From: an uncultured Candidatus Saccharibacteria bacterium
GTDB lineage: Bacteria > Patescibacteriota > Minisyncoccia > Phycocordibacterales > UBA918
NCBI GenBank assembly: GCA_964611205.1
Contig: CAZSZB010000003.1
Coordinates: 23,764-87,763, forward strand
DNA length: 64,000 bases
Reading direction: 5' to 3'
In this document: one piece after another, positions 1 through 64,000 of the stretch
How positions within the stretch are numbered: the first letter of the stretch is position 1
Layout: each line of letters starts with the position of its first letter
Made by a program: the position numbers and the translations under genes
The notes under the pieces: generated by a model
The model's database searches: none
What the model saw: only the letters and a program-made list of their open reading frames with translations
Told to the model about the DNA's origin: nothing

Positions 1-1451
1 CGACTGGTGCCTTCTTACTCTTAGCACGTTTCGTTATCTTGATAATGTATATGATTTTTTCGCCGGTAATGTTTCTCGGTTGGATACTGCCAAAATTTGC
101 TCAGTATTCTACCAAGTGGTGGACAGGTTTTCTTTCTCAAGCTTTCTTAGCTCCCGCTTATCTCTTTATGCTCTATATATCCTATATTGCAATAGAGCGC
201 TTTCGTATCAACCAGAGGGTAGGTGATAGTCTAGGTGAGGTCCTACAAGAAACCTCCAAGATGGATATTGATACTTTTTATGTTGTTTTAGTCTTCGCTT
301 TTGCTGCTGCTATGCTCATCGCTTCGTTATTGGTAGCTAAACAAATGGGAGCGGTAGGTGCTGGCTCAACAATAAAATTTATGGATGGTATTCAAAAGAA
401 TATTCGGGGTAATATGCAGAGTGCTGTTGGCCGCAGAACAGTTGGGTGGGTAGGTAATAAACTAGCCGAGAGAACAAAACAAAATGAAGGTACCGCAGCG
501 GGTCGGGCCAGGAATAAATGGATGAGCAGAGCAACTTTAGGAACCTTCGATACTCAAGCTAGAATCAAAGCCGGTGATAAGATGGCTGGCAGCACTTTTG
601 GTGGCTCACGATCCTACAGTTCACAGCAGAAGTGGGCGGGAGAGAGACAGGCTTTAGAGGCTAGCGGTGCACAAAGTAATACTTTAAAAGCCGCAGTTAA
701 AAATTACAATGAGCACAAAAACAGTGACGATGCTCAAAAAGCAGCTAAAGCAACAGCGGAACTAGAGAGGGTCTTAAGAGAAACTCATCCAACTACTATA
801 ACTAATACCTTAAAAAATGATGGGGACGGTGCTACTCTTATTAGCTCAATAGCTGGAGAATTAACAGACTCCCAACTCAAAGCCATTAATGACGATAAAG
901 AAATAGATGTTGGTACTAAATCAACTATAGATTCTAACCGATCAACTCAAACCATTGAAAGGTTAGGAAGAATGTATAGTGAGAACAAGAGTCCGACAGC
1001 CAACCTGCAAAATACCATACACAAAGCAGCCGCATCGGAATTAGGAGCCATCGGATTAGAGGAAGTTATAAAGCATGCTGAATATTTATCTGCCAAACAA
1101 ATCGAAGACTGGAAAGATTTAACACCATCGGAAAAAGCTAACTTAAAACAAGCTCGGGAAGCACAATTAAAAGAAACCCTTGCTACACCCGCTGGTGCTG
1201 AAACAATATACAATCGCTTTAAAAGCGATATTGAGAGATCAAAACTACCTAAAGATATCTTGTTAAGTGGTGCCTCTAGTTTATATCTTAACAAAAATGT
1301 TCTAACTCATATTATAGACAACCCGGGAATGACAGGAGATGATAGGGCTAAAATAAAAGAGTTAATTAAAATGCGTTACCCGAGTGACACTCCAGAAGGT
1401 AAGGAGTGGAACGAGTGGTTTAACAAAAATAGTGCTGGACAAAGATTCTAA
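1..1451 (+). CDS. T4SS VirB6/TrbL-like membrane protein, C-terminal part (5' end cut by window edge; frame open to position 3)
   Basis: Hydrophobic N-terminal segment continues upstream with no stop, followed by a long hydrophilic K/A/E/Q-rich tail. It sits in a VirB3/VirB4 neighbourhood. Assignment is by architecture and context only. Confidence 0.35.
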   Translation, partial: TGAFLLLARFVILIMYMIFSPVMFLGWILPKFAQYSTKWWTGFLSQAFLAPAYLFMLYISYIAIERFRINQRVGDSLGEVLQETSKMDIDTFYVVLVFAFAAAMLIASLLVAKQMGAVGAGSTIKFMDGIQKNIRGNMQSAVGRRTVGWVGNKLAERTKQNEGTAAGRARNKWMSRATLGTFDTQARIKAGDKMAGSTFGGSRSYSSQQKWAGERQALEASGAQSNTLKAAVKNYNEHKNSDDAQKAAKATAELERVLRETHPTTITNTLKNDGDGATLISSIAGELTDSQLKAINDDKEIDVGTKSTIDSNRSTQTIERLGRMYSENKSPTANLQNTIHKAAASELGAIGLEEVIKHAEYLSAKQIEDWKDLTPSEKANLKQAREAQLKETLATPAGAETIYNRFKSDIERSKLPKDILLSGASSLYLNKNVLTHIIDNPGMTGDDRAKIKELIKMRYPSDTPEGKEWNEWFNKNSAGQRF

Positions 1452-1453
1452 AT

Positions 1454-2137
1454 ATGGAAATAAATGAACAAAACAGAATAGAAATTTACCGTCAGTCACC
1501 AACCAAGATACGAGAACTCTACACGAGTAGTCGGCCGGGAGAAATCATAACCAAGCTGGGCAATACTTTCGCGATGAATTTTTCTGAAAAATTAGCCATT
1601 GAAATAATCGGTGACTGTATTCTTGGTTTTTATAAAACCACCGACTTACCACGCTTGTTTCAAGAAAAGTTATTAGTCGGGGCTGATCAGGCCCATCGTA
1701 TGACTGCAGAATTTATAGAATTTCTAACACCCGTGATAGAGAGGGAGCAAGCACTGAACAATGCTAGTAAGGCAGAAGTGAAACAATTAGCTGATGATTT
1801 TTCTACCAAAACAGAACGAGAAGTTGTGACTAACGAGTCTGATGATATTACCCCAGTGACACCACTGCGAACTATGCAGGGCGATATCGATCGTATTCAT
1901 GGCTATGGTGCCTACCGAACACAAAACCCTCTATCAGCCAGTCCTGACAACGATGAACCCATCATACAGGCTAGACCGCAAGAAGACCTATTAAATAGAA
2001 ACCCCAAACCAGTAACAGACATGCCCAAATATGATGAAGACATTATCTCATCGGAAGAAGACTCTAGTCCTGCCAAACCGACAAACGAAATACCGACTAG
2101 TACAAAAATACCAATCAGACCAGTAAGCGAAGAATAA
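1454..2137 (+). CDS. hypothetical protein with acidic, Pro-rich C-terminus
   Basis: 227-aa ORF tightly packed after the upstream gene. No recognisable motif. Confidence 0.4.
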   Translation: MEINEQNRIEIYRQSPTKIRELYTSSRPGEIITKLGNTFAMNFSEKLAIEIIGDCILGFYKTTDLPRLFQEKLLVGADQAHRMTAEFIEFLTPVIEREQALNNASKAEVKQLADDFSTKTEREVVTNESDDITPVTPLRTMQGDIDRIHGYGAYRTQNPLSASPDNDEPIIQARPQEDLLNRNPKPVTDMPKYDEDIISSEEDSSPAKPTNEIPTSTKIPIRPVSEE

Positions 2138-2147
2138 GAACAAACTC

Positions 2148-2178
2148 AAAACCTAGGACATCGTAAGTCCTAGGTTTT
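2148..2178. terminator. hairpin plus T-run (aaaacctaggac..gtcctaggtttt)
   Basis: Perfect inverted repeat followed by T-run after the 1454..2137 ORF. Confidence 0.5.
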
Positions 2179-2241
2179 GGTAGAACGTGTTTATCCCTTA
2201 TCAGTCTTAAGGTTATTAGTAATCTCTTATATAATGAAGTT

Positions 2242-2649
2242 ATGCGTTTTGAAGTACCACAATTTATTGAAATAGAGGATAAGATTTTCGGGCCTTTTAC
2301 TTGGCGACAATTTGTCTACTTAGCAGGTGGTGTCGGGTTAGCCGCTGTTATCTTTTTAATAACTCCTTTATTTGTTTTTATTATTATCGGCATACCAATT
2401 GGAGGATTGGGTTTGGCTCTGGCTTTTTATCCAGTCAATAATCAACCTTTTTCAGTTTTTTTAGAATCTATTTTTAGATTTTATAGAAGTGGCCAAACAT
2501 ATCATTGGCGCAGCAAAAGAGACACTGTCTATCGCGATAAAGCTCCCGCCCTGGCTAGTAAGGCCATTTATACAACACCTGATCCTGATAATAATCTACA
2601 TTCTATATCTAAAAAATTAGAGTTGGAGGCCTTACAAAAGGATATCTAA
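2242..2649 (+). CDS. PrgI-family / VirB3-like small membrane protein (Tn916 Orf17-like)
   Basis: 135 aa. An N-terminal FGPFTWRQF motif is followed by two hydrophobic helices and a basic C-terminus, matching PrgI-family architecture. It lies directly upstream of VirB4. Confidence 0.55.
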   Translation: MRFEVPQFIEIEDKIFGPFTWRQFVYLAGGVGLAAVIFLITPLFVFIIIGIPIGGLGLALAFYPVNNQPFSVFLESIFRFYRSGQTYHWRSKRDTVYRDKAPALASKAIYTTPDPDNNLHSISKKLELEALQKDI

Positions 2650-2749
2650 ATATCGATATTGTCACATAACGACTTACTCAGGCGCATGGAAGACGGGTGT
2701 AGATAATTGTGAGACAATATAAACAACTAGGTGGTAATTTTGTTTAAGA

Positions 2750-3382
2750 ATGAAAACTCAAACTCAAAAAACAACTCAGAATTTTGTGCCCATAAGGGAT
2801 GTTAAGGATAATGTAGTAATCCTAAAAGATGGCCGTATGAACGGGGTTCTTTTGGCTTCTTCTATCAACTTTGCTTTGAAATCAGGTGACGAGCAAGCAG
2901 CTATTCTTTCTCATTTTCAGTCTTTTCTCAACACTATAGATTTTTCTGTCCAATTTTATGTCCAGTCAAGAAGACTTGATATACGACCTTATATGGAAAA
3001 ACTGGAGAAGAGAATTCCCGAGCAGCACAATGATTTAATGCGTATCCAGTTACGTGAATACATGGGTTTTATCCAGGCTTTCACTGACGAGGTAGAGGTG
3101 ATGACTAAAAACTTTTTTGTGGTAGTGCCTTATACTCCTACCGAAATAAACCTTAAAGCTAATCTGGGTTCAATTTTAGGAGGGAAGAAAGAGCTCCAGA
3201 TAGATAGTCATAAATTTCAAGAACACCGCACTCAGTTGGAACAACGTATGACTTTGGTAGAACAGGGGTTAAATAGAATAGGTGTAAAGACAGTGGCTCT
3301 AAAAAACGAAGAGTTGGTAGAACTCTATTATCATATTTTTAACCCTGGTGATAACATACCAACAGCACCTAAATATAAATAA
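2750..3382 (+). CDS. VirB4/TrsE N-terminal domain encoded as a separate ORF
   Basis: Segments FVPIRDVKDNVVILKDGR..INFALKSGDEQ..ILSHFQSFLNT resemble the CagE/TrbE/VirB4 N-terminal region. The ORF ends at TAA two bases before the VirB4 ATPase ORF, which is in another frame. Confidence 0.55.
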   Translation: MKTQTQKTTQNFVPIRDVKDNVVILKDGRMNGVLLASSINFALKSGDEQAAILSHFQSFLNTIDFSVQFYVQSRRLDIRPYMEKLEKRIPEQHNDLMRIQLREYMGFIQAFTDEVEVMTKNFFVVVPYTPTEINLKANLGSILGGKKELQIDSHKFQEHRTQLEQRMTLVEQGLNRIGVKTVALKNEELVELYYHIFNPGDNIPTAPKYK

Positions 3383-3384
3383 TT

Positions 3385-5223
3385 ATGGGTATATTAGATA
3401 ACTTAAGAAAGCAAGCCATAAATAAATTAGGCGGGACTAGCGAGAAGGAGAGCAACGAGTCAGATTTTACTCTACCGGACAATGCCTTAATGACCCTTGA
3501 GGATGTAATAGCTCCCTCTGGTGTAGAAGTCACACCCCGTAATATAAACATCAACGGTACTTACGCTCGAACTCTTTTTACCGTTTCTTATCCTCGTTAT
3601 CTTCACGAAGGCTGGTTAGAGCCAATTCTTAACTTAGAGAAAGAACTAGATATATCTATTATTATTCACCCGATTAATACGGCGGATACCCTAAAGAAGT
3701 TTCAGAAAAAAGTAGCTGAGGTAGAGAGTCAGATAAATATGCGCTCTGATAAAGGTATGGTTCGTGACCCTCAACTCGAGGCTGCCTTTCGCAACCTTGA
3801 AGATTTACGTGACAAGCTCCAACAGGCCGAAGAAAAATTATTTGATGTTGGTCTTTATATCACTATCTATGGTGATAATGAAAAGATGCTTGATAAAACA
3901 GAAAGTGAACTTAGAGGGATTCTAGATTCTCGTTTGATTTATCTTAAACCTGCTCTCTTCCAACAAGAGCAGGGGATTCGTAGCGTGCTGCCATTTTGTA
4001 ATGATGAATTAATGATTCATAACAAATTTAATTCATCACCTTTGTCTAGTTTTTTCCCCTTTACTTCTTTTGACCTTACCTCTGACACTGGTATTCTCTA
4101 CGGAATTAACCGTCACAACTCTAGCTTGGTGTTATTTGATCGTTTCCAATTAACCAACTACAACTCAGTAACCTTTGCCACCTCTGGAGCTGGTAAATCA
4201 TACGCCACAAAATTAGAAATCCTTCGGTCTTTAATGTTTGATACCGAAGTAATAGTGATAGATCCGGAAAGAGAGTACGAGTACCTAGCCGAAGCAACTG
4301 GTGGTCGGTTTTTTGATATTTCACTTTCCTCAGACCATAATATCAATCCTTTTGATTTACCTGTTCCGCAACCAGACGAGGACCCTGAAGATGTTTTACG
4401 CTCACATATTATAGAAACGATTGGTTTGTTCAGACTGATGCTGGGCGGCCTATCTGCTGAGGAGGAAACCTTAGTCGACCAAGCCATTCGTGAAACTTAT
4501 GCGCTAAAGGACATTAGTGGTAACGCTGATTACAGCGAATTAGAGCCGCCTTTATTATCTGATTTTGAAATGGTGCTAGCCGGTATGGAAGGTAGCTCTT
4601 CTCTAATTTCTAGGTTACAGAAATATACTTCTGGAACTTGGTCTGGTTTTATGAATCGCCCAACCAACGTCGACATCAACCAACGTTTTGTGGTCTTTTC
4701 CTTGCGTGATATGGAAGACGAACTAAAAACTATTGCGATGTACATCATCACGCACCATATCTGGGGAATGATCCGTCGCCGCTTACAAAAAAGATTGTTG
4801 GTGATAGACGAAGCTTGGTGGATGATGAAAAGTGAGGATACCGCTTCCTTCCTCTTTATGCTCGCTAAACGTGGACGAAAATATTACCTAGGATTAGCTA
4901 CCATCACTCAAGACGTTGATGACTTTTTACGCTCACCTTATGGAGAACCCATGATTACAAACTCCAGTCTTCAGTTTTTAATGAAACAGTCACCGACTGC
5001 TATAGATAATATTCAAAATACTTTCCAATTAACCGACGAAGAGAAGTTCTTACTTTTAGAATCAGCAGTGGGTGAGGGAATATTTTTTGCTGGACTAAAA
5101 CACGTGGCTATTAAGGTGATTGCTTCTTATACAGAAGACCAAATTATTACCTCAGACCCTTCTCAGATTCTACAAATTCAGAAAGCTCGAGCTGAACTCA
5201 AGCAAATACAACCAGATAAATAA
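3385..5223 (+). CDS. virB4: T4SS ATPase VirB4/TrsE family (ATPase portion)
   Basis: Walker A motif ATSGAGKSYAT, a VIDPEREYEY segment and an LLVIDEAWWMM Walker B-like motif. 612 aa. Confidence 0.85.
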   Translation: MGILDNLRKQAINKLGGTSEKESNESDFTLPDNALMTLEDVIAPSGVEVTPRNININGTYARTLFTVSYPRYLHEGWLEPILNLEKELDISIIIHPINTADTLKKFQKKVAEVESQINMRSDKGMVRDPQLEAAFRNLEDLRDKLQQAEEKLFDVGLYITIYGDNEKMLDKTESELRGILDSRLIYLKPALFQQEQGIRSVLPFCNDELMIHNKFNSSPLSSFFPFTSFDLTSDTGILYGINRHNSSLVLFDRFQLTNYNSVTFATSGAGKSYATKLEILRSLMFDTEVIVIDPEREYEYLAEATGGRFFDISLSSDHNINPFDLPVPQPDEDPEDVLRSHIIETIGLFRLMLGGLSAEEETLVDQAIRETYALKDISGNADYSELEPPLLSDFEMVLAGMEGSSSLISRLQKYTSGTWSGFMNRPTNVDINQRFVVFSLRDMEDELKTIAMYIITHHIWGMIRRRLQKRLLVIDEAWWMMKSEDTASFLFMLAKRGRKYYLGLATITQDVDDFLRSPYGEPMITNSSLQFLMKQSPTAIDNIQNTFQLTDEEKFLLLESAVGEGIFFAGLKHVAIKVIASYTEDQIITSDPSQILQIQKARAELKQIQPDK

Positions 5224-5225
5224 AT

Positions 5226-5975
5226 ATGGCTTCAGCAAAGAAAGTAGTCGGAGAGGGAGTGGAAAGTGTCAGTAGTCCACGTCACAACCAAAACAGCTAC
5301 AAGCCTTTTGGTGACCCAGATCAATATGCCGAAGATTACACAGCCGAACAATTAAAAAAAAGACGTCAGCGAGTTCAAAAAGGTAATCCCCAGCAGGGTG
5401 CGGATGCTAACGATCAACAGTCTTCAAAATACTTAAATCATCCTATACCATTTGCAAAAGACAGTGTTTCTCTCATTAGTGATGTAGCCCTAAAAATTAA
5501 GGCTACCAGAACCAGTATGGCTATCGGGGCTCCAACTTTCACCTGGTACCTGATGGTGCAATTACCTTTATTCGTTGCCTCTATGGTTTTTTTACTACTT
5601 GCTGCTTCTATGGAAGCTGTTTCTGCCACTGCCGATTCTTCAGTTATACTCAAAGCACTCACAGCCCCTTTAGCCGGGGCAAACTATGTACTGTCATTGG
5701 TTGGTATTGATATTTCTAAACTCAGTTATGATGCTCTGTTAGGAGCAGGAGCTGGTCTTAGTATGCTTAATGCCGGACTGGCTTTGGTATTTATGTTTGC
5801 GGCCGCTATTATGTACTCACTTTCTGGAGTACATTGGTTATTCGGTAAACACTCAGCTTTAAAAATTGGCTTTTTCTTATTGGCTATAATTGGTTATTTT
5901 TCTGGTATATTCCAATTTATTCCGTGGATTTTTGGCTGGATTTTTGTGGTTTCATTATACCCGGGCGATAATTAA
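5226..5975 (+). CDS. polytopic membrane protein of T4SS-like cluster
   Basis: Multiple hydrophobic helices and translational coupling to virB4. Confidence 0.5.
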   Translation: MASAKKVVGEGVESVSSPRHNQNSYKPFGDPDQYAEDYTAEQLKKRRQRVQKGNPQQGADANDQQSSKYLNHPIPFAKDSVSLISDVALKIKATRTSMAIGAPTFTWYLMVQLPLFVASMVFLLLAASMEAVSATADSSVILKALTAPLAGANYVLSLVGIDISKLSYDALLGAGAGLSMLNAGLALVFMFAAAIMYSLSGVHWLFGKHSALKIGFFLLAIIGYFSGIFQFIPWIFGWIFVVSLYPGDN

Positions 5976-6044
5976 GTCCTCTATTTAGTTTGGTTTTAAA
6001 CATTTTTTAAACAGAATGTAACACCTTCGTGTTAATCTAAAGCT

Positions 6045-7007
6045 ATGAAGAAATTATTTGCTCTTACATTTTTTTGGTTCTTTTTATTACCTTTTAGCAG
6101 TCTCCAAGCTCAAGGAGTTGCTATTGATCAAAATTTTTCTATTAAAACAAGCCCCGCAATACCAGAACCAAACTCCGAGGTCACTGTTGAGCTGGATGCT
6201 TATGCCTACGACACGGTAGGAGCAACTATAAATTGGTTTATAGATGGTCAAGAAAATACTAACGTCAAAAACCAATACAACTTTAAGCTAAATACCAAAG
6301 CGATTGGGCAGGCGACTGAAATAAAAGTTGTTGCGACAATGCCATCAGGAAAAACCTTAACGAAAACTATCTTACTGAAACCAGCTCGAGTAGATGTGGT
6401 TATTGAAGCAAATACTTTAGTGCCATCTTTTTATCAAGGACGAGCTTTGCCGACTATTGGCAGTACAATTAGGGTAATAGCTACTCCTTACACAGGCGAA
6501 AGTACCGCTGCTAAAGATTTCACCTATGCTTGGAAACACGACAATCAGGTACTTTTTGGTGGTCCTGTTAAAGGCAAGCAAGTAGCAGAAATAGAAGTAG
6601 GACAAGGTTTAGAACAGATTATTACTGTTGATGTTATAAACAAAAATGGAGTTACAGTCGCTAGAAAATCAGTTGTTCTACCTCTTCACAAACCAGAAGT
6701 TGTTTTTTATGAAGAAAATCCGTTACGAGGAGCTTCTCAAATAGCCATCAATAATAGTTACTATCTAACCAGTGACGAAGTAACACTACGAGCAGAACCA
6801 TATTATATGGACAAAAATATTTTTTCTAGTCAACCGTTAATCGAATGGACACTTAATAACAGGAAAATATCTAATCAGAGCCAAGATCCCCAATATCTAA
6901 CTTTGCAGAAAAAAACCGATGCTGGGGCTGTTAAGTTACGATTCCACATCCGTAATCTCAATCAATTATTGCAAGGAGTTAAAGGTGATCTGAGTATAAG
7001 TTTTTAA
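6045..7007 (+). CDS. secreted protein with N-terminal signal peptide
   Basis: MKKLFALTFFWFFLLPFSSLQAQG signal-like N-terminus, with beta-rich repeats downstream. Confidence 0.5.
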   Translation: MKKLFALTFFWFFLLPFSSLQAQGVAIDQNFSIKTSPAIPEPNSEVTVELDAYAYDTVGATINWFIDGQENTNVKNQYNFKLNTKAIGQATEIKVVATMPSGKTLTKTILLKPARVDVVIEANTLVPSFYQGRALPTIGSTIRVIATPYTGESTAAKDFTYAWKHDNQVLFGGPVKGKQVAEIEVGQGLEQIITVDVINKNGVTVARKSVVLPLHKPEVVFYEENPLRGASQIAINNSYYLTSDEVTLRAEPYYMDKNIFSSQPLIEWTLNNRKISNQSQDPQYLTLQKKTDAGAVKLRFHIRNLNQLLQGVKGDLSISF

Positions 7008-7054
7008 GATTATAAGTTAGCTGTATACAAGACAGTTAATAGGTAAGTCGTCCA

Positions 7055-8242
7055 TTGTATAATGGGATGGTGAAAAGAACGATAATCATAACGATTGGTG
7101 CAATCACCATATTACTTATATTCACCGTTTGGTTATATTTGCTATTTTTTGGTGCCCCTGATGAAACTAATGATATTTTTACCAATCTTGGTTTTGCACC
7201 AGCTATGCAGGAAACTATTCCTGAAATGGTCCCTATTGAAGTAAAGACAGAACATACGGTAAATGTCGCTGAGGGCTTGCAACAGCTCACCACCAAGGCC
7301 GTAGCCGGTTTCATAGCTATCAAAGCTAGCACTTCCACTCCAACCATTGTCCGTTACGTAGAACAGGGAACTGGTTATATTTTCGACATAGATTTAAATA
7401 CCGGTGAAGAAAAGGTGATTAGTCAAAATACTTTTCCTAAAGTCAGACAAGCAGTATTTTCACCCGATGGACAAGCGGTTGCTTTAACAGCTGTTACTGG
7501 TTATGAAAGAAATACTTTTGTCGGCTTAATTGATACTGTTAATAACAAAATAACTGGTGAAAATATAATTCCTAATGCAAATAATATTCATTTACCTAAT
7601 AATCACAGTGTTAAATACACGGTGGAGTCTGAAGATAACCTGCTTGGCTACACCTACGATTTTGTAGCTGGAAAGTTACGACAAGAATTTGTAGTTCCTT
7701 TCCTGGCTGTTAAAGTGCTCTGGCAAGAGGACAATGAAACCTATCTATACAATAAACCGACCGCTGAGTTACCAGGCTACCTATACAAAATAAAAGCCGG
7801 GAGTTATGAAGCAACTGATATTCATGGCTACAGTCTAACTGTTGAAAATAACAGTCAATTTCTAGGCTATAGTTATCAACAAAATGGTTCTTACCAAACT
7901 AAGTTTAAAAGCATTAGCAGTGGTACAGAGTATGATTCACCGATTGTTTTGGTACCAGAAAAATGTGCTTTTTATAATAAAACTAACCTAACCCAGATGT
8001 GGTGCGCTAACCCAATCATCCCAACCAGTTTCGATATCACCAAATGGTATCAGGGCAAAATATCAACTTCAGATTATTTGTGGCAGGTATCAGTCCAGCA
8101 AAATCAAGCTGTCCTACTTAGTGATTTAGAGGCAGTTAGTGGTAGACCGATTGATGTGAAAGATCTTATGATTACGGGTGATGACACTCTCTTACTTTTC
8201 TCTAATAAACTTGATAATACTTTATGGAAATTCGACATCTAG
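7055..8242 (+). CDS. N-terminally membrane-anchored exported protein
   Basis: Single N-terminal TM helix followed by a large hydrophilic domain. Confidence 0.45.
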   Translation: MYNGMVKRTIIITIGAITILLIFTVWLYLLFFGAPDETNDIFTNLGFAPAMQETIPEMVPIEVKTEHTVNVAEGLQQLTTKAVAGFIAIKASTSTPTIVRYVEQGTGYIFDIDLNTGEEKVISQNTFPKVRQAVFSPDGQAVALTAVTGYERNTFVGLIDTVNNKITGENIIPNANNIHLPNNHSVKYTVESEDNLLGYTYDFVAGKLRQEFVVPFLAVKVLWQEDNETYLYNKPTAELPGYLYKIKAGSYEATDIHGYSLTVENNSQFLGYSYQQNGSYQTKFKSISSGTEYDSPIVLVPEKCAFYNKTNLTQMWCANPIIPTSFDITKWYQGKISTSDYLWQVSVQQNQAVLLSDLEAVSGRPIDVKDLMITGDDTLLLFSNKLDNTLWKFDI

Positions 8243-9171
8243 ATAAGCATTTTATATTAAGCTCAGTACTTTTAACTCTGACTCTTTTGGCGATTATTTT
8301 TCCTTTACCAACCTTGGCAATAACCTACACTCCGCTGGTAGAAGGCATGCCTACTGTGGAAAGTTCAGATATATCAGGCTATATAAACGCCCTTTACACA
8401 TTAGCTATTAGCTTAGCAGCTCTCCTAGCGGTAGTAAAAATCATTCTCGCTGGTATGAAGTACATACTCTCTGATGTTGTCCCGAGCAAAAGCGACGCTA
8501 AAAAAGATATCTGGGGAGCTGTTATCGGATTATTAATTGTACTCTCTGCTGTTCTTATCCTTAACACCATCAACCCCAACCTAACTGATTTTAATATCTT
8601 CAAAGAAGCTATTTATACCGAAAGAGAATACTCCGGTGATTTGGGGGAATATTGTGATACTTACTCTCGAAGTAAAGAGTGCCAAGAAAAAGATTACTAT
8701 GGAGCAGCAGGAATTAGGGGAAATGACTCCTTAGGTAACCCGGTCTTGTACGATTATCAATCGCTATCCGCTACTAGAGTTCATCAGTTCATTGAAAGCT
8801 GCGGTTCCGGAAAAATTGTTACTAGTGTAGATGGTTCGATGACATGTAGAGGAGGTGACCAGGCTACACTAGGGAGTGTTGTAAATACCGAAGAGGCTCT
8901 CGAATTAATACCGCCAAGCTTAGCGGATAATGAAAAACAAATTTTAACAGAGCAATTTAGGGAATATGTGGCACCTTATGAGCCAAAAGATGTAGATATT
9001 AATTTAATTAAAGAACAGACTGGTGCTAACAACGTCCTTTTTGTTGTCCAACAAGACCTTCTCCAGACCCGTTCTAATGCTGGTGCTGAATCACAACAGG
9101 AAGCATATTGCTCAGCTATTGGTGGAGAAATAGTACAAGGAGGATCGTATTACAGAGCTTGTGTAAATTAA
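8224..9171 (+). CDS. pilin-like protein (VirB2/TrbC-type two-helix hairpin) with Cys-rich C-terminal domain
   Basis: Long leader, then two hydrophobic helices separated by a basic loop (SKSDAKKD), then a C-terminal domain with at least 6 Cys. Confidence 0.35.
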   Translation: MEIRHLDKHFILSSVLLTLTLLAIIFPLPTLAITYTPLVEGMPTVESSDISGYINALYTLAISLAALLAVVKIILAGMKYILSDVVPSKSDAKKDIWGAVIGLLIVLSAVLILNTINPNLTDFNIFKEAIYTEREYSGDLGEYCDTYSRSKECQEKDYYGAAGIRGNDSLGNPVLYDYQSLSATRVHQFIESCGSGKIVTSVDGSMTCRGGDQATLGSVVNTEEALELIPPSLADNEKQILTEQFREYVAPYEPKDVDINLIKEQTGANNVLFVVQQDLLQTRSNAGAESQQEAYCSAIGGEIVQGGSYYRACVN

Positions 9172-9899
9172 TTATTACGATGCCTTCGCACTACGAATTC
9201 TTGAGCGATGGCCATGAGGTTACTGACTGTGAAGTACAGAGCAATTGAAGCTGAAATAGTATAAGCCACTACAAAGATTATGGCTGGCATAACATAGCGC
9301 ATTTGCACGTGCATACTACGAGCGAAGTCTCCTTTAAGATCTGGTTTTTCACCCTCTTTCTTTGGCTCTGGTTTAGGAAGAGATATCTTAGCGTGAATAA
9401 ACTGAGTAATACCAGCTAGGGCTGCTAACGGGAGACTCTTAGCAGCAATATCTATAAAACCAAGGAAGAACATTGAGACTGTTTCGGGAGCAGTAACAAA
9501 AGAGTAAAGAATCTCGATATTAATATCTGGTAACGGAAATCCACCACCCCGAGAAACAGATAGGTAGAGGGCTATAATAACTGGTATCTGAATAAAAAGC
9601 TGAAGGATACTGGCAAACGGATTAACGTTATTCGTACGATAAAGCTCTAACATCGCCTTAGATTGTTCTTGTTTGTCCTTAATCCTGTCCTTAATTTCTT
9701 TGAGTTTTGGTTCTAGCTCACGCATAACCATTTGTGTTTTTGTCGCCTTAATAGAAAGCGGCAACAAAATTAGCTTTACCAAAATAGTTATCAAAATGAT
9801 AGAAAGACCAACATCTCCCCCTGGCACTACATCAATGAAAAAAACTAAACCATTATAAATCGGATCAAAGAAGACGTTGTGCCAGATGGAATTAAACAT
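9168..9899 (-). CDS. yidC: membrane protein insertase YidC (short form)
   Basis: YidC/Oxa1 hydrophobic core plus a charged coiled region (KLKEIKDRIKDKQEQ). Conserved rpmH-rnpA-yidC synteny. Confidence 0.85.
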   Translation of the reverse strand: MFNSIWHNVFFDPIYNGLVFFIDVVPGGDVGLSIILITILVKLILLPLSIKATKTQMVMRELEPKLKEIKDRIKDKQEQSKAMLELYRTNNVNPFASILQLFIQIPVIIALYLSVSRGGGFPLPDINIEILYSFVTAPETVSMFFLGFIDIAAKSLPLAALAGITQFIHAKISLPKPEPKKEGEKPDLKGDFARSMHVQMRYVMPAIIFVVAYTISASIALYFTVSNLMAIAQEFVVRRHRNN

Positions 9900-9983
9900 A
9901 TAAATTAGCTAAGTATTAAACGTCAGTTATTGTAGCTTGAAACAACGACAAAGTTAAGTTTATTTTATGTTCTGGTCATGGTT

Positions 9984-10307
9984 TTATTTTATATTACCAA
10001 GAACTGTCACTAGATCATTATTGATTTCTTTTTTTGTTAAATTTTTAGCCGCTGGTTTAACTAGCACCAAATAAACACCAGTTAGTGAGTGTTCCTTTTG
10101 AAAATTAAATAACTGACTATAGAGTCTACGGCGCAATAGATTACGTTTAACAGCTTGCTTGTAGACTTTCTTACCAACCACAACAGCCGCTTTAAAGTCA
10201 GCTTGTGGAGTATAGATTATTTGTATAGCAGGGGAGTGAAAACGTTTACCTTTTTTAAAGAAGTAATCAAATTCTGAGGTAGTAAGTCTTTGCTTTTTTC
10301 TAAACAT
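9984..10307 (-). CDS. rnpA: RNase P protein component
   Basis: MFRKKQRLTTSEFDYFFKKGKRFHS..VVVGKKVYKQAVKRNLLRRRL matches the RnpA signature. The start is trimmed to the internal Met. Confidence 0.8.
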   Translation of the reverse strand: MFRKKQRLTTSEFDYFFKKGKRFHSPAIQIIYTPQADFKAAVVVGKKVYKQAVKRNLLRRRLYSQLFNFQKEHSLTGVYLVLVKPAAKNLTKKEINNDLVTVLGNIK

Positions 10308-10387
10308 TTTTATTAGTTTAAGTTTAAACGGAGTAAAAGAAAAGAGCAACGACACCTTCTAAGTGTCGTTGCTCTTTTCTTAACCGA

Positions 10388-10537
10388 CTATTTTGATTTT
10401 TTAACCGCTAGTGAAACACGACCCTTACGACGTCGATTACGTAGAATCTTTATTCCTGTTTTTGAGGCCGTTCGCGCTAAGAAACCATGAGTGGTCATAC
10501 GTTTCTTTTGGCTCGGCTGATAAGTTCTTTTTACCAT
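10388..10537 (-). CDS. rpmH: 50S ribosomal protein L34
   Basis: Hand translation gives [49 protein letters not shown]. It is below the ORF-track size cutoff. Confidence 0.85.
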
Positions 10538-10656
10538 ATTGAATGTTTAGTGGCCACAACTATACACTACACACAGTATTTTTCAAGCCATTAAAATCAG
10601 TCTTAATTACCTTAGCTAAATTAAGGAGGGAGAGCAGAAGAAATAATATTTAAAAA

Positions 10657-10729
10657 GTTATACACAACTTATACACAGATGACTGGGGTTGCAAAAAAAA
10701 TCGGGCGGTTTCTTTTGGTTTTATCCACA
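10657..10729. promoter_or_regulatory. oriC-type DnaA box cluster upstream of dnaA
   Basis: TTATACACA at 10657-10665 and 10668-10676, and a perfect TTATCCACA at 10721-10729. Confidence 0.6.
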
Positions 10730-10734
10730 AAAAG

Positions 10735-10762
10735 TTTACAGTTTCGGTGGGGAGGGTATAAT
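10735..10762 (+). promoter_or_regulatory. putative sigma70-type dnaA promoter (TTTACA-16-TATAAT)
   Basis: Hexamers read directly, 34 nt upstream of the dnaA ATG. Confidence 0.4.
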
Positions 10763-10795
10763 GCTTTCACTACTTAAATTGACTAAGTCTTTGTT

Positions 10796-12178
10796 ATGAA
10801 TACACAATCACATCTATCTACAAACAATATTGTCCACACTGAACAAGTAGATGTAAAAAAATTGTGGGATGACGCCTTAGTCAATATTGAACTATCAATT
10901 ACTCCAGCCAACTTCAAAACTTGGTTTAAAGACACTTACATTGTTTCTCTGGAAGATGGGACCATCACTCTTGGGGTACCTAGTGTTTTTGTTCGTGACT
11001 GGTTACAGGATAAATTCCAAACTCTAGTGTTAAAAACCCTCCGAGAATTAACCCCTCATGTTCGCAGCATCGAATATACAGTAGTACAACGTAATGACAA
11101 AAAGCAAAGCAATAGCCGCACCCAAACAGTTAATGCTTCTTTACCTTTAGAAGAATATTACATAAACAAAAATGACAACTTAAACCCAAAATATACTTTT
11201 GGTACATTTGTCATAGGTCCTTTCAATGCCTTAGCCCACACTGCTGCTAAAACTGTTAGTGAGAAACCAGGGATTGCTTATAACCCACTCTTTATCTACG
11301 GAAAAACTGGTCACGGTAAAACTCATCTTATTCAAGCTGTTGGTAACCAACTTAAAAAAGCTGGCAAAAAAGTTTTTTATGTTACCAGCGAACGTTTTAC
11401 AGTAGATTATTTCAATTCTCTACAAAACGGTACGGCTAATAATTTTAAAGATAAATATCGCCAATATGACGTTCTGATAATGGATGATATTCAATTTTTA
11501 GCTAATAAAGAGAAAACTCAAGAAGAATTATTCCACTTATTTAACGCTTTACACGATTGTAATAAACAAATTGTTTTTTCTAGTGATCTTCATCCAGCTT
11601 TACTTTCTGGCTTAGAGGACAGACTACGATCTCGCTTTAGCCAGGGTATGATTGTTGATATTCCAGCTCCTGATATGGAATCACGAGCCGCTATTTTACG
11701 AGCTAAAGCAGCCCAAAATAGCTTAAGTCTATCTGAAGAAGTAGTTGACCACTTAGCAAATACTATTGAAGGTAATATTAGGGAATTGGAAGGGGCACTT
11801 AATACTATTATGTGTCAATCTCAGTTAATGGGGCGTACTCTTTCTCTAGATGAAGTTAAAACCATCATAAAAAATAGCACTCGACCGCGAAAAACTCTGG
11901 CTGTATCTGATGTAGTAGAAAAAGTTGCTCGTTATTTCGATATTGATCCAGCCTCAATCTATGAAAAAACCCGTCGCAAAGAAATTGTTAAACCAAGGCA
12001 ACTTATTATGTATATTTTGCGAGAAGATTTTCAAGTTTCTTACCCAGCGATTGGGCAAAAGTTAGGGGGCCGTGACCATACTACAGTTATTCACTCTTGT
12101 GAGAAGATAAGAAATGATTTGAAAGGTAACTCAGAACTTGATGAAGAAATTACTCAGATAAGATTACTTCTTAAATAA
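10796..12178 (+). CDS. dnaA: chromosomal replication initiator DnaA
   Basis: AAA+ Walker A GKTGHGKTHL, a DVLIMDDIQF box, and the C-terminal DNA-binding helix region. Confidence 0.95.
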   Translation: MNTQSHLSTNNIVHTEQVDVKKLWDDALVNIELSITPANFKTWFKDTYIVSLEDGTITLGVPSVFVRDWLQDKFQTLVLKTLRELTPHVRSIEYTVVQRNDKKQSNSRTQTVNASLPLEEYYINKNDNLNPKYTFGTFVIGPFNALAHTAAKTVSEKPGIAYNPLFIYGKTGHGKTHLIQAVGNQLKKAGKKVFYVTSERFTVDYFNSLQNGTANNFKDKYRQYDVLIMDDIQFLANKEKTQEELFHLFNALHDCNKQIVFSSDLHPALLSGLEDRLRSRFSQGMIVDIPAPDMESRAAILRAKAAQNSLSLSEEVVDHLANTIEGNIRELEGALNTIMCQSQLMGRTLSLDEVKTIIKNSTRPRKTLAVSDVVEKVARYFDIDPASIYEKTRRKEIVKPRQLIMYILREDFQVSYPAIGQKLGGRDHTTVIHSCEKIRNDLKGNSELDEEITQIRLLLK

Positions 12179-12180
12179 AA

Positions 12181-12208
12181 CACTTCAGTTAACTGAAGTG
12201 TTTTATTT
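12181..12208 (+). terminator. hairpin cacttcagttaactgaagtg plus T-run
   Basis: Lies immediately after the dnaA stop. Confidence 0.5.
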
Positions 12209-12349
12209 AATATCTACAGCTGTGTATAAAGCTGTAGATAAGTAATGGAAATTCAAAAGTTCCTCTGTTAGTAAAGCTAGTGTAGAATGAGGGACAACTG
12301 TGAATGCTTTGGGGATTAGAAAGAAGTTATACCCACTTTTTTAGAAACT

Positions 12350-12470
12350 CTCAGCTATACACAAACTTATCCGAGTTATTACCCACTTCTATTAACAGTT
12401 TCCACAAAAATAACCACTAAAATAAAACATATACTAAGCCATAGATTTGAGATTTCCACAGATCCACAGA
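12350..12470. promoter_or_regulatory. second DnaA-box-like cluster / AT-rich region between dnaA and dnaN
   Basis: cTATACACA, TTTCCACAA, TTTCCACAG and gATCCACAG variants lie within an AT-rich stretch, giving a bipartite-origin-like layout. Confidence 0.35.
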
Positions 12471-12510
12471 CCTAATAATAAGGAGTAAAATAGAAGAATA
12501 AAAAATAATT

Positions 12511-13605
12511 ATGCACATCACTCTCGACAAAGACCAATTATTAAAACAATTGGAATTAGCACAAAAGATAAGTACTAAACATGCTACCTTGCCGGTACTA
12601 CAGTGTTTACTTTTAGAAGCAAAAGATGGGCAATTAATTATTAGAGCTACTAACTTAGAAATTGGTTTAGAATCAACTATTAAAGCTAATATTGAAACAC
12701 CAGGAAAAATTGCCGTCCCTGCTACTACTTTGACACAAACTATTTCTTTTTTGAATTGTAAGGAAGTTACTCTGAAAGTAGAAGATTCTGTTTTATTGGT
12801 TGAAAGTAATGGTTCTAATACGAGTATAAAAACTATCCCCGATGATGAATTTCCTACTATCCCTAAGATAAAAACTACTGGTCAGACAATTAAGAAAGAT
12901 TTATTTTCTTTAGGAATTAAAACAGCTGCTATTGCAGCTAGTGTAGCCTCTATTAAACCTGAGTTAGGAAGTATTTACATAAATCAAAAAAAAGAACACA
13001 CTCTAACTTTTGTGGCAACAGATTCCTTTCGTTTAATAGAAAAAACAGTCCCCCAAAAAGGTTTTGTTTTAGATGAATCTATAATGATTCCTTATAAAAA
13101 TGCTCTGGAATTAGCTCGAGTTTGTGATGTGGAAGAAGGAGACGTTGAGTTAAAGATAAATGAAAATCAATGTGCCTTAGTCTTTTCAGATGGTCTTTAT
13201 ATAACTTCTCGTTTAACAACTGGATCTTTCCCTGATTATGAACAAATAATACCAAAAGAGTACTCTTCACATACCACTTTAATAAAACAAGATTTACAAA
13301 ATACCTTCAGAAAAACAAATATTTTTTTAAACAAGTTTTTACAAGTTACTCTAAACATAACCAATAATTCTCTAACCGTATCAGCTAATAGTGGAGATGT
13401 TGGTAATACTACTGAATCAATCAAAGCCCAAACAGAAGGTGATGAATTAACTTTAAGTTTTAATCAACGTTATCTTTCAGAACCTTTAAATTATATTACT
13501 GATGATAGTTTGGTGATGCATTTTGCTGGTATTGGTAGACCTTTGGTTATGAGTGGTGTGAATGATAATACTCTACGTTATTTGGTTATGCCGATGAATA
13601 AGTAG
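12511..13605 (+). CDS. dnaN: DNA polymerase III beta sliding clamp
   Basis: Position after dnaA, a three-domain clamp length of 364 aa, and the N-terminal MxITLDKDQLLKQL..PVLQCLLLEA pattern. Confidence 0.9.
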   Translation: MHITLDKDQLLKQLELAQKISTKHATLPVLQCLLLEAKDGQLIIRATNLEIGLESTIKANIETPGKIAVPATTLTQTISFLNCKEVTLKVEDSVLLVESNGSNTSIKTIPDDEFPTIPKIKTTGQTIKKDLFSLGIKTAAIAASVASIKPELGSIYINQKKEHTLTFVATDSFRLIEKTVPQKGFVLDESIMIPYKNALELARVCDVEEGDVELKINENQCALVFSDGLYITSRLTTGSFPDYEQIIPKEYSSHTTLIKQDLQNTFRKTNIFLNKFLQVTLNITNNSLTVSANSGDVGNTTESIKAQTEGDELTLSFNQRYLSEPLNYITDDSLVMHFAGIGRPLVMSGVNDNTLRYLVMPMNK

Positions 13606-13627
13606 GTTCTAAATACTTTATTATCTT

Positions 13628-13915
13628 ATGGCTCGCGGAGAAGGAATTAAAAAATTATCAGATTTATTTAGTAAGTATAAAAATACTTTAATTGCTCCCC
13701 AAGGATCAGTCATTAATACTTTTTGTGAAGTAGTTTATGAAACTTTAGATATATCCTTAAATAAAACACAAATTAAATATAATGTTCATAATAAAACTAT
13801 TATTTTAAATACACCTAGTGTCCTAAAGTCAGAAATAAAGTTGCACCAAAAAGATATATTAAATCACTTGAAAGGGAGGTTAGGAGTTGATAACGCACCA
13901 AAAGACATTCTTTAA
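13628..13915 (+). CDS. DUF721 / DciA-like small protein
   Basis: 95 aa immediately after dnaN. The C-terminal SEIKLHQKDILNHLKGRLG pattern is typical of DUF721. Confidence 0.4.
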   Translation: MARGEGIKKLSDLFSKYKNTLIAPQGSVINTFCEVVYETLDISLNKTQIKYNVHNKTIILNTPSVLKSEIKLHQKDILNHLKGRLGVDNAPKDIL

Positions 13916-13929
13916 ATAATTATGAAATT

Positions 13930-13961
13930 AAAAAACTCTGGAGTATTCTCCAGAGTTTTTT
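13930..13961. terminator. bidirectional hairpin aaaaaactctggag..ctccagagtttttt
   Basis: Lies between the convergent DUF721 and PBP genes. Confidence 0.5.
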
Positions 13962-13969
13962 AATTTAAT

Positions 13970-16195
13970 TTAGTCTTGATTTTCGGACTCTTCGTTTTCA
14001 GTTACGGTGTTTGTTATTTGTGGAATGAAAGAAGAAAAGTTTTCATTTTTCCACTTTTGGACAGCGTATTCCCAGTTCCTATACTGTGGATCATTGGCCG
14101 GGTTGCTAGGGTAATCTCCTAAAGGATCACTTTTATTAACAAAGTGAAGAATATTGTGAATACCAAATGATAAATCATTGAAGTCTAATGAACCATTGTC
14201 GCCCAAATTAATATTGTTGATAATGGTGCTAGCATCAACGACACTACCTCTTAAGATAGGTTTAATGTTACTTGGTATAGCATCTGGCTCAGAAAAACTC
14301 TGAGCTTCTGTTTTAGTGAGAGCAAAATCCATGAACTCCCGCCACATAGGTGTAGCAATTAAACCAGATAATCCACCGCCCATAGCTGAGTTGTCATTAT
14401 TTCCAACCCAAACACCAACTGCTAGATTTGGTGTATAACCCATTATCCAAGCATCAAGTAAGTTGTTGGTACTACCTGATTTAACGGCTACATCACGATT
14501 GGTAAAGTTAACTATCGAGTTATATCCCCAAAGTGGCGATCGAGCAGCATCATCCGATAGGATATCGCTTATTTGAAGAGCTACTTGTCTATCTAGGACA
14601 CGTCTTTGTTTTGGCTCAAATTCGTCTATAACGTTCCCTTGGGTATCTTCTACTCTTAAGATGGATCTACTGTCAGCCTTGACCCCCTCATTGGCAAATA
14701 CAGCATAAGCTCCAGTGTGTTCAGCAAGCTTTACCTCACCTCCTCCAAGTACTAGGGTTAAACCTAATCGATCAGGGTCGTTTAGAGTTGTTATTCCCAT
14801 ATCTCCAGCTAATCTAATAGCGTCACGTAGTCCAGTTAAATAAAGAACTTTTACAGCCGGTATGTTTAGAGATTGAGCTAAAGCTTCGCGCAGAGAGGTT
14901 GGACCTTTGAATTTATGGTTATAGTTATTAGGAGAATAACAAGGTGAAGCAGAAGTCATATCCCAAGGCTCACAAACCGCTCCAAACTGTGTCTTTACGT
15001 CATATACGATAGTACTAGGAGTATAGCCTTTACTAAAAGCAGAGGCATAAACTATTGGTTTAATAGAAGACCCTGGCTGACGAGAGGCTAGAGCGACGTT
15101 ATAGTTACCATCTATTTCTTCATCAAAGTAATCACGTGAACCAACCATCACTAAAATATCACCCTCCTGAGGATTAATCGCCACTAAGCCTGCATTGCTA
15201 GCGTTGTATTTCTCAGTGTTCTCTAAGGCCTTTCTCTTTACAATTTCCTCGGCCTCTTTTTGTAATTCCCAATCTAAAGTAGTGATAACCCGCAGGCCTT
15301 TTTCGGCTAAGGCATTTTCTCCGTACATTTGGGCCAGTTGTTCTCTGATATACATTACGAAATGAGGAGCTCTAATTCCAGAAACTGCTTGCGGTTGAAA
15401 TTCTACCTCGGTATTTACAGCCTCATCATATTCTTCTTGGTTGATGAAACCATTAATCTGCATTCTTTTAAGAACTAAACGGGCTCGCTCATCTAGCTTG
15501 TCCCGATTATTTCCGTACGGTGATAAATAAGTTGGAGCTTGTGGTAGGGCAGCTATATAAGCACTTTCTGCTAAGTTCACTTCACTAGCTGGCTTTCCAA
15601 AAAAAGATTGGGAAGCTTCCTCCACCCCATAAATAGTTCCACCGTACGGTGATTCATTTAGATAGTGACCAAGAATTTCATCTTTGGTTAAGGATTGTTC
15701 TAAACGGATAGCTAAGATAGCTTCTTTTATTTTACGTTGTAATTTTTTGTCACCCTCTAAAATAGAGTTTTTTACTACTTGTTGCGTAATGGTAGAACCA
15801 CCTTGTCCACCAAGTAAATTACCTTGGGTTAGGTTGGTTAAAGCCGCTCTAACAATCGCTTTCAAATCAACTCCCCAGTGCTTATAGAACTGATCGTCTT
15901 CAATTGCAACGGTGGCATTCTTAATATGGTAGGAGATATCTTCATAAGGAACTATGGTGCGACGGACATCCTGGTGTAGGTCATAAAGTAAGATTTCCCC
16001 TGTCCGGTCATAGATCTTTGTGGATTGGAGAATACGTCTTTGGTCGAAGCTGGAAAGATCAGGAATATCAAGAGTCGATATCCAAATAAATAAACCACCA
16101 ATTAATACCATCATTAGTACAAAAAAACCGATGAGACCGTCTATAGCTGTGTCTCGCCAGTGCTTTTTGAACCAACTTTTTATATTATTTTTCAT
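13970..16195 (-). CDS. class A penicillin-binding protein 1A (transglycosylase + transpeptidase)
   Basis: GT51 motifs (GGSTITQQVVKN region), and SSIKP, SGS and KSGSTNN transpeptidase motifs. N-terminal TM anchor. Confidence 0.9.
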   Translation of the reverse strand: MKNNIKSWFKKHWRDTAIDGLIGFFVLMMVLIGGLFIWISTLDIPDLSSFDQRRILQSTKIYDRTGEILLYDLHQDVRRTIVPYEDISYHIKNATVAIEDDQFYKHWGVDLKAIVRAALTNLTQGNLLGGQGGSTITQQVVKNSILEGDKKLQRKIKEAILAIRLEQSLTKDEILGHYLNESPYGGTIYGVEEASQSFFGKPASEVNLAESAYIAALPQAPTYLSPYGNNRDKLDERARLVLKRMQINGFINQEEYDEAVNTEVEFQPQAVSGIRAPHFVMYIREQLAQMYGENALAEKGLRVITTLDWELQKEAEEIVKRKALENTEKYNASNAGLVAINPQEGDILVMVGSRDYFDEEIDGNYNVALASRQPGSSIKPIVYASAFSKGYTPSTIVYDVKTQFGAVCEPWDMTSASPCYSPNNYNHKFKGPTSLREALAQSLNIPAVKVLYLTGLRDAIRLAGDMGITTLNDPDRLGLTLVLGGGEVKLAEHTGAYAVFANEGVKADSRSILRVEDTQGNVIDEFEPKQRRVLDRQVALQISDILSDDAARSPLWGYNSIVNFTNRDVAVKSGSTNNLLDAWIMGYTPNLAVGVWVGNNDNSAMGGGLSGLIATPMWREFMDFALTKTEAQSFSEPDAIPSNIKPILRGSVVDASTIINNINLGDNGSLDFNDLSFGIHNILHFVNKSDPLGDYPSNPANDPQYRNWEYAVQKWKNENFSSFIPQITNTVTENEESENQD

Positions 16196-16280
16196 ATTGT
16201 TAGTCGTTATAAAAACAATAGTAGCACGGTCTGTCTAGCTATACTTAAAGCAATCCTGTGGTAAAGTTATTTCATAATTA

Positions 16281-17531
16281 ATGTTTATGAAACTATCTGA
16301 AGAGTTAAAAGCACGAGGATTTATTAGTCAACACACGGGGGAATCACTCGACGAAGTATTGGATGGTGATAAGCGGACTGTTTACCATGGAATAGACCCT
16401 TCAGCTGATTCCGCTCACGCTGGAAATATGGTGATGTGGATGTTGTTAAGACACTTAACCAATAATGGACATAAAGTAATCTTCTTGGTGGGTGGTGGAA
16501 CCGGTATGATTGGAGACCCTAAACCAGACTCTGAACGAGTATTGCAGAGTACAGAAAAAGTAGAGGAGAATGTCCAAAAAATTAAATCCCAAGCGGAGCG
16601 TTTGATTGGAGGACAGGCCGGAATTGAGTTTGTGAATAATGCAGACTGGTTGTGTCAGGTTGGCTTAATTGATTTTTTACGTGATATTGGTAAACACTTC
16701 ACTGTTAATGAATTAGTAAAAAAAGAAGCTATCTCTTCAAGGATGGAGAGTGAGCAAGGTATTTCTTATACTGAGTTTGCCTATCCCTTGCTTCAAGGAT
16801 TTGATTATTTAACTCTATATCGAGACAAGGGTTGTACTCTTCAAGTAGGTGGCTCTGACCAATGGGGAAATATTATAGCGGGAGTTGATTTAGTTAGGAG
16901 AAAAGAGCAGAAAACAGTCCATGCTCTGACAACTCCTCTGGTCGTTGATAAAGCAACTGGTAAAAAGTTTGGTAAAAGTGAAGGTAACGCTGTTTGGCTT
17001 GATGCAGAAAAAACATCACCTTATCAATTTTATCAATTTTGGTTGAATGTCTCTGATGAAAGCGTAATTGATTACCTTAAGCTGTTCACCTTCTTATCTC
17101 TAGATGAAATAGCCGTCATTGAGGCTGAATTTACGGCTAACCCGGGTTCACGTCAGGCGCAAAGAAAATTGGCAGCCGAAGTTACCAAGTTTGTGCATAA
17201 AGAAGATGTTACCGAATCGGTTATAAAAGCTTCTGAAGCATTATTTGGCACAGTTGAGTTTGCTGATTTGAGCGAAGCTGAGCTTTCGATGGTGAAAGAA
17301 AATGCACCAGCTTTTAAAGTTGCTAATAAAATTACCTTAGTAGATGCTCTAGTTGAATCAAAGTTAGCTGCCAGTAAAAGAGAGGCTAGGACTTTTATTA
17401 CTGAAGGAGCTGTTCAGATAAACAATAATAAAATAGAAGATACAGATAGTGTTTTAGATAGCAGTAGCTTAGGACAGGATGTTTTATTAAAACGGGGTAA
17501 GAAATATTACGCTATTTTGAGCCTTGGTTAG
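16281..17531 (+). CDS. tyrS: tyrosyl-tRNA synthetase
   Basis: HIGH-region variant (SAHAGN), a KFGKSEGN KMSKS-type motif, and a C-terminal S4-like domain. Confidence 0.9.
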   Translation: MFMKLSEELKARGFISQHTGESLDEVLDGDKRTVYHGIDPSADSAHAGNMVMWMLLRHLTNNGHKVIFLVGGGTGMIGDPKPDSERVLQSTEKVEENVQKIKSQAERLIGGQAGIEFVNNADWLCQVGLIDFLRDIGKHFTVNELVKKEAISSRMESEQGISYTEFAYPLLQGFDYLTLYRDKGCTLQVGGSDQWGNIIAGVDLVRRKEQKTVHALTTPLVVDKATGKKFGKSEGNAVWLDAEKTSPYQFYQFWLNVSDESVIDYLKLFTFLSLDEIAVIEAEFTANPGSRQAQRKLAAEVTKFVHKEDVTESVIKASEALFGTVEFADLSEAELSMVKENAPAFKVANKITLVDALVESKLAASKREARTFITEGAVQINNNKIEDTDSVLDSSSLGQDVLLKRGKKYYAILSLG

Positions 17532-17543
17532 ATTACTATTATT

Positions 17544-17584
17544 AAAATACCCGCTTCATAGTCTGACTATGAAGCGGGTATTTT
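17544..17584. terminator. bidirectional hairpin aaaatacccgcttcata..tatgaagcgggtatttt
   Basis: Lies between tyrS and the convergent acidic-protein gene. Confidence 0.55.
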
Positions 17585-17598
17585 AGCAAATTTTGTTT

Positions 17599-17880
17599 TT
17601 AGAGTTCATCAACATCATCGAAACGGTCATAATCCATATCCTCAGCATCGTCCTCCAGCTCGGGATCGTCCTCGTCTTCTTTGTCATCAGAATCGTCATC
17701 ATCGTCCTCGTCGTCTGATTCATCTAGTAGTCCAAAACCTTCAGTATCATCATCTGTATCATCGTCACTGGATATCTCATCTAGGATATCGTCGCCCAAA
17801 CTAACATCATCATCTACCATGTCAGATTCTTCATCTGGGTTTAATTCCTCGTCATTAATAGTATCGGTAAAAAAAGTCAT
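17599..17880 (-). CDS. extremely acidic small protein (Asp/Glu over 45%)
   Basis: 93-aa ORF with D/E runs and a terminator downstream. The complementary-strand Ser-rich ORF is the mirror artefact. Confidence 0.45.
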   Translation of the reverse strand: MTFFTDTINDEELNPDEESDMVDDDVSLGDDILDEISSDDDTDDDTEGFGLLDESDDEDDDDDSDDKEDEDDPELEDDAEDMDYDRFDDVDEL

Positions 17881-17969
17881 ACGTTTTGCTTTGGTGATTT
17901 ATTTATACTAATTTTTAACAAAGTTTCAAATCTTTGCAACCATTGTTTGTTGCGCAGATTTTATCTAAA

Positions 17970-18440
17970 TCATCGTTGGTATGCAAGTGTTGTAATACCA
18001 ATAGCAATAGCATCGTACTCATCGTCAAGGGCATTCTCAGGTACATTCTGCACTAATCGTTTAACCATATCAATAACAGCGTTTTTATCGCTCTTACCAT
18101 ACCCGGTCACAGCTATTTTTATCTGCTGAGGGCTGAGTTCAAGAACCTGTGCTTTCGCTTCCTGAGCTAGAAACATCACTACTCCTCTCGCCTGAGCGAC
18201 ACCAATAGCGGTTTTTATGTTTTTGTTAAAAAATAAGGTCTCGATACCGACCACGGTGGGTTGATATTTTTTAAGTAGTGTCTGCACCACCTTTCCTAAT
18301 TCATACAGACGTTCATCCAAGGTAGCTTCTTTATTTGTTTCGATACAGACTGAATATAGCAATATTTCTTTGCCATTTTGTTTTTCCATAACGGCTACAC
18401 CCATCCGGTCGTAGCCTGGATCAACTGCTAAAACTTTCAT
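17970..18440 (-). CDS. ruvC: crossover junction endodeoxyribonuclease RuvC
   Basis: An MKVLAVDPGYDRMGVAV start and a VVGIETLFFNKN..AxGVAQARG core. Confidence 0.85.
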   Translation of the reverse strand: MKVLAVDPGYDRMGVAVMEKQNGKEILLYSVCIETNKEATLDERLYELGKVVQTLLKKYQPTVVGIETLFFNKNIKTAIGVAQARGVVMFLAQEAKAQVLELSPQQIKIAVTGYGKSDKNAVIDMVKRLVQNVPENALDDEYDAIAIGITTLAYQR

Positions 18441-18513
18441 GATTTAATTAGAATATCACGAATTAAATAGATTATTTCTTATACCTTAGTCAGACTAAGG
18501 TGTAAGGAGTTAC

Positions 18514-19056
18514 TTATTCTTCGGTACTATCAGCCCCAGTGAAGACATCAGTTACATCTTCCAGATCTTCTAACTTCTCGATAAATTCTGCCAATTTTTC
18601 ACCAGTTGCGTCGTCCAGTTCCATAGGTGTTTGCGGAATGTAGACACCATCTTGTTTAGTAAAAGCCCAAGCAGCACTACCCGGGGTGCCCATTTCTAAT
18701 CCTGATTTAGAAAAGACATTTCGTACTTCGGCGGAAGTCCGGTTGTTGTTGTCTGTTACCGCTTGAATAAGGATAGCTACTCCGCCCGGACCATAACCCT
18801 CAAACATAACTTCCTCTAAGGCGTTGCCGCCACCACCAGATCCTTTGGCCACCGCTCGATCGATATTATCTTTAGGCATAGAATCTTTTTTAGCTCTTTC
18901 AATAGCGGCCGCTAGTCCGGCTGAGTTTATATCACCACCGGCTTTACGCGACTCCATTGCAATAATAGCCGAGTGCTTAGAAAAGATTTTACTTTTTGCA
19001 GCATCAGTCGCGGCTTTTTTGTGTTTAATTTTTGACCATTTATTATGTCCACTCAT
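18514..19056 (-). CDS. yebC: YebC/PmpR family DNA-binding regulator (short form)
   Basis: MSGHNKWSKIKHKKAATDAAKSKIFSK, a family-typical N-terminus. Confidence 0.8.
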   Translation of the reverse strand: MSGHNKWSKIKHKKAATDAAKSKIFSKHSAIIAMESRKAGGDINSAGLAAAIERAKKDSMPKDNIDRAVAKGSGGGGNALEEVMFEGYGPGGVAILIQAVTDNNNRTSAEVRNVFSKSGLEMGTPGSAAWAFTKQDGVYIPQTPMELDDATGEKLAEFIEKLEDLEDVTDVFTGADSTEE

Positions 19057-19116
19057 ATTATTATTAGTTTAAATTAATTTTTTTAAATTGTCTCTCTAGA
19101 AGTTGTATTTATTTTA

Positions 19117-20103
19117 TTATAAATTTTGTATGTGATTATAAGCACTAGCACTAGCTATTCGTCCCCGAGGAGTTCTCTCCAGCAAGCCTTGGCGGATAAG
19201 GTAGGGTTCGATAACATCCTCTATCGTAGATTGCTCCTCACCAGTGGCTGCTGCAATAGTGTTGAGTCCGACTGGCCCACCATTAAATTTATTGATGATA
19301 ACTTCTAGAACTGCTCGGTCTGGCGAACTAAGTCCGAGCTGGTCTATCTCTAAAAGATCAAAAGTTCTGTCTACAATCTCAGAAGTTAATCCATCACCTT
19401 CAAGTTGTGCTAAGTCTCGACAACGTTTCAGTAGATAATTAGCTGTTCGCGGGGTAGCTCGACAACGTTTCGCGATGTCACTCATTATTTGACTGTTGGT
19501 TTCTATATTAAGTAGGTTAGCCGAGCGAGCGAGGATGTGAGCGATTTCTTCTTCTTTGTAAAATTCTAGACGAAAAGTTCCACCCGAAAAACGAGAACGC
19601 AAAGGAGAGGATAGAAGTGAGATGCGAGTAGTGGCGGCGACTAAAGTAAAAGGCGGTAATTCTAGTTGGACAGTTCGAGCAGAGGGACCTTTGCCGATAA
19701 TTATATCGAGTACACCGGATTCCATAGCGGGATAAAGCACCTCCTCGATACTTTTAGATAGACGATGGATTTCATCGATAAAGAGTACATCTCCAGGTGA
19801 AAGGTTAGTTAAGATGGCTGCTAGATCACCAACTCGTTCGATAGCTGGTCCTGAGGTAGTACGCATATTGGTGCCAAGAGTCTTAGAGACTAAGTGAGCT
19901 AAAGTAGTTTTACCTAGTCCAGGCGGTCCGTATAACAAAATATGCTCAGCCGCGTGACCACGTTGCCTAGCTGCAGTTAAGAGGATTCTTAAATTTTCTT
20001 TAGTTTTTGTTTGACCGACATATTCCTCCCAGCTTTGTGGACGTAGAGTTTGGTCCAGGTTGCCAGAATTGTCTCGTATGAAGTCGCTGGTTGTTTCTGC
20101 CAT
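19117..20103 (-). CDS. ruvB: Holliday junction helicase RuvB
   Basis: Walker A LLYGPPGLGKTTLA, a sensor region, and a winged-helix C-terminus. The start is placed at the MAETTSDF Met. Confidence 0.9.
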   Translation of the reverse strand: MAETTSDFIRDNSGNLDQTLRPQSWEEYVGQTKTKENLRILLTAARQRGHAAEHILLYGPPGLGKTTLAHLVSKTLGTNMRTTSGPAIERVGDLAAILTNLSPGDVLFIDEIHRLSKSIEEVLYPAMESGVLDIIIGKGPSARTVQLELPPFTLVAATTRISLLSSPLRSRFSGGTFRLEFYKEEEIAHILARSANLLNIETNSQIMSDIAKRCRATPRTANYLLKRCRDLAQLEGDGLTSEIVDRTFDLLEIDQLGLSSPDRAVLEVIINKFNGGPVGLNTIAAATGEEQSTIEDVIEPYLIRQGLLERTPRGRIASASAYNHIQNL

Positions 20104-20168
20104 AATAACTTTATTGTATACAAAAATATACTGACTGGATACTTGTTCTGAGCAAAGTGTATTATCCA

Positions 20169-20208
20169 ATAGGTACGTACTATGGTACGTACCATAGTAC
20201 GTACCTAT
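20169..20208. promoter_or_regulatory. 40-bp perfect palindrome containing three GTACGTAC units at 12-bp spacing
   Basis: ataggtacgtactatggtacgtaccatagtacgtacctat equals its own reverse complement. A TATAAT box lies at 20211-20216, and the element sits between divergent ruvB and the AbrB-like gene. Confidence 0.6.
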
Positions 20209-20229
20209 GTTATAATTTAAATAAATAAT

Positions 20230-20406
20230 ATGACAAAAAGAACTATTGATTTAACCCGTACTCATAAATTATCAAAAGCTGGAGGTAAAAGTTACTATGT
20301 AACTTTACCGATTGAATTTATTCGGCATTTGGGCTGGCAAGAAGGTCAAAAAATAGATGTTACTTTAGAAGGGGAAAGCTTATCCATAAAAGACTGGAAG
20401 AAGTAA
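20230..20406 (+). CDS. AbrB/MazE/SpoVT-type swapped-hairpin DNA-binding protein (58 aa)
   Basis: Hand-translated MTKRTIDLTRTHKLSKAGGKSYYVTLPIEFIRHLGWQEGQKIDVTLEGESLSIKDWKK. It is below the ORF-track cutoff. The pattern matches the SpoVT/AbrB beta-hairpin. Confidence 0.5.
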   Translation: MTKRTIDLTRTHKLSKAGGKSYYVTLPIEFIRHLGWQEGQKIDVTLEGESLSIKDWKK

Positions 20407-20410
20407 TAAA

Positions 20411-20454
20411 GTCAATAAAATATTGACAAAATTGTATACTGTGCTAGTATATTG
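20411..20454 (+). promoter_or_regulatory. palindrome gtcaataaaatattgac overlapping TTGACA-18-TATATT promoter
   Basis: Read directly. No downstream CDS exists before the terminator at 20527-20552. Confidence 0.35.
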
Positions 20455-20459
20455 CTAAT

Positions 20460-20552
20460 TCGTTCTCTTGGGGCAGGTTTCTTCTGCCCGTCTGATCTAT
20501 TTTAAATATTCCATAAAATAAAAAAGCACCCAGCTTAGGGTGTAATTATTTT
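20460..20552 (+). ncRNA. candidate short sRNA (promoter to rho-independent terminator, about 90 nt)
   Basis: Strong promoter upstream and internal hairpin gggcag..ctgccc, ending in a cacccagcttagggtg hairpin and T-run. No ORF present. Confidence 0.2.
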
Positions 20553-20569
20553 GCATTGGTTATTATTTT

Positions 20570-20700
20570 CAGTGTATAACCCTCTAAACAACAAAAGGCT
20601 GCTCTGCGAGGATCTCATGGTGCTCATCATTGAATGAGTGAGCTGTGATTCTCCTTAGTACAGTATCCACTTCGTCCGCGAAGTTTTGCTTAGAGGGTTA
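20570..20700 (-). ncRNA. candidate structured RNA closed by a long-range stem, ending at the 20514-20552 terminator
   Basis: Inverted repeats gtataaccctctaa and ttagagggttat enclose internal hairpins. On the minus strand this is followed by cacccTAAGCTgggtg plus a T-run. It lies between convergent genes. The RNA class is unidentified. Confidence 0.2.
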
Positions 20701-20806
20701 TCTACTGAAAAAGGACTTTTCTTTAAATCGTTTTTGACTATAACATACAGAATAAAAAAACACCCTTGACCGGGTAGTTTTTTTATTCTTGAAATGAAAA
20801 AATAAA

Positions 20807-22537
20807 TTAAGTTAGACTTGGTGTGGTGTCAGAGTCAGTGTTTTCTTTTTCATCAGACTTCTGTTCGTGTCGTCCGTTAAATAAATCTACAACACGTTGT
20901 AGCTCGGTAAGAGACGTTATGCCTCTGATCACTTTATCTATTCCGTCTTCGGCCATAGTAGGGATGTTTTGTTTTTCGGCGGCTTCTAATATTACGTGTT
21001 CACGTGAGTCTTCTATGACTGCGGCTTCTACTTCTTTGTCCATACGAATGGCTTCAAAAACAGCCTCTCGTCCACTGAAACCTGTTTGGTTACAAGCATC
21101 ACAACCCTTAGCTTCAAATATATATAAATCTTTAGGTATGGTCGGAGTTTGCGGATGAGTTAATAGTATTGACTCTATCAAGCTTCTTTCTTCGGGGGTA
21201 GCCAACTTAGCTTCCTTACACTCGTTGCATAAAACTCGAACTAAGCGTTGTCCCAAAACCAGGTTTATAGACGAACCAATTATGTGATCTTGGATACCCA
21301 AATCTATCAAACGTGGGAAAGCCCCGACTGCACTATTGGTATGCAGGGTAGAGAAGACAAGGTGACCAGTCTGGGCCGCGTGAATAGCAGTTTCTGCTAC
21401 TTCACGATCACGAATCTCACCGATCATAATGATGTCCGGGTCTTGTCTGAGGATTGCTTTCAAACCAGTTTCAAAAGAGTAGCCTTCGGCTACTTGAGTC
21501 TGCACGATATTATCAAGTTTGTATTCAACTGGGTTTTCAACTGTAATAATTTTAACTCCTGGCTTGTGAACTTGTTGCAAAAAAGCGTAAAGGGCAGTAG
21601 TTTTTCCGGACCCGGTTGGACCAGTCGTTAGGATTAGTCCGTTTGGTCTTTGTAATTCTTCTTTTAGAACATCATAAAGAGCTTTGTTTAATCCTAATGA
21701 ATCCATTTTAAAACTGGCTACTGTTGGATCAAGTAAACGCATCACCATAGATTCTCCAGAGGCGCCAGGAATAATAGAAGATCGTACTTCAGTATCTTTA
21801 TCTTTAGTGTTGAAAGTAAAACGTCCGTCCTGAGCTTGATCTTTTATATTAAGGATCATGCCAGAGAGTAGTTTCAAGCGTGAGATTAGGCGTTCATAAA
21901 TACTTTTATCTAGGTCAACTATGTCGTGAAGAACTCCATCTAAACGGTAACGCAATCTGATGCTACCTTCTTCTGGTTCAATGTGAATGTCTGAAGCATT
22001 CAGAGCTAAAGCTCCAGCCAGAATAGCCTCTAGAGTTTCTGAAATCCGGCGGGCGTTGTTAAGGGTTTTGATATTAGTGAGATAGTTGGAAACAGCTTCG
22101 GGAGTTTTTAATTTTTTAGTTTGCTCGCTAATATTGTTGGTATCAATATCAAGGGCACCGTATTTTACGGCAGTGGTATCTTTTTGGTCTTTATAACGCT
22201 GCCAGCCGTGCTCTAAGCTATTGGTGGAGGTCATAAAAATATTAATTTCATAACCTTTATCCCTTAAATCGTTGAGAACCGCTTGGGTTTTTTGATTGTT
22301 GGGATTACGGATAGCTACCGATAAATTTTTGCGGTTAGTTTCAAAAGCTATCATATTAGCTTCCTGAGCTGTTACTTCAGGAATAGTTTTTAAGGCTGAA
22401 GGATTTATATAAGCACCGCGTAAATCAATAAATTCGTAACCATATTGATTGGAGAGGGAACGAATCAAACCTTCCTCCTCAAGACGGCGGAGTTGCTTTA
22501 ATTTGTCTTCATCAAAAGTATCATCGAATTGAACCAT
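20807..22537 (-). CDS. pilB: type IV pilus assembly ATPase PilB (GspE family)
   Basis: Walker A TGPTGSGKTT, Asp and His boxes, and a CxxC tetracysteine motif (CNECK..CDACNQTG). Confidence 0.9.
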   Translation of the reverse strand: MVQFDDTFDEDKLKQLRRLEEEGLIRSLSNQYGYEFIDLRGAYINPSALKTIPEVTAQEANMIAFETNRKNLSVAIRNPNNQKTQAVLNDLRDKGYEINIFMTSTNSLEHGWQRYKDQKDTTAVKYGALDIDTNNISEQTKKLKTPEAVSNYLTNIKTLNNARRISETLEAILAGALALNASDIHIEPEEGSIRLRYRLDGVLHDIVDLDKSIYERLISRLKLLSGMILNIKDQAQDGRFTFNTKDKDTEVRSSIIPGASGESMVMRLLDPTVASFKMDSLGLNKALYDVLKEELQRPNGLILTTGPTGSGKTTALYAFLQQVHKPGVKIITVENPVEYKLDNIVQTQVAEGYSFETGLKAILRQDPDIIMIGEIRDREVAETAIHAAQTGHLVFSTLHTNSAVGAFPRLIDLGIQDHIIGSSINLVLGQRLVRVLCNECKEAKLATPEERSLIESILLTHPQTPTIPKDLYIFEAKGCDACNQTGFSGREAVFEAIRMDKEVEAAVIEDSREHVILEAAEKQNIPTMAEDGIDKVIRGITSLTELQRVVDLFNGRHEQKSDEKENTDSDTTPSLT

Positions 22538-22572
22538 ATTAGGATGTATTTCATTTATTGTAGCAGGTTGGT

Positions 22573-22599
22573 GGCGGGAAAAGCTGTGCTTTTCCCGCC
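22573..22599. promoter_or_regulatory. 12-bp perfect GC-rich stem-loop in pilB/tsaE divergent intergenic region
   Basis: ggcgggaaaagc-tgt-gcttttcccgcc. Confidence 0.3.
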
Positions 22600-22630
22600 T
22601 TGGTCTTAAAATGTTAGAATAAGAATAATT

Positions 22631-23071
22631 ATGAAATGGGAACTTACCACAATTGTTGATTTAGAAATTGTCGTCAAAGCAGTCTTAGAAAAATTAGAAA
22701 AAAATCTAGAGCTTGAGCAAGCAACTGTTTTAGCTCTGCACGGTGATCTTGGAGCCGGTAAGACTACTTTTATGCAGACTTTGGCTCGACATCTTAAGGT
22801 TACAGAAACAGTCACCAGCCCGACGTTTGTGGTGATGAAGATTTATGATCTGTATGATCAGTCTTGGGATAAGTTAATCCACATAGATGCGTACCGGATT
22901 GAGGAAGTTGACGAGATGCGACCTTTGGGGTTTGACGAACTCTTAAAAAGAAAAGGTACTATTATAGGTATTGAATGGGCTGAAAAAATTGAGTCTTTAT
23001 TACCTAAAAATACAGTCCATCTTAATTTCTCAGTAGCAGGCAATCATCATCAGATCACTCTTCTTGAATAA
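22631..23071 (+). CDS. tsaE: tRNA t6A37 biosynthesis ATPase TsaE
   Basis: P-loop LHGDLGAGKTTF, an SPTF motif, and a DAYR..IEW tail. Confidence 0.8.
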   Translation: MKWELTTIVDLEIVVKAVLEKLEKNLELEQATVLALHGDLGAGKTTFMQTLARHLKVTETVTSPTFVVMKIYDLYDQSWDKLIHIDAYRIEEVDEMRPLGFDELLKRKGTIIGIEWAEKIESLLPKNTVHLNFSVAGNHHQITLLE

Positions 23072-25469
23072 AATGGTTACCAAAGATAAAAACAAAAAAA
23101 CTCTAGTCTTGTTAGATGCTCACGCTATATTGCATCGAGCTTATCATGCTTTACCAGACTTCACTTCACCGAGTGGTGAACCAACAGGAGCTCTTTATGG
23201 AGTGGTAGCAATGTTGCTAAAAATAGTAGAAGAAATAAAACCAGATTACATCGCAGCTTGTTATGACCTACCGGAGCCAACCTATCGACATGAAGCTTTT
23301 GCGGATTATAAAAATGGTCGCAGAAAAACTGATAATGAACTAGTAGAGCAAATAAACAGATCACGAGATATTTTTTCAGTTTTCGGTATTCGTATTTTTG
23401 AACAGCCAGGATTTGAGGCTGATGATATTTTAGGTACCATCGCTCACCAATTGAAAGACAATAAAGATCTGTCGGTCATTATTGCTTCTGGTGATATGGA
23501 TACGTTGCAGTGTGTAGATGGTAAAAGAGTACAAGTATATACACTGAAAAAAGGTATTAAAGATACCATTATGTATAACGAAAAAACGGTCAAGGATCGT
23601 TATGGGTTTCCTCCGAGTTTGGTACCAGACTACAAGGGTCTTCGGGGTGATCCATCAGATAATATTCCAGGCATACCGGGGATTGGAGAAAAGACCGCCA
23701 CTACTTTAATTACTGAATTTGGCAGTATTGATAATATCTATAAAAAACTGAAAAAATCAGAACAAACATTTTTAGATAAAGGTATTAAACCAAGAATCAT
23801 AAATCTTTTAAAAGAACATGAGGAGGAGGCTCAGTTCTCTAAAATGTTAGCGACTATTCGTATTGACGCTGATGTTACTTTTGAAATACCAGAACAGACA
23901 TGGCGTGAGAAGTTAGACATTGAGAAGATTATGAATCTATTTAGCGAGCTTGGTTTCCGTACTTTGTCTGCTCGGGTTAAAAATTTCCTAGCGGTCGAAG
24001 ATGATGTATCAATCGACCAAATAACAGCCAAGGTAAATGATAAGGATGTACAAGAGGCAGCTATCCTACTCTGGCTTTTAGAAAGTGAGCGAACTAATTC
24101 ATCTTATGAAGATATAGTCGATTACGGTCGATCCTATTTTAAGTTAAAAGATTTCTCTGAGATCCTTGAAAGATTGAAGGTGGAAACTAAAAAAGCCGGA
24201 GTTTATGATGTGTATGAAAAAATTGAAAAACCTCTTATTCCGGTTCTTAAAGAGGTAAATGATACGGGTGTAGTTTTAGATAAAAAATATTTAAAAAGTT
24301 TATCTGTAAAATTACATAAAGAATTAACTAAGCTCGAGAGTGCAATTTGGCAACAAGCTGGTGTTGAGTTTAATATCAACTCACCAAAACAAATGGGTGA
24401 TATCTTATTTGATAAATTAGCTTTAAAACCCAAAAATGCTAAAAAAACTACTGGCGGGCAGCGTTCTACGAGAGAGAGTGAATTAGAAAAAATGAAAGAT
24501 GATCACCCAATCATCGCCAAAATATTACGTTACCGGGAATTACAAAAATTACTTTCTACTTATATAGATAACCTACCGGAGATGGTTAGTGAGGATGGGC
24601 GGTTGCGGACTACCTTTATCCAAACCGGAACTGCGACTGGTCGGTTTTCTAGTAAGGAACCAAACTTACAAAATATACCAGCTCGAAGCGAGGAGGGCAG
24701 GGCTATTAGAAGAGCTTTTGTGGCAGCACCTGGTTATAAGCTAGTAGCCATAGATTATTCTCAGATAGAGCTAAGAATTGCCGCAATCCTATCAGGAGAT
24801 GAAAAAATGATTGATATCTTTAAAAATAAAGAAGACGTTCACGCAGGTGTTGCCGCCCGAGTATTTGCCGTAGAGCAATCGGCAGTAACTCCCGATATGC
24901 GTCGCCAGGCTAAGGTAATTAATTTTGGCATTCTTTATGGTATGGGAGTTAATGCTTTGCGGAGTAATTTAGGAGCAGAGACAACCAGGGAAGAAGCACA
25001 GGAATTTTTAAATGCCTACTTCAATACCTTCACTCGATTAGCTGAGTATTTAGAAGAGACTAAAGAATTTGCCCGAACCAATGGCTACACAGAGACGATG
25101 TTTGGTAGGAGGCGACAATTTCCGAGTATTTCTTCTCGGATACCATTTATGAGAGCAGCCGCTGAAAGGATGGCAATCAATGCTCCGGTTCAAGGAACAG
25201 AAGGTGATATTTTGAGGATTGCTATGGTTGATATACATAATTATGTCGCTAAGAACAAACTGGTTGGTGATGTAAAAATGTTACTTCAAGTACATGATGA
25301 ATTAGTTTTTGAGATTAAGGAAGAAAAAATGTCAGAAGTAATACCAGAGATTAAAAAGATCATGGAGGGCGTACTCACTAGCTGGAAGAAGGATAGTAAA
25401 GGGGTACCGATTTCGACAGATATTAAAGTTGGACATAATTGGCAGGAAATGACCCCTTGGGAAAAATAG
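23064..25469 (+). CDS. polA: DNA polymerase I (5'-3' exonuclease + polymerase domains)
   Basis: FEN-like N-terminus. Polymerase motif A DYSQIELR, motif B RRQAKVINFGILYG and motif C QVHDELVFE are present. Confidence 0.9.
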   Translation: MNKMVTKDKNKKTLVLLDAHAILHRAYHALPDFTSPSGEPTGALYGVVAMLLKIVEEIKPDYIAACYDLPEPTYRHEAFADYKNGRRKTDNELVEQINRSRDIFSVFGIRIFEQPGFEADDILGTIAHQLKDNKDLSVIIASGDMDTLQCVDGKRVQVYTLKKGIKDTIMYNEKTVKDRYGFPPSLVPDYKGLRGDPSDNIPGIPGIGEKTATTLITEFGSIDNIYKKLKKSEQTFLDKGIKPRIINLLKEHEEEAQFSKMLATIRIDADVTFEIPEQTWREKLDIEKIMNLFSELGFRTLSARVKNFLAVEDDVSIDQITAKVNDKDVQEAAILLWLLESERTNSSYEDIVDYGRSYFKLKDFSEILERLKVETKKAGVYDVYEKIEKPLIPVLKEVNDTGVVLDKKYLKSLSVKLHKELTKLESAIWQQAGVEFNINSPKQMGDILFDKLALKPKNAKKTTGGQRSTRESELEKMKDDHPIIAKILRYRELQKLLSTYIDNLPEMVSEDGRLRTTFIQTGTATGRFSSKEPNLQNIPARSEEGRAIRRAFVAAPGYKLVAIDYSQIELRIAAILSGDEKMIDIFKNKEDVHAGVAARVFAVEQSAVTPDMRRQAKVINFGILYGMGVNALRSNLGAETTREEAQEFLNAYFNTFTRLAEYLEETKEFARTNGYTETMFGRRRQFPSISSRIPFMRAAAERMAINAPVQGTEGDILRIAMVDIHNYVAKNKLVGDVKMLLQVHDELVFEIKEEKMSEVIPEIKKIMEGVLTSWKKDSKGVPISTDIKVGHNWQEMTPWEK

Positions 25470-25470
25470 T

Positions 25471-26172
25471 ATGCTCAAGGTTTATTTTGGTAATGATACG
25501 GTAAAGGTTAGACAAGCAGCTTTTGCTTTGGTTGCGAAGAAGGAGTTAGCAGGAGCAACTATAGTAACGATTGATGAGGATAGTTTTGCGCCGGGAATAG
25601 TGCCAAGTGCTGCCAGCACAGCTTCTCTTTTTGCTGGTGAAGAAATCTATGTATTGGACACACCTAGCAGTAATGAAGAGTTTGCCCAAGAGGTAAGGGA
25701 TAGTCTAAGTGCCCTGCATGAGTCAAACAACCTTTTTATTTTAATTGAGAATAGCTTATTGGCTCCCGAGAAGAAAAAGATAGAAAAAGCAGCAGATAGC
25801 ATAGAAGAATTTAAGGGAGGGCCGGCCGAAAGATTTGATGTTTTTGCTTTTGCTGACTTACTCGCTAGACGTGATAAGCGTTCGCTTTGGGTACATCTGC
25901 AATCAGCTCGAGTAAAAGAAATACCAGCTGAAGAAATTATTGGTATTTTGTGGTGGCAACTAAAAACTTTGCGTTTAGCAACTTTGGTAGCAAATGCTGA
26001 AGAGGCAGGGATGAAAGATTTTTCTTTTAATAAGGCTAAGCAGGCGTTAGGTAAATTCAAGACAGGAGAACTAGAGAGCCTTTCTCAACAGTTACTGGCT
26101 GTTTATCATGATGGCCACGGTGGTATTAGAGATATAGACTTGGCTTTAGAAAAGTGGGTCTTGACTATATAA
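25471..26172 (+). CDS. hypothetical; weak resemblance to DNA polymerase III delta (HolA) but short
   Basis: 233 aa translationally coupled to polA. The N-terminal pattern is HolA-like. The assignment is uncertain. Confidence 0.3.
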   Translation: MLKVYFGNDTVKVRQAAFALVAKKELAGATIVTIDEDSFAPGIVPSAASTASLFAGEEIYVLDTPSSNEEFAQEVRDSLSALHESNNLFILIENSLLAPEKKKIEKAADSIEEFKGGPAERFDVFAFADLLARRDKRSLWVHLQSARVKEIPAEEIIGILWWQLKTLRLATLVANAEEAGMKDFSFNKAKQALGKFKTGELESLSQQLLAVYHDGHGGIRDIDLALEKWVLTI

Positions 26173-26179
26173 GGTCAAT

Positions 26180-26220
26180 AAAATACAACTACTCCAGTTA
26201 ACTGAAGTAGTTGTATTTTA
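26180..26220. terminator. hairpin aaaatacaactactccagttaactgaagtagttgtatttt
   Basis: Perfect inverted repeat with a flanking T-run. Confidence 0.5.
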
Positions 26221-26319
26221 TAGAGGGTCTCGATTTTTTTGTGGTATGTGTTATATTTTGGCAACTTTTATAGGTTTTTATAAAAGTTATAACTTTATAT
26301 TGTTATAGTATTAAGTACA

Positions 26320-26393
26320 TCCGCCTATAGCTCAGATGGTAGAGCAGAGGACTTTTAATCCTTGTGTCCCAGGTTCGAGTCCTGGTGGGCGGA
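26320..26393 (+). tRNA. tRNA-Lys (anticodon TTT), no encoded CCA
   Basis: Hand-folded: acceptor UCCGCCU/GGGCGGA, D-arm AGCUCAGAUGGUAGAGC, anticodon loop CUUUUAA, and a GGTTCGAGTCC T-loop. Confidence 0.9.
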
Positions 26394-26522
26394 CAAAATA
26401 AAGGAAAGAAAAGCGAATACTTGGAGTTTTTAGTGACTATTATTTTGCAACCAACAGGACTCGAAAAGGTTGCCTACGATTTTGACGAAGGAAAAATCGT
26501 GACAACCTGTACAGAATATGTA

Positions 26523-26544
26523 ATATTCGAGTCCTGGTGGGCGG
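26523..26544 (+). repeat. 21-bp exact duplicate of the tRNA-Lys 3' end (ttcgagtcctggtgggcggac)
   Basis: Identical to 26372-26393, 130 bp downstream of the gene. This is an att-site-like footprint. Confidence 0.7.
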
Positions 26545-26763
26545 ACTCGGGTAAGAAAAAAGAAGATGTTTAAACATCTTCTTTTTTCTTAGTTCCTGAC
26601 TGGTGTCAGGAACGGCTCGAGTCCGAGGCGGAGCGTTGTGAGGTGAGAAAGTACCAAAGTACTTTCGCAAGACTTTTTGTGATTTTTCATATGAAAAATC
26701 CAAAAGGTTTACCGTTCCTGTAAGGAAGGACTCTGTCCCGTCCCGACGAACCGCGAGCCGGGG

Positions 26764-26818
26764 TCGAGAGTACTTAGTATAATTTATATTAAATATAAAT
26801 TATACTTAGTAACTCGTG
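26764..26818. repeat. tRNA-associated MITE-like element copy (inverted orientation), itself a near-perfect palindrome
   Basis: The termini tcgagagtacttagta and tacttagtaactcgtg match the copies at 30158-30215 and 63166-63221. Confidence 0.6.
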
Positions 26819-27062
26819 ACGACAAGTCTAGAATATGTAATATTCGAGTTCCTCTACAGAACCTGTAAACAAGTTTCCTAAAACTGCATTCGTATTACAT
26901 TTATAAGTGAAACTTCTAAATAAATACTCACTTGTTTCAGTAGAGTTCAAGAGTGCTTAGTTGTGACGACAAGTCCAGAACCAAAGTTAGAGACCTGGTC
27001 TCTAAGACCTACCTAACTTCCTTGAGTCAAAAGTCTAAGTGTCTGTTAAAATTGTATAGAAT

Positions 27063-27563
27063 TTGCAAATTATGAACGATATCCAGATTATTCTCGATAA
27101 TATACGAAGTGCCCACAATGTGGGCTCTATTTTTCGTACCAGTGATGGCGCTGGGGTATCTAAGATATATTTAGTTGGCTCTACACCTACTCCGGTCGAC
27201 CGGTTTGGTCGAGTTCAAGCGGAAATAAAAAAGACTTCTTTAGGAGCTAGCGAGAGCGTGGCCTTCGAACATATTGGGGAAGCTAGTAGCAAGTCGAGTG
27301 CTGCAGCAGTTAAACTTATTGTTCGATTGAAAGCCGAGGGTTACACCATCGTAGCAGTCGAGCAAGTAAAAAATAGTATTCTCCTACCAGATTTTGTCGT
27401 ACCAGATAAGGTTGTTTATATTTTTGGAGCTGAAGTAGATGGAGTGGGGCCAGAGCTTATAGCGACGGCTGATTGTGTTGTAGAAATACCAATGGCCGGA
27501 ATCAAAGAATCTTTAAATGTTTCAGTCACAGCCGGTATAGTTTTGTTCCATAAACACAAATAA
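27063..27563 (+). CDS. SpoU/TrmH-class RNA 2'-O-methyltransferase
   Basis: SPOUT motifs: an AHNVGSIFRTSDGAG segment, an IVAVEQ segment, and a VVYIFGAEVDGV..EIPMAGIKESLNVSVTAGIVL tail. Confidence 0.75.
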   Translation: MQIMNDIQIILDNIRSAHNVGSIFRTSDGAGVSKIYLVGSTPTPVDRFGRVQAEIKKTSLGASESVAFEHIGEASSKSSAAAVKLIVRLKAEGYTIVAVEQVKNSILLPDFVVPDKVVYIFGAEVDGVGPELIATADCVVEIPMAGIKESLNVSVTAGIVLFHKHK

Positions 27564-27594
27564 TAAGTACTGTGATTAATCACAGTAGTAAAAC

Positions 27595-27637
27595 AAAATC
27601 CCCCAGAGATTAAAATCTCTGGGGGATTTTGTTTTTT
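27595..27637. terminator. bidirectional hairpin aaaatcccccagagatt..aatctctgggggatttt
   Basis: Perfect stem with T-runs on both sides, between the convergent trmH-like gene and murE. Confidence 0.6.
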
Positions 27638-27653
27638 AGAAGACTTAAACTAG

Positions 27654-28949
27654 TTAAGATTTTTTTGGTAGATCAGCCAATTCCTTCTTTACCACCTCGG
27701 CGTCACTCCAGGGTTGTCTGGTGTTATGAGGGCCCATTATATAAGGATCGGTACCCTTACCAGAAACAATAACATAACCACCTTCTTCAGCTTTTTCAAT
27801 CGCAGTTCTTATCGCCAATCTACGATCCATAATAATTTCAAACTTACTCTTATCTTCTATTCCTTTGGCCATTTGCTCGACAATTTTACGTGGGTTTTCA
27901 TCATACGGATCTTCGTTAGTGAGGATCACATAATCACAGTGTTCTTCGGCAATATGAGCCATAACTGGTCTCTTCCATGAGTCGCGTCCACCACCACAAT
28001 TACCCAGTACAGCTATCTTAGGAATACCTTTAAAGGCACCGTATAACTTAGTGAGGGAGTCAGGTGTATGAGCATAGTCCACAACTCCAGTTACGTATTT
28101 TTGAGTTTCGCGATCACTAGTAAAATGCTCAACTCGACCTTTGATAGGCGGTAGGGAACGCAGGGCTTTTTCAATTGTTCGTAATTGTACGCCGAGAGCT
28201 CGAGTTAGAGTAATAGCAGCTAACGCATTATAGACGTTGAAAAGTCCCACCAAAGGAACTCTGATTGTTACTTGTTCGTCGCCATCGTTGAAAATAAGTC
28301 CAGAACCGTCTTTGTGCAGAGTGTAGAGACTGAGATCTTTTAAACAGTATGGTAATTTTTCCTCCACCTTTATATTCAAAAAATCTTCACCATGCTCATC
28401 ATCGGTGTTGACTACGATGTAACGAGGTTGCTTGGCTGAATTTTCTAGTTGTTTAGCAATCTCTAATTTCGCTGCTTTGTATTTTTCGAAAGATCCGTGT
28501 GATTCAATATGTTCAGGAGTTAGATTGGTGAAAACTAAAGCATCCATTTCTATAAAACGATGGCGGAATTGTTTAGCTCCCTCGGATGTCATTTCGATAA
28601 CTGCGTGAGTACAGCCGATATCGACAGCTTTACGTAAAAAGTGTTGAACAAAGAAACGACCAGGTGTGGTCATTTTGTATAAGTTACGTTCGATGGTGTC
28701 TCCGTATTTAAATTGGATGGTAGAAAGAGAGGCTACTTTATGACCGTCAGTTTCCAAAATGGCCGCAATCATTTCAGTGACTGTAGATTTGCCTTTTGTC
28801 CCAGTAACAGCAATTACATTTATTTCTTTAGACGGACTACGGTAGATAAGGTTACCCAAGTATGCTAAAGCAAAGTGATATGGTGGGCGAATAGCCTTTA
28901 GAGCCGATTTGGGGAGTAGTTTTTTGATCCAATATAATATGGTGTCCAT
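27654..28949 (-). CDS. murE: Mur ligase family, MurE-like (UDP-MurNAc-tripeptide synthetase)
   Basis: P-loop AVTGTKGKST and a DYAHTPDSL motif. Confidence 0.65.
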   Translation of the reverse strand: MDTILYWIKKLLPKSALKAIRPPYHFALAYLGNLIYRSPSKEINVIAVTGTKGKSTVTEMIAAILETDGHKVASLSTIQFKYGDTIERNLYKMTTPGRFFVQHFLRKAVDIGCTHAVIEMTSEGAKQFRHRFIEMDALVFTNLTPEHIESHGSFEKYKAAKLEIAKQLENSAKQPRYIVVNTDDEHGEDFLNIKVEEKLPYCLKDLSLYTLHKDGSGLIFNDGDEQVTIRVPLVGLFNVYNALAAITLTRALGVQLRTIEKALRSLPPIKGRVEHFTSDRETQKYVTGVVDYAHTPDSLTKLYGAFKGIPKIAVLGNCGGGRDSWKRPVMAHIAEEHCDYVILTNEDPYDENPRKIVEQMAKGIEDKSKFEIIMDRRLAIRTAIEKAEEGGYVIVSGKGTDPYIMGPHNTRQPWSDAEVVKKELADLPKKS

Positions 28950-28997
28950 AGTTCTAGTATACGATAATAATTAAATTTAAGGGATTGAACTGGCTGG

Positions 28998-29585
28998 TTA
29001 ATTCTGGCCGAGTTCCTTCAGGATTACTTTTATAGCATCATTTACATTATCTATATCGTTTGGTAGTTGTTGTACCAGATTACGGGCTTCGCTTTGCGGG
29101 TAACCAAGAGAGACGAGAGCATCGATGGTGTCTGTCTGGAAACTAGTGATAATGGTGTTGGTGCTTCCATCAGTATGGTTTGCTATACCCAGGTTATCCA
29201 ATTTGTCTTTTAAGCCGAGAACAATTTTTTCAGCCGTTTTTTTTCCAATACCAGACATTTTTGAGAGGTGATTAGGATCATTGTTTAAAACTGCAATTTT
29301 AAGTAATTCAATATCTGCTTGATTCATTATTTGAGCAGCCGACTTAGGTCCTACTTTCGGCAAAGAAAGTAGTAATTCAAAAGTCTCTAATTCATCTAGG
29401 GTAAAAAAACCGTACAAGTCAGAGACCGTATCACGCAGTACGTGGTAAGTATGTAAGGTGATTTCAGCATCTATCTTGAACTGCTCTGTTCGGCTAACAT
29501 AAACCTGATAGCCGATACCATTATTATCAATAACAATATAGTTACTATTTAGGTGAGAGATTTTGCCTGTGATATGTCTAATCAT
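28998..29585 (-). CDS. ruvA: Holliday junction DNA helicase RuvA
   Basis: OB-fold N-terminus (MIRHITGKI..GIGYQVYVS), and HhH motifs LPKVGPKSAAQI and IGKKTAEKIV. Confidence 0.85.
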   Translation of the reverse strand: MIRHITGKISHLNSNYIVIDNNGIGYQVYVSRTEQFKIDAEITLHTYHVLRDTVSDLYGFFTLDELETFELLLSLPKVGPKSAAQIMNQADIELLKIAVLNNDPNHLSKMSGIGKKTAEKIVLGLKDKLDNLGIANHTDGSTNTIITSFQTDTIDALVSLGYPQSEARNLVQQLPNDIDNVNDAIKVILKELGQN

Positions 29586-29728
29586 AAATCTATTAGAGTT
29601 TAGTATACAACAGCTTATCTGATGACGTGTCTAGACATATTCATATATTGTAATTTGTTATAAGGACAATCCTCCAATCTTGCAATTTTTGATAGGTTAC
29701 GGTATAGTTGCGGCCACATAAAAACAAT

Positions 29729-29998
29729 ATGCCAATTACTACAGGAGCAAAAAAAGCCCACCGTTCGTCACTGAAAAAACGTATCTTTAATTTACGTCGA
29801 CGACGTGATATGAACGAGTCTGTTAAAGCAGTACAGAAACTTATTGCCTCTGGCGCAACAGCTGAAGCTGAAAAAATGATGCCAGAAGTATATAAGGTTA
29901 TCGATAAAGCCGCTAAGCGGGGAGTTATTAAAGACAATACAGCTGACCGCAAAAAATCACGATTAATGATTGCTATTGCAAAAACCAAGACTAAATAA
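29729..29998 (+). CDS. rpsT: 30S ribosomal protein S20
   Basis: MPITTGAKKAHRSSLKKRIFNLRRRR... is a basic helical protein of about 89 aa. The start is trimmed to the internal Met. Confidence 0.75.
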   Translation: MPITTGAKKAHRSSLKKRIFNLRRRRDMNESVKAVQKLIASGATAEAEKMMPEVYKVIDKAAKRGVIKDNTADRKKSRLMIAIAKTKTK

Positions 29999-30004
29999 TA
30001 AATC

Positions 30005-30030
30005 AAAAAACTGCCCTCGGGCAGTTTTTT
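30005..30030 (+). terminator. hairpin aaaaaactgccctcgggcagtttttt
   Basis: Lies after rpsT. Confidence 0.6.
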
Positions 30031-30157
30031 GATTGGGGGGTGCGGGTTACTAAGTACTCGCGTTTTTATTTGTGAGAAGCTGAAGCTTGTTTATATATTC
30101 TGCGGTCGCACAGATAAGAAAAAAGCACAAACAAGTTGTGCTCTTTTATTTACGCGG

Positions 30158-30215
30158 TCACGAGTTACTAAGTATATTTGTTGTCTATGACTACAGATCT
30201 ACTAAGTACTCTCGA
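30158..30215. repeat. tRNA-associated MITE-like element copy
   Basis: Bounded by cacgagttactaagta and ctaagtactctcga, the same termini as 63166-63221. Confidence 0.6.
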
Positions 30216-30447
30216 ACTCTACGAGTTCTGTACACCTTGTCACTACTCTTTGCTTCACTCAAAGATAGTAGGCAAGGTTTTACGAAGTGACATTGAGTCA
30301 CTTCTCACCCGCCTCGACCGTTTTCATTTCTAGGAAAAAAGAAATGAAAACAAGTCTGCGGCCAGCACCAAGGTACGCAAGCAAAGCAGTTTGCTTGCTA
30401 TAGGAAAGATAGTCAGTTCTTAAAAACTGACTATCTTTCTTATATCT

Positions 30448-30522
30448 TGGTGCTCTCGCCAGGAGTCGAACCTGGAGCATCGGTACCGCAAACCGATATT
30501 TTATCCATTAAACTACGAGAGC
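30448..30522 (-). tRNA. tRNA-Arg (anticodon read as GCG), CCA encoded
   Basis: Hand-folded: acceptor GCUCUCG/CGAGAGC, anticodon stem UCGGU/ACCGA with loop UUGCGGU, and a GGTTCGACTCC T-loop. Confidence 0.7.
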
Positions 30523-30565
30523 AAGCGAGGAAACAAATGAAAGTTTACTTTCATTTGCTTTCCGA

Positions 30566-30711
30566 GAGCAGCTCTCGCAACAAATTCGACGTCAGAAGAA
30601 TTTGTTCCAGTAGAGCAAGCGCCCCGGAAGATTATATTCGATTGTGTCTTGGAGCAGCTCTCGCAACAAATTCGACGTCAGAAGAATTTGTTCCAGTAGA
30701 GCAAGCGCCCG
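30566..30711. repeat. two tandem copies of a 59-bp unit (period 87 bp), each containing the hairpin aacaaattc-N10-gaatttgtt
   Basis: Identical copies at 30566-30624 and 30653-30711. The unit end agtagagcaagcgccc resembles the tRNA-Arg 5' flank. Confidence 0.7.
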
Positions 30712-30772
30712 TTTATTGCTATTGCTACAGATACTAAAGTAATCGTCACTTGGTATCGAGCAACATAATATA

Positions 30773-31243
30773 TTAAAAACCGAAAAAATCCAGCAACTGT
30801 TGGAAGAATGGTATTTCCAAATATTCTTCTGGTAAGCGACTGGCTATAATGTCTTCTATTTCATCTACATACTCTTCTGGCAACGGCATAACAATCAAGG
30901 GCATAAACATCTTTTCGGAACGGGCTAATAGTTGGGGTCCCCAAGGATTTTCTTCATCTATATAAAAACACTCCAATGTACTATAAGGATATAATTTATC
31001 TTCGATACGCAGACCGCGTTGACTAACAGCAAAGGGAACAGTGTTGGGTTCACGAACTGCTATGATACCCATCACAATACCTGATATCAGTATGACAAAA
31101 GCAAAAAGAGAGTTACCTAACAGCAAGGCAGCTCCAGTAGCGGAGACGGTAAGAATACCCAAAGCCCAGAGCCAGTTTGCTTCCTGGGGTCCATGACTGT
31201 GTTCCAGAGCCTTCCAGGTTACTTCTTTAATGTAGTCAGACAT
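30773..31243 (-). CDS. hypothetical membrane protein
   Basis: 156-aa ORF with a central hydrophobic stretch. Confidence 0.4.
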   Translation of the reverse strand: MSDYIKEVTWKALEHSHGPQEANWLWALGILTVSATGAALLLGNSLFAFVILISGIVMGIIAVREPNTVPFAVSQRGLRIEDKLYPYSTLECFYIDEENPWGPQLLARSEKMFMPLIVMPLPEEYVDEIEDIIASRLPEEYLEIPFFQQLLDFFGF

Positions 31244-31397
31244 GGCTAAATTGTAACATGCTGTAAAAAACTTTTTACAAGCTAATTTGCTAGAAACTAC
31301 TTCTTTATTTTACGATATGCTATATTTTGTTAAATAATATGACAGAATAAGCGTTTTCTGGAAAGAAAACGCTTATTCGTTCGTCATTAGTTAATCT

Positions 31398-33191
31398 ATG
31401 TTTTTTAAACCAGCAAAAACAGAACAAACCAAAAAAGTAAATCAAGGAAACGGTACCCCAAGAACACCGTTGCGGTTTTTATGGTATACGGTAAAACCGT
31501 ATCGCTACTGGTTATTGTTGGGGGTGAGTTTGAATATCATCAATCAACTTCTTAGCGTCTATGTCGCTATATTTATTGGTAATTTAGCTGATGCGGCGGC
31601 CAAAGTGTCTGAGCCAGAGCAGTTTTTAAGTTGGGTCATCGGCTTTTTGGTATTGATTGTTTCTACCTTCATTTTTTATCGAGTGGGAGGTTTCATTACT
31701 ATACATTTTGTTCTAAAACAAAATCAGTACGCTTTTGAAACAGTCAAAGGCTATCTCTTAAAACACAGTCATACATATTATATAGATCGCTTTGCAGGAA
31801 CTTTAACTGGCAAGATATTTAATGCTGGTGACCGCAGTAGTGAGATACTGCTGATGATTAATTATGGTTTTGTTCGTTTGGTAGTTAGTTTGACAGCGAC
31901 CGGTGTTGTTATCGGCTTTTTTAGTATCAAGCTTACCCTCATATACGCCGCAATCGTTTTCTTAACTATCTTAGTGAATATTTATTTGGTCAAACGCCGT
32001 CGTCCATTAGTTGTTGATTATGCTAAAACCACTTCACGCTACCGGGGGCAATTAACAGATGTTGTCTCAAACATCCAGGCGGTGCGACAATTTTCCGCGA
32101 TAAATAGTGAATTTGATTATCTTAAACAAACTCTCAGTGAAAGAGTTTTAAAAGATCGCAAGCAATGGACAGTCGGCGAGTGGAATCATGTGGTCAACAA
32201 TATCCTCACTACGCTCCTGATGGTTCTGATGATTGGTGGAACTTATATCTTGCTCATTAACGGCTCAGTAACTTTAGGTGCGATGGTTTCGGTTATGATA
32301 CTTATGTATCGAGTATCAGGAATTATGGTTGATCTTGGTGACTGGATGAATCGAATTATAAGGATATACGGCGATGTGGAAGAAGGATTAGACGATATTT
32401 TGGTAGACCATGAGATAGTCGATGAGCCTGGGGCGGGCTTGCTTAAGGCAGAAGAGGGTAGGATTCAGTTCAATAATGTAACTTTCCAATATGGTGAGAA
32501 TTGCATTTTTAAAGATTTTAATTTAACCATCGAACCAGGACAGAGAGTTGGTTTGGTTGGTTCCTCAGGGGCTGGAAAAACTACCCTGATTTCTTTGCTG
32601 TTAAGACAACATGATATTCAAGAAGGAGAAATTAATATCGACGGACAAAATATTTCTTCAGTTACTCAGGATTCTCTACGGGAAAATATTGCGATAGTCC
32701 CGCAAGAACCCATTCTGTTTCATCGTTCGATAAGGGAAAATATTATTTATGGCAAACCAAACGCTACCGAGGAAGAAATTATTGCGGTAGCAAAAAAAGC
32801 CCAAGCCCATGATTTTATTATGCAATTATCAGAAGGCTACGATACATTGGTTGGAGAAAGAGGAGTGAAGCTTTCAGGTGGACAAAAACAACGGGTCGCA
32901 ATTGCCAGAGCTATGCTTAAAGAAGCGCCGATATTAGTATTGGATGAAGCCACTTCTGCGCTAGATAGTGAAAGCGAGGTAGCTATACAAAAGGCCCTGA
33001 GTGAATTAATGAAAGGGAAGACCGTGTTAGCGATTGCTCACCGGCTATCGACTTTGCGGGAGATGGATAGAATTCTGGTACTAGAAAGTGGAACCATTAT
33101 TGAAGATGGTACCCATAGAGAATTAGCTAAAGGTGGTTGTACCTACCAAAAACTTTGGGAGCACCAAGCGGGCGGATTTTTGCAGGAGTAG
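31398..33191 (+). CDS. ABC exporter, fused permease + ATPase (MsbA-like)
   Basis: Six-TM N-terminal half, Walker A GSSGAGKTT, signature LSGGQKQRVAIARA, and Walker B ILVLDEATSALD. Confidence 0.9.
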   Translation: MFFKPAKTEQTKKVNQGNGTPRTPLRFLWYTVKPYRYWLLLGVSLNIINQLLSVYVAIFIGNLADAAAKVSEPEQFLSWVIGFLVLIVSTFIFYRVGGFITIHFVLKQNQYAFETVKGYLLKHSHTYYIDRFAGTLTGKIFNAGDRSSEILLMINYGFVRLVVSLTATGVVIGFFSIKLTLIYAAIVFLTILVNIYLVKRRRPLVVDYAKTTSRYRGQLTDVVSNIQAVRQFSAINSEFDYLKQTLSERVLKDRKQWTVGEWNHVVNNILTTLLMVLMIGGTYILLINGSVTLGAMVSVMILMYRVSGIMVDLGDWMNRIIRIYGDVEEGLDDILVDHEIVDEPGAGLLKAEEGRIQFNNVTFQYGENCIFKDFNLTIEPGQRVGLVGSSGAGKTTLISLLLRQHDIQEGEINIDGQNISSVTQDSLRENIAIVPQEPILFHRSIRENIIYGKPNATEEEIIAVAKKAQAHDFIMQLSEGYDTLVGERGVKLSGGQKQRVAIARAMLKEAPILVLDEATSALDSESEVAIQKALSELMKGKTVLAIAHRLSTLREMDRILVLESGTIIEDGTHRELAKGGCTYQKLWEHQAGGFLQE

Positions 33192-33259
33192 TTTTTGGCT
33201 CTAGACTTTGTGAAAGAAATTAGATAGTTTAAGTTGAACAAAAAAGAAGGAGTTCTTCA

Positions 33260-33532
33260 ATGGAAGCAGAAAAAGTCCAAGAGGTCATCCAGCTTTATCG
33301 TCGCGAGTTTGAGGCGACGGGTGTTGGTAAGACCAAATATCCTCACGGAAAGTCGTTGGATCAGTCCAGTCACAGCCTCGAGCATTGCCACGCTATGCTC
33401 GATGATATGGATGAATTCCTGAAGGAAGGTAGGACTGACAAAGTCTTCCGCTGGCTCGGTTTCATACAGGGAGTTCTTTGGGCCCAAGGCCTTTACTCAC
33501 TGACCGAATTGACCGGTCACAATCGCCCTTAG
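33260..33532 (+). CDS. hypothetical protein encoded in GC-rich (about 52%) DNA
   Basis: 90-aa ORF starting where GC content jumps relative to the ABC transporter gene. A hairpin terminator lies at about 33568-33600. Confidence 0.35.
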   Translation: MEAEKVQEVIQLYRREFEATGVGKTKYPHGKSLDQSSHSLEHCHAMLDDMDEFLKEGRTDKVFRWLGFIQGVLWAQGLYSLTELTGHNRP

Positions 33533-33777
33533 TTGGGAGGAAAAGACAGAAAGACAGTAAGATTTAAGGTCGTCCGATTTATCGGACGGCCTTTCTGGTT
33601 GGAGTTAATGGAAAGGGATTGCTTTGCTTTTTCTAATTCTTTACAGGAACTGTGTAGGTTAACTAATATTTTTCCTTCGTCAAAATATTAGTTAACCTCT
33701 CGAGAAAATGTGTAAACATTTTCTCTCCCCAACCCTCCCATGCGCGCACTGAACCATCTGAAAACAGATAGTCTTCC

Positions 33778-33807
33778 AAAAAAAACCACCAGTATGCACA
33801 CTGGTGG
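33778..33807 (-). terminator. rho-independent terminator on minus strand (ccaccagtgtgcatactggtgg + T8)
   Basis: Perfect 8-bp GC-rich stem followed by eight T on the minus strand. Confidence 0.55.
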
Positions 33808-33932
33808 CATTTTCGGTTCGTGTGTTGGCTTGCGGACAAGCCTTCAGGGACGTGTCCGCTCTGCGAGCGGAAAGGAACGGTGCTGGTGCATCAGCGTGTT
33901 GGACATCCATGTCCTGAACCGACGGGCTGGGC

Positions 33933-34052
33933 TCAGACGATGGTGTCGATGGCGGCGCAGTGGCTCGGGTAGCCAGCGGCTGGGTTGTTCGCGCCATTGG
34001 TCATCAGCTCGACGGGACCGGCACGAACGGTGGTGAGTGCGAAGCGTTTCAT
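33933..34052 (-). CDS. candidate 39-aa micro-ORF in about 60% GC DNA with consensus Shine-Dalgarno
   Basis: AAGGAG sits 6 nt upstream of the ATG. Hand translation gives MKRFALTTVRAGPVELMTNGANNPAAGYPSHCAAIDTIV, followed about 120 nt downstream by the strong terminator. Confidence 0.25.
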   Translation of the reverse strand: MKRFALTTVRAGPVELMTNGANNPAAGYPSHCAAIDTIV

Positions 34053-34177
34053 CGCAGTCTCCTTGTCCGAGTGTGAAGGAAGTCACACGCTCATTGGCCA
34101 GATAATACTGACCTCTATAGCTAAAAGTAGTAGATTTTGTTTTTTTTCAAGTGAGAAGTGAAGAGAAAAGTGAAAAT

Positions 34178-34195
34178 TGGCGGAGAGGGATTCTC
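34178..34195. repeat. partial copy of tRNA-Ser 3' end (ttggcggagag..ggattc), candidate attL
   Basis: Matches 46295-46305 exactly (11 nt) plus a further 6 nt after a 4-nt gap. It has the same orientation as the tRNA gene. Confidence 0.35.
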
Positions 34196-34465
34196 TCGTT
34201 ACACGAGCAGTATACCTTTTGCATCAGATTACTTCGCAAGCTCATAATCTGACGCAAAAGCTTTCGAATCCCCACAGAAGTGACACTGAGTCACTTCTTC
34301 TCTCTCCACCAACAAAATAGCACCCCAAAAAGGGTGCTATTTTGTACTCGCGGGCTACGTGGGTTAAGTACCCACACGTTCAAGCCTTGTAAGGGTATTC
34401 TAGCGCATTTTGGGTATGCGAATCTAGGTACGTGGGTCGGGGTCTAAGAGTAGACAAAGTAGACA

Positions 34466-34912
34466 CTAATAGCGACTTCGGCGGTATCGCTTCTTTCGCC
34501 TGCCTCCAGGCTCTTTAAGGTAAACCCAGAAGCCAGTGAGATTAAGGAGTATCCCAGAGCAAAGGAAGATAAGTAAGTGAAGTGCAAGTGGCCACTTCAA
34601 GCAATAGACAAAGTTGCCGAAGATCGTGGTGAAGATGAGGAATGTCAGGGTCTGCAATCCAAGGTATGTCCCGCTTCCGACAAAGCGGTTGAATGTCGGC
34701 GAGAAGCCGTTGTCGGAATTGTAATGGGCGGTGCCGTTGCGGGTGTAAATCTCCCAAGCTACCCACCCGATCATGGCAAGAATGATCCAGACGAAATGCC
34801 ACGGCCACAGATACTTGATCGCAGTCCAGAGAAAATCGGAAAGCGAAGAAACCGCCATATCCGATACGGTTGAGCAGATTTCTCCAAATGAAAATATTGT
34901 TTGTGGATCCAT
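34466..34912 (-). CDS. hypothetical polytopic membrane protein with Arg/Lys-rich C-terminus
   Basis: 148-aa ORF, hydrophobic, in the island. Confidence 0.35.
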   Translation of the reverse strand: MDPQTIFSFGEICSTVSDMAVSSLSDFLWTAIKYLWPWHFVWIILAMIGWVAWEIYTRNGTAHYNSDNGFSPTFNRFVGSGTYLGLQTLTFLIFTTIFGNFVYCLKWPLALHLLIFLCSGILLNLTGFWVYLKEPGGRRKKRYRRSRY

Positions 34913-35308
34913 GTCTTTGACACCTCGGTTCTGGGAAATGCCCCGACCTCGGCGTTTCTTATCTTCTCGCTAATCGTCAATTTACACTATTGACACTGTG
35001 GATAAATACTTGTTTGATTTTTAATACGGAAGTGCATATAATTCACTCAGTTCTTCACAGATGAAACTACCTTCTCCCTCGGGAGAGGCAGTCCGATCGC
35101 ATAGGTCATCGACCAAAAAAAATATGCGTGAGGGTTGTCGAATGGAGTGCGTATTGAACGAATCGTTGTCGGGTCCATTGTGGCAAAAAGACAGCTGTTC
35201 GAGATCGCAGTCGAAGGCACACCAAGCATCACGCTTGCTGTTTCTTTGAGTGCGATTTTTTGTTTGTAGAAAATCAAAACTCTCCGTGCAGAACTAATTA
35301 TCAATTAT

Positions 35309-36652
35309 TTGAAATTAGTTATGACCAATCACAACCACACATTAGAAATCCAATACGTCGCAGTCGGTGACCTCAAGGAGAACGAATACAACCCGAAGAA
35401 GTTCTCAGCGGAGGCTTTGGACGGCATCAGAGAAAGCGTTACCCGTTTCGGGTTCGCAGATCCATTGGTAGTTAACAGCAACGAAGAGCGGAAAAACATT
35501 CTCATCGGAGGACATGCACGCCTCAAGATCGCCAAGGAGCTCGGCTTCGAGACCGTACCAGTCGTCTTCGTTAATCTGAGTGAAGACAAGGAAAAGGAAC
35601 TCAACCTCCGTCTCCACAGGAACCAAGGAGCGTTCGACTTGGAACTGCTCGCAAAGTTCGACGAGACGCTTCTTGCGGACATCGGATTCAACTCGGAGGA
35701 TCTCGATTCGATCTTCAACATGGACCCGACACCCGAGCACTTCGACCTCAAGAAGGAACTTGAGAAGTTGAATATCAAGGACGTGAAGGTAAAGCACGGA
35801 GACCGATACGAGATCGACGGCTCGATCCTCATGTGCGGAGACAGCACCATCGAGGAAGACATGCTCAAGCTCATGCAGGGAGCAAAAGCCGACATGGTGA
35901 TGACCGATCCTCCTTACATTCTCGACTACCTCAAGGGTAAGACGAAGAACAAGGACGGGATCACGGAAGGCTTCGGTGCGAAGAAGAACCGCGTCTATCT
36001 CGGCACCACTTCCTTGCCCGACAACTTCACCGACCTCTGGATGAACGGCGTGTCCAAGGTTCAGAAGGAGGACTTCTCGATCGTCATCTTCGAGCATCCG
36101 AAGAATCTCCGCACCATCTGGAACGCACTTGAGAAGCACTGGAAGTATCGCAACACCATCACATGGCACGTGCCAAACCGCATGCAGGGATTCGCTGGGA
36201 AGTACAAGCTTTTCAACAAGCAGGACATCGCACTTGTAGGAAGCACCGACCGAGTGATCGTTAATCTCGAGCCAGAGGATGAGCTGTTCCAGAACGAGTA
36301 CGAGAATGCCATTTATGCCACGAGCGGAAGACCGCATTGGGAAAGCTACGGCAAAGGAAAGAAGAACTGCCCGACGGACTTCATCGAGCACATCGCCGCA
36401 GACAAGAAGTCCTCTGGTCAGGACATCATATTTGGCACGAAGCCGATAGAGCTTCTCATCCCGTACATCAAGGTACTCACGAAGCGTGACGACTTGGTGC
36501 TCGAGCCGTTCGGAGGATCGGGATCAACGCTCATCGCATCGCTGAAGATCGGACGCAAGTGCCGCATCATGGAGAAGCAGCCGATCTATGCGGAGGTCAT
36601 TATCAAACGCTGGGAGAAAGCGACCGGCAAGAAGGCGGTGAAGATAGACTAG
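35309..36652 (+). CDS. ParB-like nuclease domain fused to N4/N6 DNA methyltransferase (beta-class)
   Basis: N-terminal ParB/Srx motif (ILIGGHARLKIAKELG). Motif IV VMTDPPY comes before motif I LEPFGGSGST. Confidence 0.8.
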   Translation: MKLVMTNHNHTLEIQYVAVGDLKENEYNPKKFSAEALDGIRESVTRFGFADPLVVNSNEERKNILIGGHARLKIAKELGFETVPVVFVNLSEDKEKELNLRLHRNQGAFDLELLAKFDETLLADIGFNSEDLDSIFNMDPTPEHFDLKKELEKLNIKDVKVKHGDRYEIDGSILMCGDSTIEEDMLKLMQGAKADMVMTDPPYILDYLKGKTKNKDGITEGFGAKKNRVYLGTTSLPDNFTDLWMNGVSKVQKEDFSIVIFEHPKNLRTIWNALEKHWKYRNTITWHVPNRMQGFAGKYKLFNKQDIALVGSTDRVIVNLEPEDELFQNEYENAIYATSGRPHWESYGKGKKNCPTDFIEHIAADKKSSGQDIIFGTKPIELLIPYIKVLTKRDDLVLEPFGGSGSTLIASLKIGRKCRIMEKQPIYAEVIIKRWEKATGKKAVKID

Positions 36653-36653
36653 T

Positions 36654-37229
36654 ATGGCAAAGCAGAAAGAAGCGGTCGCTACCGCACAGCTGAAGCACAA
36701 GCTCGTACAGCACCTACGGGACATCCCGATCCCGACATATGCGTGCCAGCGGGTCGGCGTTCCCAAAGCCACCTACTACAAGTGGCGGAAGACAGACCAG
36801 ATATTCCGTGAAGCGAGCGACGAGGCGATCATCACGGGAAAGCTCACACTTAATGATGTTGCTAAGTCCCAGCTCGTGAAGCTCATCAAGGAGGGAGACT
36901 ATCGCTCGATCAACTTCTGGCTGAAGCACAACGACGAGGACTTCGGATCGAAGCTCAAGCTTGAGATCGAGGACAGGACGAGAAAGTACGACCCCGAAGA
37001 ACTCAAACTCATGGCGACAGCGATGCATAATGCAGGATTGGTCGGCGTTACACTCGCTCACCAAAAGATGGCGAAGGTGTTTCAGGGATTGCAGGAAAAG
37101 GAAGAAGAGCGAGCCAACGAGAAGAACGAATACGACGAGGATGAAGAACCTGTCGTTCAGGAAAAACAGAAGCGAAAAGGCGGAGTGAAGATTGCAGAGT
37201 TTATGAAGAAGAGGAAGTCTGAGGAATAA
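36654..37229 (+). CDS. HTH DNA-binding protein, phage terminase small subunit-like
   Basis: N-terminal HTH (ACQRVGVPKATYYKWRK), and charged helices downstream. It is translationally coupled to the ParB-MTase. Confidence 0.4.
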   Translation: MAKQKEAVATAQLKHKLVQHLRDIPIPTYACQRVGVPKATYYKWRKTDQIFREASDEAIITGKLTLNDVAKSQLVKLIKEGDYRSINFWLKHNDEDFGSKLKLEIEDRTRKYDPEELKLMATAMHNAGLVGVTLAHQKMAKVFQGLQEKEEERANEKNEYDEDEEPVVQEKQKRKGGVKIAEFMKKRKSEE

Positions 37230-37659
37230 GTCGCCTCAGCACCTCTCCCGTGAGGATGCGGTGCTTCTTGAAGGCGTTGCACCGCTTGCATGCAAGCGTC
37301 AGGTTTCTCGGGTGGTTGGAGCCGAAGCTTTGTGGTTCGACTTTCACACCCGACACGCCTTTCATCTTACGAAGCTCCTTGTTCAGGACATTCGATGACA
37401 GCGGAATGATGTGGTCGGGTTCGAAGATTCCATCGTTGGTGCACTCAGGGTGAATGCTTAACTGGCATTCGCCTTTGTGCTTTTCGATGAGTTCATGCAA
37501 TACCTTCTTGCTGGTCTTGTCGAATTGCCACCGCTTGATTGCAGGATGCTGAAAATCAAAGAGATCGGAATATTCTTTGTTGAAATACTCTAGGTCTCCG
37601 TCTGCAAGCAGGTGTACGAAAAAATCCTGATCCTCAGGATTTTCAAACTGCATTCGCAA
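37201..37659 (-). CDS. HNH endonuclease
   Basis: A CxxC ... H-N-H core (EPDHIIPLS..NHPRNLTLACKRCNAFKKHR). Confidence 0.8.
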   Translation of the reverse strand: MRMQFENPEDQDFFVHLLADGDLEYFNKEYSDLFDFQHPAIKRWQFDKTSKKVLHELIEKHKGECQLSIHPECTNDGIFEPDHIIPLSSNVLNKELRKMKGVSGVKVEPQSFGSNHPRNLTLACKRCNAFKKHRILTGEVLRRLIPQTSSSS

Positions 37660-38002
37660 TGAAGATGAAAAGGACTATGGCGGTAAAGACAACTAAACCG
37701 ATGAGTACCTTTTCGCTTCGAGTATAGATTCGAGCAGGTTCTTTTTCAGCCAGAGCCTGCTCGAGTGTTTTGCCTTGGTCAGCCAAGAGCTTCTGTCCGA
37801 TTGGAGAATCCAACGGAATCAGATTGGTCGCACCACAGGCGGAGCACTTCTTGTACCTTGATGACGATCGCCACACCGAATATATGAGACCCGGAATGAT
37901 GAAGAAGCACCAGAGGATTATTTCTATTAAAAGGTTTCCCTTAACGGCAGTTTTGGAACTGCCAATATGCCCACAAGCGGAGCATATGAGTTTCTTAGAC
38001 AT
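37643..38002 (-). CDS. zinc-ribbon (2x CxxC) membrane protein
   Basis: CSACGH..CSACG pairs flank a TM helix, with a second TM at the C-terminus. It overlaps the HNH start by 17 nt. Confidence 0.4.
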   Translation of the reverse strand: MSKKLICSACGHIGSSKTAVKGNLLIEIILWCFFIIPGLIYSVWRSSSRYKKCSACGATNLIPLDSPIGQKLLADQGKTLEQALAEKEPARIYTRSEKVLIGLVVFTAIVLFIFIANAV

Positions 38003-38227
38003 GTTTTTTGGACGGTTTTCATGACGCTAATAATTCTGGTAGGTAGCAAAAATCTCCTAACCAGGGCTGATATATCCCGTGAGATATACCCATACCCCTT
38101 TCGGGATATGACCGTCCAAAGTGGCCTCTGATTAGGAGGTTTTTACTTTGGACGGAATTTGCGACCATATCCTAGAAAACCAAGGGTTCTTTAGGGGTTA
38201 GGTCGACTGTATTCAGTTGTATGTACA

Positions 38228-38250
38228 TGATACCAAAATTGATGGTATCA
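38228..38250. promoter_or_regulatory. palindrome tgatacca-N7-tggtatca upstream of the putative restriction endonuclease gene
   Basis: 8-bp perfect arms, about 80 bp upstream of the 38330 start. Confidence 0.3.
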
Positions 38251-38329
38251 GTCAGTACCTTAGCTTAGTTATTGGGTCTTGCGAAGGGCTTCATAAAGGC
38301 TTGATAAATTGCTAGAATGAGGCGTAACC

Positions 38330-39397
38330 ATGGCAGTATCCGCTCAAAAAGTAAGCAAGTATGTCGATTCCATTTCCAAGAGCGGTCTTAGCATCTATGA
38401 CCCTATTGAAGTCGGAGATCCAAATCTTTGGATACCTTCAGGAGAACTGGAGGTTATTTTGAATGAGGCTTTAAAAGGTCTCTCCCTTACAGGTCTGCCC
38501 CTAAGAACACGATCAAAAGTTGTGAAGCAGAAAGTATGCTCTGCTTTGGGCTATCCTGTGCCAAATAGTTTTGAGAAAACACAGCCACGTTTCCCAGGAC
38601 AGTGCTTCGATACTTATATTCAGAAATCAAACAACTTGCAGATTTGGAACGAAGAACTTTCATCAACCCGACGATACGTAACGATCAAAGTAACCGACGA
38701 AGACGTGGTTGAAGTTGTACGTGTCGTAACTGGAGACACTCTTGCTGTACTTGATACAACAGGCACCCTCACTCAGAAATACCAAGCTCGACTTACAGTC
38801 GGTGATAATGTGTCAGAACTTGTATCTGCGGAGGATACTGACCGAATCGTTGCGATAATCGAATCTGCAAACGGTGATCAAAAGCTTGGTGATCCCACAG
38901 ATCATGTATCAGCTGAAAACATTCTTCCTATCGAAGATGTATTTGAAAAACTTAAGACAATAATCGGAAAGTCTTTTGCTGACGCTGGTTCTGATCAAGA
39001 AAGGAATCGAGGTGGACTACTCCACAAACTAGTGTGTCATGCATTGGGTTATGAAATACATCGAGACAACGGACAGTTTCCTGATGTACCGAATCAATTA
39101 CTTGAAGTAAAGCTTCAAACTTCTCCAACTATTGATCTTGGCTTGGTTACACCCGACAGTAAGGACGCATTGGATACGCCTAAAATCAACGGGAAGCAGA
39201 TACGTCACTGCGACGTTCGCTATGCAATCTTTTATGCCAACATCGAGAACGGACAAATTAATGTCACCAACCTTTTTCTATCAACAGGAAAAGATTTCTT
39301 TAGTCGTTTCCCTCGCTTTGAAGGAAAGGTACTTAATAAGAAAATTCAGATACCCCTTCCGTCAGATTTTTTCACCTATAAGCCGAAGGCTGAATAG
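38330..39397 (+). CDS. putative type II restriction endonuclease (PD-(D/E)xK-like)
   Basis: Convergent and overlapping by 22 bp with the N6-adenine MTase gene. It has a candidate catalytic HRDNGQFPDVPNQLLEVKLQT segment (D..EVK). Confidence 0.45.
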   Translation: MAVSAQKVSKYVDSISKSGLSIYDPIEVGDPNLWIPSGELEVILNEALKGLSLTGLPLRTRSKVVKQKVCSALGYPVPNSFEKTQPRFPGQCFDTYIQKSNNLQIWNEELSSTRRYVTIKVTDEDVVEVVRVVTGDTLAVLDTTGTLTQKYQARLTVGDNVSELVSAEDTDRIVAIIESANGDQKLGDPTDHVSAENILPIEDVFEKLKTIIGKSFADAGSDQERNRGGLLHKLVCHALGYEIHRDNGQFPDVPNQLLEVKLQTSPTIDLGLVTPDSKDALDTPKINGKQIRHCDVRYAIFYANIENGQINVTNLFLSTGKDFFSRFPRFEGKVLNKKIQIPLPSDFFTYKPKAE

Positions 39398-41070
39398 ACA
39401 AGTTTGTTTAGCTTCTCCTCCTGAGAATCAAATTCAGCATCTACAGGCAACTCGTAGATTGATTTAGTTAAGTTGATGATCTCTTTTGCTATCTTTGATT
39501 TTGGATCAGGCAATGGAAACTTCTCAACGTATTGAGTAATAAAGCGTCTTCGTCCCGAGTAGAGTTTATTGTTGAAACTGTGGTCGTAGAACTCCTCGAC
39601 AAACTTTGAGTTTGCAATTGCCAAAGCGAGCCACAGCAATTCGGAATTATCTTCTTCTGAAGTTAACCAGTAGCAGTCTCCATTCACCACACCGCCTGTT
39701 TGATCCATCCAAAAGATTGGTTGTTCAGAAATATCTCTGAAGACTAACTTGGGCTTCTCCCAAGTCTTTGGATTATGAGGAACCCAGATCTCGTACCAGT
39801 TACGTCCTGAATCAATCACGTAACTTCTCGATGAGAGCTGATCTTTGTGTTCTTCAAGATACCTTTTTACGTTGGGATACTGATCAAGATCAATGGGCTT
39901 CTTTTTGTTGCCGATTTCCTCATGTGTGTAAACAACATGCTTCTTTGCTGAATCTGTTTTGTATCTTCTTGCGACGTGATGAGTAATCAGTGGCTTTAGA
40001 GTTTCAGGTAGGTTTCCATTAAATTTAGAAATGTCGGATACGATAAAAACATTGTCAGCAGTCGTTTTGATACCAACTTTTACCTTGCCAATATCCCCAA
40101 ATAAAAGTTGAGTCTTTTCTTTAACTTTCTTCAACCACAGGTCTGCTTTGTCATGAGCAAGCCTCCATGTGTCGCCGATCTTATTGCCAATATCAAGCTT
40201 GCCGTGCAGTACTTTAAAATGTTCCGATTCCTCTCCTTCGAGTGATTGAAAGACTTGTTGTGGATCAATCTTTGTATTCTTTCCCGAAAGATATATTGAT
40301 GTGAATCTAGGGTCAGCATCCTTTGATGTCTCTTTTTGCAAAAGCAGAACAGCTGGAAGCACTGCCGCTTCAAACAAGCGTGTATCTCCTAAATCCCATA
40401 CATGTAGAACACTAAAATCATTTAGGAGATTCTTTCGAACAGCTTCGCCTGATTTAGTGGTAAGAAAGCGATTGGAAACAATGATACCTACTACACCTTC
40501 TGGCTTAAGAAGTTTCTCAATTCCTTTTAGGAAAGCGTGATACAGATCAACTCGACCTGAGAGATTAAAATCTTCCGCAAGCTTTTGAGCCTTTTCAGCA
40601 CCCATGACTTGAGTTCTGACATAAGGCGGATTCGCAATAACAAGATCAAAGAGTGGAACATCTGTTTTTGAAAACAAAGAACCTCCATAAGTTTCAGAGA
40701 CCCATTCTAAGAAATCCTGAGTTTTAATATCAGCCTTAACTTCAGGGAAATCCTTCTTGATTAGATCCAGAGAAGCATCAACTGCATCTTGATTAATATC
40801 GAAACCGAATACTTCGATTTTATTGAATCCGCGCGAGTAGGCTATCTGTATAAGATTACGCAGAAGCTCCCCGTCACCAACAGCAGGATCAATTACTTTT
40901 AGTGTTTTGGTTTTCTTTAAATTCTTTTTCTCAACTTGATCAAAGATTTGAGATGCCACAAAGCCAGCCAAAGAAGTTGGGGTGTAATGAGCCCCTGTAT
41001 TCTTTCTTAATCCAGCATCGAGTTGTGCATCTAAAGTTGGCATTTGTAAACCTATTTTAACATTTTTCAA
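39376..41070 (-). CDS. N6-adenine DNA methyltransferase, gamma-class (Eco57I/TaqI-like) with C-terminal target-recognition half
   Basis: A TGAHYTP segment, motif I VIDPAVGDGELL and motif IV VIANPPY. 564 aa. Confidence 0.85.
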   Translation of the reverse strand: MKNVKIGLQMPTLDAQLDAGLRKNTGAHYTPTSLAGFVASQIFDQVEKKNLKKTKTLKVIDPAVGDGELLRNLIQIAYSRGFNKIEVFGFDINQDAVDASLDLIKKDFPEVKADIKTQDFLEWVSETYGGSLFSKTDVPLFDLVIANPPYVRTQVMGAEKAQKLAEDFNLSGRVDLYHAFLKGIEKLLKPEGVVGIIVSNRFLTTKSGEAVRKNLLNDFSVLHVWDLGDTRLFEAAVLPAVLLLQKETSKDADPRFTSIYLSGKNTKIDPQQVFQSLEGEESEHFKVLHGKLDIGNKIGDTWRLAHDKADLWLKKVKEKTQLLFGDIGKVKVGIKTTADNVFIVSDISKFNGNLPETLKPLITHHVARRYKTDSAKKHVVYTHEEIGNKKKPIDLDQYPNVKRYLEEHKDQLSSRSYVIDSGRNWYEIWVPHNPKTWEKPKLVFRDISEQPIFWMDQTGGVVNGDCYWLTSEEDNSELLWLALAIANSKFVEEFYDHSFNNKLYSGRRRFITQYVEKFPLPDPKSKIAKEIINLTKSIYELPVDAEFDSQEEKLNKLVYSAFGL

Positions 41071-41111
41071 GATCGCTTGATACCTTAGCTTAGACCTGAA
41101 AAATTGTGTAA

Positions 41112-41507
41112 TTGGTTACCAGATTGACCCTTTGCAGACCTCTGGACTTATTTGCAGTTCAGCGTCATTCCTTGGGTGTGGATGAAGATATCGAGGCAAT
41201 TATTGATGCGAGTAAGCATTTCAAATACCACGAGGAGCGTGGGATGACCCTCTTTAATCGCGTCTCTCATCTACCCGAATCAAAGCGACACATGAAGATG
41301 GCAATTAAGGAACGCATACTCTTCTTGGCAGGTGCTTATATATCTCTTGCGTCATTCATTGATGATGACCTCGTGGATTTCTTAGAGAACGCTGACAATG
41401 AATCAGATAAAGAAAAAATAAAGAGAATTTATAGCGATGTAATCAAACAGATGGATACTCTACGTAAGGAGATGGAAGAATTCAAAATCATAGACTTACC
41501 AACCTAA
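41112..41507 (+). CDS. hypothetical protein upstream of the recombinase (true start probably internal)
   Basis: ORF with a charged helical C-terminus. Confidence 0.3.
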   Translation: MVTRLTLCRPLDLFAVQRHSLGVDEDIEAIIDASKHFKYHEERGMTLFNRVSHLPESKRHMKMAIKERILFLAGAYISLASFIDDDLVDFLENADNESDKEKIKRIYSDVIKQMDTLRKEMEEFKIIDLPT

Positions 41508-41541
41508 GGGTACTTAGGACGCTCTGGACTCTTCAAAGGGA

Positions 41542-42882
41542 TTGCGTCATTCATTGGGTTGTATGAATAACGCAATATCAATGCCGTACGGGACAACGGT
41601 ACAAGAGCAAGTCCCTGTAAAGGTGAAGTACTGCCTTTATGCGAGAAAGTCGACAGAATCGGAGGAGCGACAAGTGCTGTCCATAGATAGCCAGATCAAG
41701 GAGATGCTCCAGCTCGCGGATCGAGAATGTTTAGAGATTGTGGAGATGAAGCGAGAGTCACACTCTGCAAAAGAGACAGGTCAGCGACCAGTCTTCAATG
41801 AAATAATCGAGGAGATACGAGAAGGAAAATACAACGGTATCCTGACATGGGCACCAGACCGTATTTCAAGAAACGCAGGTGACCTTGGAAGGATTGTAGA
41901 CCTGATGGATTCGGGCAAGCTTGAGGAAATACGAACTTTTGGTCAGAAGTTCGGCAACAATCCAAACGAGAAGTTTCTCCTGATGATTCTGGGGTCACAA
42001 GCAAAGCTTGAGAACGACAATCGAGGAATCAACGTGAAGCGAGGTCTGCGAACGAGAGCGGAGATGGGGCTATGGTCAGGCATGCCTCCTCTCGGGTACG
42101 TGACGCAGGGACTAATGGAAAAGAAATGTCAGGTAGCGGTAGATCCGCTACGAGCACCAACAGTGAAGAAGATGTTTGAGAAAGTTGCATACGAACAATG
42201 GTCTGGGCGAAAGGTATACAACTGGCTGAGGTTTGAGCTGAACTTCTACACCAGAGGAAACAAACCACTCACTCTCGGAGGTGTGTATCGCATATTAGAA
42301 AACCCTTTCTACTATGGAGTGTTCGAGAGACCAAAGAAGAGCGGAAACTGGTATCAAGGAAAGCACACGCCACTCATCACGCAGGAACTGTTCGAGAAAG
42401 CAAAGGCACAGCTTAAGCGTGACCAGATAGTGCGAGAGACGAAGGAGTTCGCATTCACTAAGCTCTTCACCTGCGGGTACTGCGGAAGCGGGATATCCGC
42501 CGAAGAGAAATGGAAACAGCTCAAGGATGGCGGCGTGAACAGATACATCTACTACTCCTGTGCCAGATCAAGAGACCGCAACTGCAAGAACATGTACATA
42601 CGAGAAGAAGATTTGATACTCGAACTACTGAAAATACTCGACAAAGTGAACATCAACGAGCTTGGCATGCGAAAGAAACTGGAGGATGAGATTGCGAGGT
42701 TCAATATATTCCAAAGGTCGGTACTCGGCGCCAAAGAAAAGATAAAGACGGATGCAGAGACAGATATCAGGAACTATGCGAAGTACATCCTAAAAGAAGG
42801 GTCTACTACTGAAAAACGAGAGCTATTGGCTAACCTGAGATCACGAATTGAATACAAAGATAAGAACCTAAGGCTCGTCTAG
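41542..42882 (+). CDS. large serine recombinase (resolvase catalytic domain + recombinase domain + zinc ribbon)
   Basis: YARKSTESEERQ catalytic Ser motif, a recombinase domain, and CGYCGS..YYSC zinc-ribbon cysteines. Confidence 0.85.
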   Translation: MRHSLGCMNNAISMPYGTTVQEQVPVKVKYCLYARKSTESEERQVLSIDSQIKEMLQLADRECLEIVEMKRESHSAKETGQRPVFNEIIEEIREGKYNGILTWAPDRISRNAGDLGRIVDLMDSGKLEEIRTFGQKFGNNPNEKFLLMILGSQAKLENDNRGINVKRGLRTRAEMGLWSGMPPLGYVTQGLMEKKCQVAVDPLRAPTVKKMFEKVAYEQWSGRKVYNWLRFELNFYTRGNKPLTLGGVYRILENPFYYGVFERPKKSGNWYQGKHTPLITQELFEKAKAQLKRDQIVRETKEFAFTKLFTCGYCGSGISAEEKWKQLKDGGVNRYIYYSCARSRDRNCKNMYIREEDLILELLKILDKVNINELGMRKKLEDEIARFNIFQRSVLGAKEKIKTDAETDIRNYAKYILKEGSTTEKRELLANLRSRIEYKDKNLRLV

Positions 42883-42962
42883 ACAGAATAGATGGGTTGT
42901 TGCAAAAGTGTTAAAATAGAGGCGTAACATGAAATCCAAATTTCACCTTACGAGAACATTGC

Positions 42963-45900
42963 ATGAGCCCAAATACCGCTCCACAACCAAACACGCTCAT
43001 TCTCCCAATCTTAGAATTGGGGCCTATTAGGCATGATCTCGGACAGATAAGGCATGTTTTGGATCTTGGCGGGAGCAAAGAGATAGTATCAACAGAAGAT
43101 TTCAATACTTCGCCTAGAGTTGTAGAAAAGCTACACGTACTCTCTGACGGACAAAGAGTATTGGTAACAAAGAAAAAGAAACTCCAGCTACCTGTCGATG
43201 TGGACGGAGTGCTTCATCGTAACGAAGAAGGAGAACTAAAGTGGGTTGCTCATAGAAAACTGGAAGCGATAGAACAGGATATTGCTCGAGACGGGATAGA
43301 AAGTGTCGCATCTGAAATAGCTGAAAGCTGGTCTGGGAAATTTAACTTTCGTGCAGAAGAGCGAGATGCTTCAGGAAACATCACTAAGGCAGGACTGAGA
43401 CCTCCACAAATCGGTGGACTTCATGCGATTGGTGCTCACTGGAGTCTCTACCAGCAACCTGCGACGGTTGTAATGCCCACTGGTACAGGAAAGACAGAAA
43501 CGATGTTGGCAACTCTCGTGGCATATTCACCAGGTAGCTTGCTTGTAGTGGTTCCCTCAAAAGTACTTCGGGATCAAACCGCAAGAAAATTTCTAACGTT
43601 AGGATTGCTTCGTTCTCTCGGTAATATTTCTCCAGAAACAAAAAATCCAATTGTTGGAGTAATCAAAAAGAGACCTCAGTCAGAACAAGATCTGGATATT
43701 TTTGATAAATGCAATGTCGTTATTGCAACCATGAGTGCCATGGGTGGCGAAGCATCCGATGACATATCCCTTCCTGTTGCCGACCATGCCAAAACACTGA
43801 TCGTCGACGAAGCACATCACATTGGAGCAAATGGATGGAGTGCTTTTCGAGAAAAATTTAAGGAAAACAAGGTTTTACAATTTACAGCAACCCCCTATCG
43901 AAGAGACGGAAAGCTTGTCGATGGAAAGGTTATTTATGAGTATCCTCTACACTCAGCCCAGAAAGACGGATATTTCAAAAATATCAACTTCGAGCCCGTA
44001 TATGAGATTGATCAAGAAGATGCGGATGAAGCAATAGCCACAAAGGCAGTAGAAGTGCTCAGAAGCGATATTGAGTCTGGAATGGACCATCTCATGATGG
44101 CAAGATGTGTGAGCATTGGTCGGGCAAGGACAATACATGCTATTTACAGCAGGATCGCTCCTGACCTGAACCCTGTTCTAATACATTCAGAGGCTGACGA
44201 AGCCGATGCTTCTATTGAGCTCATAAAATCTCGTGGAAGTCGTATTGCAGTTTGCGTAAATATGCTCGGAGAAGGTTTTGATTTGCCTCAACTTAAAATT
44301 GCAGCTGTCCACGATGCTCATAAAAGCCTTGCTATCCTTTTGCAATTTACGGGTAGATTCACTCGAAGTTCAGGAGAAGCAATTGGTGATGCGACTGTCG
44401 TGGCAAATATCGCAGATCAGGATGTCTCCTCATCGCTTGAACGTCTTTACAGTGAGGATGCGGATTGGAATCAATTGTTAAGTGAATTTAGCTCCGAAGC
44501 AGCAAAAGCCCATTCAGAGCTTATTGCCTTTTTGAATTCATCCGAAAGGCTTGATGACCCAGAAGATGAAGAGAAGATCGAAATATCCCACCATCTATTT
44601 CGCCCTACCTTCAGCACACTAATGTACGAAGCAGATTCTTTCACTCCTAAAAAATTCATCGAAGGAATTCCCAAAGGAACGACTGTGCACAATGTCTGGA
44701 TTCACGAAGAATCCAAAACCCTCTATTTTGTAACAAGACTAGAACCATCCATTCGTTGGACAAGATCACGCAAACTAAAGGATAGGACATGGGATTTGCA
44801 CGTTTTTCATTATGACGAAGCGCGCCACATGTTGTTCGTGTCCTCGAGTGACAAGTCCTCAGCGCATGAAAAAATTGCCAAGGCCATTGGTGCCACACGA
44901 CTCATTTCTGGTGACGTTATTTTCCGAGCACTAGGACGAATCAATAGACTTATCTTTCAGAACGTGGGAGTAACCAAGCATGGCCGTCGAAACCTGAGGT
45001 ATGCAATGTATACAGGTTCTGATGTTGCTACAGCGTTGAGTGTGTCTGAACGAGCTGGTTCAGTTAAATCAAACCTAAGTGGTACTGGTTGGGAAAATGG
45101 TGAACCTGTCACAATCGGATGCTCCTACAAAGGACGTGTGTGGGCTAGAGATCCTGGATCAATACCTGAACTCGTAAAATGGTGTGAAGCTGTTGGCGAT
45201 AAAATTAAAGATGAAGGAATAGACACGGCAGATATTATTGCCAACGTTCTTATCCCCGAAGAAGTAACAGCATTGCCAGATAAACAGGTACTCAGCATTG
45301 AGTGGCCTCTGGAAATTATCAGACAGTCGGAAGAAAGAGTGGTTATCAAGAAAGGAGCTGTTGAGAGATCAATTTCAATGTTTGATCTTCAATTCGTTAA
45401 AACTGATCTGGTAACCAGTCAGGTTGAATTTAATCTTGTCACAGATCCTGAGGAGGTTTGGGCAAAATTAGTTCTGACAGTGGGTGGCGATGACGGATTC
45501 AAAGTCACAAAAAGCACAAGAGAAGCTGTAACAATTCGTGTTGGGAATTTGGAACTTCCAATCGAGGAGTATTTTTCAAATTACCCTCCGATGATTCGCT
45601 TCATAGATATTTCTGAGCTTGACGGCAACTTACTCATTAAGCCGCAAAACACTCAAGACCTTGTGTTTCCTGAAGAAAGTTTTGAGGTCTGGGACTGGGA
45701 AGGAGTCGACATGCAAAAGGAGTCTATTTGGAAAGGTGGTAATGAACGTCAGGACTCAATCCAATGGAAAGCGGCTCAGCAGTTTATTGCTGGAAACTTC
45801 GATGTGGTCTTTGATGATGACAGTGCGGGAGAAGCTGCTGATCTTGTCTGTTTTAAGGAAGAAGATGATCATATACGGTTAGCTTTGGTGCATTGTAAAT

Positions 45901-46256
45901 TCACAAAAGGTACAACCGCAGGTGAGCGAGTAAGTGACGTTGTGGAAGTTTCATCTCAAGCGGTTCGATCAGCAAAATGGAAATGGAAATTTAAAGATTT
46001 GTGCCGACACGTTCTTGAAAGAGAGAAGAGGCTTTCTGGTGGTCGCACAACTAGATTCCTCAAAGGAATTGGATCAGATATGAATAGGTTCGTGAAGTTG
46101 AGCAGATTCAAGGAAATTAGACCAGAGATCATTATCGTTCAACCTGGCTTATCAAAGGCTAATCACACGGCAGATCAGACAGCCGTATTAGCAGCAGCTC
46201 ATAGCTATCTCAAGGAGACAGTCGGAGTTGATCTTGATGTTATTTGTAGCGAATAA
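42963..46256 (+). CDS. 1097-aa SF2 (DEAH / ResIII-type) helicase with roughly 600-aa C-terminal extension carrying a possible degenerate nuclease-like motif
   Basis: Q-like motif LRPPQ, Walker A MPTGTGKTET, DEAH box LIVDEAHH and motif VI QFTGRFTR. The C-terminal segment FDVVFDDD..ADLVCFK..ALVHCKFT is PD-(D/E)xK-like but not canonical. Confidence 0.8.
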   Translation: MSPNTAPQPNTLILPILELGPIRHDLGQIRHVLDLGGSKEIVSTEDFNTSPRVVEKLHVLSDGQRVLVTKKKKLQLPVDVDGVLHRNEEGELKWVAHRKLEAIEQDIARDGIESVASEIAESWSGKFNFRAEERDASGNITKAGLRPPQIGGLHAIGAHWSLYQQPATVVMPTGTGKTETMLATLVAYSPGSLLVVVPSKVLRDQTARKFLTLGLLRSLGNISPETKNPIVGVIKKRPQSEQDLDIFDKCNVVIATMSAMGGEASDDISLPVADHAKTLIVDEAHHIGANGWSAFREKFKENKVLQFTATPYRRDGKLVDGKVIYEYPLHSAQKDGYFKNINFEPVYEIDQEDADEAIATKAVEVLRSDIESGMDHLMMARCVSIGRARTIHAIYSRIAPDLNPVLIHSEADEADASIELIKSRGSRIAVCVNMLGEGFDLPQLKIAAVHDAHKSLAILLQFTGRFTRSSGEAIGDATVVANIADQDVSSSLERLYSEDADWNQLLSEFSSEAAKAHSELIAFLNSSERLDDPEDEEKIEISHHLFRPTFSTLMYEADSFTPKKFIEGIPKGTTVHNVWIHEESKTLYFVTRLEPSIRWTRSRKLKDRTWDLHVFHYDEARHMLFVSSSDKSSAHEKIAKAIGATRLISGDVIFRALGRINRLIFQNVGVTKHGRRNLRYAMYTGSDVATALSVSERAGSVKSNLSGTGWENGEPVTIGCSYKGRVWARDPGSIPELVKWCEAVGDKIKDEGIDTADIIANVLIPEEVTALPDKQVLSIEWPLEIIRQSEERVVIKKGAVERSISMFDLQFVKTDLVTSQVEFNLVTDPEEVWAKLVLTVGGDDGFKVTKSTREAVTIRVGNLELPIEEYFSNYPPMIRFIDISELDGNLLIKPQNTQDLVFPEESFEVWDWEGVDMQKESIWKGGNERQDSIQWKAAQQFIAGNFDVVFDDDSAGEAADLVCFKEEDDHIRLALVHCKFTKGTTAGERVSDVVEVSSQAVRSAKWKWKFKDLCRHVLEREKRLSGGRTTRFLKGIGSDMNRFVKLSRFKEIRPEIIIVQPGLSKANHTADQTAVLAAAHSYLKETVGVDLDVICSE

Positions 46257-46295
46257 CCCGAGCCCCATTCAAGGGTACTCGGGTCACTCCGATAC

Positions 46296-46385
46296 TTAGT
46301 TCTCTTGGCGGAGAGAGAGGGATTCGAACCCTCGGTACGCGTAAACGTACAACGGTTTTCAAGACCGCCGCCTTCAACCACTCAG
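46296..46385 (-). tRNA. tRNA-Ser (anticodon TGA), long variable arm, CCA encoded
   Basis: Hand-folded: GGAGAGA acceptor, GCTGAGTGGTTGAAGGC D-arm, anticodon loop CUUGAAA, long extra arm, and a GGTTCGAATCC T-loop. Confidence 0.9.
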
Positions 46386-46541
46386 CCATCTCTCCAGATA
46401 TTAAATTGTTGCGGTAAACGATTGTTATCAGTTCAACCAGCTTACCACCGCATGCTTAATCCTTGATAAGGATTGTGACCAGGATATTACCAGAAAAAAA
46501 GCTTTTTTCCAACTATATTTTCATCGTGTTATGATTATCGA

Positions 46542-46925
46542 ATGCGAAAAATGGGTATTGATTTTGGAAGTAAACGGGTTGGTATAGCCTTAAGTGATGA
46601 CCAAGGGCTGATGGCTTTTCCAGAAATGGTAATAGAAAATAATAAAGATTTACTTAAAACCATAGTGAAGCTTATTTCTGATAAGCAAGTAGGGGAAATA
46701 GTAATCGGTCATTCCTTAGGACGTGATGGTAAGCCCAACGAAATTCACGATATGGTTGAGGATTTAATCACCGCTTTAACTCTGGAGACTGGTCTACCGA
46801 CCCATCTGGAACCAGAGCAATACACAACTCAGGAAGCCATTCGTTTTCAAGGTCGCAACCAAGAGACAGATGCTTCGGCGGCCGCTATAATCTTGAATAG
46901 TTACATAACGAGAAATAAAAAATAA
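46542..46925 (+). CDS. ruvX: RuvX/YqgF Holliday-junction-resolvase-like nuclease
   Basis: MGIDFGSKRVGIALSD start and a VIGHSLGRDGKPNE core. Confidence 0.8.
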   Translation: MRKMGIDFGSKRVGIALSDDQGLMAFPEMVIENNKDLLKTIVKLISDKQVGEIVIGHSLGRDGKPNEIHDMVEDLITALTLETGLPTHLEPEQYTTQEAIRFQGRNQETDASAAAIILNSYITRNKK

Positions 46926-46926
46926 T

Positions 46927-47343
46927 ATGACAGACAACAACGAACAAAAAGATTTAACAGCAAACGATGAATCTAATACTTCTCCAGCGGCAGAAGCTGA
47001 AGCTACCAATCACATTAGTTACAGTGACTTCGCTAAGTTAGATATAAGAATCGGTACAATAACAGCAGCGGAGATAGTGGTCGAGGCTGACAAACTTCTC
47101 AAACTAACTGTTGATTTAGGAGAAGAAAATAAACGACAAATTATTTCCGGCATTCGTGAATATTTTGCTGACCCAGAAGAACTAGTGGGTCGACAGTGTC
47201 CGTTTGTAGCTAATCTAGAGCCAAGGGTAATTCGTGGCTTAGAAAGTCAGGGGATGATTATGGCTGCCTATGATGATAAGGAAAATATTTTTGCCTTATT
47301 AAACCCACATGTAACTCTGCCACCGGGCACGAAAGTTAACTAA
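46927..47343 (+). CDS. tRNA-binding protein (Myf/EMAPII-like OB domain, CsaA-type)
   Basis: DIRIGTITAAE..QIISGIREYF..RGLESQGMIMAAY matches the tRNA-binding OB fold. Confidence 0.7.
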   Translation: MTDNNEQKDLTANDESNTSPAAEAEATNHISYSDFAKLDIRIGTITAAEIVVEADKLLKLTVDLGEENKRQIISGIREYFADPEELVGRQCPFVANLEPRVIRGLESQGMIMAAYDDKENIFALLNPHVTLPPGTKVN

Positions 47344-47348
47344 TTGTT

Positions 47349-47948
47349 ATGAACGGATATTTTAAAAAAAGAACCATTGCGGTTGTGGCTAGTAGTTCAG
47401 AGTATTTGCGTTCCAAATACGCAGGGCTAGCCTTGGGAGTTTTTGCGTTTGCTGAGTCGGCCTTCTTGCCGGTTGTTATCGACCCTCTGCTGGCGGCTAT
47501 GATTCTGGTAAAGCCAGAGAAATGGCGACGTTACACAATCATCGCTATTTTAGCTTCAGTTTTGGGTGGTGTCTTTGGTTATCTCTTAGGAACTTTATTT
47601 TTTGATACTTTGGGAGTTAGGTTGGTTGCCTTTTATTCTTTAGAGTCAGTCTTTGCTTCAGTATCTGATAATCTTAATCAAAACGGTTTTGTATTTGTTT
47701 TAATTGGAGCATTAACACCAGTTCCTTATAAACTAGTTGCCATCGCTAGTGGATTATTACATCTTAATATCTTCACATTTATTATTGCTTCTTTGGTCGG
47801 TCGCTGTCTGCGGTTGGGTATTGTGGGTTTGATCACTTACTATGCTGGTCCGCAAACTTTGGCTATCATCCGAAAAAATTTATACCAAATTTCCTTATTC
47901 ATAGCCGTCATCCTATCAACCTACTTACTGATTAAGTTTTTTATTTAA
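47349..47948 (+). CDS. DedA/YqaA-type polytopic membrane protein
   Basis: Four to five hydrophobic helices. The family call is tentative. Confidence 0.35.
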   Translation: MNGYFKKRTIAVVASSSEYLRSKYAGLALGVFAFAESAFLPVVIDPLLAAMILVKPEKWRRYTIIAILASVLGGVFGYLLGTLFFDTLGVRLVAFYSLESVFASVSDNLNQNGFVFVLIGALTPVPYKLVAIASGLLHLNIFTFIIASLVGRCLRLGIVGLITYYAGPQTLAIIRKNLYQISLFIAVILSTYLLIKFFI

Positions 47949-49097
47949 GTGTGGGTTGTTGGTAATTCAGCTATCTTTTCATCGTATAATGATGGGATGA
48001 GTATCTATAGCTATATCAATAGATTTTTCCCTGCCCCTACCTATATGCAACTACCAGGTGCTGGGGTTGATATATCTGACTCTTCTTTAAAATATATAAA
48101 GTTTAAAACTACTTATAATAAAGAATCTCCTTTGGAATTAGAGTATTGGGGAGATATTGATATCCCTGATGGGGTACTACAAAGAGGCGCTGTCAATGAT
48201 CCAGAAAAACTAACAGCTGTGATTAGAGAAGTTCGCAAGCGAACAGGGGTTAAGTACGTTCGGGTTTCTCTGCCAGAAGAACATGCTTATATTTTTGAAA
48301 CAGAGATTAGAAAGGATACTAAATTTAAAGAGATTAGAGGACAGTTAGAGTTCAAGATGCAAGAGGAGGTACCTCTTTCTCCGGCGGATGCATTTTTTGA
48401 TTATGATATATCAGAATCAGGCCGAGACACCTCAATGTTGAACTTAACGGTGACTGCTTATGCTCGGGATACAGTTATGAGTTATTACGATGCTTGTATA
48501 AAAGCTGGCGTTAGACCACTCTCCTTTGAGGTTGAGGCCCAAGCTATTACTCGAGCAGCAATTTTAACAGGCAACGTTCACACCCATTTGATTGTTGATT
48601 TTGGACATACTAGAACTGGGATTGGAATAGTTCACGATGGGGTATTGATGTATACATCCACTATTGATATTGGAGGCCGAGATTTGTCGCAAGCTCTCCG
48701 GTCGACTCTGGGTGATAAAACTGAAGATGAACTAACCGAGATTAAAAACAAAAAAGGTTTAGTTCCTGGCACCGAAGACACTATTGTTTATGACACACTT
48801 AAACCAGTTATTGATTCAATCATAAAAGAGCTCAACCAAAGAATTCAATACTGGAATAATAAAGAAGATAATCTAAACGACCGACAAATAGAATCAGTGA
48901 TTCTTTGTGGTGGTAGCATTAATATGCGCGGATTACTGTCTTATTTTAAGAGTGAATTAAAACTAGAAGTGAAGCAAGCAGAGGTCTGGCAAAATGCTTT
49001 TTCTTTGGAAGAAATAGTACCGCCGATAGATCGTCAGCATTCTTATGGTTACGCTACTGCTATCGGTTTGGCCCTAAGTTTCTTTAGCGAAAAATAA
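47949..49097 (+). CDS. pilM: type IV pilus assembly protein PilM (actin-like ATPase fold); start uncertain
   Basis: Actin-fold phosphate motifs (LIVDFGHTRTGIGIV, GGSINM) and position ahead of pilN/O-like genes. Confidence 0.7.
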   Translation: MWVVGNSAIFSSYNDGMSIYSYINRFFPAPTYMQLPGAGVDISDSSLKYIKFKTTYNKESPLELEYWGDIDIPDGVLQRGAVNDPEKLTAVIREVRKRTGVKYVRVSLPEEHAYIFETEIRKDTKFKEIRGQLEFKMQEEVPLSPADAFFDYDISESGRDTSMLNLTVTAYARDTVMSYYDACIKAGVRPLSFEVEAQAITRAAILTGNVHTHLIVDFGHTRTGIGIVHDGVLMYTSTIDIGGRDLSQALRSTLGDKTEDELTEIKNKKGLVPGTEDTIVYDTLKPVIDSIIKELNQRIQYWNNKEDNLNDRQIESVILCGGSINMRGLLSYFKSELKLEVKQAEVWQNAFSLEEIVPPIDRQHSYGYATAIGLALSFFSEK

Positions 49098-49104
49098 AAT
49101 AATT

Positions 49105-49650
49105 ATGGCTAACTTATTACCACCAATTGCGCGTACTAAAATCAAAAGAGAATATTGGCTCCGGGTTATTACGGTCTGGGTTTCTCTATTGGGTACAGCG
49201 TTTCTAATGTTGGCCACTCTCCAAATACCGGCCTACGTATTGGTCACCGAACAACTAAAGGTTTTTAATAATTGGTATAACGAGACAGGAGTTGATAAGG
49301 ATCAATTGCAGTATTTATCCGATGTTACTGAATACAGTAACAGTCTCAGTCTTTTACTAAATAACAACTCTGAGTCAATCTTATTTTCTGATGTAATGTC
49401 AGAGGTTGAGATGGTGGCGACGGATTTAGTAGAGGTAGATAACATTAAGTTGGTACGTAGTGCGGGGAAGATAGAAGCTTTTACCATAACCGGCAAAGCT
49501 AAGTCACGTATAAAATTAGCTGACTTCCGTAACAACTTGGAGGCTAGCGAGATGTTTGGCACAGCTACTTTGCCGTTGGCAAACTTAGCTAAAGATATTG
49601 ATGTGCCATTTACCATAACTGTCACGATGGCAACAACAGATAATATTTAA
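49105..49650 (+). CDS. PilN-like bitopic membrane protein
   Basis: Short cytoplasmic N-terminus, one TM and a periplasmic domain, following pilM. Confidence 0.5.
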   Translation: MANLLPPIARTKIKREYWLRVITVWVSLLGTAFLMLATLQIPAYVLVTEQLKVFNNWYNETGVDKDQLQYLSDVTEYSNSLSLLLNNNSESILFSDVMSEVEMVATDLVEVDNIKLVRSAGKIEAFTITGKAKSRIKLADFRNNLEASEMFGTATLPLANLAKDIDVPFTITVTMATTDNI

Positions 49651-49651
49651 T

Positions 49652-50173
49652 ATGAAAAACCAACGAACAAAAATAATATTCATAATCGCTTTGGTTTATT
49701 TATCTCTATCCCTGTTTGTTTTATGGTGGATGTTTTCTAGTGTTGAAAAAACTGGTCAGGAGATGAGTGCCCAAGCTATCATTTTGGCTGACAATATGGC
49801 TCAAGAGAGAGAGGTGGGGGATTTAAGTAGATTGGTCGACGCTAGTTTTGTGGTCCGGAGTCAATTGGAGGAGTTCGTTTTAGCTGAAGCAGAAACAGTT
49901 AATTTCCTAGCTGATATAGAGCTAATAGGGAATGAGCAAGGTGTGAAGTTAGAGACCTCATCCCTTGAGGTTATAGATAGTGGAGGTGAATTTCCTATCT
50001 TGTTAGTAGATTTTTCGATTATTGGATACGAAAAAGATGCTTTAAAAATGATTAAGATTCTTGAAAATATTCCTTACCATAGTGAGTTGAGAAGTATAAC
50101 CTTTGACCGTAATCCGGATAATGAATCGTTGGTTTTAATTTCTACTACCTTAGCTGTTAGTATGAATAGATAA
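49652..50173 (+). CDS. PilO-like bitopic membrane protein
   Basis: N-terminal TM plus a coiled and beta-rich domain, translationally coupled. Confidence 0.45.
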   Translation: MKNQRTKIIFIIALVYLSLSLFVLWWMFSSVEKTGQEMSAQAIILADNMAQEREVGDLSRLVDASFVVRSQLEEFVLAEAETVNFLADIELIGNEQGVKLETSSLEVIDSGGEFPILLVDFSIIGYEKDALKMIKILENIPYHSELRSITFDRNPDNESLVLISTTLAVSMNR

Positions 50174-50180
50174 AAGTATC

Positions 50181-50582
50181 ATGGATAAATCCGATATTAT
50201 AAAAATTGCAAAACATGTATTTAAGAAAGGTGGTGGTTCATCAGATCATTCCTTTTTCAACCCAAGCCGAGACTGGCTAATTGGAATTTTTATTTTTATT
50301 ATCATCCTTTTAGTAGGTAGTTATATCAGTGGCTTAAACTATGCTCGATATCATAATGTTGAAGTTACCGAGCTCGGAACAAAAACAAATCTTCCTAAAT
50401 ACAATGAAGTGAGGGTAAACGAAGCAATTTTAAAATATAAAAGTATCGATGCTAAATTCAAAGGATTGATAAGTGAGACACCAAATGGAACTCGGAGGTT
50501 AGAATTAATTGATAAAGACAACGTTGAACCCGAGCCTGACATTAGAAGAGACACTCCACCAGAAAGTTACTCGGCTGAGTAG
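50181..50582 (+). CDS. small membrane-anchored protein (possible PilP-like)
   Basis: One TM, and operon position. Confidence 0.3.
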   Translation: MDKSDIIKIAKHVFKKGGGSSDHSFFNPSRDWLIGIFIFIIILLVGSYISGLNYARYHNVEVTELGTKTNLPKYNEVRVNEAILKYKSIDAKFKGLISETPNGTRRLELIDKDNVEPEPDIRRDTPPESYSAE

Positions 50583-50672
50583 TTAATTTTTATATTTAGT
50601 TAAGTTTAATAATTAAAACAAATACATTACACTTTGTTTCTATAAAATATAAAATTTAGTTATAATGCTCGA

Positions 50673-51236
50673 ATGAAAAATGATTTACTTACTATAAGTG
50701 ATCGCTATAAACAGGCAGCAGATATTTTGATTGAAGAGTCTGGTTTAGTTAATGTTCTTAAAAAATATGGCTATATTGAATACGAAGGTGCTTACTCTGG
50801 TAATGTAATGATGCATGGTGATATTGATATAAAGGTAATTCGGGATTCTGAGTATACTCAAGATGATATATTTATTATCCTAAGAGACATTTATGATACT
50901 TGTGATAAATACTTCAGAAGTTTGTTTATCAAAGCAGACTGGGATGATCCAAGAATTGGACAACAATTTCCATACGGTAGATATATAGGGCTTAAAACAT
51001 ACTTTAATGATGAGCGTTGGAAGTTTGATATCTGGTTCATTTCTGAAAAAGAAAATGCTAAAGAAAAAACAAAACTAGATATTAGTAAGGTTAGTCTCAC
51101 TGAAGAGCAACGCATTAAAATTTTAGAGTTTAAACAATTCAGGAAAGATCAAAATATTAAAATTTCGGGACAAGAAATATACGAAGCAGTTTTAGAAAAG
51201 AATTTTATAAGTCCTGAATTGTTTTTTAACAAATAA
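50673..51236 (+). CDS. nucleotidyltransferase-fold protein (pol-beta superfamily GS..DxD motif) in about 30% GC islet
   Basis: YEGAYSGNVMMHGDIDIKV matches G-S-x(n)-D-h-D. Confidence 0.4.
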   Translation: MKNDLLTISDRYKQAADILIEESGLVNVLKKYGYIEYEGAYSGNVMMHGDIDIKVIRDSEYTQDDIFIILRDIYDTCDKYFRSLFIKADWDDPRIGQQFPYGRYIGLKTYFNDERWKFDIWFISEKENAKEKTKLDISKVSLTEEQRIKILEFKQFRKDQNIKISGQEIYEAVLEKNFISPELFFNK

Positions 51237-51238
51237 GT

Positions 51239-51673
51239 ATGAATTTAATAAACAGATGGCATGACATTCTCAATATGCCCAAACTTGACGAAGTTTGGCA
51301 TAGACAAGATATGTCAGATGAACTAGCAGAATATGAAGAAGCTTGTGGTTTTTTAAATAATTGGAGTGAATTATCAGATGTTGTCTATACTTATAGTCGT
51401 GCAAGGTGGTCTGGACACACCACAATATATTTTCCACTCTCTAAAACAAAATTATTTTTTGGTGTTATATATATGATACCTAAGTACACATTACGTTGGC
51501 GATTTTTCCGTAAAATAGGTCATCAGTTTGATAAAAATCTTAATATTTCAGAAGTTCGTAACCCTAAAAAAATTGAAAAACTGAAAAAGATTGCTAGTAA
51601 GTACGAACTTGATCCTGAAATATTTGTAATAAAAGCTGAAAAAATGCGTCGAAGGACAATTTTATTAAAATAG
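51239..51673 (+). CDS. hypothetical protein, partner of NTase-fold gene (possible R-x6-H HEPN-like motif)
   Basis: RFFRKIGH segment, translationally coupled, and equally AT-rich. Confidence 0.3.
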   Translation: MNLINRWHDILNMPKLDEVWHRQDMSDELAEYEEACGFLNNWSELSDVVYTYSRARWSGHTTIYFPLSKTKLFFGVIYMIPKYTLRWRFFRKIGHQFDKNLNISEVRNPKKIEKLKKIASKYELDPEIFVIKAEKMRRRTILLK

Positions 51674-51712
51674 TTTATTTACTCCTTAGCTTTTAATTAT
51701 GTAAACAGTTCT

Positions 51713-54142
51713 CTAAAGATCCCTCGTTATTTTCAAGTTTACAGAATTTTGTTTTTGTTCTAAAAAACGACCGATGCGTCTTTTTGAAAATTCTGTAGTA
51801 ACAAAATACAGTGCAGTAAGTGAGAGAATTAGACCTAGGTCAGAAAAAGATGGTCTGACAAACCCAAAGTAATAAGCGGTTAATGGGATGAACGGAATAA
51901 GGAGAGTAGTCACAAATGCTCCTAGTGATAGCCATATAATACTCTTAGCTGGCGGGCCTGCTTTTTCAATAGGTAACATAGAACGAATGGAAAAAATCAG
52001 TACTAGTTCAGTTAGAATGCTTGCTATGAACCAGTTAGTTTGCAAAATACTGGCTCCTTCTTTGTAGAATAAACCGAACCATAAAAAGTCGAATACTGTA
52101 CTCACTAAGCCAACTGTAATAAAAATAATATAAAGAGTTTTAAAATCGTATTTCTGTGGATGTTGGATTTCGTTTTTATTTACTCGGTCAAAGGCAATAG
52201 CCATTAAAGGAAAGTCAGATAGTAGATTCAGTAATAATAATTGTTTCGGCAGCATTGGTAAAAAAGTAATGAAGAGGGAACTAATTGCCACTGCATAGAA
52301 ATTACCAAAGTTGGCAATCAAAGTAGTACGGATATATTTCAAAGTGTTGGCGTGGGTTTCTCTACCAATCTGAATACCGTCAATAATGACTCGCAAATCT
52401 GATTTTAATAAAATAATATCCGCTGTCTCTCGTGATACATCTGAAGCTGACTTGACCACTAGAGCTACGTCAGCTGTTTTTAAGGCTGCTGCATCATTAA
52501 TTCCTTCTCCTAAAAATCCGACGGTATACTGCTCTTTAAGTAGTTGAATCAAAGTCACTTTTTGTTCTGGGGTTGTCCGGGCGAAAACACGAATAGTGGA
52601 TAGTCGCTCAAATTGTTCAGTAGTTGATAGAGCAAAGAAGGCATTAGCCTCGATTGCTTCTTCAGGTTTGGTCACCAAATTCACTTCACGTCCAATGGCT
52701 TCAGCTACCCGCAGAGAATCGCCAGTAATGATAGTGACAGCCACATTCAAGTCGCGGGCTTGGTTGAGAGTTTTTATAGTGGTACTTTTTAAGGCATCAG
52801 AGAAGGAGATAAAGCCACCAAATGAAGCACCCGAACCAGTATCGTAACTTACACCTAAAATACGCCGACCAAGTTTCTCTTCTGCCTCTAGCCACTCTTC
52901 CACTAGCGCCTGATCGATTAGTCCTTGTTCAATAAAATATTCCGGAGCCCCACGACGAATATGTATTTGGTTTCCGCGAGCATCTTTTACGATGGCACCA
53001 TTGCTGCGTAAAGCAGGTTCGAAAGCCTCCTCGGTAACCAACTGATATTCTTCCAAATGAGACTTTTGTTCGGCACTGAGTGCACTTAAAGTAGCTCGGT
53101 CAAATGGTTCAGGATTGGCTTTGTGAGTACTGTTAACAGTTAGTGCAGAGAGAATGAGTGGGTGCCACCGACTATCAGGTATAAGATAGTCATTTTGAAA
53201 TTCCAGTTCGTTTTTTGTAATGGTACCAGTTTTATCGGTGCATAAAAGTTCGATTGAACCAAGATCTTGGATAGAGGATAGGCGTTTTACAATCACGCCT
53301 TTCTTTACTAGCTTTAACGCACCATTTGAGAGGGAGAAAGCCATCACTAAAGGTAGAGCTTCGGGGATGACTGATATAGCCAAGGCGATAGCAAAGATAA
53401 GTAGGTGGGGGATATCAGCTGCACTGCCATCAATTAAAATATTAGCTAGAACAACAAATAATAACGTCACTAAAGTTACTCGCAGTATAAAGGTACTGAT
53501 GCGATCGATACTCTTTACATTATGGCTCTTACTCTCGATTGCGGAAGTCTTTTTAAGAATTTGAGCTAGTCTAGTATTTTTTCCAGTAGCTATTACTTCA
53601 GCGAAGGCTAAGCCTTTCACTACAACAATTCCTTGGAGAATTAAAGATTCATCGGTTGCGTCATCACTGCTGGCGTGTTTAGTAACAGGAATACTTTCAC
53701 CGGTGAAAGTTGTTTCGTCCACCTGAAAGCCAGTAGTAAAACGTATAACACAATCGGCTGGCACTATATCTCCCGACTCGAGTTTTATGATATCTCCAGG
53801 CACTAGTTCTGAAACTGGTACCTCTTTATCTGTGTTATTTCGTCTAACAGTAATAGACCGCGCTAGGTATGATTGTAGTTGACTGGCAGTGGCGTTTGAT
53901 TTGTACTCTTGAAAAAAACTGAGTCCAATACTTAAGACAACAAACACGAGAATGAAACTAGCGTCAAATGGCTCTTCTAGCATATAGGTAATTGCTGAGG
54001 CCAATATTAAGAGAATGACAAAGATACTTTTGAATTGCCGAGCAAGCAACCGTAGAGTTTGGTACTTAGGTTGAGGGATTTCATTTAACCCAAATTCAGC
54101 TTGCCGCTGAGTAATTTCTTTTGTGGTTAGTCCAGGGAACAT
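51713..54142 (-). CDS. cation-transporting P-type ATPase
   Basis: CTDKTGTITKN phosphorylation motif, a GEGINDAAALKTADVAL hinge, a TGES motif and 10 TM segments. Confidence 0.9.
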   Translation of the reverse strand: MFPGLTTKEITQRQAEFGLNEIPQPKYQTLRLLARQFKSIFVILLILASAITYMLEEPFDASFILVFVVLSIGLSFFQEYKSNATASQLQSYLARSITVRRNNTDKEVPVSELVPGDIIKLESGDIVPADCVIRFTTGFQVDETTFTGESIPVTKHASSDDATDESLILQGIVVVKGLAFAEVIATGKNTRLAQILKKTSAIESKSHNVKSIDRISTFILRVTLVTLLFVVLANILIDGSAADIPHLLIFAIALAISVIPEALPLVMAFSLSNGALKLVKKGVIVKRLSSIQDLGSIELLCTDKTGTITKNELEFQNDYLIPDSRWHPLILSALTVNSTHKANPEPFDRATLSALSAEQKSHLEEYQLVTEEAFEPALRSNGAIVKDARGNQIHIRRGAPEYFIEQGLIDQALVEEWLEAEEKLGRRILGVSYDTGSGASFGGFISFSDALKSTTIKTLNQARDLNVAVTIITGDSLRVAEAIGREVNLVTKPEEAIEANAFFALSTTEQFERLSTIRVFARTTPEQKVTLIQLLKEQYTVGFLGEGINDAAALKTADVALVVKSASDVSRETADIILLKSDLRVIIDGIQIGRETHANTLKYIRTTLIANFGNFYAVAISSLFITFLPMLPKQLLLLNLLSDFPLMAIAFDRVNKNEIQHPQKYDFKTLYIIFITVGLVSTVFDFLWFGLFYKEGASILQTNWFIASILTELVLIFSIRSMLPIEKAGPPAKSIIWLSLGAFVTTLLIPFIPLTAYYFGFVRPSFSDLGLILSLTALYFVTTEFSKRRIGRFLEQKQNSVNLKITRDL

Positions 54143-54253
54143 CTGTAAAGTATAGCCAATTATAAAAGTTATTCATCTTAAGGGGGTTAGCAGTTTGCTT
54201 TCTAAAATTAAAAGACCGATAGCAAAGCTGTTGGTCTTTTAATTTTACCAATG

Positions 54254-54325
54254 TGCCCCCACCAGGAATCGAACCCAGATCAAGAGCTTAGAAGTCTCCT
54301 GTTTTATCCATTAAACTATAGGGGC
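54254..54325 (-). tRNA. tRNA-Arg (anticodon TCT)
   Basis: Hand-folded: acceptor GCCCCUA/UGGGGGC, D-arm GTTTAATGGATAAAAC, anticodon loop CUUCUAA, and a GGTTCGATTCC T-loop. Confidence 0.75.
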
Positions 54326-54526
54326 AACAAACCCAATATATATGTTCTGGGCAGAGATACAATAGCAAATTATGGTGAGAATTTAAACCAAAGCAGACGG
54401 GAGCTTCGCCCCCGTCTGCTTTGGTTTAAATAATTTAGTTGTTTTATCCAGAAAAAAGAGCGGGTCAAACAAGTGATATAAATATTGTGCTTGTGACACG
54501 CTCTTGAGTTTTTCTGATCTGGCCGC

Positions 54527-54691
54527 CTATTCAGCAGCCAGATCAGGTTGCTCCGGTATCTTGGCAGGTTCGGAATACTGTTCCTCCACCAGCTCGAACT
54601 CTCGGCTGCCCTCGGTGAGATTCCCGTGGGTTATGGCGTCGGCTAACTGAGGATATTTGTCCGCAATCAGCTTAACTTCTTTGTGGCACAT
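54527..54691 (-). CDS. candidate 54-aa ORF in GC-rich patch with consensus SD (AGGAGG-6-ATG)
   Basis: Hand translation gives MCHKEVKLIADKYPQLADAITHGNLTEGSREFELVEEQYSEPAKIPEQPDLAAE. Local GC is about 55%. Confidence 0.3.
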   Translation of the reverse strand: MCHKEVKLIADKYPQLADAITHGNLTEGSREFELVEEQYSEPAKIPEQPDLAAE

Positions 54692-55356
54692 TTTATCCTC
54701 CTGTCTGTCTATGCCCTGACCTCACTATAACTGCTGTGGGGTGAGATTTTCTCCTGACTTTGTGGATAAAGAAGTTAATTAATTAGTGAAAAGAAAATAA
54801 AGCCCAAACTGTAAAGATTATCGATTCTTAGAATAGTATCGTAACTGCAAATAATACAGATTGACCCACGAAAGATGCAAATCAATCCGTGGGTCAGATC
54901 AGGCGGTTCGAATCTTGTATTGATTGCCAGCACTGCCGGCAAAGAACATGGTCTTTATCTGGGGGAGGTCCCCAGCGACCCTGTATACAAACTCGAATTC
55001 TCCGACCACATTCGCAGTATCTAGACATAACGATCTCCCTACGACCGTGGTTGTCTCTTTATTATGAATATAATTGATAGCTTGTCAATTAATTATTTTC
55101 CTACCCGAGTATTTGTATAATTGTGGGGTCAAGTTTCTAATTCGCTTTGCTCATAAGAACTTCCTCCTCGGACTCGACTGTTTCCTTTAAAGGGAGCGAA
55201 AGATTTGAATCTTACAGATTCGGTACACCTTTTGGGGGTTTTAATTCGCTTTGCTCTTAAAACTCCACAAAAGCTTTTCAAATCTCACGTAACAGTGTGT
55301 AAGCACTGTTACTTCATCGCGCACAAGAAAAACCGCCAAAGGCGATTTTCTAATTG

Positions 55357-55429
55357 TGCGCGATGAGAGATTTGAACTCCCGACCTTCGCAGTGTAAATG
55401 CGCTGCTCTACCAACTGAGCTAATCGCGC
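55357..55429 (-). tRNA. tRNA-Val (anticodon TAC)
   Basis: Hand-folded: GCGCGAU acceptor, AGCTCAGTTGGTAGAGC D-arm, anticodon loop UUUACAC, and a GGGAGTTCAAATCTCTC T-arm. A terminator hairpin lies at 55327-55349. Confidence 0.85.
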
Positions 55430-55914
55430 AGACGTGTTGTCTGTGTTTTTTTGTAAAGAGTGTATGTAATACGCCTCCTCACAGGAGCTGTACAGGTTAT
55501 CAGTATTTTTCGTAAACTTAAAATATCAGGTAACCTCTTGCGAAGTGACGTTAGGTCACTTCTCACTCCACCACCTTCGCTAATTACGCGTCGGCACCTG
55601 TAATAGGTACGTCCACGTTCTGAATGTGTGGCAAAAAGTATAGCGTATATAAGACTAAATGCAATAGTTTTACTATTTAAACGATAAATATATTAGGTAA
55701 AAATGGAGGTCGATCCCCAAAGGGATCGACCTCCATACTTGTTACCGACTCTTGCCTTGACGCCAGGGTGTGCGTCCCTGATTGTTGTGTTCGGTTTCGT
55801 CACGAGCTCGAATCGGTGTACCAAGAATCATCTTTGCCTCCTCTGTTGCTGATTCCTCCGCTCCATATATTTTATAAGTCGATTTCTGTTTATTTGCAAG
55901 GTATACTTCAACCC

Positions 55915-56187
55915 ATGATGGAAATTCATTGTGTGGTTAGTGGTTTGGTACAGCAAGTGTCTTACCGTACCTACGTACAAGATTCGGCAACTTTGCTCGG
56001 TATTTGTGGTTGGGTAGAGAATCTTCCAGATGGTACAGTAGAAGTATTAGCTCAGGGGGAAAAGGATTTGCTTAATGATTTTGTGGAATATCTACACGAA
56101 GGTTCACTTAAAGCAAAGGTAGAGTCGGTGGCTGTAGATTGGCAAACCCCAAAAGTGATATATGATGACTTTTCGGTTAAATTTTAA
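55915..56187 (+). CDS. acyP: acylphosphatase
   Basis: VSGLVQQVSYRTYVQ..GICGWVENLPDGTVEV..GE is the acylphosphatase signature. The start is trimmed to the internal Met. Confidence 0.7.
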   Translation: MMEIHCVVSGLVQQVSYRTYVQDSATLLGICGWVENLPDGTVEVLAQGEKDLLNDFVEYLHEGSLKAKVESVAVDWQTPKVIYDDFSVKF

Positions 56188-56937
56188 TTGTTTGTGTCTA
56201 ATAATATAGAAATTTTATTTGAGAATGATGATGTCCTGGTAGTTGATAAACCAGTTGGTTTGTTAGTGCATGAAGACGGTCATAATGAAGGAGAAACTTT
56301 GGTCGATTGGTTTTTACACCGGCAGCCAGAGGCTGCCGGCGTTGGCGAACCTGGTTATTCATCACAAGGTAAACTACTAGAACGATCGGGTGTGGTTCAT
56401 CGTCTAGATCGTAATACATCGGGGGTGATGATTTTGGCAAAAAAACAGGAGACTTTTACATATTTGAAAGATCAGTTTCAGAAACGAGCTGTTAAAAAAA
56501 CCTACATCGCATTAGTTTATGGATTGATGAAAGAAGAATGGGGAACAATAAGTAAACCAATTGGTCGTTCACCTAGTGATTATCGCAAACGGCTTTCTGG
56601 TCGGGGGGCAGTTGGTAGTATACGAGAAGCAGAAACGGATTGGCGATGTCTCAAGACAGGACAATACAATAATGAACCTTTTTCTTATTTACAGTTAAAT
56701 CCTAAAACCGGACGTACTCATCAGATTAGAGTCCACCTGAGATCTATAAGTCGTCCGGTGGTAGGGGACAATTTATATGCTGAAAGTGAGATGTCCAAAT
56801 CAAATAATCTTGAATTAGACCGCATGGCCTTACACGCACTGGAATTAAGGTTGTCCTTGCCGGGTGGAGAAGAAAAAGTATTTACATCATCAGTCCCACA
56901 TGAGTTAGCAGAGGCAATCGAATTAATAGAAAAATAG
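56188..56937 (+). CDS. RluA-family pseudouridine synthase
   Basis: A VHRLDRNTSGVMILAKK catalytic Asp motif and a VVDKPVGLLVH segment. Confidence 0.85.
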   Translation: MFVSNNIEILFENDDVLVVDKPVGLLVHEDGHNEGETLVDWFLHRQPEAAGVGEPGYSSQGKLLERSGVVHRLDRNTSGVMILAKKQETFTYLKDQFQKRAVKKTYIALVYGLMKEEWGTISKPIGRSPSDYRKRLSGRGAVGSIREAETDWRCLKTGQYNNEPFSYLQLNPKTGRTHQIRVHLRSISRPVVGDNLYAESEMSKSNNLELDRMALHALELRLSLPGGEEKVFTSSVPHELAEAIELIEK

Positions 56938-57014
56938 GACATTGCGTGACGGCGGCTCTTATGGTAAAGTACGCCCGTTTTAACGACTATTTGTAGTTAT
57001 TAAGAGTAAAAAAT

Positions 57015-57623
57015 ATGAACACAGTAAAAGCCGGTGTCACAATCTCTCCAGTTAACATGGAGGACCGTAAGAATCTAGGTCTTAGATCTGGAGATACAGT
57101 TCGTGTACACCAAAAAATTCAAGATAAAGGAAAAACCCGACTTCAGATTTTTGAAGGTTTGGTGTTGGCACGTAAGCACGGAAGTGAACCGGGAGCTACT
57201 TTTACAGTACGAAAAGTTGCTAGTGGAGTAGGAGTAGAAAAAATCTACCCACTGTACTCACCTAATATAGATAAGATTGAGATTGTAAAAAGAGCCAAAG
57301 TTCGTCGAGCAAAACTTTACTACATACGTGAGAAGGTTGCGCGCGAGATTAAACGACAGATGCGTCGTATGAACCTAGTCGACATTTCAACAGAATCAGA
57401 GACTGAAGAAGCCAAAAAAGCTGAGGAAGCAGAAAAAGCAGCTGCCGAAGCTGCAGCCAAGGCAGAAGAAGAAGCTACAGCAGCCTTAGAGCAAGAGGCA
57501 GCAGAAAAGGAAGAGGTTGCTGCAGAAGAGACTCCAGCAGAATCAACTGAAGAAGTTGATGTTAAGGAAGAAGCTTCAGAGGCAGAAAAAACTGAAGAGG
57601 AAGAAAGCGAAAAGAAGGAATAA
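57015..57623 (+). CDS. rplS: 50S ribosomal protein L19 with about 80-aa Glu/Ala-rich C-terminal extension
   Basis: L19 core (GDTVRVHQKIQDKGKTRLQIFEGLVLARK..FTVRKVASGVGVEKIYPLYSP), then an AEEAEKAAAEAAAKAEEE repeat region. Confidence 0.85.
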   Translation: MNTVKAGVTISPVNMEDRKNLGLRSGDTVRVHQKIQDKGKTRLQIFEGLVLARKHGSEPGATFTVRKVASGVGVEKIYPLYSPNIDKIEIVKRAKVRRAKLYYIREKVAREIKRQMRRMNLVDISTESETEEAKKAEEAEKAAAEAAAKAEEEATAALEQEAAEKEEVAAEETPAESTEEVDVKEEASEAEKTEEEESEKKE

Positions 57624-57737
57624 TATTTTCCAAAGTCAGTACGAAAAACCCCGGCATGGCCGGGGTTTTTCGTACTGTAACCATGATCATGGTTCTTAAC
57701 TCCAATTACTTAATTACTTTGGGTATAATAAAGAAGT

Positions 57738-58202
57738 ATGATTGAAACATTATTTCCTTTAGGGGTATCACAATATGTGATAGGTGGTTTATTAGTTGGA
57801 ATAGGAATTGCTATTCCGTTTCTTTTAACCGGGTTAGTGGCTGGTGTCTCGACAGTCTATACATCAACTTGGTCGTATCTCTCTGGGGGAAGTTTTTTTC
57901 AGAGTGGTAAATTTATCAAGGTTAGAATACAAAGATTGTTGCTGGCAGGTGGTTTAGTTACCGGTGGAATTATATATTTGTTCTTCATAAATGATGGAGC
58001 GGTATTAATGACAGAACTAGAACCGTGGCGTTTACTACTAGGCGGAATATTGGCCGGTATCGGGACTCGAATGGCTAACGGTTGTACTTCCGGTCATGGT
58101 ATTTGTGGTAATGCGAGTCTGGAGAAATCATCTATGGTAGCAACAGTCACGTTTTTAGTAACAGGTATTTTAGTAGCATACTTAACAGCTTTTATTTTCT
58201 AG
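57738..58202 (+). CDS. YeeE/YedE family transporter, N-terminal half
   Basis: GCTSGHGICG motif and four TM helices. Confidence 0.65.
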   Translation: MIETLFPLGVSQYVIGGLLVGIGIAIPFLLTGLVAGVSTVYTSTWSYLSGGSFFQSGKFIKVRIQRLLLAGGLVTGGIIYLFFINDGAVLMTELEPWRLLLGGILAGIGTRMANGCTSGHGICGNASLEKSSMVATVTFLVTGILVAYLTAFIF

Positions 58203-58203
58203 T

Positions 58204-58617
58204 ATGAAAAATTTCTCAATGTATGTCGGTGGGGTAGTATTCGGACTCGGTCTGGCTATTGCTGGAGCTACACAACCGGAAATAGTTCTGTCTTTTTTGC
58301 GCCTAGAAGATTTAGGTTTGGCTCTAGTGATTGGTGTGGCGTTAGTCCTCACTTTATTTGTTTTTCAAGTAGTGACCCGAGTTATGGGTAAGCCTGTGTT
58401 TGGTGGTCAGTTTGACTTGCATGACGGATTTCCAATTACCCGCGGTACGATACTGGGGTCTATTATCTTTGGTATTGGCTGGGGTATTTCTGGTTTATGT
58501 CCAGCTACTTCTCTAGCAGCTATTGGCGCAGGTAATCTTCCGGTAGTTTGGGGAGTCATTGGTATGTTTGTCGGGGCTTTCATCTACGGATCGATTCGTA
58601 GCCGGCAGAGCAAGTAA
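58204..58617 (+). CDS. YeeE/YedE family transporter, C-terminal half
   Basis: GISGLCPATS motif, adjacent and translationally coupled. Confidence 0.65.
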   Translation: MKNFSMYVGGVVFGLGLAIAGATQPEIVLSFLRLEDLGLALVIGVALVLTLFVFQVVTRVMGKPVFGGQFDLHDGFPITRGTILGSIIFGIGWGISGLCPATSLAAIGAGNLPVVWGVIGMFVGAFIYGSIRSRQSK

Positions 58618-58643
58618 CGGAAACTACTTTAGATGATTTAAAC

Positions 58644-58679
58644 AAACAAAACCTTTCATTCGAATGAAAGGTTTTGTTT
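58644..58679. terminator. bidirectional hairpin aaacaaaacctttcatt..aatgaaaggttttgttt
   Basis: Perfect inverted repeat between the YedE half and tRNA-Leu. Confidence 0.55.
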
Positions 58680-58688
58680 GTTTCTTTG

Positions 58689-58772
58689 TGTCCAAGACTG
58701 GAGTTGAACCAGCACGTCCGTAAGGACACATCCCCCTCAAGGATGCGCGTCTACCAATTTCGCCACTTGGAC
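58689..58772 (-). tRNA. tRNA-Leu (anticodon GAG), long variable arm
   Basis: Hand-folded: GUCCAAG acceptor, GCGAAATTGGTAGACGC D-arm, anticodon loop UUGAGGG, long extra arm, and a GGTTCAACTCC T-loop. Confidence 0.85.
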
Positions 58773-58864
58773 TCCTGTGTTCCTATGGAGAGTTTGCTAA
58801 TTCTAAATACTTTTTGCTTTTTTGCAAATATTCTAGAATCTAAATATTTGCTATAATTTTTAAT

Positions 58865-59485
58865 ATGAATACAAAAATTGTGATGCTACTTAGCATTGTG
58901 GTGGTAATCATAGCGGCTGGATTTTATTTCTTAACAAAATCACCAGACACTAATGATGCTACCGGAACAGAAGCTGATAAAGAGGCGACTGATTCTAAGG
59001 ATTTTAAAAATAGTGGACGGGGGTCATTCGCCTCTCTTATGAACTCGGGAGAAAATATAAAATGTTCTTTTTCTACCACAGAAGAAGACGCTGTCTCCAC
59101 AGGAGTGTTTTATCATAGCGGTGGAAAATATCGAGTTGAAGCAGAAACTCAATCAGAAGGACAAACATACCAAACAAATATGATCGGCCTATCTAATAAG
59201 ACATATATGTGGGGATCGTCACCTGAAGGTGAGATGGCCTTTGTGATGTCAAACGATATGATGAACAATGACGGAGCAGTAGCGCAGTATACTGAAACTC
59301 AGGGTAGTGCAGCGGTAGATATGGAAACTGAGGCAGAGTATGACTGTGATTCGTGGCGACCAAATACTTCCGTATTTGTACCCCCAAGTGATGTAGAGTT
59401 TGTAGATATAGAAGTGATGATGAGGGAAATGTTTTCCGCAGAAATACAAGGTTTGCCAGAAGGCTTTAAGATACAAGCGCAGTAG
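58865..59485 (+). CDS. exported protein with N-terminal TM/signal anchor
   Basis: MNTKIVMLLSIVVVIIAAGFYFL anchor and an acidic mature region with 3 Cys. Confidence 0.45.
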   Translation: MNTKIVMLLSIVVVIIAAGFYFLTKSPDTNDATGTEADKEATDSKDFKNSGRGSFASLMNSGENIKCSFSTTEEDAVSTGVFYHSGGKYRVEAETQSEGQTYQTNMIGLSNKTYMWGSSPEGEMAFVMSNDMMNNDGAVAQYTETQGSAAVDMETEAEYDCDSWRPNTSVFVPPSDVEFVDIEVMMREMFSAEIQGLPEGFKIQAQ

Positions 59486-59560
59486 ATTCTCCTACTAATT
59501 TTAAAAAACGGGCATTTTATGCCCGTTTTTTAATAGCTACAGAAGCAATATATAAACATT

Positions 59561-60214
59561 TTGTTTGTTATAGTTGAGCTTATGAAAAAGATAAAAAATT
59601 ACGTAGTGCCGAAATATATTTATGCGATGTGGTTCACATTAGTATTGGCAATCGGGTTTGGAATTTATCTTCAAGAATGGTCGACAGTTTTTGTTAGCCT
59701 AATGACATTGGGTATATCAATCTATGTTATTTCATTAAGTCGACGGATAAAGATACGCATTCCAGCCTCACTTCTCACGGCGTCAATTATTTTTGTATAT
59801 GCAACATTATTTCTAGGGGAAGTAGGTAGTTTCTACGAACGTTTTTGGTGGTGGGATGTAATTCTACATGCTGGATCAGCTATTGGATTTGGTTTGATTG
59901 GAGCGATTATTTTGATTTTGTTATTTCACCAGGGAAAGGTAAAAACTAGTCCATTACTAGTGTCTGTCTTTGTTTTCGCGTTTGCAGTCGCCATCGGGGC
60001 AGTTTGGGAGATATTTGAATTTAGTATGGACCAGTTGTTTGGTTTGTCGATGCAAAAGAGTGGTCTGGTGGATACTATGGCTGATTTAATTGTTGATAGT
60101 ATCGGGGCTCTTCTTGCTGCTTTAGCAAGTTATGCATATTTAACTAAAGGCAGAAAATCATTTCTCACTGCCATATTAGAAGAAGCTGTTGCAATAAATA
60201 GTAAGTACGAATAG
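59561..60214 (+). CDS. hypothetical polytopic membrane protein
   Basis: Five to six hydrophobic helices. No family motif recognised. Confidence 0.4.
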   Translation: MFVIVELMKKIKNYVVPKYIYAMWFTLVLAIGFGIYLQEWSTVFVSLMTLGISIYVISLSRRIKIRIPASLLTASIIFVYATLFLGEVGSFYERFWWWDVILHAGSAIGFGLIGAIILILLFHQGKVKTSPLLVSVFVFAFAVAIGAVWEIFEFSMDQLFGLSMQKSGLVDTMADLIVDSIGALLAALASYAYLTKGRKSFLTAILEEAVAINSKYE

Positions 60215-60334
60215 GAATGTTAGTGGATAAAGGTGTCCTAGGTTTTCCTAGAACGATAGAGTAAGGAAGGTCTTAATTGTGTTTGATGGGAATATGATAA
60301 TGTTTTGCTGGTTTCTACAAATTTTAATTTAGGG

Positions 60335-62239
60335 CTAATACGTGAGGCCGAAATATCGAGGAAAAAGAACAGCACTACCATCACTTGTTTTTCCAGATGT
60401 AGAAATAGGTAGTTGGTTTATATGTGCCGGCCACGGCAAGGGAAGCGAGCCAGTAAAAGGTTTTTCACCAAAAAGTACATCAGCCACGCCGGCCCCCTCA
60501 CTGCCTGGCAACCACGCAACTACGACTGCATCCCAATCATCGATCTCATCAGTAATTATGAGAGGTCGTCCAGTCACCAGTACCACGATTACTATCTGAC
60601 TGGCTTTCTGAAGATTTTTAATAGTTGACAAGTCCTCCTCGCTTAACGACGGTTTTTCATTGTCGCCCCAACCTTCAGCGTAGGGTGATTCACCAACAAC
60701 AGCGATGCCGATATCGGCTCTTTGTGAACTGTTGGGGAATAGAGCGTGTTCTTCAAACTCAACCAGTGTACTTTCGCCAGCAGTCTCTTTAATGCCTTCT
60801 AGGATAGATGTGGAATTAGGTAGCCAATTACCATCTATACCCTGCCATTCAACCGTCCAGGCACCCACTTGTTTCCCAATGTTATCCGCAGCACTCCCAG
60901 AAACTCGAATGGTGGAGTTCTTCTTTATAGGGAGTACATTATTTTTATTTTTCAATAATACCAATGACTCTGCTACTGCTTCACGAGCTAACATTTTATT
61001 ATCTTCCGAACCAAGAACAGAAATATCAAGAATCTTACGAGTATCATCGAAAAGTCCTAATGTAAATTTTGCAGTCAAAATTCGTCGTACTGCATCGTCA
61101 ATTCTCTCTTTTGAAATATCACCTCTTTGTACCGCTAAGCGGACGTTTTTAACGAAGTTTTTATATTCAAAAGGTAGCATTACCATATCAACACCAGCAT
61201 TAATGGCTGTAACTGTGGCTTGGTAGTTACCACCAGGAATTTCATAAACGCCATACCAGTCAGATACGACAAAACCCTGGAAGCCGAGCTCTCCTTTAAG
61301 CACATCAGTAATAAGATAAGAGTCTGCTGCTAGCTTGGTATTGCCCCAACTATTAAGTCCCACCATAATACTCAAGGCGCCAACATCGACGGCTTTAGCA
61401 AAGGCCGGTAGGTAGATATTATGTAATTTCTGTTCATTTTTTGGTGTGACCCCCCGATCAATTTTAAAATCTTTATTACTTGATGTGTTCCAAAACATTG
61501 AGCCACCACCGATGTAGTGTTTTGGTGTAGCGAGAATTGATATGGTTGTTGGGTCAATTTTATTTTCTTGTAGCCCAGTAATATATGCGGCCCCAAGCTT
61601 ACTTACTAGGTCCGGGTCATTAGAAAAAGTTTCGTACACTCGACCCCACCGAATATCTTCTGGCATGTCATAAGTTGGAGAGAAGTTCCAGTTAACACCA
61701 GTGGCTAGAAGCTCATCTCTAGTTGCTTTTGCAATTGTGGTAACAAGTGTTTGGTTGCCACTAGCACCAAGTCCAATAAAATGAGGAAACACCGTTGCTC
61801 CGGGCACATTGCTGTGTCCGTGAATAGCATCAACTCCATACAAAATTGGTATCTCTAGTCTCGATGAGTAGGACTCTTTACTAAAGTTTTCTACCATTTG
61901 TTTCCAGCCAAGTGGAGTATTGTCTTTTGGTCTACCTCCAAATCCGCTTAAGATTCCCCCGAGGCCATACTGACTGACATCACTAAGTTTTTTGATACTA
62001 TTTTTTTCAACGAGTGCCATTTGCCCAATTTTTTCGTCTAGTGTCATGAGCGATAATAAATTATCAACACGCGTCGAGACAGAGAATGAGGTATCTAAAT
62101 ATAAAGGATTATCGGGTATTGAAGGTGAAGTTATTTGTCGCATAAACATAAAGAGGAAGATTGCACTACCAATAATCACTACTAGTACACCAGCCGAAAT
62201 ATATAGATATTTTTTAGATTTGAAATGTTTCAATATCAT
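60335..62239 (-). CDS. glycoside hydrolase family 3 (beta-glucosidase/beta-hexosaminidase-like), N-terminal membrane anchor
   Basis: GH3 motifs GFQGFVVSDW (catalytic Asp region) and a KHYIGGG segment. Two-domain length of 634 aa. Confidence 0.85.
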   Translation of the reverse strand: MILKHFKSKKYLYISAGVLVVIIGSAIFLFMFMRQITSPSIPDNPLYLDTSFSVSTRVDNLLSLMTLDEKIGQMALVEKNSIKKLSDVSQYGLGGILSGFGGRPKDNTPLGWKQMVENFSKESYSSRLEIPILYGVDAIHGHSNVPGATVFPHFIGLGASGNQTLVTTIAKATRDELLATGVNWNFSPTYDMPEDIRWGRVYETFSNDPDLVSKLGAAYITGLQENKIDPTTISILATPKHYIGGGSMFWNTSSNKDFKIDRGVTPKNEQKLHNIYLPAFAKAVDVGALSIMVGLNSWGNTKLAADSYLITDVLKGELGFQGFVVSDWYGVYEIPGGNYQATVTAINAGVDMVMLPFEYKNFVKNVRLAVQRGDISKERIDDAVRRILTAKFTLGLFDDTRKILDISVLGSEDNKMLAREAVAESLVLLKNKNNVLPIKKNSTIRVSGSAADNIGKQVGAWTVEWQGIDGNWLPNSTSILEGIKETAGESTLVEFEEHALFPNSSQRADIGIAVVGESPYAEGWGDNEKPSLSEEDLSTIKNLQKASQIVIVVLVTGRPLIITDEIDDWDAVVVAWLPGSEGAGVADVLFGEKPFTGSLPLPWPAHINQLPISTSGKTSDGSAVLFPRYFGLTY

Positions 62240-62423
62240 TTATGTAGTATAACAATATTATGTCTAATTAATTAGGACCAAGATTAGACAAGGAACAATT
62301 ATTGTGGTGCCTATTATATGTACCATTGAGGTGTTATAATATAAATATAAGAGGGTGATACCTATCATCATCTGTTACTACTAAATCGTATCGCACTCTT
62401 AAGCGGTCGAAACAATAAAATAT

Positions 62424-62798
62424 ATGAATACAAAAAATGTATTATTAGCAATTCTCATAGTGTTCGTTTTTGCTGTTGGCTTTATGATGGGGCGTTTTAG
62501 TTCCGTTGGTAGCTCATACATGAGTGGCCCAGCATCAGCACCGGCCACCATAAACACAGATAGTGATAATGGTGACGCTACCACTGCTGAAGGTACGACA
62601 ATTCAAGCTTCGAGTTTGTCTGAGGGACAAATTAAATTACTCGGCGCTCTCGGTATTGATGCTGACTCAATTAATGTAACACCAGAGATGGTTGCTTGTG
62701 CGGAAGCCAGTTTAGGTTCAGCGCGAATAGAGGAGATTATTAATGGAGCCACTCCGTCTTTTTCGGAAGGCCTCAAGTTAGCTGGATGTTATAAATAA
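62424..62798 (+). CDS. small secreted protein
   Basis: N-terminal hydrophobic anchor, 124 aa. Confidence 0.35.
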   Translation: MNTKNVLLAILIVFVFAVGFMMGRFSSVGSSYMSGPASAPATINTDSDNGDATTAEGTTIQASSLSEGQIKLLGALGIDADSINVTPEMVACAEASLGSARIEEIINGATPSFSEGLKLAGCYK

Positions 62799-62812
62799 CT
62801 AAAAATAAATAT

Positions 62813-63061
62813 ATGGGTATATTACTATGGATAGTGTTTGGTGCATTAGTTGGTTGGGTGGGATCAATGATTATGGGTACCGATGAACAACAAGGTCTAA
62901 TTCTCAACATTGTAGTGGGTGTTATTGGAGCAAGTCTTGGTGGGTACATCATGAGCTTGTTTGGTGAAAGTGGTGTCAGTGGTTTCAACCTGTACAGCTT
63001 CGTGGTAGCAGTTGTCGGAGCTATAGTACTGCTGGCCATTTTGAAACTTATTCGGGGATAG
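62813..63061 (+). CDS. GlsB/YeaQ/YmgE family membrane protein
   Basis: 82 aa with an ALVGWVGSMIMG...GVIGASLGGYI pattern. Confidence 0.8.
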   Translation: MGILLWIVFGALVGWVGSMIMGTDEQQGLILNIVVGVIGASLGGYIMSLFGESGVSGFNLYSFVVAVVGAIVLLAILKLIRG

Positions 63062-63100
63062 AATTGATTTGTTAGGTAAGAACAACCCAACCACTGAAGT

Positions 63101-63137
63101 AAAAAACAACACTCCTTAGAAAGGAGTGTTGTTTTTT
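63101..63137 (+). terminator. hairpin aaaaaacaacactcctt-aga-aaggagtgttgtttttt
   Basis: Perfect stem plus T-run after the GlsB-like gene. Confidence 0.6.
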
Positions 63138-63165
63138 CTAGGGAGACTACCGGGAAGGAATCGGT

Positions 63166-63221
63166 CACGAGTTACTAAGTTTTTTATTTCGTTTCATTCA
63201 TAAAAATCTAAGTACTCTCGA
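63166..63221. repeat. tRNA-associated MITE-like element copy
   Basis: Termini cacgagttactaagt and ctaagtactctcga, adjacent to tRNA-His. Confidence 0.6.
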
Positions 63222-63338
63222 CCCCGACTCGTCTGTCGCAAGCGACATGACTCCGTCTTTCGATTCCCGGACAGAAGCAAAGCAATTTGCTTCTTTAGCC
63301 GCTCCATACGCAAAAATCCCCACAAGGGGATTTTGCTT

Positions 63339-63414
63339 TGGGGCGGCTACCGGGAATCGAACCCGAATTTTCGGTACCACAAACCGACGTAATAACCGTT
63401 ATACAATAGCCGCC
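63339..63414 (-). tRNA. tRNA-His (anticodon GTG) with encoded G-1 and CCA
   Basis: Hand-folded: G-1 + GCGGCUA acceptor, anticodon loop UUGUGGU, and a GGGTTCGATTCCCGG T-arm. A terminator hairpin lies at 63312-63334. Confidence 0.85.
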
Positions 63415-63693
63415 ATGAATTTTTCCTGCTCATCAGGGTGGTGATGAACGAGGTGGTGGCAATTGTGGCATAGCTTGTTTAAATATTCAATACTTAAAAG
63501 GTTTTGGTCTGATATTGTTTGTTATAATTAACATACACGTATGGACAAAGAAGCAATGCAGGCTGCAATTTTCTTCATTTTTTTAGCCGGATCGGGGATC
63601 GGTTTTTATCTGGCTCATTTCTTTCTTGGCTAGGGTTGTTTGTGAAGACAGATATATCTATAATTAGTTTAGTTTATTAATAACTATTTTGTT

Positions 63694-64000
63694 ATGCGCG
63701 GATTTATAGATGAATTCAAGGCTTTCGCCATGAAGGGGAATGTAATCGATTTGGCAGTAGCGGTTGTTATTGGTGCAGCTTTTGGAAAAATTGTCTCCTC
63801 TTTAGTGGACAATATAATTACTCCTTTAATTGGTTTGATTTTGGGAGGTATCAATTTTTCTGGTTTAGGTTACACAGTTGGAGGGTCTGTTATTTCGTAC
63901 GGCATGTTTATTCAGGCAGTCATCGATTTCCTGATTGTGGCTCTGGTTATATTTGTAGTTGTGAAGGCAATTAATAAAGCACAGAGTTTAGGTCAGGAAG
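63694..64000 (+). CDS. mscL: large-conductance mechanosensitive channel MscL (3' end beyond window)
   Basis: [44 protein letters not shown] is the MscL signature. Confidence 0.8.

Follow-up and report, generated by a model that had tools for sequence, protein, structure and literature searches.

Satellites of the PICI/SaPI type are islands of 10–15 kb that are flanked by att sites and occupy a conserved chromosomal site. They carry their own integrase, which is a tyrosine integrase, a homologue of the small terminase subunit (TerS), and accessory cargo, and they encode neither the large terminase (TerL) nor a capsid. The virion-encapsidated integrative mobile elements (VEIMEs) of marine bacteria, satellites that encode serine recombinases and TerS homologues as well as HNH and restriction-modification (R-M) genes, are physically present in virions (PMC9618062), and the PLE of Vibrio integrates by means of a large serine recombinase (PMC6002521). 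SCC elements are serine-recombinase islands that are inserted at the 3' end of a conserved gene, have short flanking repeats, and carry R-M or helicase cargo.

The locus described here lies in a 64-kb window, which is the whole stretch of DNA that was analyzed, from a probable candidate-phyla-radiation (CPR) bacterium. It is a discrete att-flanked island within the ~10–15 kb range of the PICI-type elements, and it shares with them the conserved chromosomal site, an integrase of its own, a TerS homologue, accessory cargo, and the absence of terL, portal, and capsid genes. However, the class of its integrase, a large serine recombinase, differs from that of classical PICIs. No Stl/AlpA-type master regulator or primase-replicase domains were found among the island open reading frames (ORFs), and genes for replication, master repression, or capsid size are missing from the conserved backbone. 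In further contrast to PICI/SaPI elements, the island has a terS-coupled methyltransferase gene, an accessory slot led by the RNA LOOT, a CPR host, and no known helper phage. It resembles VEIMEs and PLE, which are small satellites; some of them have a serine recombinase, a TerS homologue, an HNH endonuclease, and cargo of the R-M or Abi type. Those elements, by contrast, have been found in, or are transduced by, phage particles, whereas packaging of the island is a prediction; the gene families also differ, and neither LOOT nor the operon of methyltransferase and TerS has been reported there. The best reading of the locus is that of a satellite-like defence island, and we give the joint mechanism set out below an even chance of being correct.

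Extent and integration site of the island

Four ORFs of the window encode a ParB-methyltransferase fusion (ParB-MTase), a TerS-like HTH protein, an HNH endonuclease, and a zinc-ribbon membrane protein. The original prediction had placed them at the positions where they are indeed present and had read them as a phage-packaging-like module. The genes are real; however, they are not a stand-alone cluster but the conserved backbone of an integrative mobile element of 11,954 base pairs (Table 1). That prediction had overlooked three features: the genes lie within a discrete insertion, a serine recombinase gene follows 3.5 kb further to the right, and the LOOT RNA directly adjoins the two minus-strand genes on their 5' side.

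Table 1 Features of the island and of its integration site, with positions in the window.
Feature	Position	Strand	Basis or remark
Integrative island, whole	34354–46307		11,954 bp
attL, left GCGG crossover core	34350–34353		empty-site comparison
Left arm, conserved non-coding	34350–34468		identity to L002, L005, L016
Backbone membrane protein, 148 aa	34466–34912	-	orthologues in L005, L006, L007
Promoter-like site and structured leader of ParB-MTase/TerS operon	35014–35308	+	motif, RNAalifold
ParB N-terminal domain and N6/N4 DNA methyltransferase fusion	35309–36652	+	Pfam, PHROG, PADLOC matches
Predicted small-terminase (TerS) homologue, 191 aa	36654–37229	+	family profile, terL-adjacent relatives
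HNH endonuclease, second gene of LOOT-led operon	37201–37659	-	Pfam, PHROG HNH matches
Zinc-ribbon/Pmp3-like membrane protein, first gene of LOOT-led operon	37643–38002	-	Pmp3 match, orthologues
5' leader RNA of HNH operon	38003–38204	-	Rfam LOOT match 38069–38204, further hairpin, and repeat
Promoter-like site, CTGACT-17-TG-TATCAT	38227–38255	-	~20 nt upstream of LOOT
Cargo, type II restriction endonuclease	38330–39397	+	PADLOC REase_II 1.9e-151
Cargo, type II N6-adenine methyltransferase (Eco57I/TaqI_C type)	39376–41070	-	MTase_II 2.1e-193
Small ORF upstream of recombinase	41112–41507	+	not conserved in other loci
Large serine recombinase, island integrase	41542–42882	+	Resolvase, Recombinase, Zn_ribbon_recom domains
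Cargo, 1097-aa ResIII/DEAD helicase-domain protein	42963–46256	+	not conserved between islands
Right arm and attR GCGG core (46308–46311)	46272–46311		identity to L002, L006
tRNA-Ser(UGA), integration target	46306–46395	-	island joined at discriminator/CCA position

The island is missing from a near-identical strain. A Logan contig from another sample (L031) matches positions 30679–34353 of the window at 99.6% identity and then continues straight into 46308–46337. The sequence of this empty site is TTTTGTACTC-GCGG-AGAGAGAGGG, and that of the occupied left junction is ACTC-GCGG-GCTACG. The 4-bp core GCGG is common to attL, attR, and the empty site, and no long direct repeats were found at the island ends. 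A second Logan contig (L001) is 100% identical to 34416–46304 and stops at the junction, the homology to related elements begins at 34347–34350, and the GC content is 0.48–0.54 at the left end of the island versus ~0.39 in the flanks. The point of integration is the 3' end of the tRNA-Ser(UGA) gene. A 16-nt tRNA-like repeat at 34178–34193 was considered as a candidate attL and rejected, because the empty-site contig sets the junction at 34353/34354; the same contig places the tRNA-like fragments near the left end outside the island. Contigs with the RuvX gene of the right flank all break within the tRNA and were therefore uninformative about the empty site.

The arms of the island are shared with related elements. 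The left arm is 93–96% identical to L002 8091–8205, L005 975–1104, and L016 345–399 and is more conserved than the adjacent genes; it is predicted to be the recombinase-binding half of attP. A 41-nt stretch of the right arm is 100% identical to L002 18566–18606, where it lies beside a different tRNA-Ser, and the copy in L006 has four mismatches in 34 nt.

Serine recombinase and cargo

The integrase contains the Resolvase (1.2e-18), Recombinase (5.6e-13), and zinc-ribbon (1.8e-08) domains which, together with the very short crossover identity, characterize elements mobilized by large serine recombinases. Its orthologues flank cargo in nearly all related loci and have a dN/dS of 0.02. The nearest NCBIfam model is CcrB (2.6e-34); however, the score of 118.8 bits is far under the cut-off of 900, and the target is tRNA-Ser and not the rlmH gene of SCC elements. 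The island also has a single recombinase gene, and we know of no SCC element with a terminase module or LOOT. The cargo includes an adjacent endonuclease and methyltransferase that make up a type II R-M system. At the position of the helicase-domain gene, locus L002 has an unrelated 823-aa gene.

The ParB-MTase/TerS operon and its terminase-bearing relatives

The ParB-MTase matches the Pfam models ParB_N (42.2 bits) and N6_N4_Mtase (66.9 bits), both above their cut-offs, as well as phrog_498 (5e-74) and the type II methyltransferase models of PADLOC; gene callers put its start at the ATG at 35321. The protein had been predicted to be a fusion of a ParB nuclease with a methyltransferase. The matches bear out a ParB N-terminal domain and the methyltransferase, but they stop at that domain and lend no support to a nuclease activity. 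The promoter-like site ahead of the operon, TTGATT-17-TATAAT, is located at 35014–35042. It is followed by a leader of ~270 nt that ends in a long hairpin and U6 and is attenuator-like. An RNAalifold consensus of eight loci contains 57 pairs, 14 of them with compensatory changes; the leader has no match in Rfam at E ≤ 1 and was not found outside the close clade by blastn or motif search. Protein family searches with the 148-aa membrane protein to the left gave no match.

The start codon of the TerS-like gene is positioned 1 nt past the stop codon of the ParB-MTase. By itself, the HTH protein of the window scores 24.1 bits against PF13022, under the cut-off of 27.9, and has weak matches (~1e-4) to three PHROG families annotated as terminase small subunit. 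A search with a profile of its family retrieved 2370 relatives. Among the best 148 of these, 135 match phrog_4044 'terminase small subunit', a label that, like all PHROG TerS labels, is an annotation and not a test, and 137 of the same 148 match PF13022. The name of the latter family is 'HTH of insertion element transposase', so that the transposase match which had been put forward as a reason to abandon the TerS assignment is ambiguous in name only.

The only match of the protein in a GenBank phage is in Riemerella phage vB_RanS_PJN03 (ON245412), with 37% identity over 104 residues. There, one or more ParB_N genes precede the homologous gene, which overlaps terL and is followed by the portal gene, whereas in the island the TerS-like gene is followed by the HNH gene in convergent orientation. 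In most of the IMG/VR loci, terL comes directly after the TerS homologue; the ORFs downstream of TerS carry TerL domains, two of which match solved TerL structures, and 55 of the 64 ORFs upstream of TerS are homologues of the ParB-MTase. Dozens of IMG/VR contigs have this pair of ParB-MTase and HTH genes immediately ahead of terL, and the HTH protein therefore appears to be a genuine TerS homologue. Both the TerS-like protein and the packaging-proximal, phage-type gene pair of the original prediction are thereby upheld, and the island would be a terL-less member of the ParB-MTase/TerS family. Its own TerS-like gene, in contrast to the homologues, is not located immediately upstream of a terL.

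As had been stated before, the window contains no terL, portal, or capsid genes. When the window was searched by tblastn with five TerL sequences and one portal sequence, no match had an E-value better than 0.026, and housekeeping or T4SS functions account for the twenty largest of the other ORFs. The census of relatives comprises 19 terL-less and 69 terL-bearing loci and is biased, as contigs that carry terminase genes are over-represented in IMG/VR. In the terL-bearing relatives, terL is often followed by the same kind of recombinase. The order ParB-MTase, TerS, TerL, and serine recombinase occurs in 29 loci, in which 10 nt to 3.5 kb separate the last two genes, and this spacing leaves no space for a structural module between them. 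Neighboring genes, where checked, are defence genes; in the one locus identified (L074), they encode HsdR and an OLD nuclease. In the terL-bearing locus L081, a variant of the left arm lies 600 nt upstream of the ParB-MTase gene and agrees with the arm at 24 of 30 bases, those of the GCGG core among them.

It is possible, although we consider it rather doubtful, that the island is mobile but that its TerS-like protein no longer serves packaging. The ParB-MTase and HTH proteins would then form an entry-protection or regulatory unit, in which the HTH protein would direct the methyltransferase to DNA, control it, or regulate excision, and the island would spread by another route, such as natural transformation or mobilization through a T4SS-like system of the host. 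In agreement with this, the HTH gene is always coupled to that of the ParB-MTase, from which it is separated by 1 nt or with which it overlaps, and the recombinase directly follows the HTH gene in several loci. The TerS of the island is only 32–42% identical to those of terL-bearing relatives, compared with 59–72% for the ParB-MTase; TerS homologues of terL-less islands are longer (186–204 versus 124–170 aa), that of the island has a longer charged tail, and its function may have changed. Neither the close TerS family nor the predicted attP junction pattern was found in IMG/VR, genes of a T4SS-like system and of type IV pili are present in the host, and the backbone includes nothing for replication. 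However, no relaxase or oriT-like feature was found. The TerS is under purifying selection (dN/dS of 0.11–0.14) and other members of the family encode terL, which argues for packaging, and ParB-type genes directly upstream of terS also exist in a real phage. Known recombination directionality factors of serine integrases work through contacts between proteins and do not resemble TerS, which also counts against this reading. Cos-like repeats, suggested as a check along with the original prediction, were not found at 36600–37300; between 34900 and 38400, the search for cos/pac-like repeats gave only short repeats at chance level, besides the LOOT hairpin and its downstream copy.

The LOOT leader and the accessory slot

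The LOOT match (RF03000) has a score of 73.4 bits, compared with a gathering score of 46.4, and covers model positions 1–121 with all helices of the model present. The Rfam entry describes LOOT as a metagenome-derived 'sRNA' gene without a function, and no account of a function was found in the literature searched; here, by contrast, it is the leader of an operon. The leader has one extra hairpin past the end of the model, and a repeat of the 5' hairpin arm of LOOT (38007–38016) is located just ahead of the start codon. This relation between repeat and hairpin is kept in 19 loci with ~10 different sequences. The two alternative helices are nearly isoenergetic, and the fold has a z-score of −5.0. 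LOOT looks like a translational switch, as judged from the predicted pairing. At the promoter-like site, the motif CTAAGCTAAGGTACTGAC is conserved across loci.

LOOT is always a 5' operon leader within one mobile-element family, and the first gene behind it varies between VRR-NUC-like or PD-(D/E)xK-like nucleases, OB-fold membrane proteins, and small membrane peptides. The membrane protein of the island has two CxxC pairs with a hydrophobic helix between them and matches Pmp3 with 24.3 bits (cut-off 22.9). It has orthologues in L002, L005, L006, L011, L013, and L018, and is missing where LOOT directly heads the HNH gene. The HNH protein matches PF01844 with 22.5 bits (cut-off 21.4), and the 3' end of its gene overlaps that of the convergent TerS-like gene. 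The placement of the two genes on the opposite strand, correctly described but called atypical in the original prediction, is accounted for by their forming a LOOT-led accessory operon. The suggestion that the HNH protein is a partner in packaging was not supported. HNH genes of cos packaging are adjacent to terS and terL in phages, whereas the island HNH is found in 12 of the 19 terL-less and none of the 69 terL-bearing relatives, has no tblastn match among GenBank phages (50,697 records), and is replaced behind LOOT by other nucleases or small membrane proteins. The HNH and membrane genes probably have no role in packaging and occupy a variable, LOOT-headed accessory slot.

Two further assignments were considered and rejected. 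For a defence system formed by the four genes, PADLOC gives generic methyltransferase models, a marginal PtuB-like HNH match, and nothing else. For an RNA-guided nuclease composed of LOOT and HNH, the match to the IscB model is limited to 23 residues of the HNH motif (21 bits versus a cut-off of 175), and LOOT also heads genes other than HNH.

The HNH is a known restriction-enzyme fold, and the ParB-MTase and HNH could in principle constitute an R-M-like addiction module, in which the methyltransferase protects the DNA, the HNH kills any cell from which the island is lost, expression of the nuclease is delayed by LOOT, and the HTH protein is the controller. The likeness of the ParB-MTase to type II enzymes, the tight control of a potentially toxic gene by LOOT, and the joint occurrence of HNH and ParB-MTase in 12 loci agree with such a module. 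It is nevertheless unlikely, since the ParB-MTase occurs without HNH in the 69 terL-bearing and several terL-less relatives, the gene in the LOOT slot is freely swapped, which a cognate restriction enzyme would not allow, and complete R-M systems are already part of the island cargo.

Distribution and conservation of the element family

The backbone of ParB-MTase, TerS homologue, LOOT-led accessory operon, and serine recombinase recurs in CPR genomes with changing defence cargo, and the same island architecture is found across MAGs of Saccharibacteria, Paceibacterota, and Parcubacteria. In comparison with orthologues in other loci, the dN/dS of the four ORFs is 0.05–0.14 (0.05–0.09 for the ParB-MTase), which corresponds to purifying selection. 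The satellite-type element of the original prediction remains the best available reading of what is a mobile island; its second option, a decaying prophage remnant from whose packaging region terL and structural genes were deleted, is highly improbable, for although the genes are like those found immediately ahead of terL in phages and the terL-bearing relatives make a deletion of terL a plausible origin, it is contradicted by the precise insertion with intact conserved ends, the empty site in a 99.6%-identical strain, the terL-less architecture shared by at least 19 loci in three CPR groups, dN/dS values of 0.02–0.14 across the backbone, and the absence of pseudogenes from the copy in the window.

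Proposed mechanism

As a satellite-like defence island, the element would be excised and integrated by its serine recombinase. A signal from outside would turn on the ParB-MTase/TerS operon behind its attenuator-like leader. TerS would bind the island DNA and recruit in trans the TerL of a helper phage or of a terL-bearing sibling element, and borrowed capsids would then take up the DNA, in the manner of PICI/SaPI-type satellites. Methylation of the element DNA by the ParB-MTase may provide protection in new hosts. The LOOT leader would restrain the translation of potentially toxic effectors, here the membrane protein and the HNH nuclease, by forming either of two helices that exclude each other; one of them would pair with the 10–12 nt abutting the start codon. 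The type II R-M system and the helicase would be cargo that benefits the host.

A broader proposal is more tentative. CPR bacteria may hold undescribed, widespread, capsid-less 'terminase islands', satellites that ferry swappable defence systems in stolen capsids and share a backbone in which ParB-MTase and TerS, joined in some members by TerL, are combined with a LOOT-led slot and a serine recombinase. Members without terL would lean on a helper phage or on terL-bearing siblings, a form of nested parasitism. LOOT would represent a new class of translational switch that competes for the sequence abutting the start codon and gates a hot-swappable effector, either a nuclease or a membrane toxin.

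Implications

The boundaries of this recently mobile island are exact, its attB is defined and its attP predicted, and it has a recombinase and a cargo slot; the combination of a serine recombinase with short, well-defined sites is of possible practical use. The analysis places the orphan Rfam family LOOT in a genomic context, proposes a role for it that can be tested, and points to another structured leader that lacks annotation. Almost nothing is known about the gene exchange and phage resistance of the tiny, host-dependent CPR bacteria, and the island is linked to a large family of elements with terminase genes and without capsid genes. If these elements are satellites, they would be the first described, in the literature searched, for the CPR part of the bacterial tree, and they would account for the movement of R-M, Hachiman, OLD, and other defence systems among CPR lineages.

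An integrative island at a serine tRNA gene

The four open reading frames named in the original prediction are all present, exactly as it described them, and encode a ParB-methyltransferase, a helix-turn-helix (HTH) protein, an HNH endonuclease and a zinc-ribbon membrane protein. The GC content climbs from about 0.39 to 0.48–0.54 around the four genes, and comparison with orthologues at other loci gives dN/dS values of 0.05–0.14 for all of them, indicating purifying selection. The remaining window is ordinary chromosome with dnaA, dnaN, polA, ruvAB, tyrS, a gene for a PBP, type IV pilus genes, and a T4SS-like cluster. The latter (TraG/VirB4-type P-loop ATPase and T4SS pilin; 3385–9171 and 10796–13605) adjoins dnaA and dnaN, near which an AT-rich stretch at 12–14 kb (GC 0.29–0.32) is probably the replication origin region.

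Features of the island and its tRNA-side border (window positions)
Feature	Position	Strand	Evidence
ParB N-terminal domain and N6/N4 DNA methyltransferase domain	35309–36652	+	Both above Pfam thresholds; phrog_498, 5e-74
HTH protein	36654–37229	+	PF13022, sub-threshold; three PHROG "terminase small subunit" families, weak
HNH endonuclease	37201–37659	-	
Membrane protein, zinc ribbon interrupted by hydrophobic helix	37643–38002	-	
LOOT RNA (RF03000)	38069–38204	-	Rfam, 73.4 bits (gathering score 46.4)
Type II restriction enzyme	Right of the four genes		PADLOC, 1.9e-151
Methyltransferase partner of the restriction enzyme	Right of the four genes		
Large serine recombinase	Right of the four genes		Resolvase, Recombinase and zinc-ribbon domains
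1097-residue helicase-domain protein	Right of the four genes		
tRNA-Ser(UGA)	Right of the four genes, beyond island end		

A Logan contig from one sample is identical to positions 34416–46304 and ends one base short of the tRNA. In contig L031, which originates from a different sample, the left flank (30679–34353, 99.6% identity) runs straight into 46308–46337. L031 represents the empty site, and the island therefore spans positions 34354–46307, corresponding to 11,954 base pairs. The empty site has one copy of the sequence GCGG, and the occupied site has one at each junction. The junction in L031 is real, because a core of 4 bp is too short to cause a misjoin in an assembly graph with k = 31, and the length of the core fits a serine recombinase. 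Within the tRNA gene, the crossover falls on the discriminator/CCA position; in the occupied state the sequence of the gene is …TCTCTCC-G-CCA. Homology to related elements starts exactly at 34347–34350, and the non-coding ends are the best-conserved parts of the island. The left arm is 93–96% identical to those of related loci L002, L005 and L016, and the right end matches, over 41 nucleotides at 100% identity, an element inserted at another tRNA-Ser gene (GCU) with a different neighbouring gene. The island, whose serine recombinase is encoded at 41542–42882, is almost certainly an integrative element that inserts site-specifically. The predicted attP junction, …GATACTTAGTTCTCTTG-GCGG-GCTACGTGGGTTAAGTAC…, is absent from IMG/VR.

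Locus L002 (3480–18600) contains two serine recombinase genes and a full copy of the conserved left arm at 8091, and therefore comprises two tandem elements at tRNA-Ser(GCU); the ends of the right-hand element are identical to those of the window island. Immediately left of the island, two inverted fragments (34178–34300) resemble the 3′ end of tRNA-Ser (TGGCGGAGAGGGATTC … TTCGAATCCCC…TCTCTCTCCACCA) and adjoin the presumed tRNA terminator hairpin at 34312–34345. They are not called by ARAGORN or Rfam and are probably relics of earlier integration events. The GC-rich stretch 33200–34350 separates an ABC transporter gene from the island and may be what is left of another mobile element; it includes a gene for a 90-residue protein (33260–33532, +) matching phrog_7775 (1.4e-10), a family of unknown function. 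A 39-residue open reading frame, MKRFALTTVRAGPVELMTNGANNPAAGYPSHCAAIDTIV (33933–34052, -), has a GC content of about 60%, a strong AAGGAG ribosome-binding site and, at 33785–33808, a terminator. It lies outside the island, because the empty-site contig has it, and it may encode a small peptide that is secreted or modified.

Conserved backbone and exchangeable cargo

Close relatives of the HTH protein are rare, with only 23 among 5.8 billion proteins, and their named carriers are metagenome-assembled genomes of Paceibacterota, Saccharibacteria and Parcubacteria. All loci with enough sequence share the ParB-methyltransferase gene followed by the HTH gene, the large serine recombinase and, in almost every case, LOOT at the head of a short opposite-strand operon. 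The genes between and beside these backbone parts vary by locus and include restriction-modification systems of type I, II and III-like, a KAP NTPase with Mrr, an SMC-like ATPase, Hachiman (HamA and helicase), PIN and AAA proteins, and HpaII restriction-modification with Vsr and a Cap4-type nuclease. The restriction-modification system and helicase of the window are such exchangeable cargo. In L005 from a Paceibacterota assembly, the HNH gene (3874–4466, -) is split into two reading frames, owing to either a frameshift or a sequencing error, and the other backbone parts are intact.

The small-terminase homologue and relatives with a large terminase

The only GenBank phage match to the HTH protein is a 152-residue reading frame of Riemerella phage vB_RanS_PJN03, which overlaps terL, with the portal gene downstream and two ParB_N genes and a PAPS-reductase gene upstream. 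The family profile of the HTH protein collects 2370 relatives; among the best 148, two families labelled small terminase, phrog_4044 and phrog_309, are matched by 135 and 125 respectively, and PF13022 by 137. Scanning IMG/VR with remote family members identified 182 relatives, and 80 loci were kept. The reading frame upstream of the TerS homologue encodes a ParB-methyltransferase homologue in 55 of 64 cases (59–72% identical to that of the window at six loci compared). The overlapping downstream frame of about 500 residues has large-terminase domains, and those of L081 and L090 match solved TerL structures. The phage match, the profile and the terL neighbours thus bear out the TerS-like reading of 36654–37229 as homology, and the 191-residue HTH protein is very probably a homologue of small terminases. 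Searches of the window by tblastn with five large terminases and one portal protein as queries had no match, as had been predicted. The backbone contains a TerS homologue and no TerL.

At 29 IMG/VR loci the same kind of serine recombinase is encoded 10 nucleotides to 3.5 kb after terL, which we find surprising. The neighbours at L074, the single locus checked, are HsdR and an OLD nuclease, with no structural genes, and in terL-bearing L081 a variant left arm agrees at 24 of 30 bases, the GCGG core among them. Many "viral" contigs are thus islands that belong to this family and encode a full terminase but no capsid module; the window island is a terL-less member. Remote metagenome relatives that were sampled (P0040, P0074 and P0145) adjoin ParB-methyltransferase and defence-type genes, with a recombinase at two of the three loci.

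Six IMG/VR loci (L044, L045, L050, L053, L066 and L079) contain two tandem terL paralogues. Four contigs of 32.5–55 kb (behind L056/L071, L061/L091, L070/L083 and L088/L089) carry two ParB-methyltransferase/TerS modules each, separated by about 25–30 kb, an arrangement suggestive of islands accreting in tandem.

A LOOT-led accessory slot

The HNH and membrane-protein pair is part of an accessory slot led by LOOT, which lies 66 nucleotides upstream of the membrane-protein gene, with a promoter-like site about 20 nucleotides further upstream. Nearly all related loci with enough sequence contain LOOT, in each case upstream of a short operon and on its strand. A covariance model built in this analysis located it at 12 IMG/VR loci, including terL-bearing ones. 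The first gene after LOOT varies: Pmp3-like followed by HNH, HNH alone, VRR-NUC-like, PD-(D/E)xK-like, OB-fold membrane proteins or short membrane peptides. HNH is found at 12 of 19 terL-less loci but at none of 69 terL-bearing loci, and it has no homologue in GenBank phages; this speaks against the earlier interpretation of this HNH as part of a packaging module. The confinement to terL-less loci may be functional or merely reflect lineage and sampling.

LOOT is entered in Rfam as a metagenome-derived sRNA, and no paper on its function was found in the searchable literature. At every locus examined, the 5′ arm of the long central LOOT hairpin recurs as a stretch of 8–15 nucleotides that ends 0–10 nucleotides ahead of the start codon (38007–38016 in the window; arm/repeat examples: CCGTCCAAA, CCGCTACAG, CGCGATCAAC, CCCACCACAG, CCCGCTAGAG, CCTAGTAG, CGTAGGACA, CCTATCCTACAA, CCTACGCGAA, TCCACAGCGA), and the three-way relation is kept across about ten different sequences. 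The 3′ arm (38112–38122 in the window) is therefore predicted to pair with either the 5′ arm or the start-codon region. The two alternative duplexes are nearly isoenergetic (-18.2 and -16.3 kcal/mol in the window), and at each of 11 loci none of 200 shuffles equals the second. A second co-varying complementarity joins the A-rich linker and inner hairpin to a segment just 3′ of the Rfam model. The 220-nucleotide leader (38204 to 37985) has a fold z-score of -5.0, and its start region is open in the minimum-energy fold. LOOT is a leader with switch-like architecture, and a cis-acting translational switch is the somewhat favoured reading of its role. The spacer of the promoter-like site (38227–38255 and homologous sites) contains a short inverted repeat, GATACCATCAATTTTGGTATC, which stays palindromic despite locus-to-locus sequence change and so may be an operator.

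The 5′ leader of the ParB-methyltransferase/TerS operon (about 35043–35308, +; about 270 nucleotides) is conserved in nine loci of the closer clade and has no Rfam match. RNAalifold predicts 57 pairs, 14 with compensatory changes, including a long, terminator-like hairpin that contains G·U pairs and runs into U6. An upstream GAGTGCG repeat, copying part of the 3′ strand of this hairpin, could be an antiterminator. The leader is a candidate new attenuator RNA, and its structure suggests conditional expression of the terminase-module operon.

Possible life cycle

As a satellite, the island would excise; its TerS would then label the excised DNA for a trans-supplied terminase, and the labelled DNA would enter borrowed capsids. 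This inferred life cycle is that of SaPI/PICI-type satellites, and it also matches those of VEIMEs (PMC9618062) and PLEs (PMC6002521). Marine VEIMEs carry serine recombinases, TerS, HNH and restriction-modification genes and have been found in virions (PMC9618062). The mobile island and its TerS homologue without TerL agree with the "satellite-type element" that had been proposed. No helper phage or particle evidence is known, the close TerS family and the attP junction are absent from IMG/VR, the island TerS is divergent, and no replication or master-regulator genes were found, all of which count against a satellite life cycle. We regard it as tentative, at slightly less than an even chance. 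It is unlikely, though still a serious alternative, that an exapted TerS serves an island spreading by another route. That ParB-methyltransferase and HNH form an addiction or restriction-modification pair is improbable, and is weakened by the free replacement of genes in the LOOT slot and by the retention of the methyltransferase where HNH is missing. A prophage remnant, the other option originally offered, is very improbable: the mobility, conserved ends and recurrence of the island, and the purifying selection on its genes, all contradict it.

In the literature that could be searched, neither phage satellites nor islands of this type are described for CPR bacteria. In its working, the island would come closest to satellites of the PICI, VEIME or PLE type. 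It has no tyrosine integrase, Stl/AlpA regulator or primase-replicase, which are among the membership features of PICIs. No PICI, VEIME or PLE is reported to share its coupled ParB-methyltransferase/terS operon, its LOOT-gated accessory slot or its capsid-less siblings with a complete terminase.

Follow-up and report, generated by a model that had tools for sequence, protein, structure and literature searches.

A convergent ClaI/BseCI-type restriction-modification gene pair lacking a controller gene on a phage-derived island with a LOOT RNA gene

The gene pair and its neighbourhood

The window, by which we mean the whole stretch of 64,000 nucleotides that was analysed, contains an endonuclease gene (R) and a DNA methyltransferase gene (M) that lie tail to tail, with a LOOT RNA gene, a palindrome, two promoter-like sites and two copies of a conserved module around them (Table 1). 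The initial annotation had described convergent open reading frames of 355 and 564 aa with a 22-bp overlap, and had proposed that they form a type II restriction-modification (R-M) pair. Both the arrangement, at 38330-39397 (+) and 39376-41070 (-), and the assignment were borne out. The start of the methyltransferase is read differently here. In the list of open reading frames this gene (39376..41070, minus strand, 564 aa) starts with the TTG at 41070, but we favour the ATG at 41043, as judged by the public gene calls, which contain the 555-aa version, and by alignment with relatives, in which a conserved MP(T/V)LD forms the N-terminus of that version.

Table 1. Features in and around the R-M cassette (positions in the window)
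Feature	Position	Strand	Remarks
ParB_N + N6_N4_Mtase fusion	35309-36652		Pfam
LOOT RNA gene (Rfam RF03000)	38069..38204	-	divergent from endonuclease gene; context, not an R-M component
Palindrome TGATACCA-AAATTGA-TGGTATCA	38228..38250		N7 spacer; on the minus strand the 3' arm forms the extended -10 box of the LOOT promoter
Left copy of ~45-nt module, TACCTTAGCTTAG...CTTGCGAAGG	38256..38288	+	truncated in the window, complete in L083
Promoter-like site, endonuclease gene	38290..38318	+	TTCATA-17-TAGAAT with TG extension TGCTAGAAT (38310-38318); consensus match
Endonuclease gene, ClaI/BseCI/BanIII-type family	38330..39397	+	355 aa, ATG start; ORF call
Overlap of R and M at their 3' ends	39376..39397		22 bp; without intergenic terminator
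Gamma-class N6-adenine DNA methyltransferase gene	39376..41043	-	555 aa from ATG; TaqI_C-type target-recognition domain
Extended -10-like box TGTTAAAAT, methyltransferase gene	41054..41062	-	10 nt before ATG; putative, read from the sequence
Right module copy, TACCTTAGCTTAG-N21-GTTACCAGA	41081..41123	+	far side of methyltransferase gene; brackets the cassette with the left copy

The R and M genes are separate and adjacent, which is the type II arrangement, and both proteins match at full length the type II models of PADLOC, which are derived from REBASE: the 355-aa protein matches REase_II (E 1.9e-151) and the methyltransferase matches MTase_II PDLC03226 (E 2e-193). Among 80 genome loci with a homologue of the 355-aa protein, 75 have a methyltransferase homologue that is adjacent to the endonuclease gene and convergent with it. 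The two genes overlap by 17-30 nt in 44 of these 75 convergent loci, most commonly by 27 nt and then by 24 or 21 nt; the 22-bp overlap in the window is a family trait, not a chance feature.

The methyltransferase and the endonuclease

The initial annotation had recognised a gamma-class N6-adenine methyltransferase by its DPAVGDG and NPPY motifs, and our searches agree with it. Pfam places Eco57I and N6_Mtase at residues 22-255 and TaqI_C at residues 369-520; the AdoMet motif I DPAVGDG (residues 61-67) is followed by the catalytic motif IV NPPY (147-150) and a C-terminal target-recognition domain. The protein is a homologue of M.BseCI (7qw5; E 3e-132, 43% identity over 538 aligned residues), to which it aligns over its full length (residues 21-563 against 12-573).

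The 355-aa protein contains the segment RDNGQFPDVPNQLLEVKLQ, in which a D-x12-E-V-K core of a PD-(D/E)xK nuclease had been proposed. The segment does hold invariant, catalytic-looking residues, but the canonical reading is a different one. In 51 sequences of 61-86% identity, residues E224, P251, D252, E259 and K261 are invariant, giving the (E)...PD...(D/E)xK motif of the superfamily, and the protein has its alpha-beta-beta-beta-alpha-beta core fold. The motif reads canonically as P251-D252-x6-E259-V-K261, with MutH-like spacing, and not as D246-x12-EVK; D246 and D252 are both invariant among the homologues.

The homologues of this endonuclease number 4080 and are >60% identical across many phyla. 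Nevertheless, sequence searches of Pfam, NCBIfam and PDB returned nothing meaningful, Foldseek gave no significant match in PDB, and our literature search did not find a sequence of R.ClaI or R.BseCI. Sequence similarity to MutH, Sau3AI and other PD-(D/E)xK nucleases was not detectable and the Foldseek comparison was not significant; compared with these nucleases, the protein has an extra N-terminal domain of ~200 residues, to which no relative is assigned.

Relatives with and without a controller gene

The closest characterised systems are BseCI, ClaI and BanIII, which recognise ATCGAT. The window methyltransferase has an architecture identical in kind to M.BseCI (structures PDB 7qw5-7qw8), although it is just 43% identical to it and the window copy lacks a gene for a controller (C) protein. 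A homologous locus with R, C and M genes is present in Aneurinibacillus aneurinilyticus (L026), the species from which BanIII comes. In this and two other Bacillales relatives (L018 and L057), unlike in the window, the methyltransferase gene lies upstream and is not convergent. The R-M system on the megaplasmid of Shewanella oneidensis MR-1 (SO_RS22145, C protein; SO_RS22150, endonuclease; SO_RS22155, methyltransferase) is closer in layout: its R and M proteins are 59.5% and 46% identical to those of the window and its genes converge. It differs in that an HTH controller gene lies upstream, that R and M do not overlap but are 4 nt apart, and that its carrier is a plasmid rather than an integrated island.

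In 54 of 80 members of the family, a C protein of 75-90 aa with an HTH motif (..HRTYIGSVERGERN..) overlaps the start of R and is preceded by C-boxes of the GACT/AGTC type, as in the C-protein-controlled type II systems of the PvuII, AhdI and Esp1396I type; in one relative (P0103), C is fused to R. C gene and C-box are both missing from the window and from its nearest relatives L083, L084, L085 and L002. Between positions 38003 and 38329 of the window there is no ORF of at least 20 aa with HTH character, and paired inverted repeats of the GACT/AGTC type are absent upstream of R, where the sole palindrome is that of the LOOT promoter. A 131-aa ORF was considered as a controller and rejected, a homologue of it preceding the recombinase gene in L103, a locus without R-M genes. 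In most relatives, a small C protein encoded just upstream times the expression of the endonuclease; the lineage of the window has lost it or never had it.

Since R and M converge and overlap at their ends, each gene should have its own promoter. The promoter-like site of the endonuclease gene ends 11 nt before the ATG, and TGyTAGnnT is conserved at the equivalent place in L083 and L085. From the position of this -10 box, a consensus match, the leader would be very short or missing altogether. The extended -10-like box of the methyltransferase gene is conserved in L083. The two convergent transcripts would have to run into each other. In the absence of a C protein, control is likely to rest on promoter strength, on convergent transcription and possibly on leaderless translation.

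Predicted specificity

The R-M pair is an ordinary, intact two-gene system of the already well-known ClaI/BseCI (ATCGAT) family. The structure of the genes, their family, the class of nuclease fold, synteny, the lack of a C gene and the island context are established here, and we consider it very likely that the locus as a whole encodes a classical type IIP R-M system of the ClaI/BseCI/BanIII family, directed at ATCGAT and carried as cargo of an element. The methyltransferase would most likely modify an adenine of the palindromic sequence ATCGAT at N6, on both strands, and the PD-(D/E)xK endonuclease, presumably as a homodimer, would cut incoming DNA at unmethylated ATCGAT sites; the position of the cut is likewise a prediction. 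The related system of S. oneidensis MR-1 resides in a host that methylates ATCGAT (PMC12838424; bioRxiv 10.1101/2023.11.13.566931), and the title of a paper cited in PMC12838424 indicates that removal of a ClaI site improves transformation.

Compared with characterised ATCGAT enzymes, the methyltransferase has an identity of just 43% (M.BseCI) and 46% (MR-1 enzyme), so a changed specificity is possible, and the pair could be a functional type II system of the same family with another recognition sequence. ATCGAT is not significantly avoided within the window itself (15 sites observed, about 20 expected). A stretch of 20.5 kb that includes the island (29900-50445) is free of it; a rough estimate from gap lengths gives p of about 0.05. 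We nevertheless regard a different recognition sequence as unlikely. Firstly, the endonuclease family is unusually uniform (52-76% identity across >15 phyla) and is always paired with the same methyltransferase family. Secondly, the recognition domain of the methyltransferase aligns with that of M.BseCI without rearrangement, at 45% identity. Thirdly, ATCGAT is depleted around homologues of R (observed/expected 0.62, rank 5 of 64 palindromic hexamers) and not in related loci without R-M genes (0.84, rank 47).

The palindrome and the LOOT RNA gene

The LOOT RNA gene upstream of R matches its Rfam model with 73.4 bits (gathering score 46.4; E 1.4e-12) over model positions 1-121 of 121. Its extended -10 on the minus strand, TGGTATCAT, belongs to a promoter-like site at 38255-38227. 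The palindrome that the initial annotation had reported upstream of the endonuclease gene is present at 38228-38250. Nor is it accidental: of 81 LOOT loci, 28 have an inverted repeat of which an arm lies on the -10 box of the LOOT promoter, compared with 12% in shuffles. A run of T residues after the palindrome, such as an intrinsic terminator would have, is found on neither strand in the window, and the version in L083 is followed by TTTTT.

The further suggestion that the palindrome is an operator of the R-M genes did not hold. At first sight, an operator for a regulator of the endonuclease gene would be in place, because the palindrome lies 80 nt upstream of the start of R and palindromic operators, the C-boxes, are the rule in this family. 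However, the upstream region is without a C or other HTH gene, and the palindrome does not resemble the GACT/AGTC C-boxes of relatives, so that it was rejected as a C-box. Furthermore, the promoter-like box of R lies 60 nt further downstream than the palindrome, and an arm of the palindrome forms the conserved extended -10 box of the LOOT gene, which is divergent. Equivalent, covarying palindromes recur at LOOT loci without R-M genes (for example L094, L096, L137, L141, L143 and L144). Because of this overlap and this recurrence we conclude that the palindrome is not an R-M operator, a role that we now hold to be highly improbable.

An integrated, phage-derived island

The R-M cassette is cargo of a small integrated, phage-derived island of ~12 kb at a tRNA-Ser gene. 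The tRNA gene lies at 46306-46395 and a degenerate copy of its 3' end at 34177-34205; the GC content is raised in the island. Besides the cassette and the LOOT RNA gene, the island contains a ParB-methyltransferase gene, a small-terminase-like gene, an HNH gene and genes for a large serine recombinase and a helicase. The host is a Patescibacteria-like bacterium; the closest named relatives of its PilM protein are from Pacebacteria and Nomurabacteria.

Pfam supports the initial reading of the gene at 35309 as a ParB-methyltransferase (ParB_N and N6_N4_Mtase). The idea of layered methylation that was attached to it has partial support: the gene is a conserved backbone gene of a family of integrative or phage-like elements, many copies of which lack R-M genes, and it is better read as an element-borne orphan methyltransferase than as an R-M partner.

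The island lacks the large-terminase and structural genes that are still present in relatives such as L083, which indicates a remnant element, and raises the question of whether the pair is itself a decaying remnant on a degraded prophage, with R or M inactive. This seems very improbable to us, because both ORFs are full length relative to the family models, the endonuclease keeps every residue that is invariant across the 51 homologues, and independent assembly of another data set gave the identical cassette on Logan contig L001, which equals window positions 34416-46304 exactly. On the island, the cassette would act as a defence and also as a stabilising module, through post-segregational killing.

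The duplicated module and the origin of the cassette

A copy of the ~45-nt module lies on either side of the cassette. The three R-M loci that are linked to LOOT (the window, L083 and L085) all have this second copy, and relatives without R-M genes have a single copy. Left and right copies are 60-68% identical, and left-left and right-right similarity between loci equals left-right similarity within a locus, which indicates that the insertion event is old. The left copy contains a perfect 13-nt direct repeat (38256-38268). A recent target-site duplication was rejected as the source of this repeat, because it lies within the longer module, whose two copies are just 60% identical, and its motif is conserved in loci without R-M genes; that the 13-mer is perfect is probably due to constraint on the motif. 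The Kobayashi group has reportedly described R-M units flanked by long direct repeats, as 'insertion with long target duplication'. The window cassette is similar in being bracketed by two copies, and differs in that these are diverged and the event is old.

In three elements that have diverged from one another (the window, L083 and L085), all of them without a C gene, LOOT directly precedes R, and this adjacency could be taken to mean that LOOT RNA, placed where relatives have their C gene, took over control of R or M in trans or in cis; we find this very improbable, since R-M genes are absent from all 84 other LOOT loci (80 metagenomic and 4 viral) and the close C-less R-M relatives L084 and L002 are without LOOT. 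On the former ground, a specific association between LOOT and R-M genes was rejected. A single old insertion of the cassette beside LOOT, with the diverged module copies on its flanks, accounts for the adjacency instead. There is a slim chance, in our estimation, of a closer relationship, in which the cassette was built into the LOOT locus of a phage-like element of Patescibacteria and the timing or silencing of the endonuclease involves LOOT RNA, the palindrome in its promoter and the two-copy module, or the module is a recombination site that moves the cassette between elements.

Implications

The R-M system itself adds one more member of the ClaI/BseCI type and has very little significance beyond that; an ATCGAT barrier in a host of the candidate phyla radiation would be relevant just to transforming such organisms or infecting them with phages. 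Its endonuclease belongs to a family that has neither a Pfam or NCBIfam model nor a solved structure, although its members run into the thousands and share a clear PD-x6-ExK signature. The sub-lineage without a C gene, within a family that is normally under C control, provides a natural comparison for studying the timing of R-M establishment. Finally, the orphan LOOT RNA is shown here to recur as a component in a family of integrative or phage-like elements with a serine recombinase and a ParB-methyltransferase, and if LOOT or the module did play a role in the R-M system, this would be the first functional context for this class of RNA.

The restriction-modification gene pair

The initial annotation described a methyltransferase (MTase) gene, here M, lying tail to tail with the gene for a 355-aa protein, here R, and read the two as a type II restriction-modification (R-M) pair. 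The ORF list and the sequence confirmed both ORFs, the 22 bp shared by their 3' ends and the palindrome upstream of R, and the family matches of both proteins bear out the main interpretation: the pair is an intact type IIP R-M system of the ClaI/BseCI family.

Features of the R-M locus and its surroundings (window positions, except for the last line)
Feature	Position	Strand	Basis or remark
ParB_N + N6_N4 MTase fusion (beta-class, DPPY)	35309-36652	+	
Small-terminase-like HTH protein	36654-37229		
HNH endonuclease	37201-37659	-	
LOOT RNA (RF03000), full length	38069-38204	-	Rfam: 73.4 bits vs gathering score 46.4, E 1.4e-12
Palindrome TGATACCA-N7-TGGTATCA	38228-38250	.	sequence
R ORF, 355 aa	38330-39397	+	ORF list and sequence
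M ORF, 564 aa from TTG	39376-41070	-	ORF list and sequence
131-aa ORF, no family match	41112-41507	+	directly upstream of serine recombinase
1097-aa ResIII/DEAD-box helicase	42963-46256	+	between serine recombinase and tRNA-Ser
tRNA-Ser	46306-46395		
L085, recombinase/defence block	1555-2877 and 10904-12187; 3435-4565 and 12851-13906		positions in L085

Pfam assigns residues 22-255 of the MTase to Eco57I/N6_Mtase and residues 369-520 to a TaqI-like specificity domain, and motif I (DPAVGDG), NPPY and the recognition domain follow one another in the gamma arrangement. The protein matches the PADLOC type II MTase model PDLC03226 (E 2e-193), and a PDB sequence search aligned it end to end with M.BseCI (7qw5-7qw8; E 3e-132), an ATCGAT m6A methyltransferase to which it is 43% identical overall and 45% identical in the recognition domain. 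Public gene calls of the identical sequence and an alignment with relatives place the start of M at the ATG at 41043, which gives a product of 555 aa with the N-terminus MPTLD.

Sequence searches of Pfam, NCBIfam and the PDB returned nothing for the 355-aa protein. The PADLOC REase_II model PDLC03565 covers its whole length (E 1.9e-151), and homologues are numerous: a large protein collection yielded 4080, the best 120 of which are 61-86% identical, and a 50%-clustered library gave 478 matching cluster representatives (E-value <= 0.001). Several homologues are labelled 'restriction endonuclease' by their sources. An AlphaFold2 model built from a 51-sequence alignment was confident (pLDDT 86, pTM 0.85), and its Foldseek matches are suggestive only (Sau3AI, E 0.009; MutH and HincII, near E 0.5). 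Residues E224, P251-D252, E259 and K261 are invariant in the alignment, as is D246. The D-x12-E-V-K segment flagged initially as a possible nuclease core does hold invariant residues, D246 included, but these residues indicate that the canonical motif within it is PD-x6-E-V-K. We infer that E224, D252, E259 and K261 cluster together in the fold.

Scanning one genome per species, we collected 80 loci, spread over more than 15 phyla, in which the R homologue is 52-73% identical to the window's endonuclease. A convergent M homologue lies directly 3' of R in 75 of them, and the two genes overlap by 17-30 nt in 44, most commonly by 27 nt. The exceptions are three Bacillales with the MTase gene upstream of R, one locus (L066) with a partial, co-directional MTase match upstream, and one (L080) in which no MTase match was found. 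Since the convergent, overlapping layout is conserved among relatives, the 22-bp overlap is a family trait.

Predicted specificity

The system likely recognizes ATCGAT. A locus with controller (C), R and M genes was found in Aneurinibacillus aneurinilyticus (L026), the source species of BanIII (ATCGAT). The megaplasmid of Shewanella oneidensis MR-1 carries C, an R that is 59.5% identical and a convergent M that is 46% identical. ATCGAT is methylated in MR-1 (PMC12838424; bioRxiv 10.1101/2023.11.13.566931), and the title of a 2014 paper cited by PMC12838424 speaks of better transformation once a ClaI site had been removed. In 946 kb pooled around R homologues, the observed/expected ratio of ATCGAT is 0.62 (rank 5 of 64 palindromic hexamers), and in 525 kb from related loci without R-M it is 0.84 (rank 47). 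Clear avoidance is absent in the window itself, with 15 sites observed vs about 20 expected.

Controller protein and promoters

An ORF of 75-90 aa that bears a controller signature (...SQEELA..CGLHRTYIGSVERGERNVTLSTLE...) overlaps the start of R in 54 of the 80 loci. Classical C-boxes precede this ORF, for example AAGTCTGTAGACTT, or ACTTATAGTCTGTCGAC in L026, and the relative P0103 is a C-R fusion. No controller-type ORF is present in the window's 327-nt spacer upstream of R, and such an ORF is likewise missing in its closest relatives L083, L084, L085 and L002.

A candidate promoter of R is the TG-extended -10 box TGCTAGAAT (38310-38318), which ends 11 nt short of the start codon and is kept as TGyTAGnnT in L083 and L085. 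M has a similar candidate box, also conserved in L083: TGTTAAAAT, on the minus strand at 41054-41062 and ending 10 nt short of the start codon. The mRNA leaders of both genes would thus be very short or absent. There is no room for an intrinsic terminator between R and M, and convergent transcription with antisense overlap is therefore to be expected; a terminator-like hairpin lies on the plus strand about 350 nt within M.

The LOOT RNA and the palindrome

To our knowledge, LOOT is an orphan sRNA motif recorded from metagenomes only. In the window, LOOT is flanked by R, from which it diverges, and by the gene of a 119-aa membrane protein; L083 (LOOT at 7718-7850) and L085 (7732-7856) have the same arrangement. 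Searching with a pattern built on these three RNAs gave four more confirmed loci on viral contigs in IMG/VR (L088, L094, L096 and L098) and 80 metagenomic loci (L099-L178), the latter accepted on the pattern match and a 96-122-nt span, not on the Rfam model. R-M is absent from all 84. Thirty of the 80 metagenomic loci, and 19 of the 25 that are at least 8 kb long, share with the island a homologous ParB-MTase, small-terminase-like protein or serine recombinase. Given these recurrent shared genes and the loci on viral contigs, a family of phage-like integrative elements, probably from Patescibacteria, appears to include LOOT among its components.

The palindrome had been proposed as a possible operator of the R-M genes. 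When the 125 nt upstream of LOOT were aligned for 81 distinct loci, a conserved -10-like box emerged about 30 nt before the RNA (window 38205-38290 in minus-strand sense, and equivalents); in 38 loci it shows the TG that marks an extended -10 (TGnTAnnAT). A TACAACTGAAT box comes after it, and a conserved module of about 45 nt, described below, lies further upstream. In the window this -10 box is TGGTATCAT, that is, the palindrome arm read on the minus strand, and a simple promoter scan picks out the same site. In 28 of the 81 loci, vs 12% in shuffles, one arm of an exact inverted repeat (at least 5 bp) falls on the box, the arm sequences covary, and L143, a locus without R-M, has a palindrome nearly identical to that of the window. 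The shared arm, the covariation and the loci with a palindrome but no R-M mean that the palindrome is part of the LOOT promoter region. It belongs to the surrounding mobile element and not to the R-M system. It may act there as an operator or as a structure.

Borders of the R-M cassette

The 13-mer TACCTTAGCTTAG occurs perfectly at 38256-38268 and 41081-41093, and has no other mismatch-free copy in the window. It sits in a module of about 45 nt, in which CCTTAGCTTAG is followed by TTGCGAAG or TTGTGTAG and then by GTTAyCAACA. Loci without R-M have a single module, beside the LOOT promoter; the window, L083 and L085 have two, one on each side of R-M. Identity between the two copies of a locus is 60-68%, and left-left and right-right copies from different loci resemble each other just as much. 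In R-M-less loci such as L103, L137, L141 and L166, the recombinase gene follows directly after the module, with or without a homologue of the 131-aa ORF. Our reading is that the R-M unit would have been inserted once, long ago, into the spacer between LOOT and the recombinase. The target module would have been duplicated in the process, and constraint on the motif, not recency, would explain why the 13-mer has stayed perfect.

The island and its host

The cassette is part of an island of about 12 kb (window ~34177-46304) that adjoins tRNA-Ser, a degenerate copy of whose 3' end (34177-34205) marks the left border. GC climbs from about 0.39 to 0.42-0.54 across 33-47 kb. Logan contig L001, assembled from another run, is identical to window 34416-46304, and its breaks at precisely these positions suggest island mobility or population heterogeneity. 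The ParB-MTase, small-terminase-like and HNH genes are a typical phage packaging-region trio; the island further holds a small membrane protein, LOOT, the R-M genes, the 131-aa ORF, a large serine recombinase and the helicase. Many LOOT-bearing elements without R-M have the trio as well, at 55-71% identity. The ParB-MTase, from which layered methylation had been proposed, is indeed on the island, but it belongs to the surrounding mobile element and not to the R-M system. A large terminase is retained in relatives such as L083; the element in the window therefore looks like a phage-derived island that has undergone reduction.

The 131-aa ORF, which has a 37% identical homologue at the equivalent position in the R-M-less L103, may serve as a regulator or to set the direction of recombination, as a recombination directionality factor. 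The helicase has a large uncharacterised C-terminal half and weak PADLOC matches only (PbeA, E 3e-14), and a homologue adjoins the recombinase on the contig carrying the protein P0002. The gene may have a role in defence on its own, or in replication of the element. The chromosomal flanks encode RuvX, PilM/PilN, a P-type ATPase and an ABC transporter, and the nearest named PilM relatives belong to Pacebacteria and Nomurabacteria.

Three further observations concern the surroundings. A stretch of about 1.2 kb (33234-34400, with a raised GC of about 0.475), which separates the ABC transporter gene from the left border, contains short, overlapping, low-quality ORFs only. The 20.5 kb from 29900 to 50445, which include the island and the cassette, have no ATCGAT site; the 15 sites of the window all lie outside. 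A rough gap calculation puts this at borderline significance (p ~0.05). In L085, two large serine recombinase genes flank a block with the LOOT-R-M unit and SduA_C (Shedu-like) and GmrSD_N genes, which looks like a small defence island from tandem integrative elements.

The R-M pair adds one member to the already known ClaI/BseCI family, in which the tail-to-tail overlap is typical. It differs from a textbook R-M system only in lacking a C protein and in its placement within a LOOT RNA locus.

What the first reader, a model, noticed from the sequence alone, without database searches (positions are those of the whole stretch)
42963..46256. Stand-alone 1097-aa SF2 helicase with long uncharacterised C-terminal domain next to the integrase: candidate single-protein defence or element-replication enzyme
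The protein has a Q-like motif, Walker A (PTGTGKTET), a DEAH box (VDEAHH) and motif VI (QFTGRFTR) typical of ResIII/type-III-Res-like helicases. There is no Mod-type methyltransferase partner. About 600 residues follow the helicase core and include a segment (FDVVFDDD..AADLVCFK..LALVHCKFT) that resembles a variant PD-(D/E)xK/RecB-type nuclease motif in which the usual acidic residue is replaced by His. Both the N-terminal 150 aa and the C-terminal 350 aa lack motifs I can assign. Helicase-nuclease single-gene systems are a recurring anti-phage theme. From sequence alone I cannot place this protein in Hachiman, DISARM, Nhi/Hna or type III Res.
Basis: partly seen in the sequence, partly recalled or inferred. 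Interest (0 to 1): 0.7.

Follow-up and report, generated by a model that had tools for sequence, protein, structure and literature searches.

The report
Unnamed stand-alone helicase-nuclease, likely defence gene
The gene encodes a real 1097-residue protein that joins a DNA motor to a DNA-cutting domain; it belongs to a large, widespread family that no database names, and it rides on mobile elements among known anti-virus genes, so it is probably a one-gene immunity enzyme, though nobody has tested that.

The parts
42963..46256 (+). Complete ORF of the 1097-aa helicase-nuclease (stop codon included)
   Evidence: Full-length homologues of 57-97% identity. The exact sequence is present in public collections.
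42963..43337 (+). N-terminal region, residues 1-125: confident all-beta domain (strands 11-97) plus two helices. Fastest-evolving part; absent from the ~996-aa enterobacterial form. Candidate recognition or regulatory domain.
   Evidence: AF2 pLDDT ~90. Lowest conservation in A3. No Pfam hit at E<=10. Klebsiella and E. coli copies align only from residue ~118.
43380..44462 (+). SF2 ATPase/helicase core, residues ~140-500: Q149, Walker A 172-178, DEAHH 282-286, TATP 308-311, QxxGRxxR 461-468
   Evidence: Pfam ResIII 1e-23, DEAD 6.5e-13, Helicase_C 1.1e-4. Closest solved cores are RadD, Mfd and XPB. Motifs invariant in 54 divergent members.
44520..45752 (+). Middle region, residues 520-930: beta-rich alpha+beta domains with TBP-like fold resemblance, including a variable patch at ~800-875. 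No family assignment.
45753..46253 (+). C-terminal PD-(D/E)xK-fold nuclease domain, residues 931-1097: helix 933-943, strands 947-951, 961-966 and 970-978, helix 986-1007. Invariant Q934, D952, D953, E957, D960, H977, K979, Q999, R1020, Q1060.
41542..42882 (+). Context: large serine recombinase (the island's integrase), 80 bp upstream and co-directional
   Evidence: Pfam Resolvase, Recombinase, Zn_ribbon_recom. PHROG integrase 7e-59. The recombinase+helicase block is 72% DNA-identical to a Parcubacteria MAG.
46306..46395 (-). Context: tRNA-Ser (tga) 50 bp after the helicase stop; the presumed integration site and right edge of the island
   Evidence: ARAGORN. The Parcubacteria relative has a tRNA-Ser (gct) in the same position. 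GC falls back to host level after ~46.5 kb.
38330..41070 (.). Context: self-contained type II R-M in the same island. REase 38330-39397 (+), MTase 39376-41070 (-), convergent.
   Evidence: PADLOC REase_II 1.9e-151 and MTase_II 2.1e-193. Pfam Eco57I, N6_Mtase, TaqI_C.
35309..37659 (.). Context: ParB_N-N6_N4 MTase fusion (35309-36652, +), small-terminase-like HTH protein (36654-37229, +) and HNH endonuclease (37201-37659, -); a phage-derived remnant in the island

Best explanation
The gene encodes a self-sufficient, single-polypeptide ATP-dependent DNA translocase/helicase fused to a metal-dependent PD-(D/E)xK-fold nuclease. It belongs to a large, horizontally transferred and so far unnamed family that is carried as cargo on integrative elements, plasmids and defence islands. 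Shown here: the domain order (N-terminal beta domain, SF2 motor of RadD/XPB/Mfd type, TBP-like middle domains, C-terminal nuclease fold); strict conservation of both catalytic motif sets; the absence of any conserved partner gene; and the link to mobile elements and defence islands. Inferred mechanism: the enzyme is kept inactive on host DNA. The fast-evolving N-terminal domain and the variable 800-875 patch recognise a feature of invading DNA or an invader protein, such as free ends or forks, a foreign base modification, or a phage factor. ATP hydrolysis then drives translocation, and the C-terminal nuclease (D960, H977-x-K979, with D952/D953/E957 supplying carboxylates) nicks or degrades the DNA, which stops phage or plasmid propagation. 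In this window it is the outermost cargo gene of a ~13-kb island integrated at tRNA-Ser by a serine recombinase. The island also carries a type II R-M system, so it is a small multi-layer defence island.
Confidence: 0.6

Rival explanations
1. It is a solitary or degenerate type III restriction Res subunit (or a type III-like enzyme whose Mod partner was missed). It would work by Mod-directed recognition, ATP-triggered sliding and cleavage.
For: Pfam ResIII is the best hit. It has the same order of motor then PD-(D/E)xK nuclease. EcoP15I Res is among the Foldseek core hits.
Against: No PF19778 RE_endonuc domain, which a canonical Res found next to a family member does carry (L096). No NCBIfam type III match. 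No Mod-type MTase is conserved nearby: the N6_N4_Mtase cluster occurs in 4 of 77 loci, beside a canonical-Res (PF19778) cluster that also occurs in 4 of 77. The only adjacent MTase in the window has its own type II REase.
Confidence: 0.05
2. It is a member of the Hna family: a single-protein, SSB-triggered 3'-5' ssDNA exonuclease that causes abortive infection.
Against: BLASTP against Hna SMa2245 (full-length match, E=0, to PDB 10UJ/9YKJ) finds nothing (E>=1.2). hhalign probability is 22% and confined to the P-loop. Hna matches PADLOC PDC-S28 and the window protein does not. Hna's motor is DinG/XPD-like, while this one is closest to RadD/XPB/Mfd. Lengths differ: 845 vs 1097 aa.
Confidence: 0.03
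3. It serves the mobile element itself, for example as a replication, excision or transfer helicase-nuclease of the integrative element, and is not an immunity function.
For: It lies directly beside the integrase here and in several relatives. The recombinase+helicase block is conserved between two Parcubacteria-type genomes. One relative sits in a small element with Prim-Pol.
Against: 62% of loci have no integrase within 10 kb. It occurs with serine and with tyrosine recombinases, in either orientation, on plasmids with their own replicons, and IS-flanked with no element functions. No replication, relaxase or excision gene is conserved with it. It is almost absent from viral contigs: 3-4 full-length among 2.9 million. 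Its position at the extreme edge of elements is typical of cargo.
Confidence: 0.12
4. It is a housekeeping DNA-repair helicase-nuclease (RadD- or Hef-like fork processing).
For: The closest solved motor is RadD (5e-07; Foldseek 5e-16). There are weak NCBIfam RadD and Hef core hits.
Against: Scores are far below the family cut-offs (41.6 vs 720 bits for RadD). Similarity is limited to the motor (TMq <=0.25). The gene is present in only ~0.2% of E. coli genomes. Its distribution is patchy and horizontally transferred. It sits in a GC-atypical island.
Confidence: 0.05
5. It is an ATP-dependent modification-dependent (type IV) restriction enzyme of the SauUSI kind. This is a specific sub-case of the defence reading, in which the variable domains read modified bases.
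For: It stands alone without a cognate MTase. SauUSI's motor is among the core hits, and there is a weak PADLOC mREase_IV hit. The N-terminal domain and middle patch vary in sequence, as target-recognition domains do. It is often adjacent to other type IV enzymes such as GmrSD and Mrr.
Against: No PLD nuclease, DUF3427, SRA, EVE or YTH-type reader was detected. It shares islands with several MTases, which would have to be compatible. The N-terminal domain fold was not identified.
Confidence: 0.15

Closest known systems
Hna (S. meliloti SMa2245; PADLOC PDC-S28; PDB 10UJ/9YKJ)
   Same: Single-gene unit. SF2 ATPase at the N-terminus with a PD-(D/E)xK-fold nuclease at the C-terminus. Broad, patchy distribution, including rhizobial plasmids.
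   Different: No detectable sequence homology. Hna's motor is DinG/XPD-like and this one is RadD/XPB/Mfd-like. 845 vs 1097 aa. Hna has no ~400-aa TBP-like middle region, no N-terminal beta domain, and a canonical catalytic Lys motif (K729) instead of the HxK variant.
Type III restriction Res subunit (e.g. EcoP15I Res)
   Same: ResIII-type motor followed by a C-terminal PD-(D/E)xK nuclease; similar length.
   Different: No PF19778 endonuclease domain, no Mod partner, and extra N-terminal and middle domains.
HmaA (Hma system; Snf2 helicase + NOV_C/DUF3883 nickase, PMC11232893)
   Same: Large SF2 ATPase with a C-terminal PD-(D/E)xK nuclease. HmaA can defend as a single gene. Located in defence islands.
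   Different: No match to HmaA models or PF13020. The motor is not Snf2-type, apart from a weak PF18766 hit. No HmaB/HmaC neighbours.
Hachiman (HamA DUF1837 nuclease + HamB helicase)
   Different: Hachiman has two genes and this is one. No HamA/HamB or DUF1837 sequence match. The domain order is fused, helicase first.
SauUSI-type ATP-dependent type IV restriction enzymes
   Same: Stand-alone, with no MTase partner. SF2 motor plus nuclease plus extra recognition domains in one ~1000-aa chain. The motor is among the Foldseek hits.
   Different: SauUSI has an N-terminal PLD nuclease and a C-terminal DUF3427 reader. Here the nuclease is a C-terminal PD-(D/E)xK and no known reader domain was found.
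RadD / XPB / Mfd motor domains
   Same: Closest solved ATPase cores by sequence and by fold.
   Different: The resemblance covers only the two RecA lobes (TMq <=0.25). Those are housekeeping repair factors without this C-terminal half.

Membership tests
Hna | Sequence homology to S. meliloti Hna (SMa2245) / PADLOC PDC-S28 profile | tested here: not met
   BLASTP E>=1.2. hhalign probability 22%, P-loop only. Hna hits PDC-S28 with E=0 and the window protein has no PDC-S28 hit.
Hna | DinG/XPD-like SF2 motor with reduced Arch domain | tested here: not met
   The nearest solved motors are RadD, XPB and Mfd. Hna structures are not among the sequence hits or the top 50 fold hits.
Hna | C-terminal PD-(D/E)xK nuclease; single-gene system | tested here: met
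Hna | ATP-autoinhibited 3'-5' ssDNA exonuclease activated by phage SSB; abortive infection | not testable with these tools
   Needs biochemistry and infection assays (PMC13381803).
Type III R-M Res subunit | ResIII-type SF2 motor at the N-terminus | tested here: met
   PF04851 1e-23.
Type III R-M Res subunit | C-terminal type III endonuclease domain (PF19778 RE_endonuc) | tested here: not met
   No hit even at E<=10 on the isolated C-terminus. A canonical Res next to a family member does hit it at 6e-34.
Type III R-M Res subunit | Adjacent Mod methyltransferase | tested here: not met
   No MTase is conserved in 77 loci. The window's nearby MTase pairs with a type II REase.
Hachiman | HamA (DUF1837) + HamB gene pair with matching profiles | tested here: not met
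Hma (HmaA) | Snf2 helicase with C-terminal NOV_C (PF13020) nuclease; HmaB/HmaC partners | tested here: not met
   No HmaA or PF13020 hit. No conserved partners.
DdmDE | DdmD helicase-nuclease with an adjacent pAgo-like DdmE partner | tested here: not met
   No conserved neighbour of any kind. No DdmD hit in PADLOC or in PDB sequence searches. I could not confirm that a DdmD profile is in the PADLOC copy.
SauUSI-type type IV restriction | N-terminal PLD nuclease and C-terminal DUF3427 modified-base reader | tested here: not met
   Neither domain was detected. Only the motor resembles SauUSI.
RadD (repair helicase) | NCBIfam NF053632 equivalog score >=720 bits | tested here: not met
   41.6 bits, motor only.
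PD-(D/E)xK nuclease superfamily (C-terminal domain only) | [quoted passage not shown] | tested here: met
PD-(D/E)xK nuclease superfamily (C-terminal domain only) | Catalytic D ... (D/E)-x-K triad on strands 2 and 3 | tested here: inconclusive
   D960 at the start of strand 2 and K979 at the end of strand 3 are invariant, but the (D/E) position is an invariant His (H977). Invariant D952/D953/E957 could supply the missing carboxylate.

The most novel reading that the evidence does not exclude
This is the founding example of a new, widespread single-protein immune family: a RadD/XPB-type motor, an array of TBP-like domains, and an HxK-variant PD-(D/E)xK nuclease, with an optional fast-evolving N-terminal sensor domain. 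It would defend bacteria, including genome-reduced Patescibacteria, against phages or plasmids through a trigger and self-sparing mechanism unlike those of Hna, Hachiman or restriction-modification.
Probability: 0.45. Interest if true: 0.65.

Novelty: new variant of a known kind. Interest (0 to 1): 0.55.

Why it matters
Helicase-nuclease fusions are a recurring design in bacterial immunity (Hna, Nhi, HmaA, DdmD, SauUSI, type III Res), but each family senses infection differently. This family is large: 1403 clusters at 50% identity for the C-terminal half alone, in more than ten phyla, on Klebsiella and E. coli plasmids and chromosomes, and in Patescibacteria. Yet its C-terminal 580 residues match no Pfam or PDB sequence, and Pfam, NCBIfam, PADLOC and PHROGs match the protein only in its helicase core. 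If it is shown to defend, it would add a compact single-gene system with uncharacterised sensor domains. It would fill a gap in defence-system annotation tools, and it would give a tractable enterobacterial homologue (996 aa, next to retron Ec78) for mechanistic work. If it is not defensive, it is still a widespread mobile-element enzyme of unknown role.

Tried and rejected
(1) Hna membership. I fetched SMa2245 from pSymA and confirmed by a full-length match (E=0) that it is the solved Hna. BLASTP and hhalign then found no homology.

(2) The nearby MTase as a Mod partner. Rejected: it belongs to a complete type II R-M.

(3) Direct repeats of the tRNA-Ser end as att sites. No exact repeat of 12 bp or more was found, which is expected for a serine recombinase and so is uninformative.

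(4) Full-length fold search against the PDB. Only motor hits, TMq <=0.25.

(5) Foldseek of the C-terminal half. No hit at E<=1e-3. A PDB profile search with the C-terminal alignment gave 0 hits at E<=10.

(6) Pfam on four isolated fragments at E<=10. Nothing.

(7) PHROGs. Only the generic helicase core.

(8) Phage collections. Only 2 dubious 'phage' records and 3-4 IMG/VR contigs carry a full-length copy, so a phage replication helicase is rejected.

(9) Promoter and terminator scans. Not above shuffled background.

(10) Literature. No paper mentions WP_001549206 or WP_074091248. The Druantia DruE preprint, the HmaA paper and DefensePredictor were examined. A 1126-aa E. coli 'DEAD/DEAH helicase' flagged by DefensePredictor proved unrelated.

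Full report
OBSERVATION. The ORF at 42963-46256 (+) is real: ATG start, 1097 codons, no competing long ORF on either strand. Pfam finds ResIII (144-313, 1e-23), DEAD, a weak SWI2_SNF2 match and a weak Helicase_C (404-469, 1.1e-4, 22.8 bits against a 23.5-bit gathering score), and nothing outside residues ~140-500. Four isolated fragments (1-150, 481-760, 741-960, 931-1097) have no Pfam hit even at E<=10. PADLOC and NCBIfam match only the motor (best: PbeA 3e-14, dnd_restrict_1 2e-11, RadD 5e-11), far below the curated cut-offs. PHROGs matches only the generic phage helicase core.

THE FAMILY. The protein is not an orphan. A word-indexed search returned 5658 hits. [quoted passage not shown] An exhaustive HMMER search with only residues 520-1097 found 1403 clusters at 50% identity (971 at E<=1e-10), nearly always at the same position of ~1000-1100-aa proteins, so the architecture is fixed. 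In an alignment of 54 members sharing 30-55% identity with the query, the following are invariant:
- Q149
- Walker A P172-T173-G174-x-G176-K177-T178
- D282-E283-x-H285-H286
- A309-T310-P311, R313, D315
- Q461-x-x-G464-R465-x-x-R468
- in the C-terminus: Q934, D952, D953, E957, D960, H977, K979, Q999, R1020, Q1060

The motor and the C-terminal motif are the most conserved stretches. Residues 1-125 and ~800-875 are the most variable. Enterobacterial members (996 aa) align only from residue ~118, so they lack the N-terminal domain. All public names are generic.

STRUCTURE. An AlphaFold2 model of the full protein (40-sequence alignment, mean pLDDT 78) shows four parts:
- a confident all-beta N-terminal domain (strands 11-97, pLDDT ~90)
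- two RecA lobes
- beta-rich domains at 549-880
- a C-terminal unit with the order helix 933-943, strands 947-951, 961-966 and 970-978, helix 986-1007, strand 1051-1064, helix, strand

This places D960 at the start of the second strand and H977-x-K979 at the end of the third, which is the canonical position of PD...(D/E)xK. Foldseek of the whole model against the PDB found only helicase cores (RadD, Mfd, XPB, then SauUSI, LlaBIII, EcoP15I Res) with TMq <=0.25, so no solved structure shares the architecture.

CONTEXT IN THE WINDOW. GC content is 0.44-0.51 from ~32 to 46.5 kb against 0.38-0.40 on either side. The host ABC transporter ends at 33191. Downstream of the helicase come a tRNA-Ser (46306-46395, -) and then RuvX, a tRNA-binding protein and PilM/PilN. 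The island of ~13 kb carries these genes:
- a ParB-MTase fusion, a small-terminase-like protein and an HNH endonuclease
- a convergent type II REase/MTase pair (PADLOC 1.9e-151 and 2.1e-193)
- a 131-aa ORF with no family match
- a large serine recombinase (41542-42882)
- the helicase-nuclease as the last gene before the tRNA

No att-like repeat of 12 bp or more was found, as expected for serine recombinases.

CONTEXT ELSEWHERE. In a Parcubacteria MAG the recombinase+helicase block is conserved (72% DNA identity over 41622-46256) and again abuts a tRNA-Ser, but the upstream cargo differs: EcoRI-like MTase, GmrSD-HNH and AAA_13. Other members lie in these settings:
- next to Mrr and a YoeB toxin-antitoxin pair
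- next to a tyrosine integrase
- next to a serine recombinase, terminase and ParB-MTase in a Saccharibacteria genome
- between two serine recombinases
- in a recombinase/Prim-Pol element
- IS5-flanked on a Klebsiella IncFIB/HI1B plasmid, beside an AAA ATPase on a Caulobacter plasmid, and beside AbiH on a Rhizobium plasmid
- directly beside retron Ec78 RT-PtuA-PtuB in E. coli ECONIH5

The 80 best loci from one-genome-per-species contigs span Patescibacteria, Proteobacteria, Bacteroidota, Bacillota, Planctomycetota, Verrucomicrobiota, Acidobacteriota, Nitrospirota, Deinococcota and others. Identities reach 63% between phyla, which indicates horizontal transfer.

I clustered all ORFs within 5 kb of the gene in 77 of those loci. 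No neighbour family is present in more than 8 loci, and the top clusters are serine recombinase (8), HTH_3 (6) and tyrosine integrase (5). A Ser/Tyr recombinase lies within 10 kb in 29 of 77 loci and within 1 kb in 10; a tRNA abuts the gene in 5. A bulk PADLOC scan of 120 flanking proteins found unambiguous DrmA (7e-171), DrmD (E=0), ZacC (E=0), HmaA (9e-186), mad2 and type II MTases. The family is rare in E. coli (8-10 of 5426 complete genomes). It is nearly absent from phage genomes and viral contigs: 2 doubtful records, and 3-4 of 2.9 million contigs, each with the gene at or near a contig end.

WHAT IT IS NOT.
- Hna. I retrieved SMa2245 from pSymA (PMC12445080) and confirmed by a full-length match (E=0) that it is PDB 10UJ/9YKJ. 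BLASTP (E>=1.2) and hhalign (probability 22%, P-loop only) show no homology. Hna is PADLOC PDC-S28, which the window protein does not hit. Hna is also DinG/XPD-like and 845 aa (PMC13381803).
- Type III Res. It has no PF19778 and no Mod, whereas a canonical Res next to a family member has both.
- HmaA. It has no NOV_C/PF13020 and no HmaA profile hit (PMC11232893).
- Hachiman. It is a single gene with no HamA/HamB or DUF1837 match.
- RadD. It scores 41.6 bits against a cut-off of 720.
- A 1126-aa E. coli helicase flagged by DefensePredictor is unrelated.
- I found no paper that names this family. Subscription-only literature and newer DefenseFinder models could not be checked.

MECHANISM.
Shown: a fixed four-part architecture; purifying selection on both catalytic motif sets; faster evolution of the N-terminal domain and one middle patch; genetic autonomy; and residence on mobile elements and in defence islands.

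Inferred: this is a single-chain ATP-dependent translocase-nuclease that acts against invading DNA. Its motor relatives (RadD, XPB, Mfd, type I/III/ISP restriction motors) mostly track along or remodel duplex or forked DNA. I therefore favour loading on a DNA feature, ATP-driven movement, and cleavage by the C-terminal nuclease. The variable domains would provide recognition or autoinhibition. Without a methyltransferase partner, self DNA must be spared either by autoinhibition relieved by an infection cue, as in Hna (and, by my recollection, DdmD), or by dependence on foreign modification, as in SauUSI-type type IV enzymes. My evidence cannot separate these two.

Confidences: a helicase-nuclease enzyme, about 0.85; a defence or anti-mobile-element role, about 0.6. 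The rivals (an element-maintenance function, type III Res, Hna, a housekeeping repair enzyme) are listed in the rival explanations with their evidence.

VERDICT. The protein is a member of a large, uncharacterised family that is a new variant of the known helicase-nuclease defence theme. It is a good candidate for experimental testing, but its function has not been demonstrated. Interest 0.55.

Noticed in passing
window 38330-41070: A complete type II restriction-modification pair: REase 38330-39397 (+) and Eco57I/TaqI_C-type N6-adenine MTase 39376-41070 (-), convergent, with 22-bp overlapping 3' ends.
   Followed up: partly
window 35309-37659; also L011 15691-17064 and L014 18343-19312: A ParB_N-N6_N4 methyltransferase fusion followed by a small-terminase-like protein and an HNH endonuclease, which looks like a phage packaging-module remnant. 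The same ParB-MTase type lies within ~8 kb of the helicase family member in a Saccharibacteria genome and in another metagenomic contig.
   Followed up: partly
window 41622-46334 vs L001 6676-11442: The serine recombinase + helicase block is conserved at 72% DNA identity with a Parcubacteria MAG and abuts a tRNA-Ser in both, but the isoacceptors differ (tga here, gct there) and the upstream cargo is entirely different.
   Followed up: partly
L080 3532-14216 and 3-4 similar loci: In 4-5 of 77 family loci an AddB-like (PDDEXK_1) and an AddA-like (UvrD + PDDEXK_1) gene pair lies upstream of the helicase-nuclease. DUF6361 proteins (3 loci) and ~1055-aa DEAD helicases (5 loci) recur downstream. This may be a recurrent multi-gene island or system.
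   Followed up: no
window 41112-41507: A 131-aa ORF just upstream of the recombinase with no Pfam, PADLOC or PHROG match. By position it could be a recombination directionality factor or a regulator.
   Followed up: no
window 12000-14000 and 50000-52000: Two GC troughs (~0.31 against ~0.39 background). The second covers small ORFs with no family match downstream of PilM/PilN.
   Followed up: no
window as a whole: The closest relatives of the helicase and of the recombinase block are from Candidatus Parcubacteria and Saccharibacteria MAGs, so the window probably comes from a Patescibacteria (CPR) genome. It carries a stacked defence island despite a reduced genome.
   Followed up: no
L016 15720-18957 (E. 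coli ECONIH5): The enterobacterial homologue sits directly beside a retron Ec78 RT-PtuA-PtuB system in an IS-rich island that has replaced part of a fimbrial operon. This strain would be convenient for experiments.
   Followed up: no
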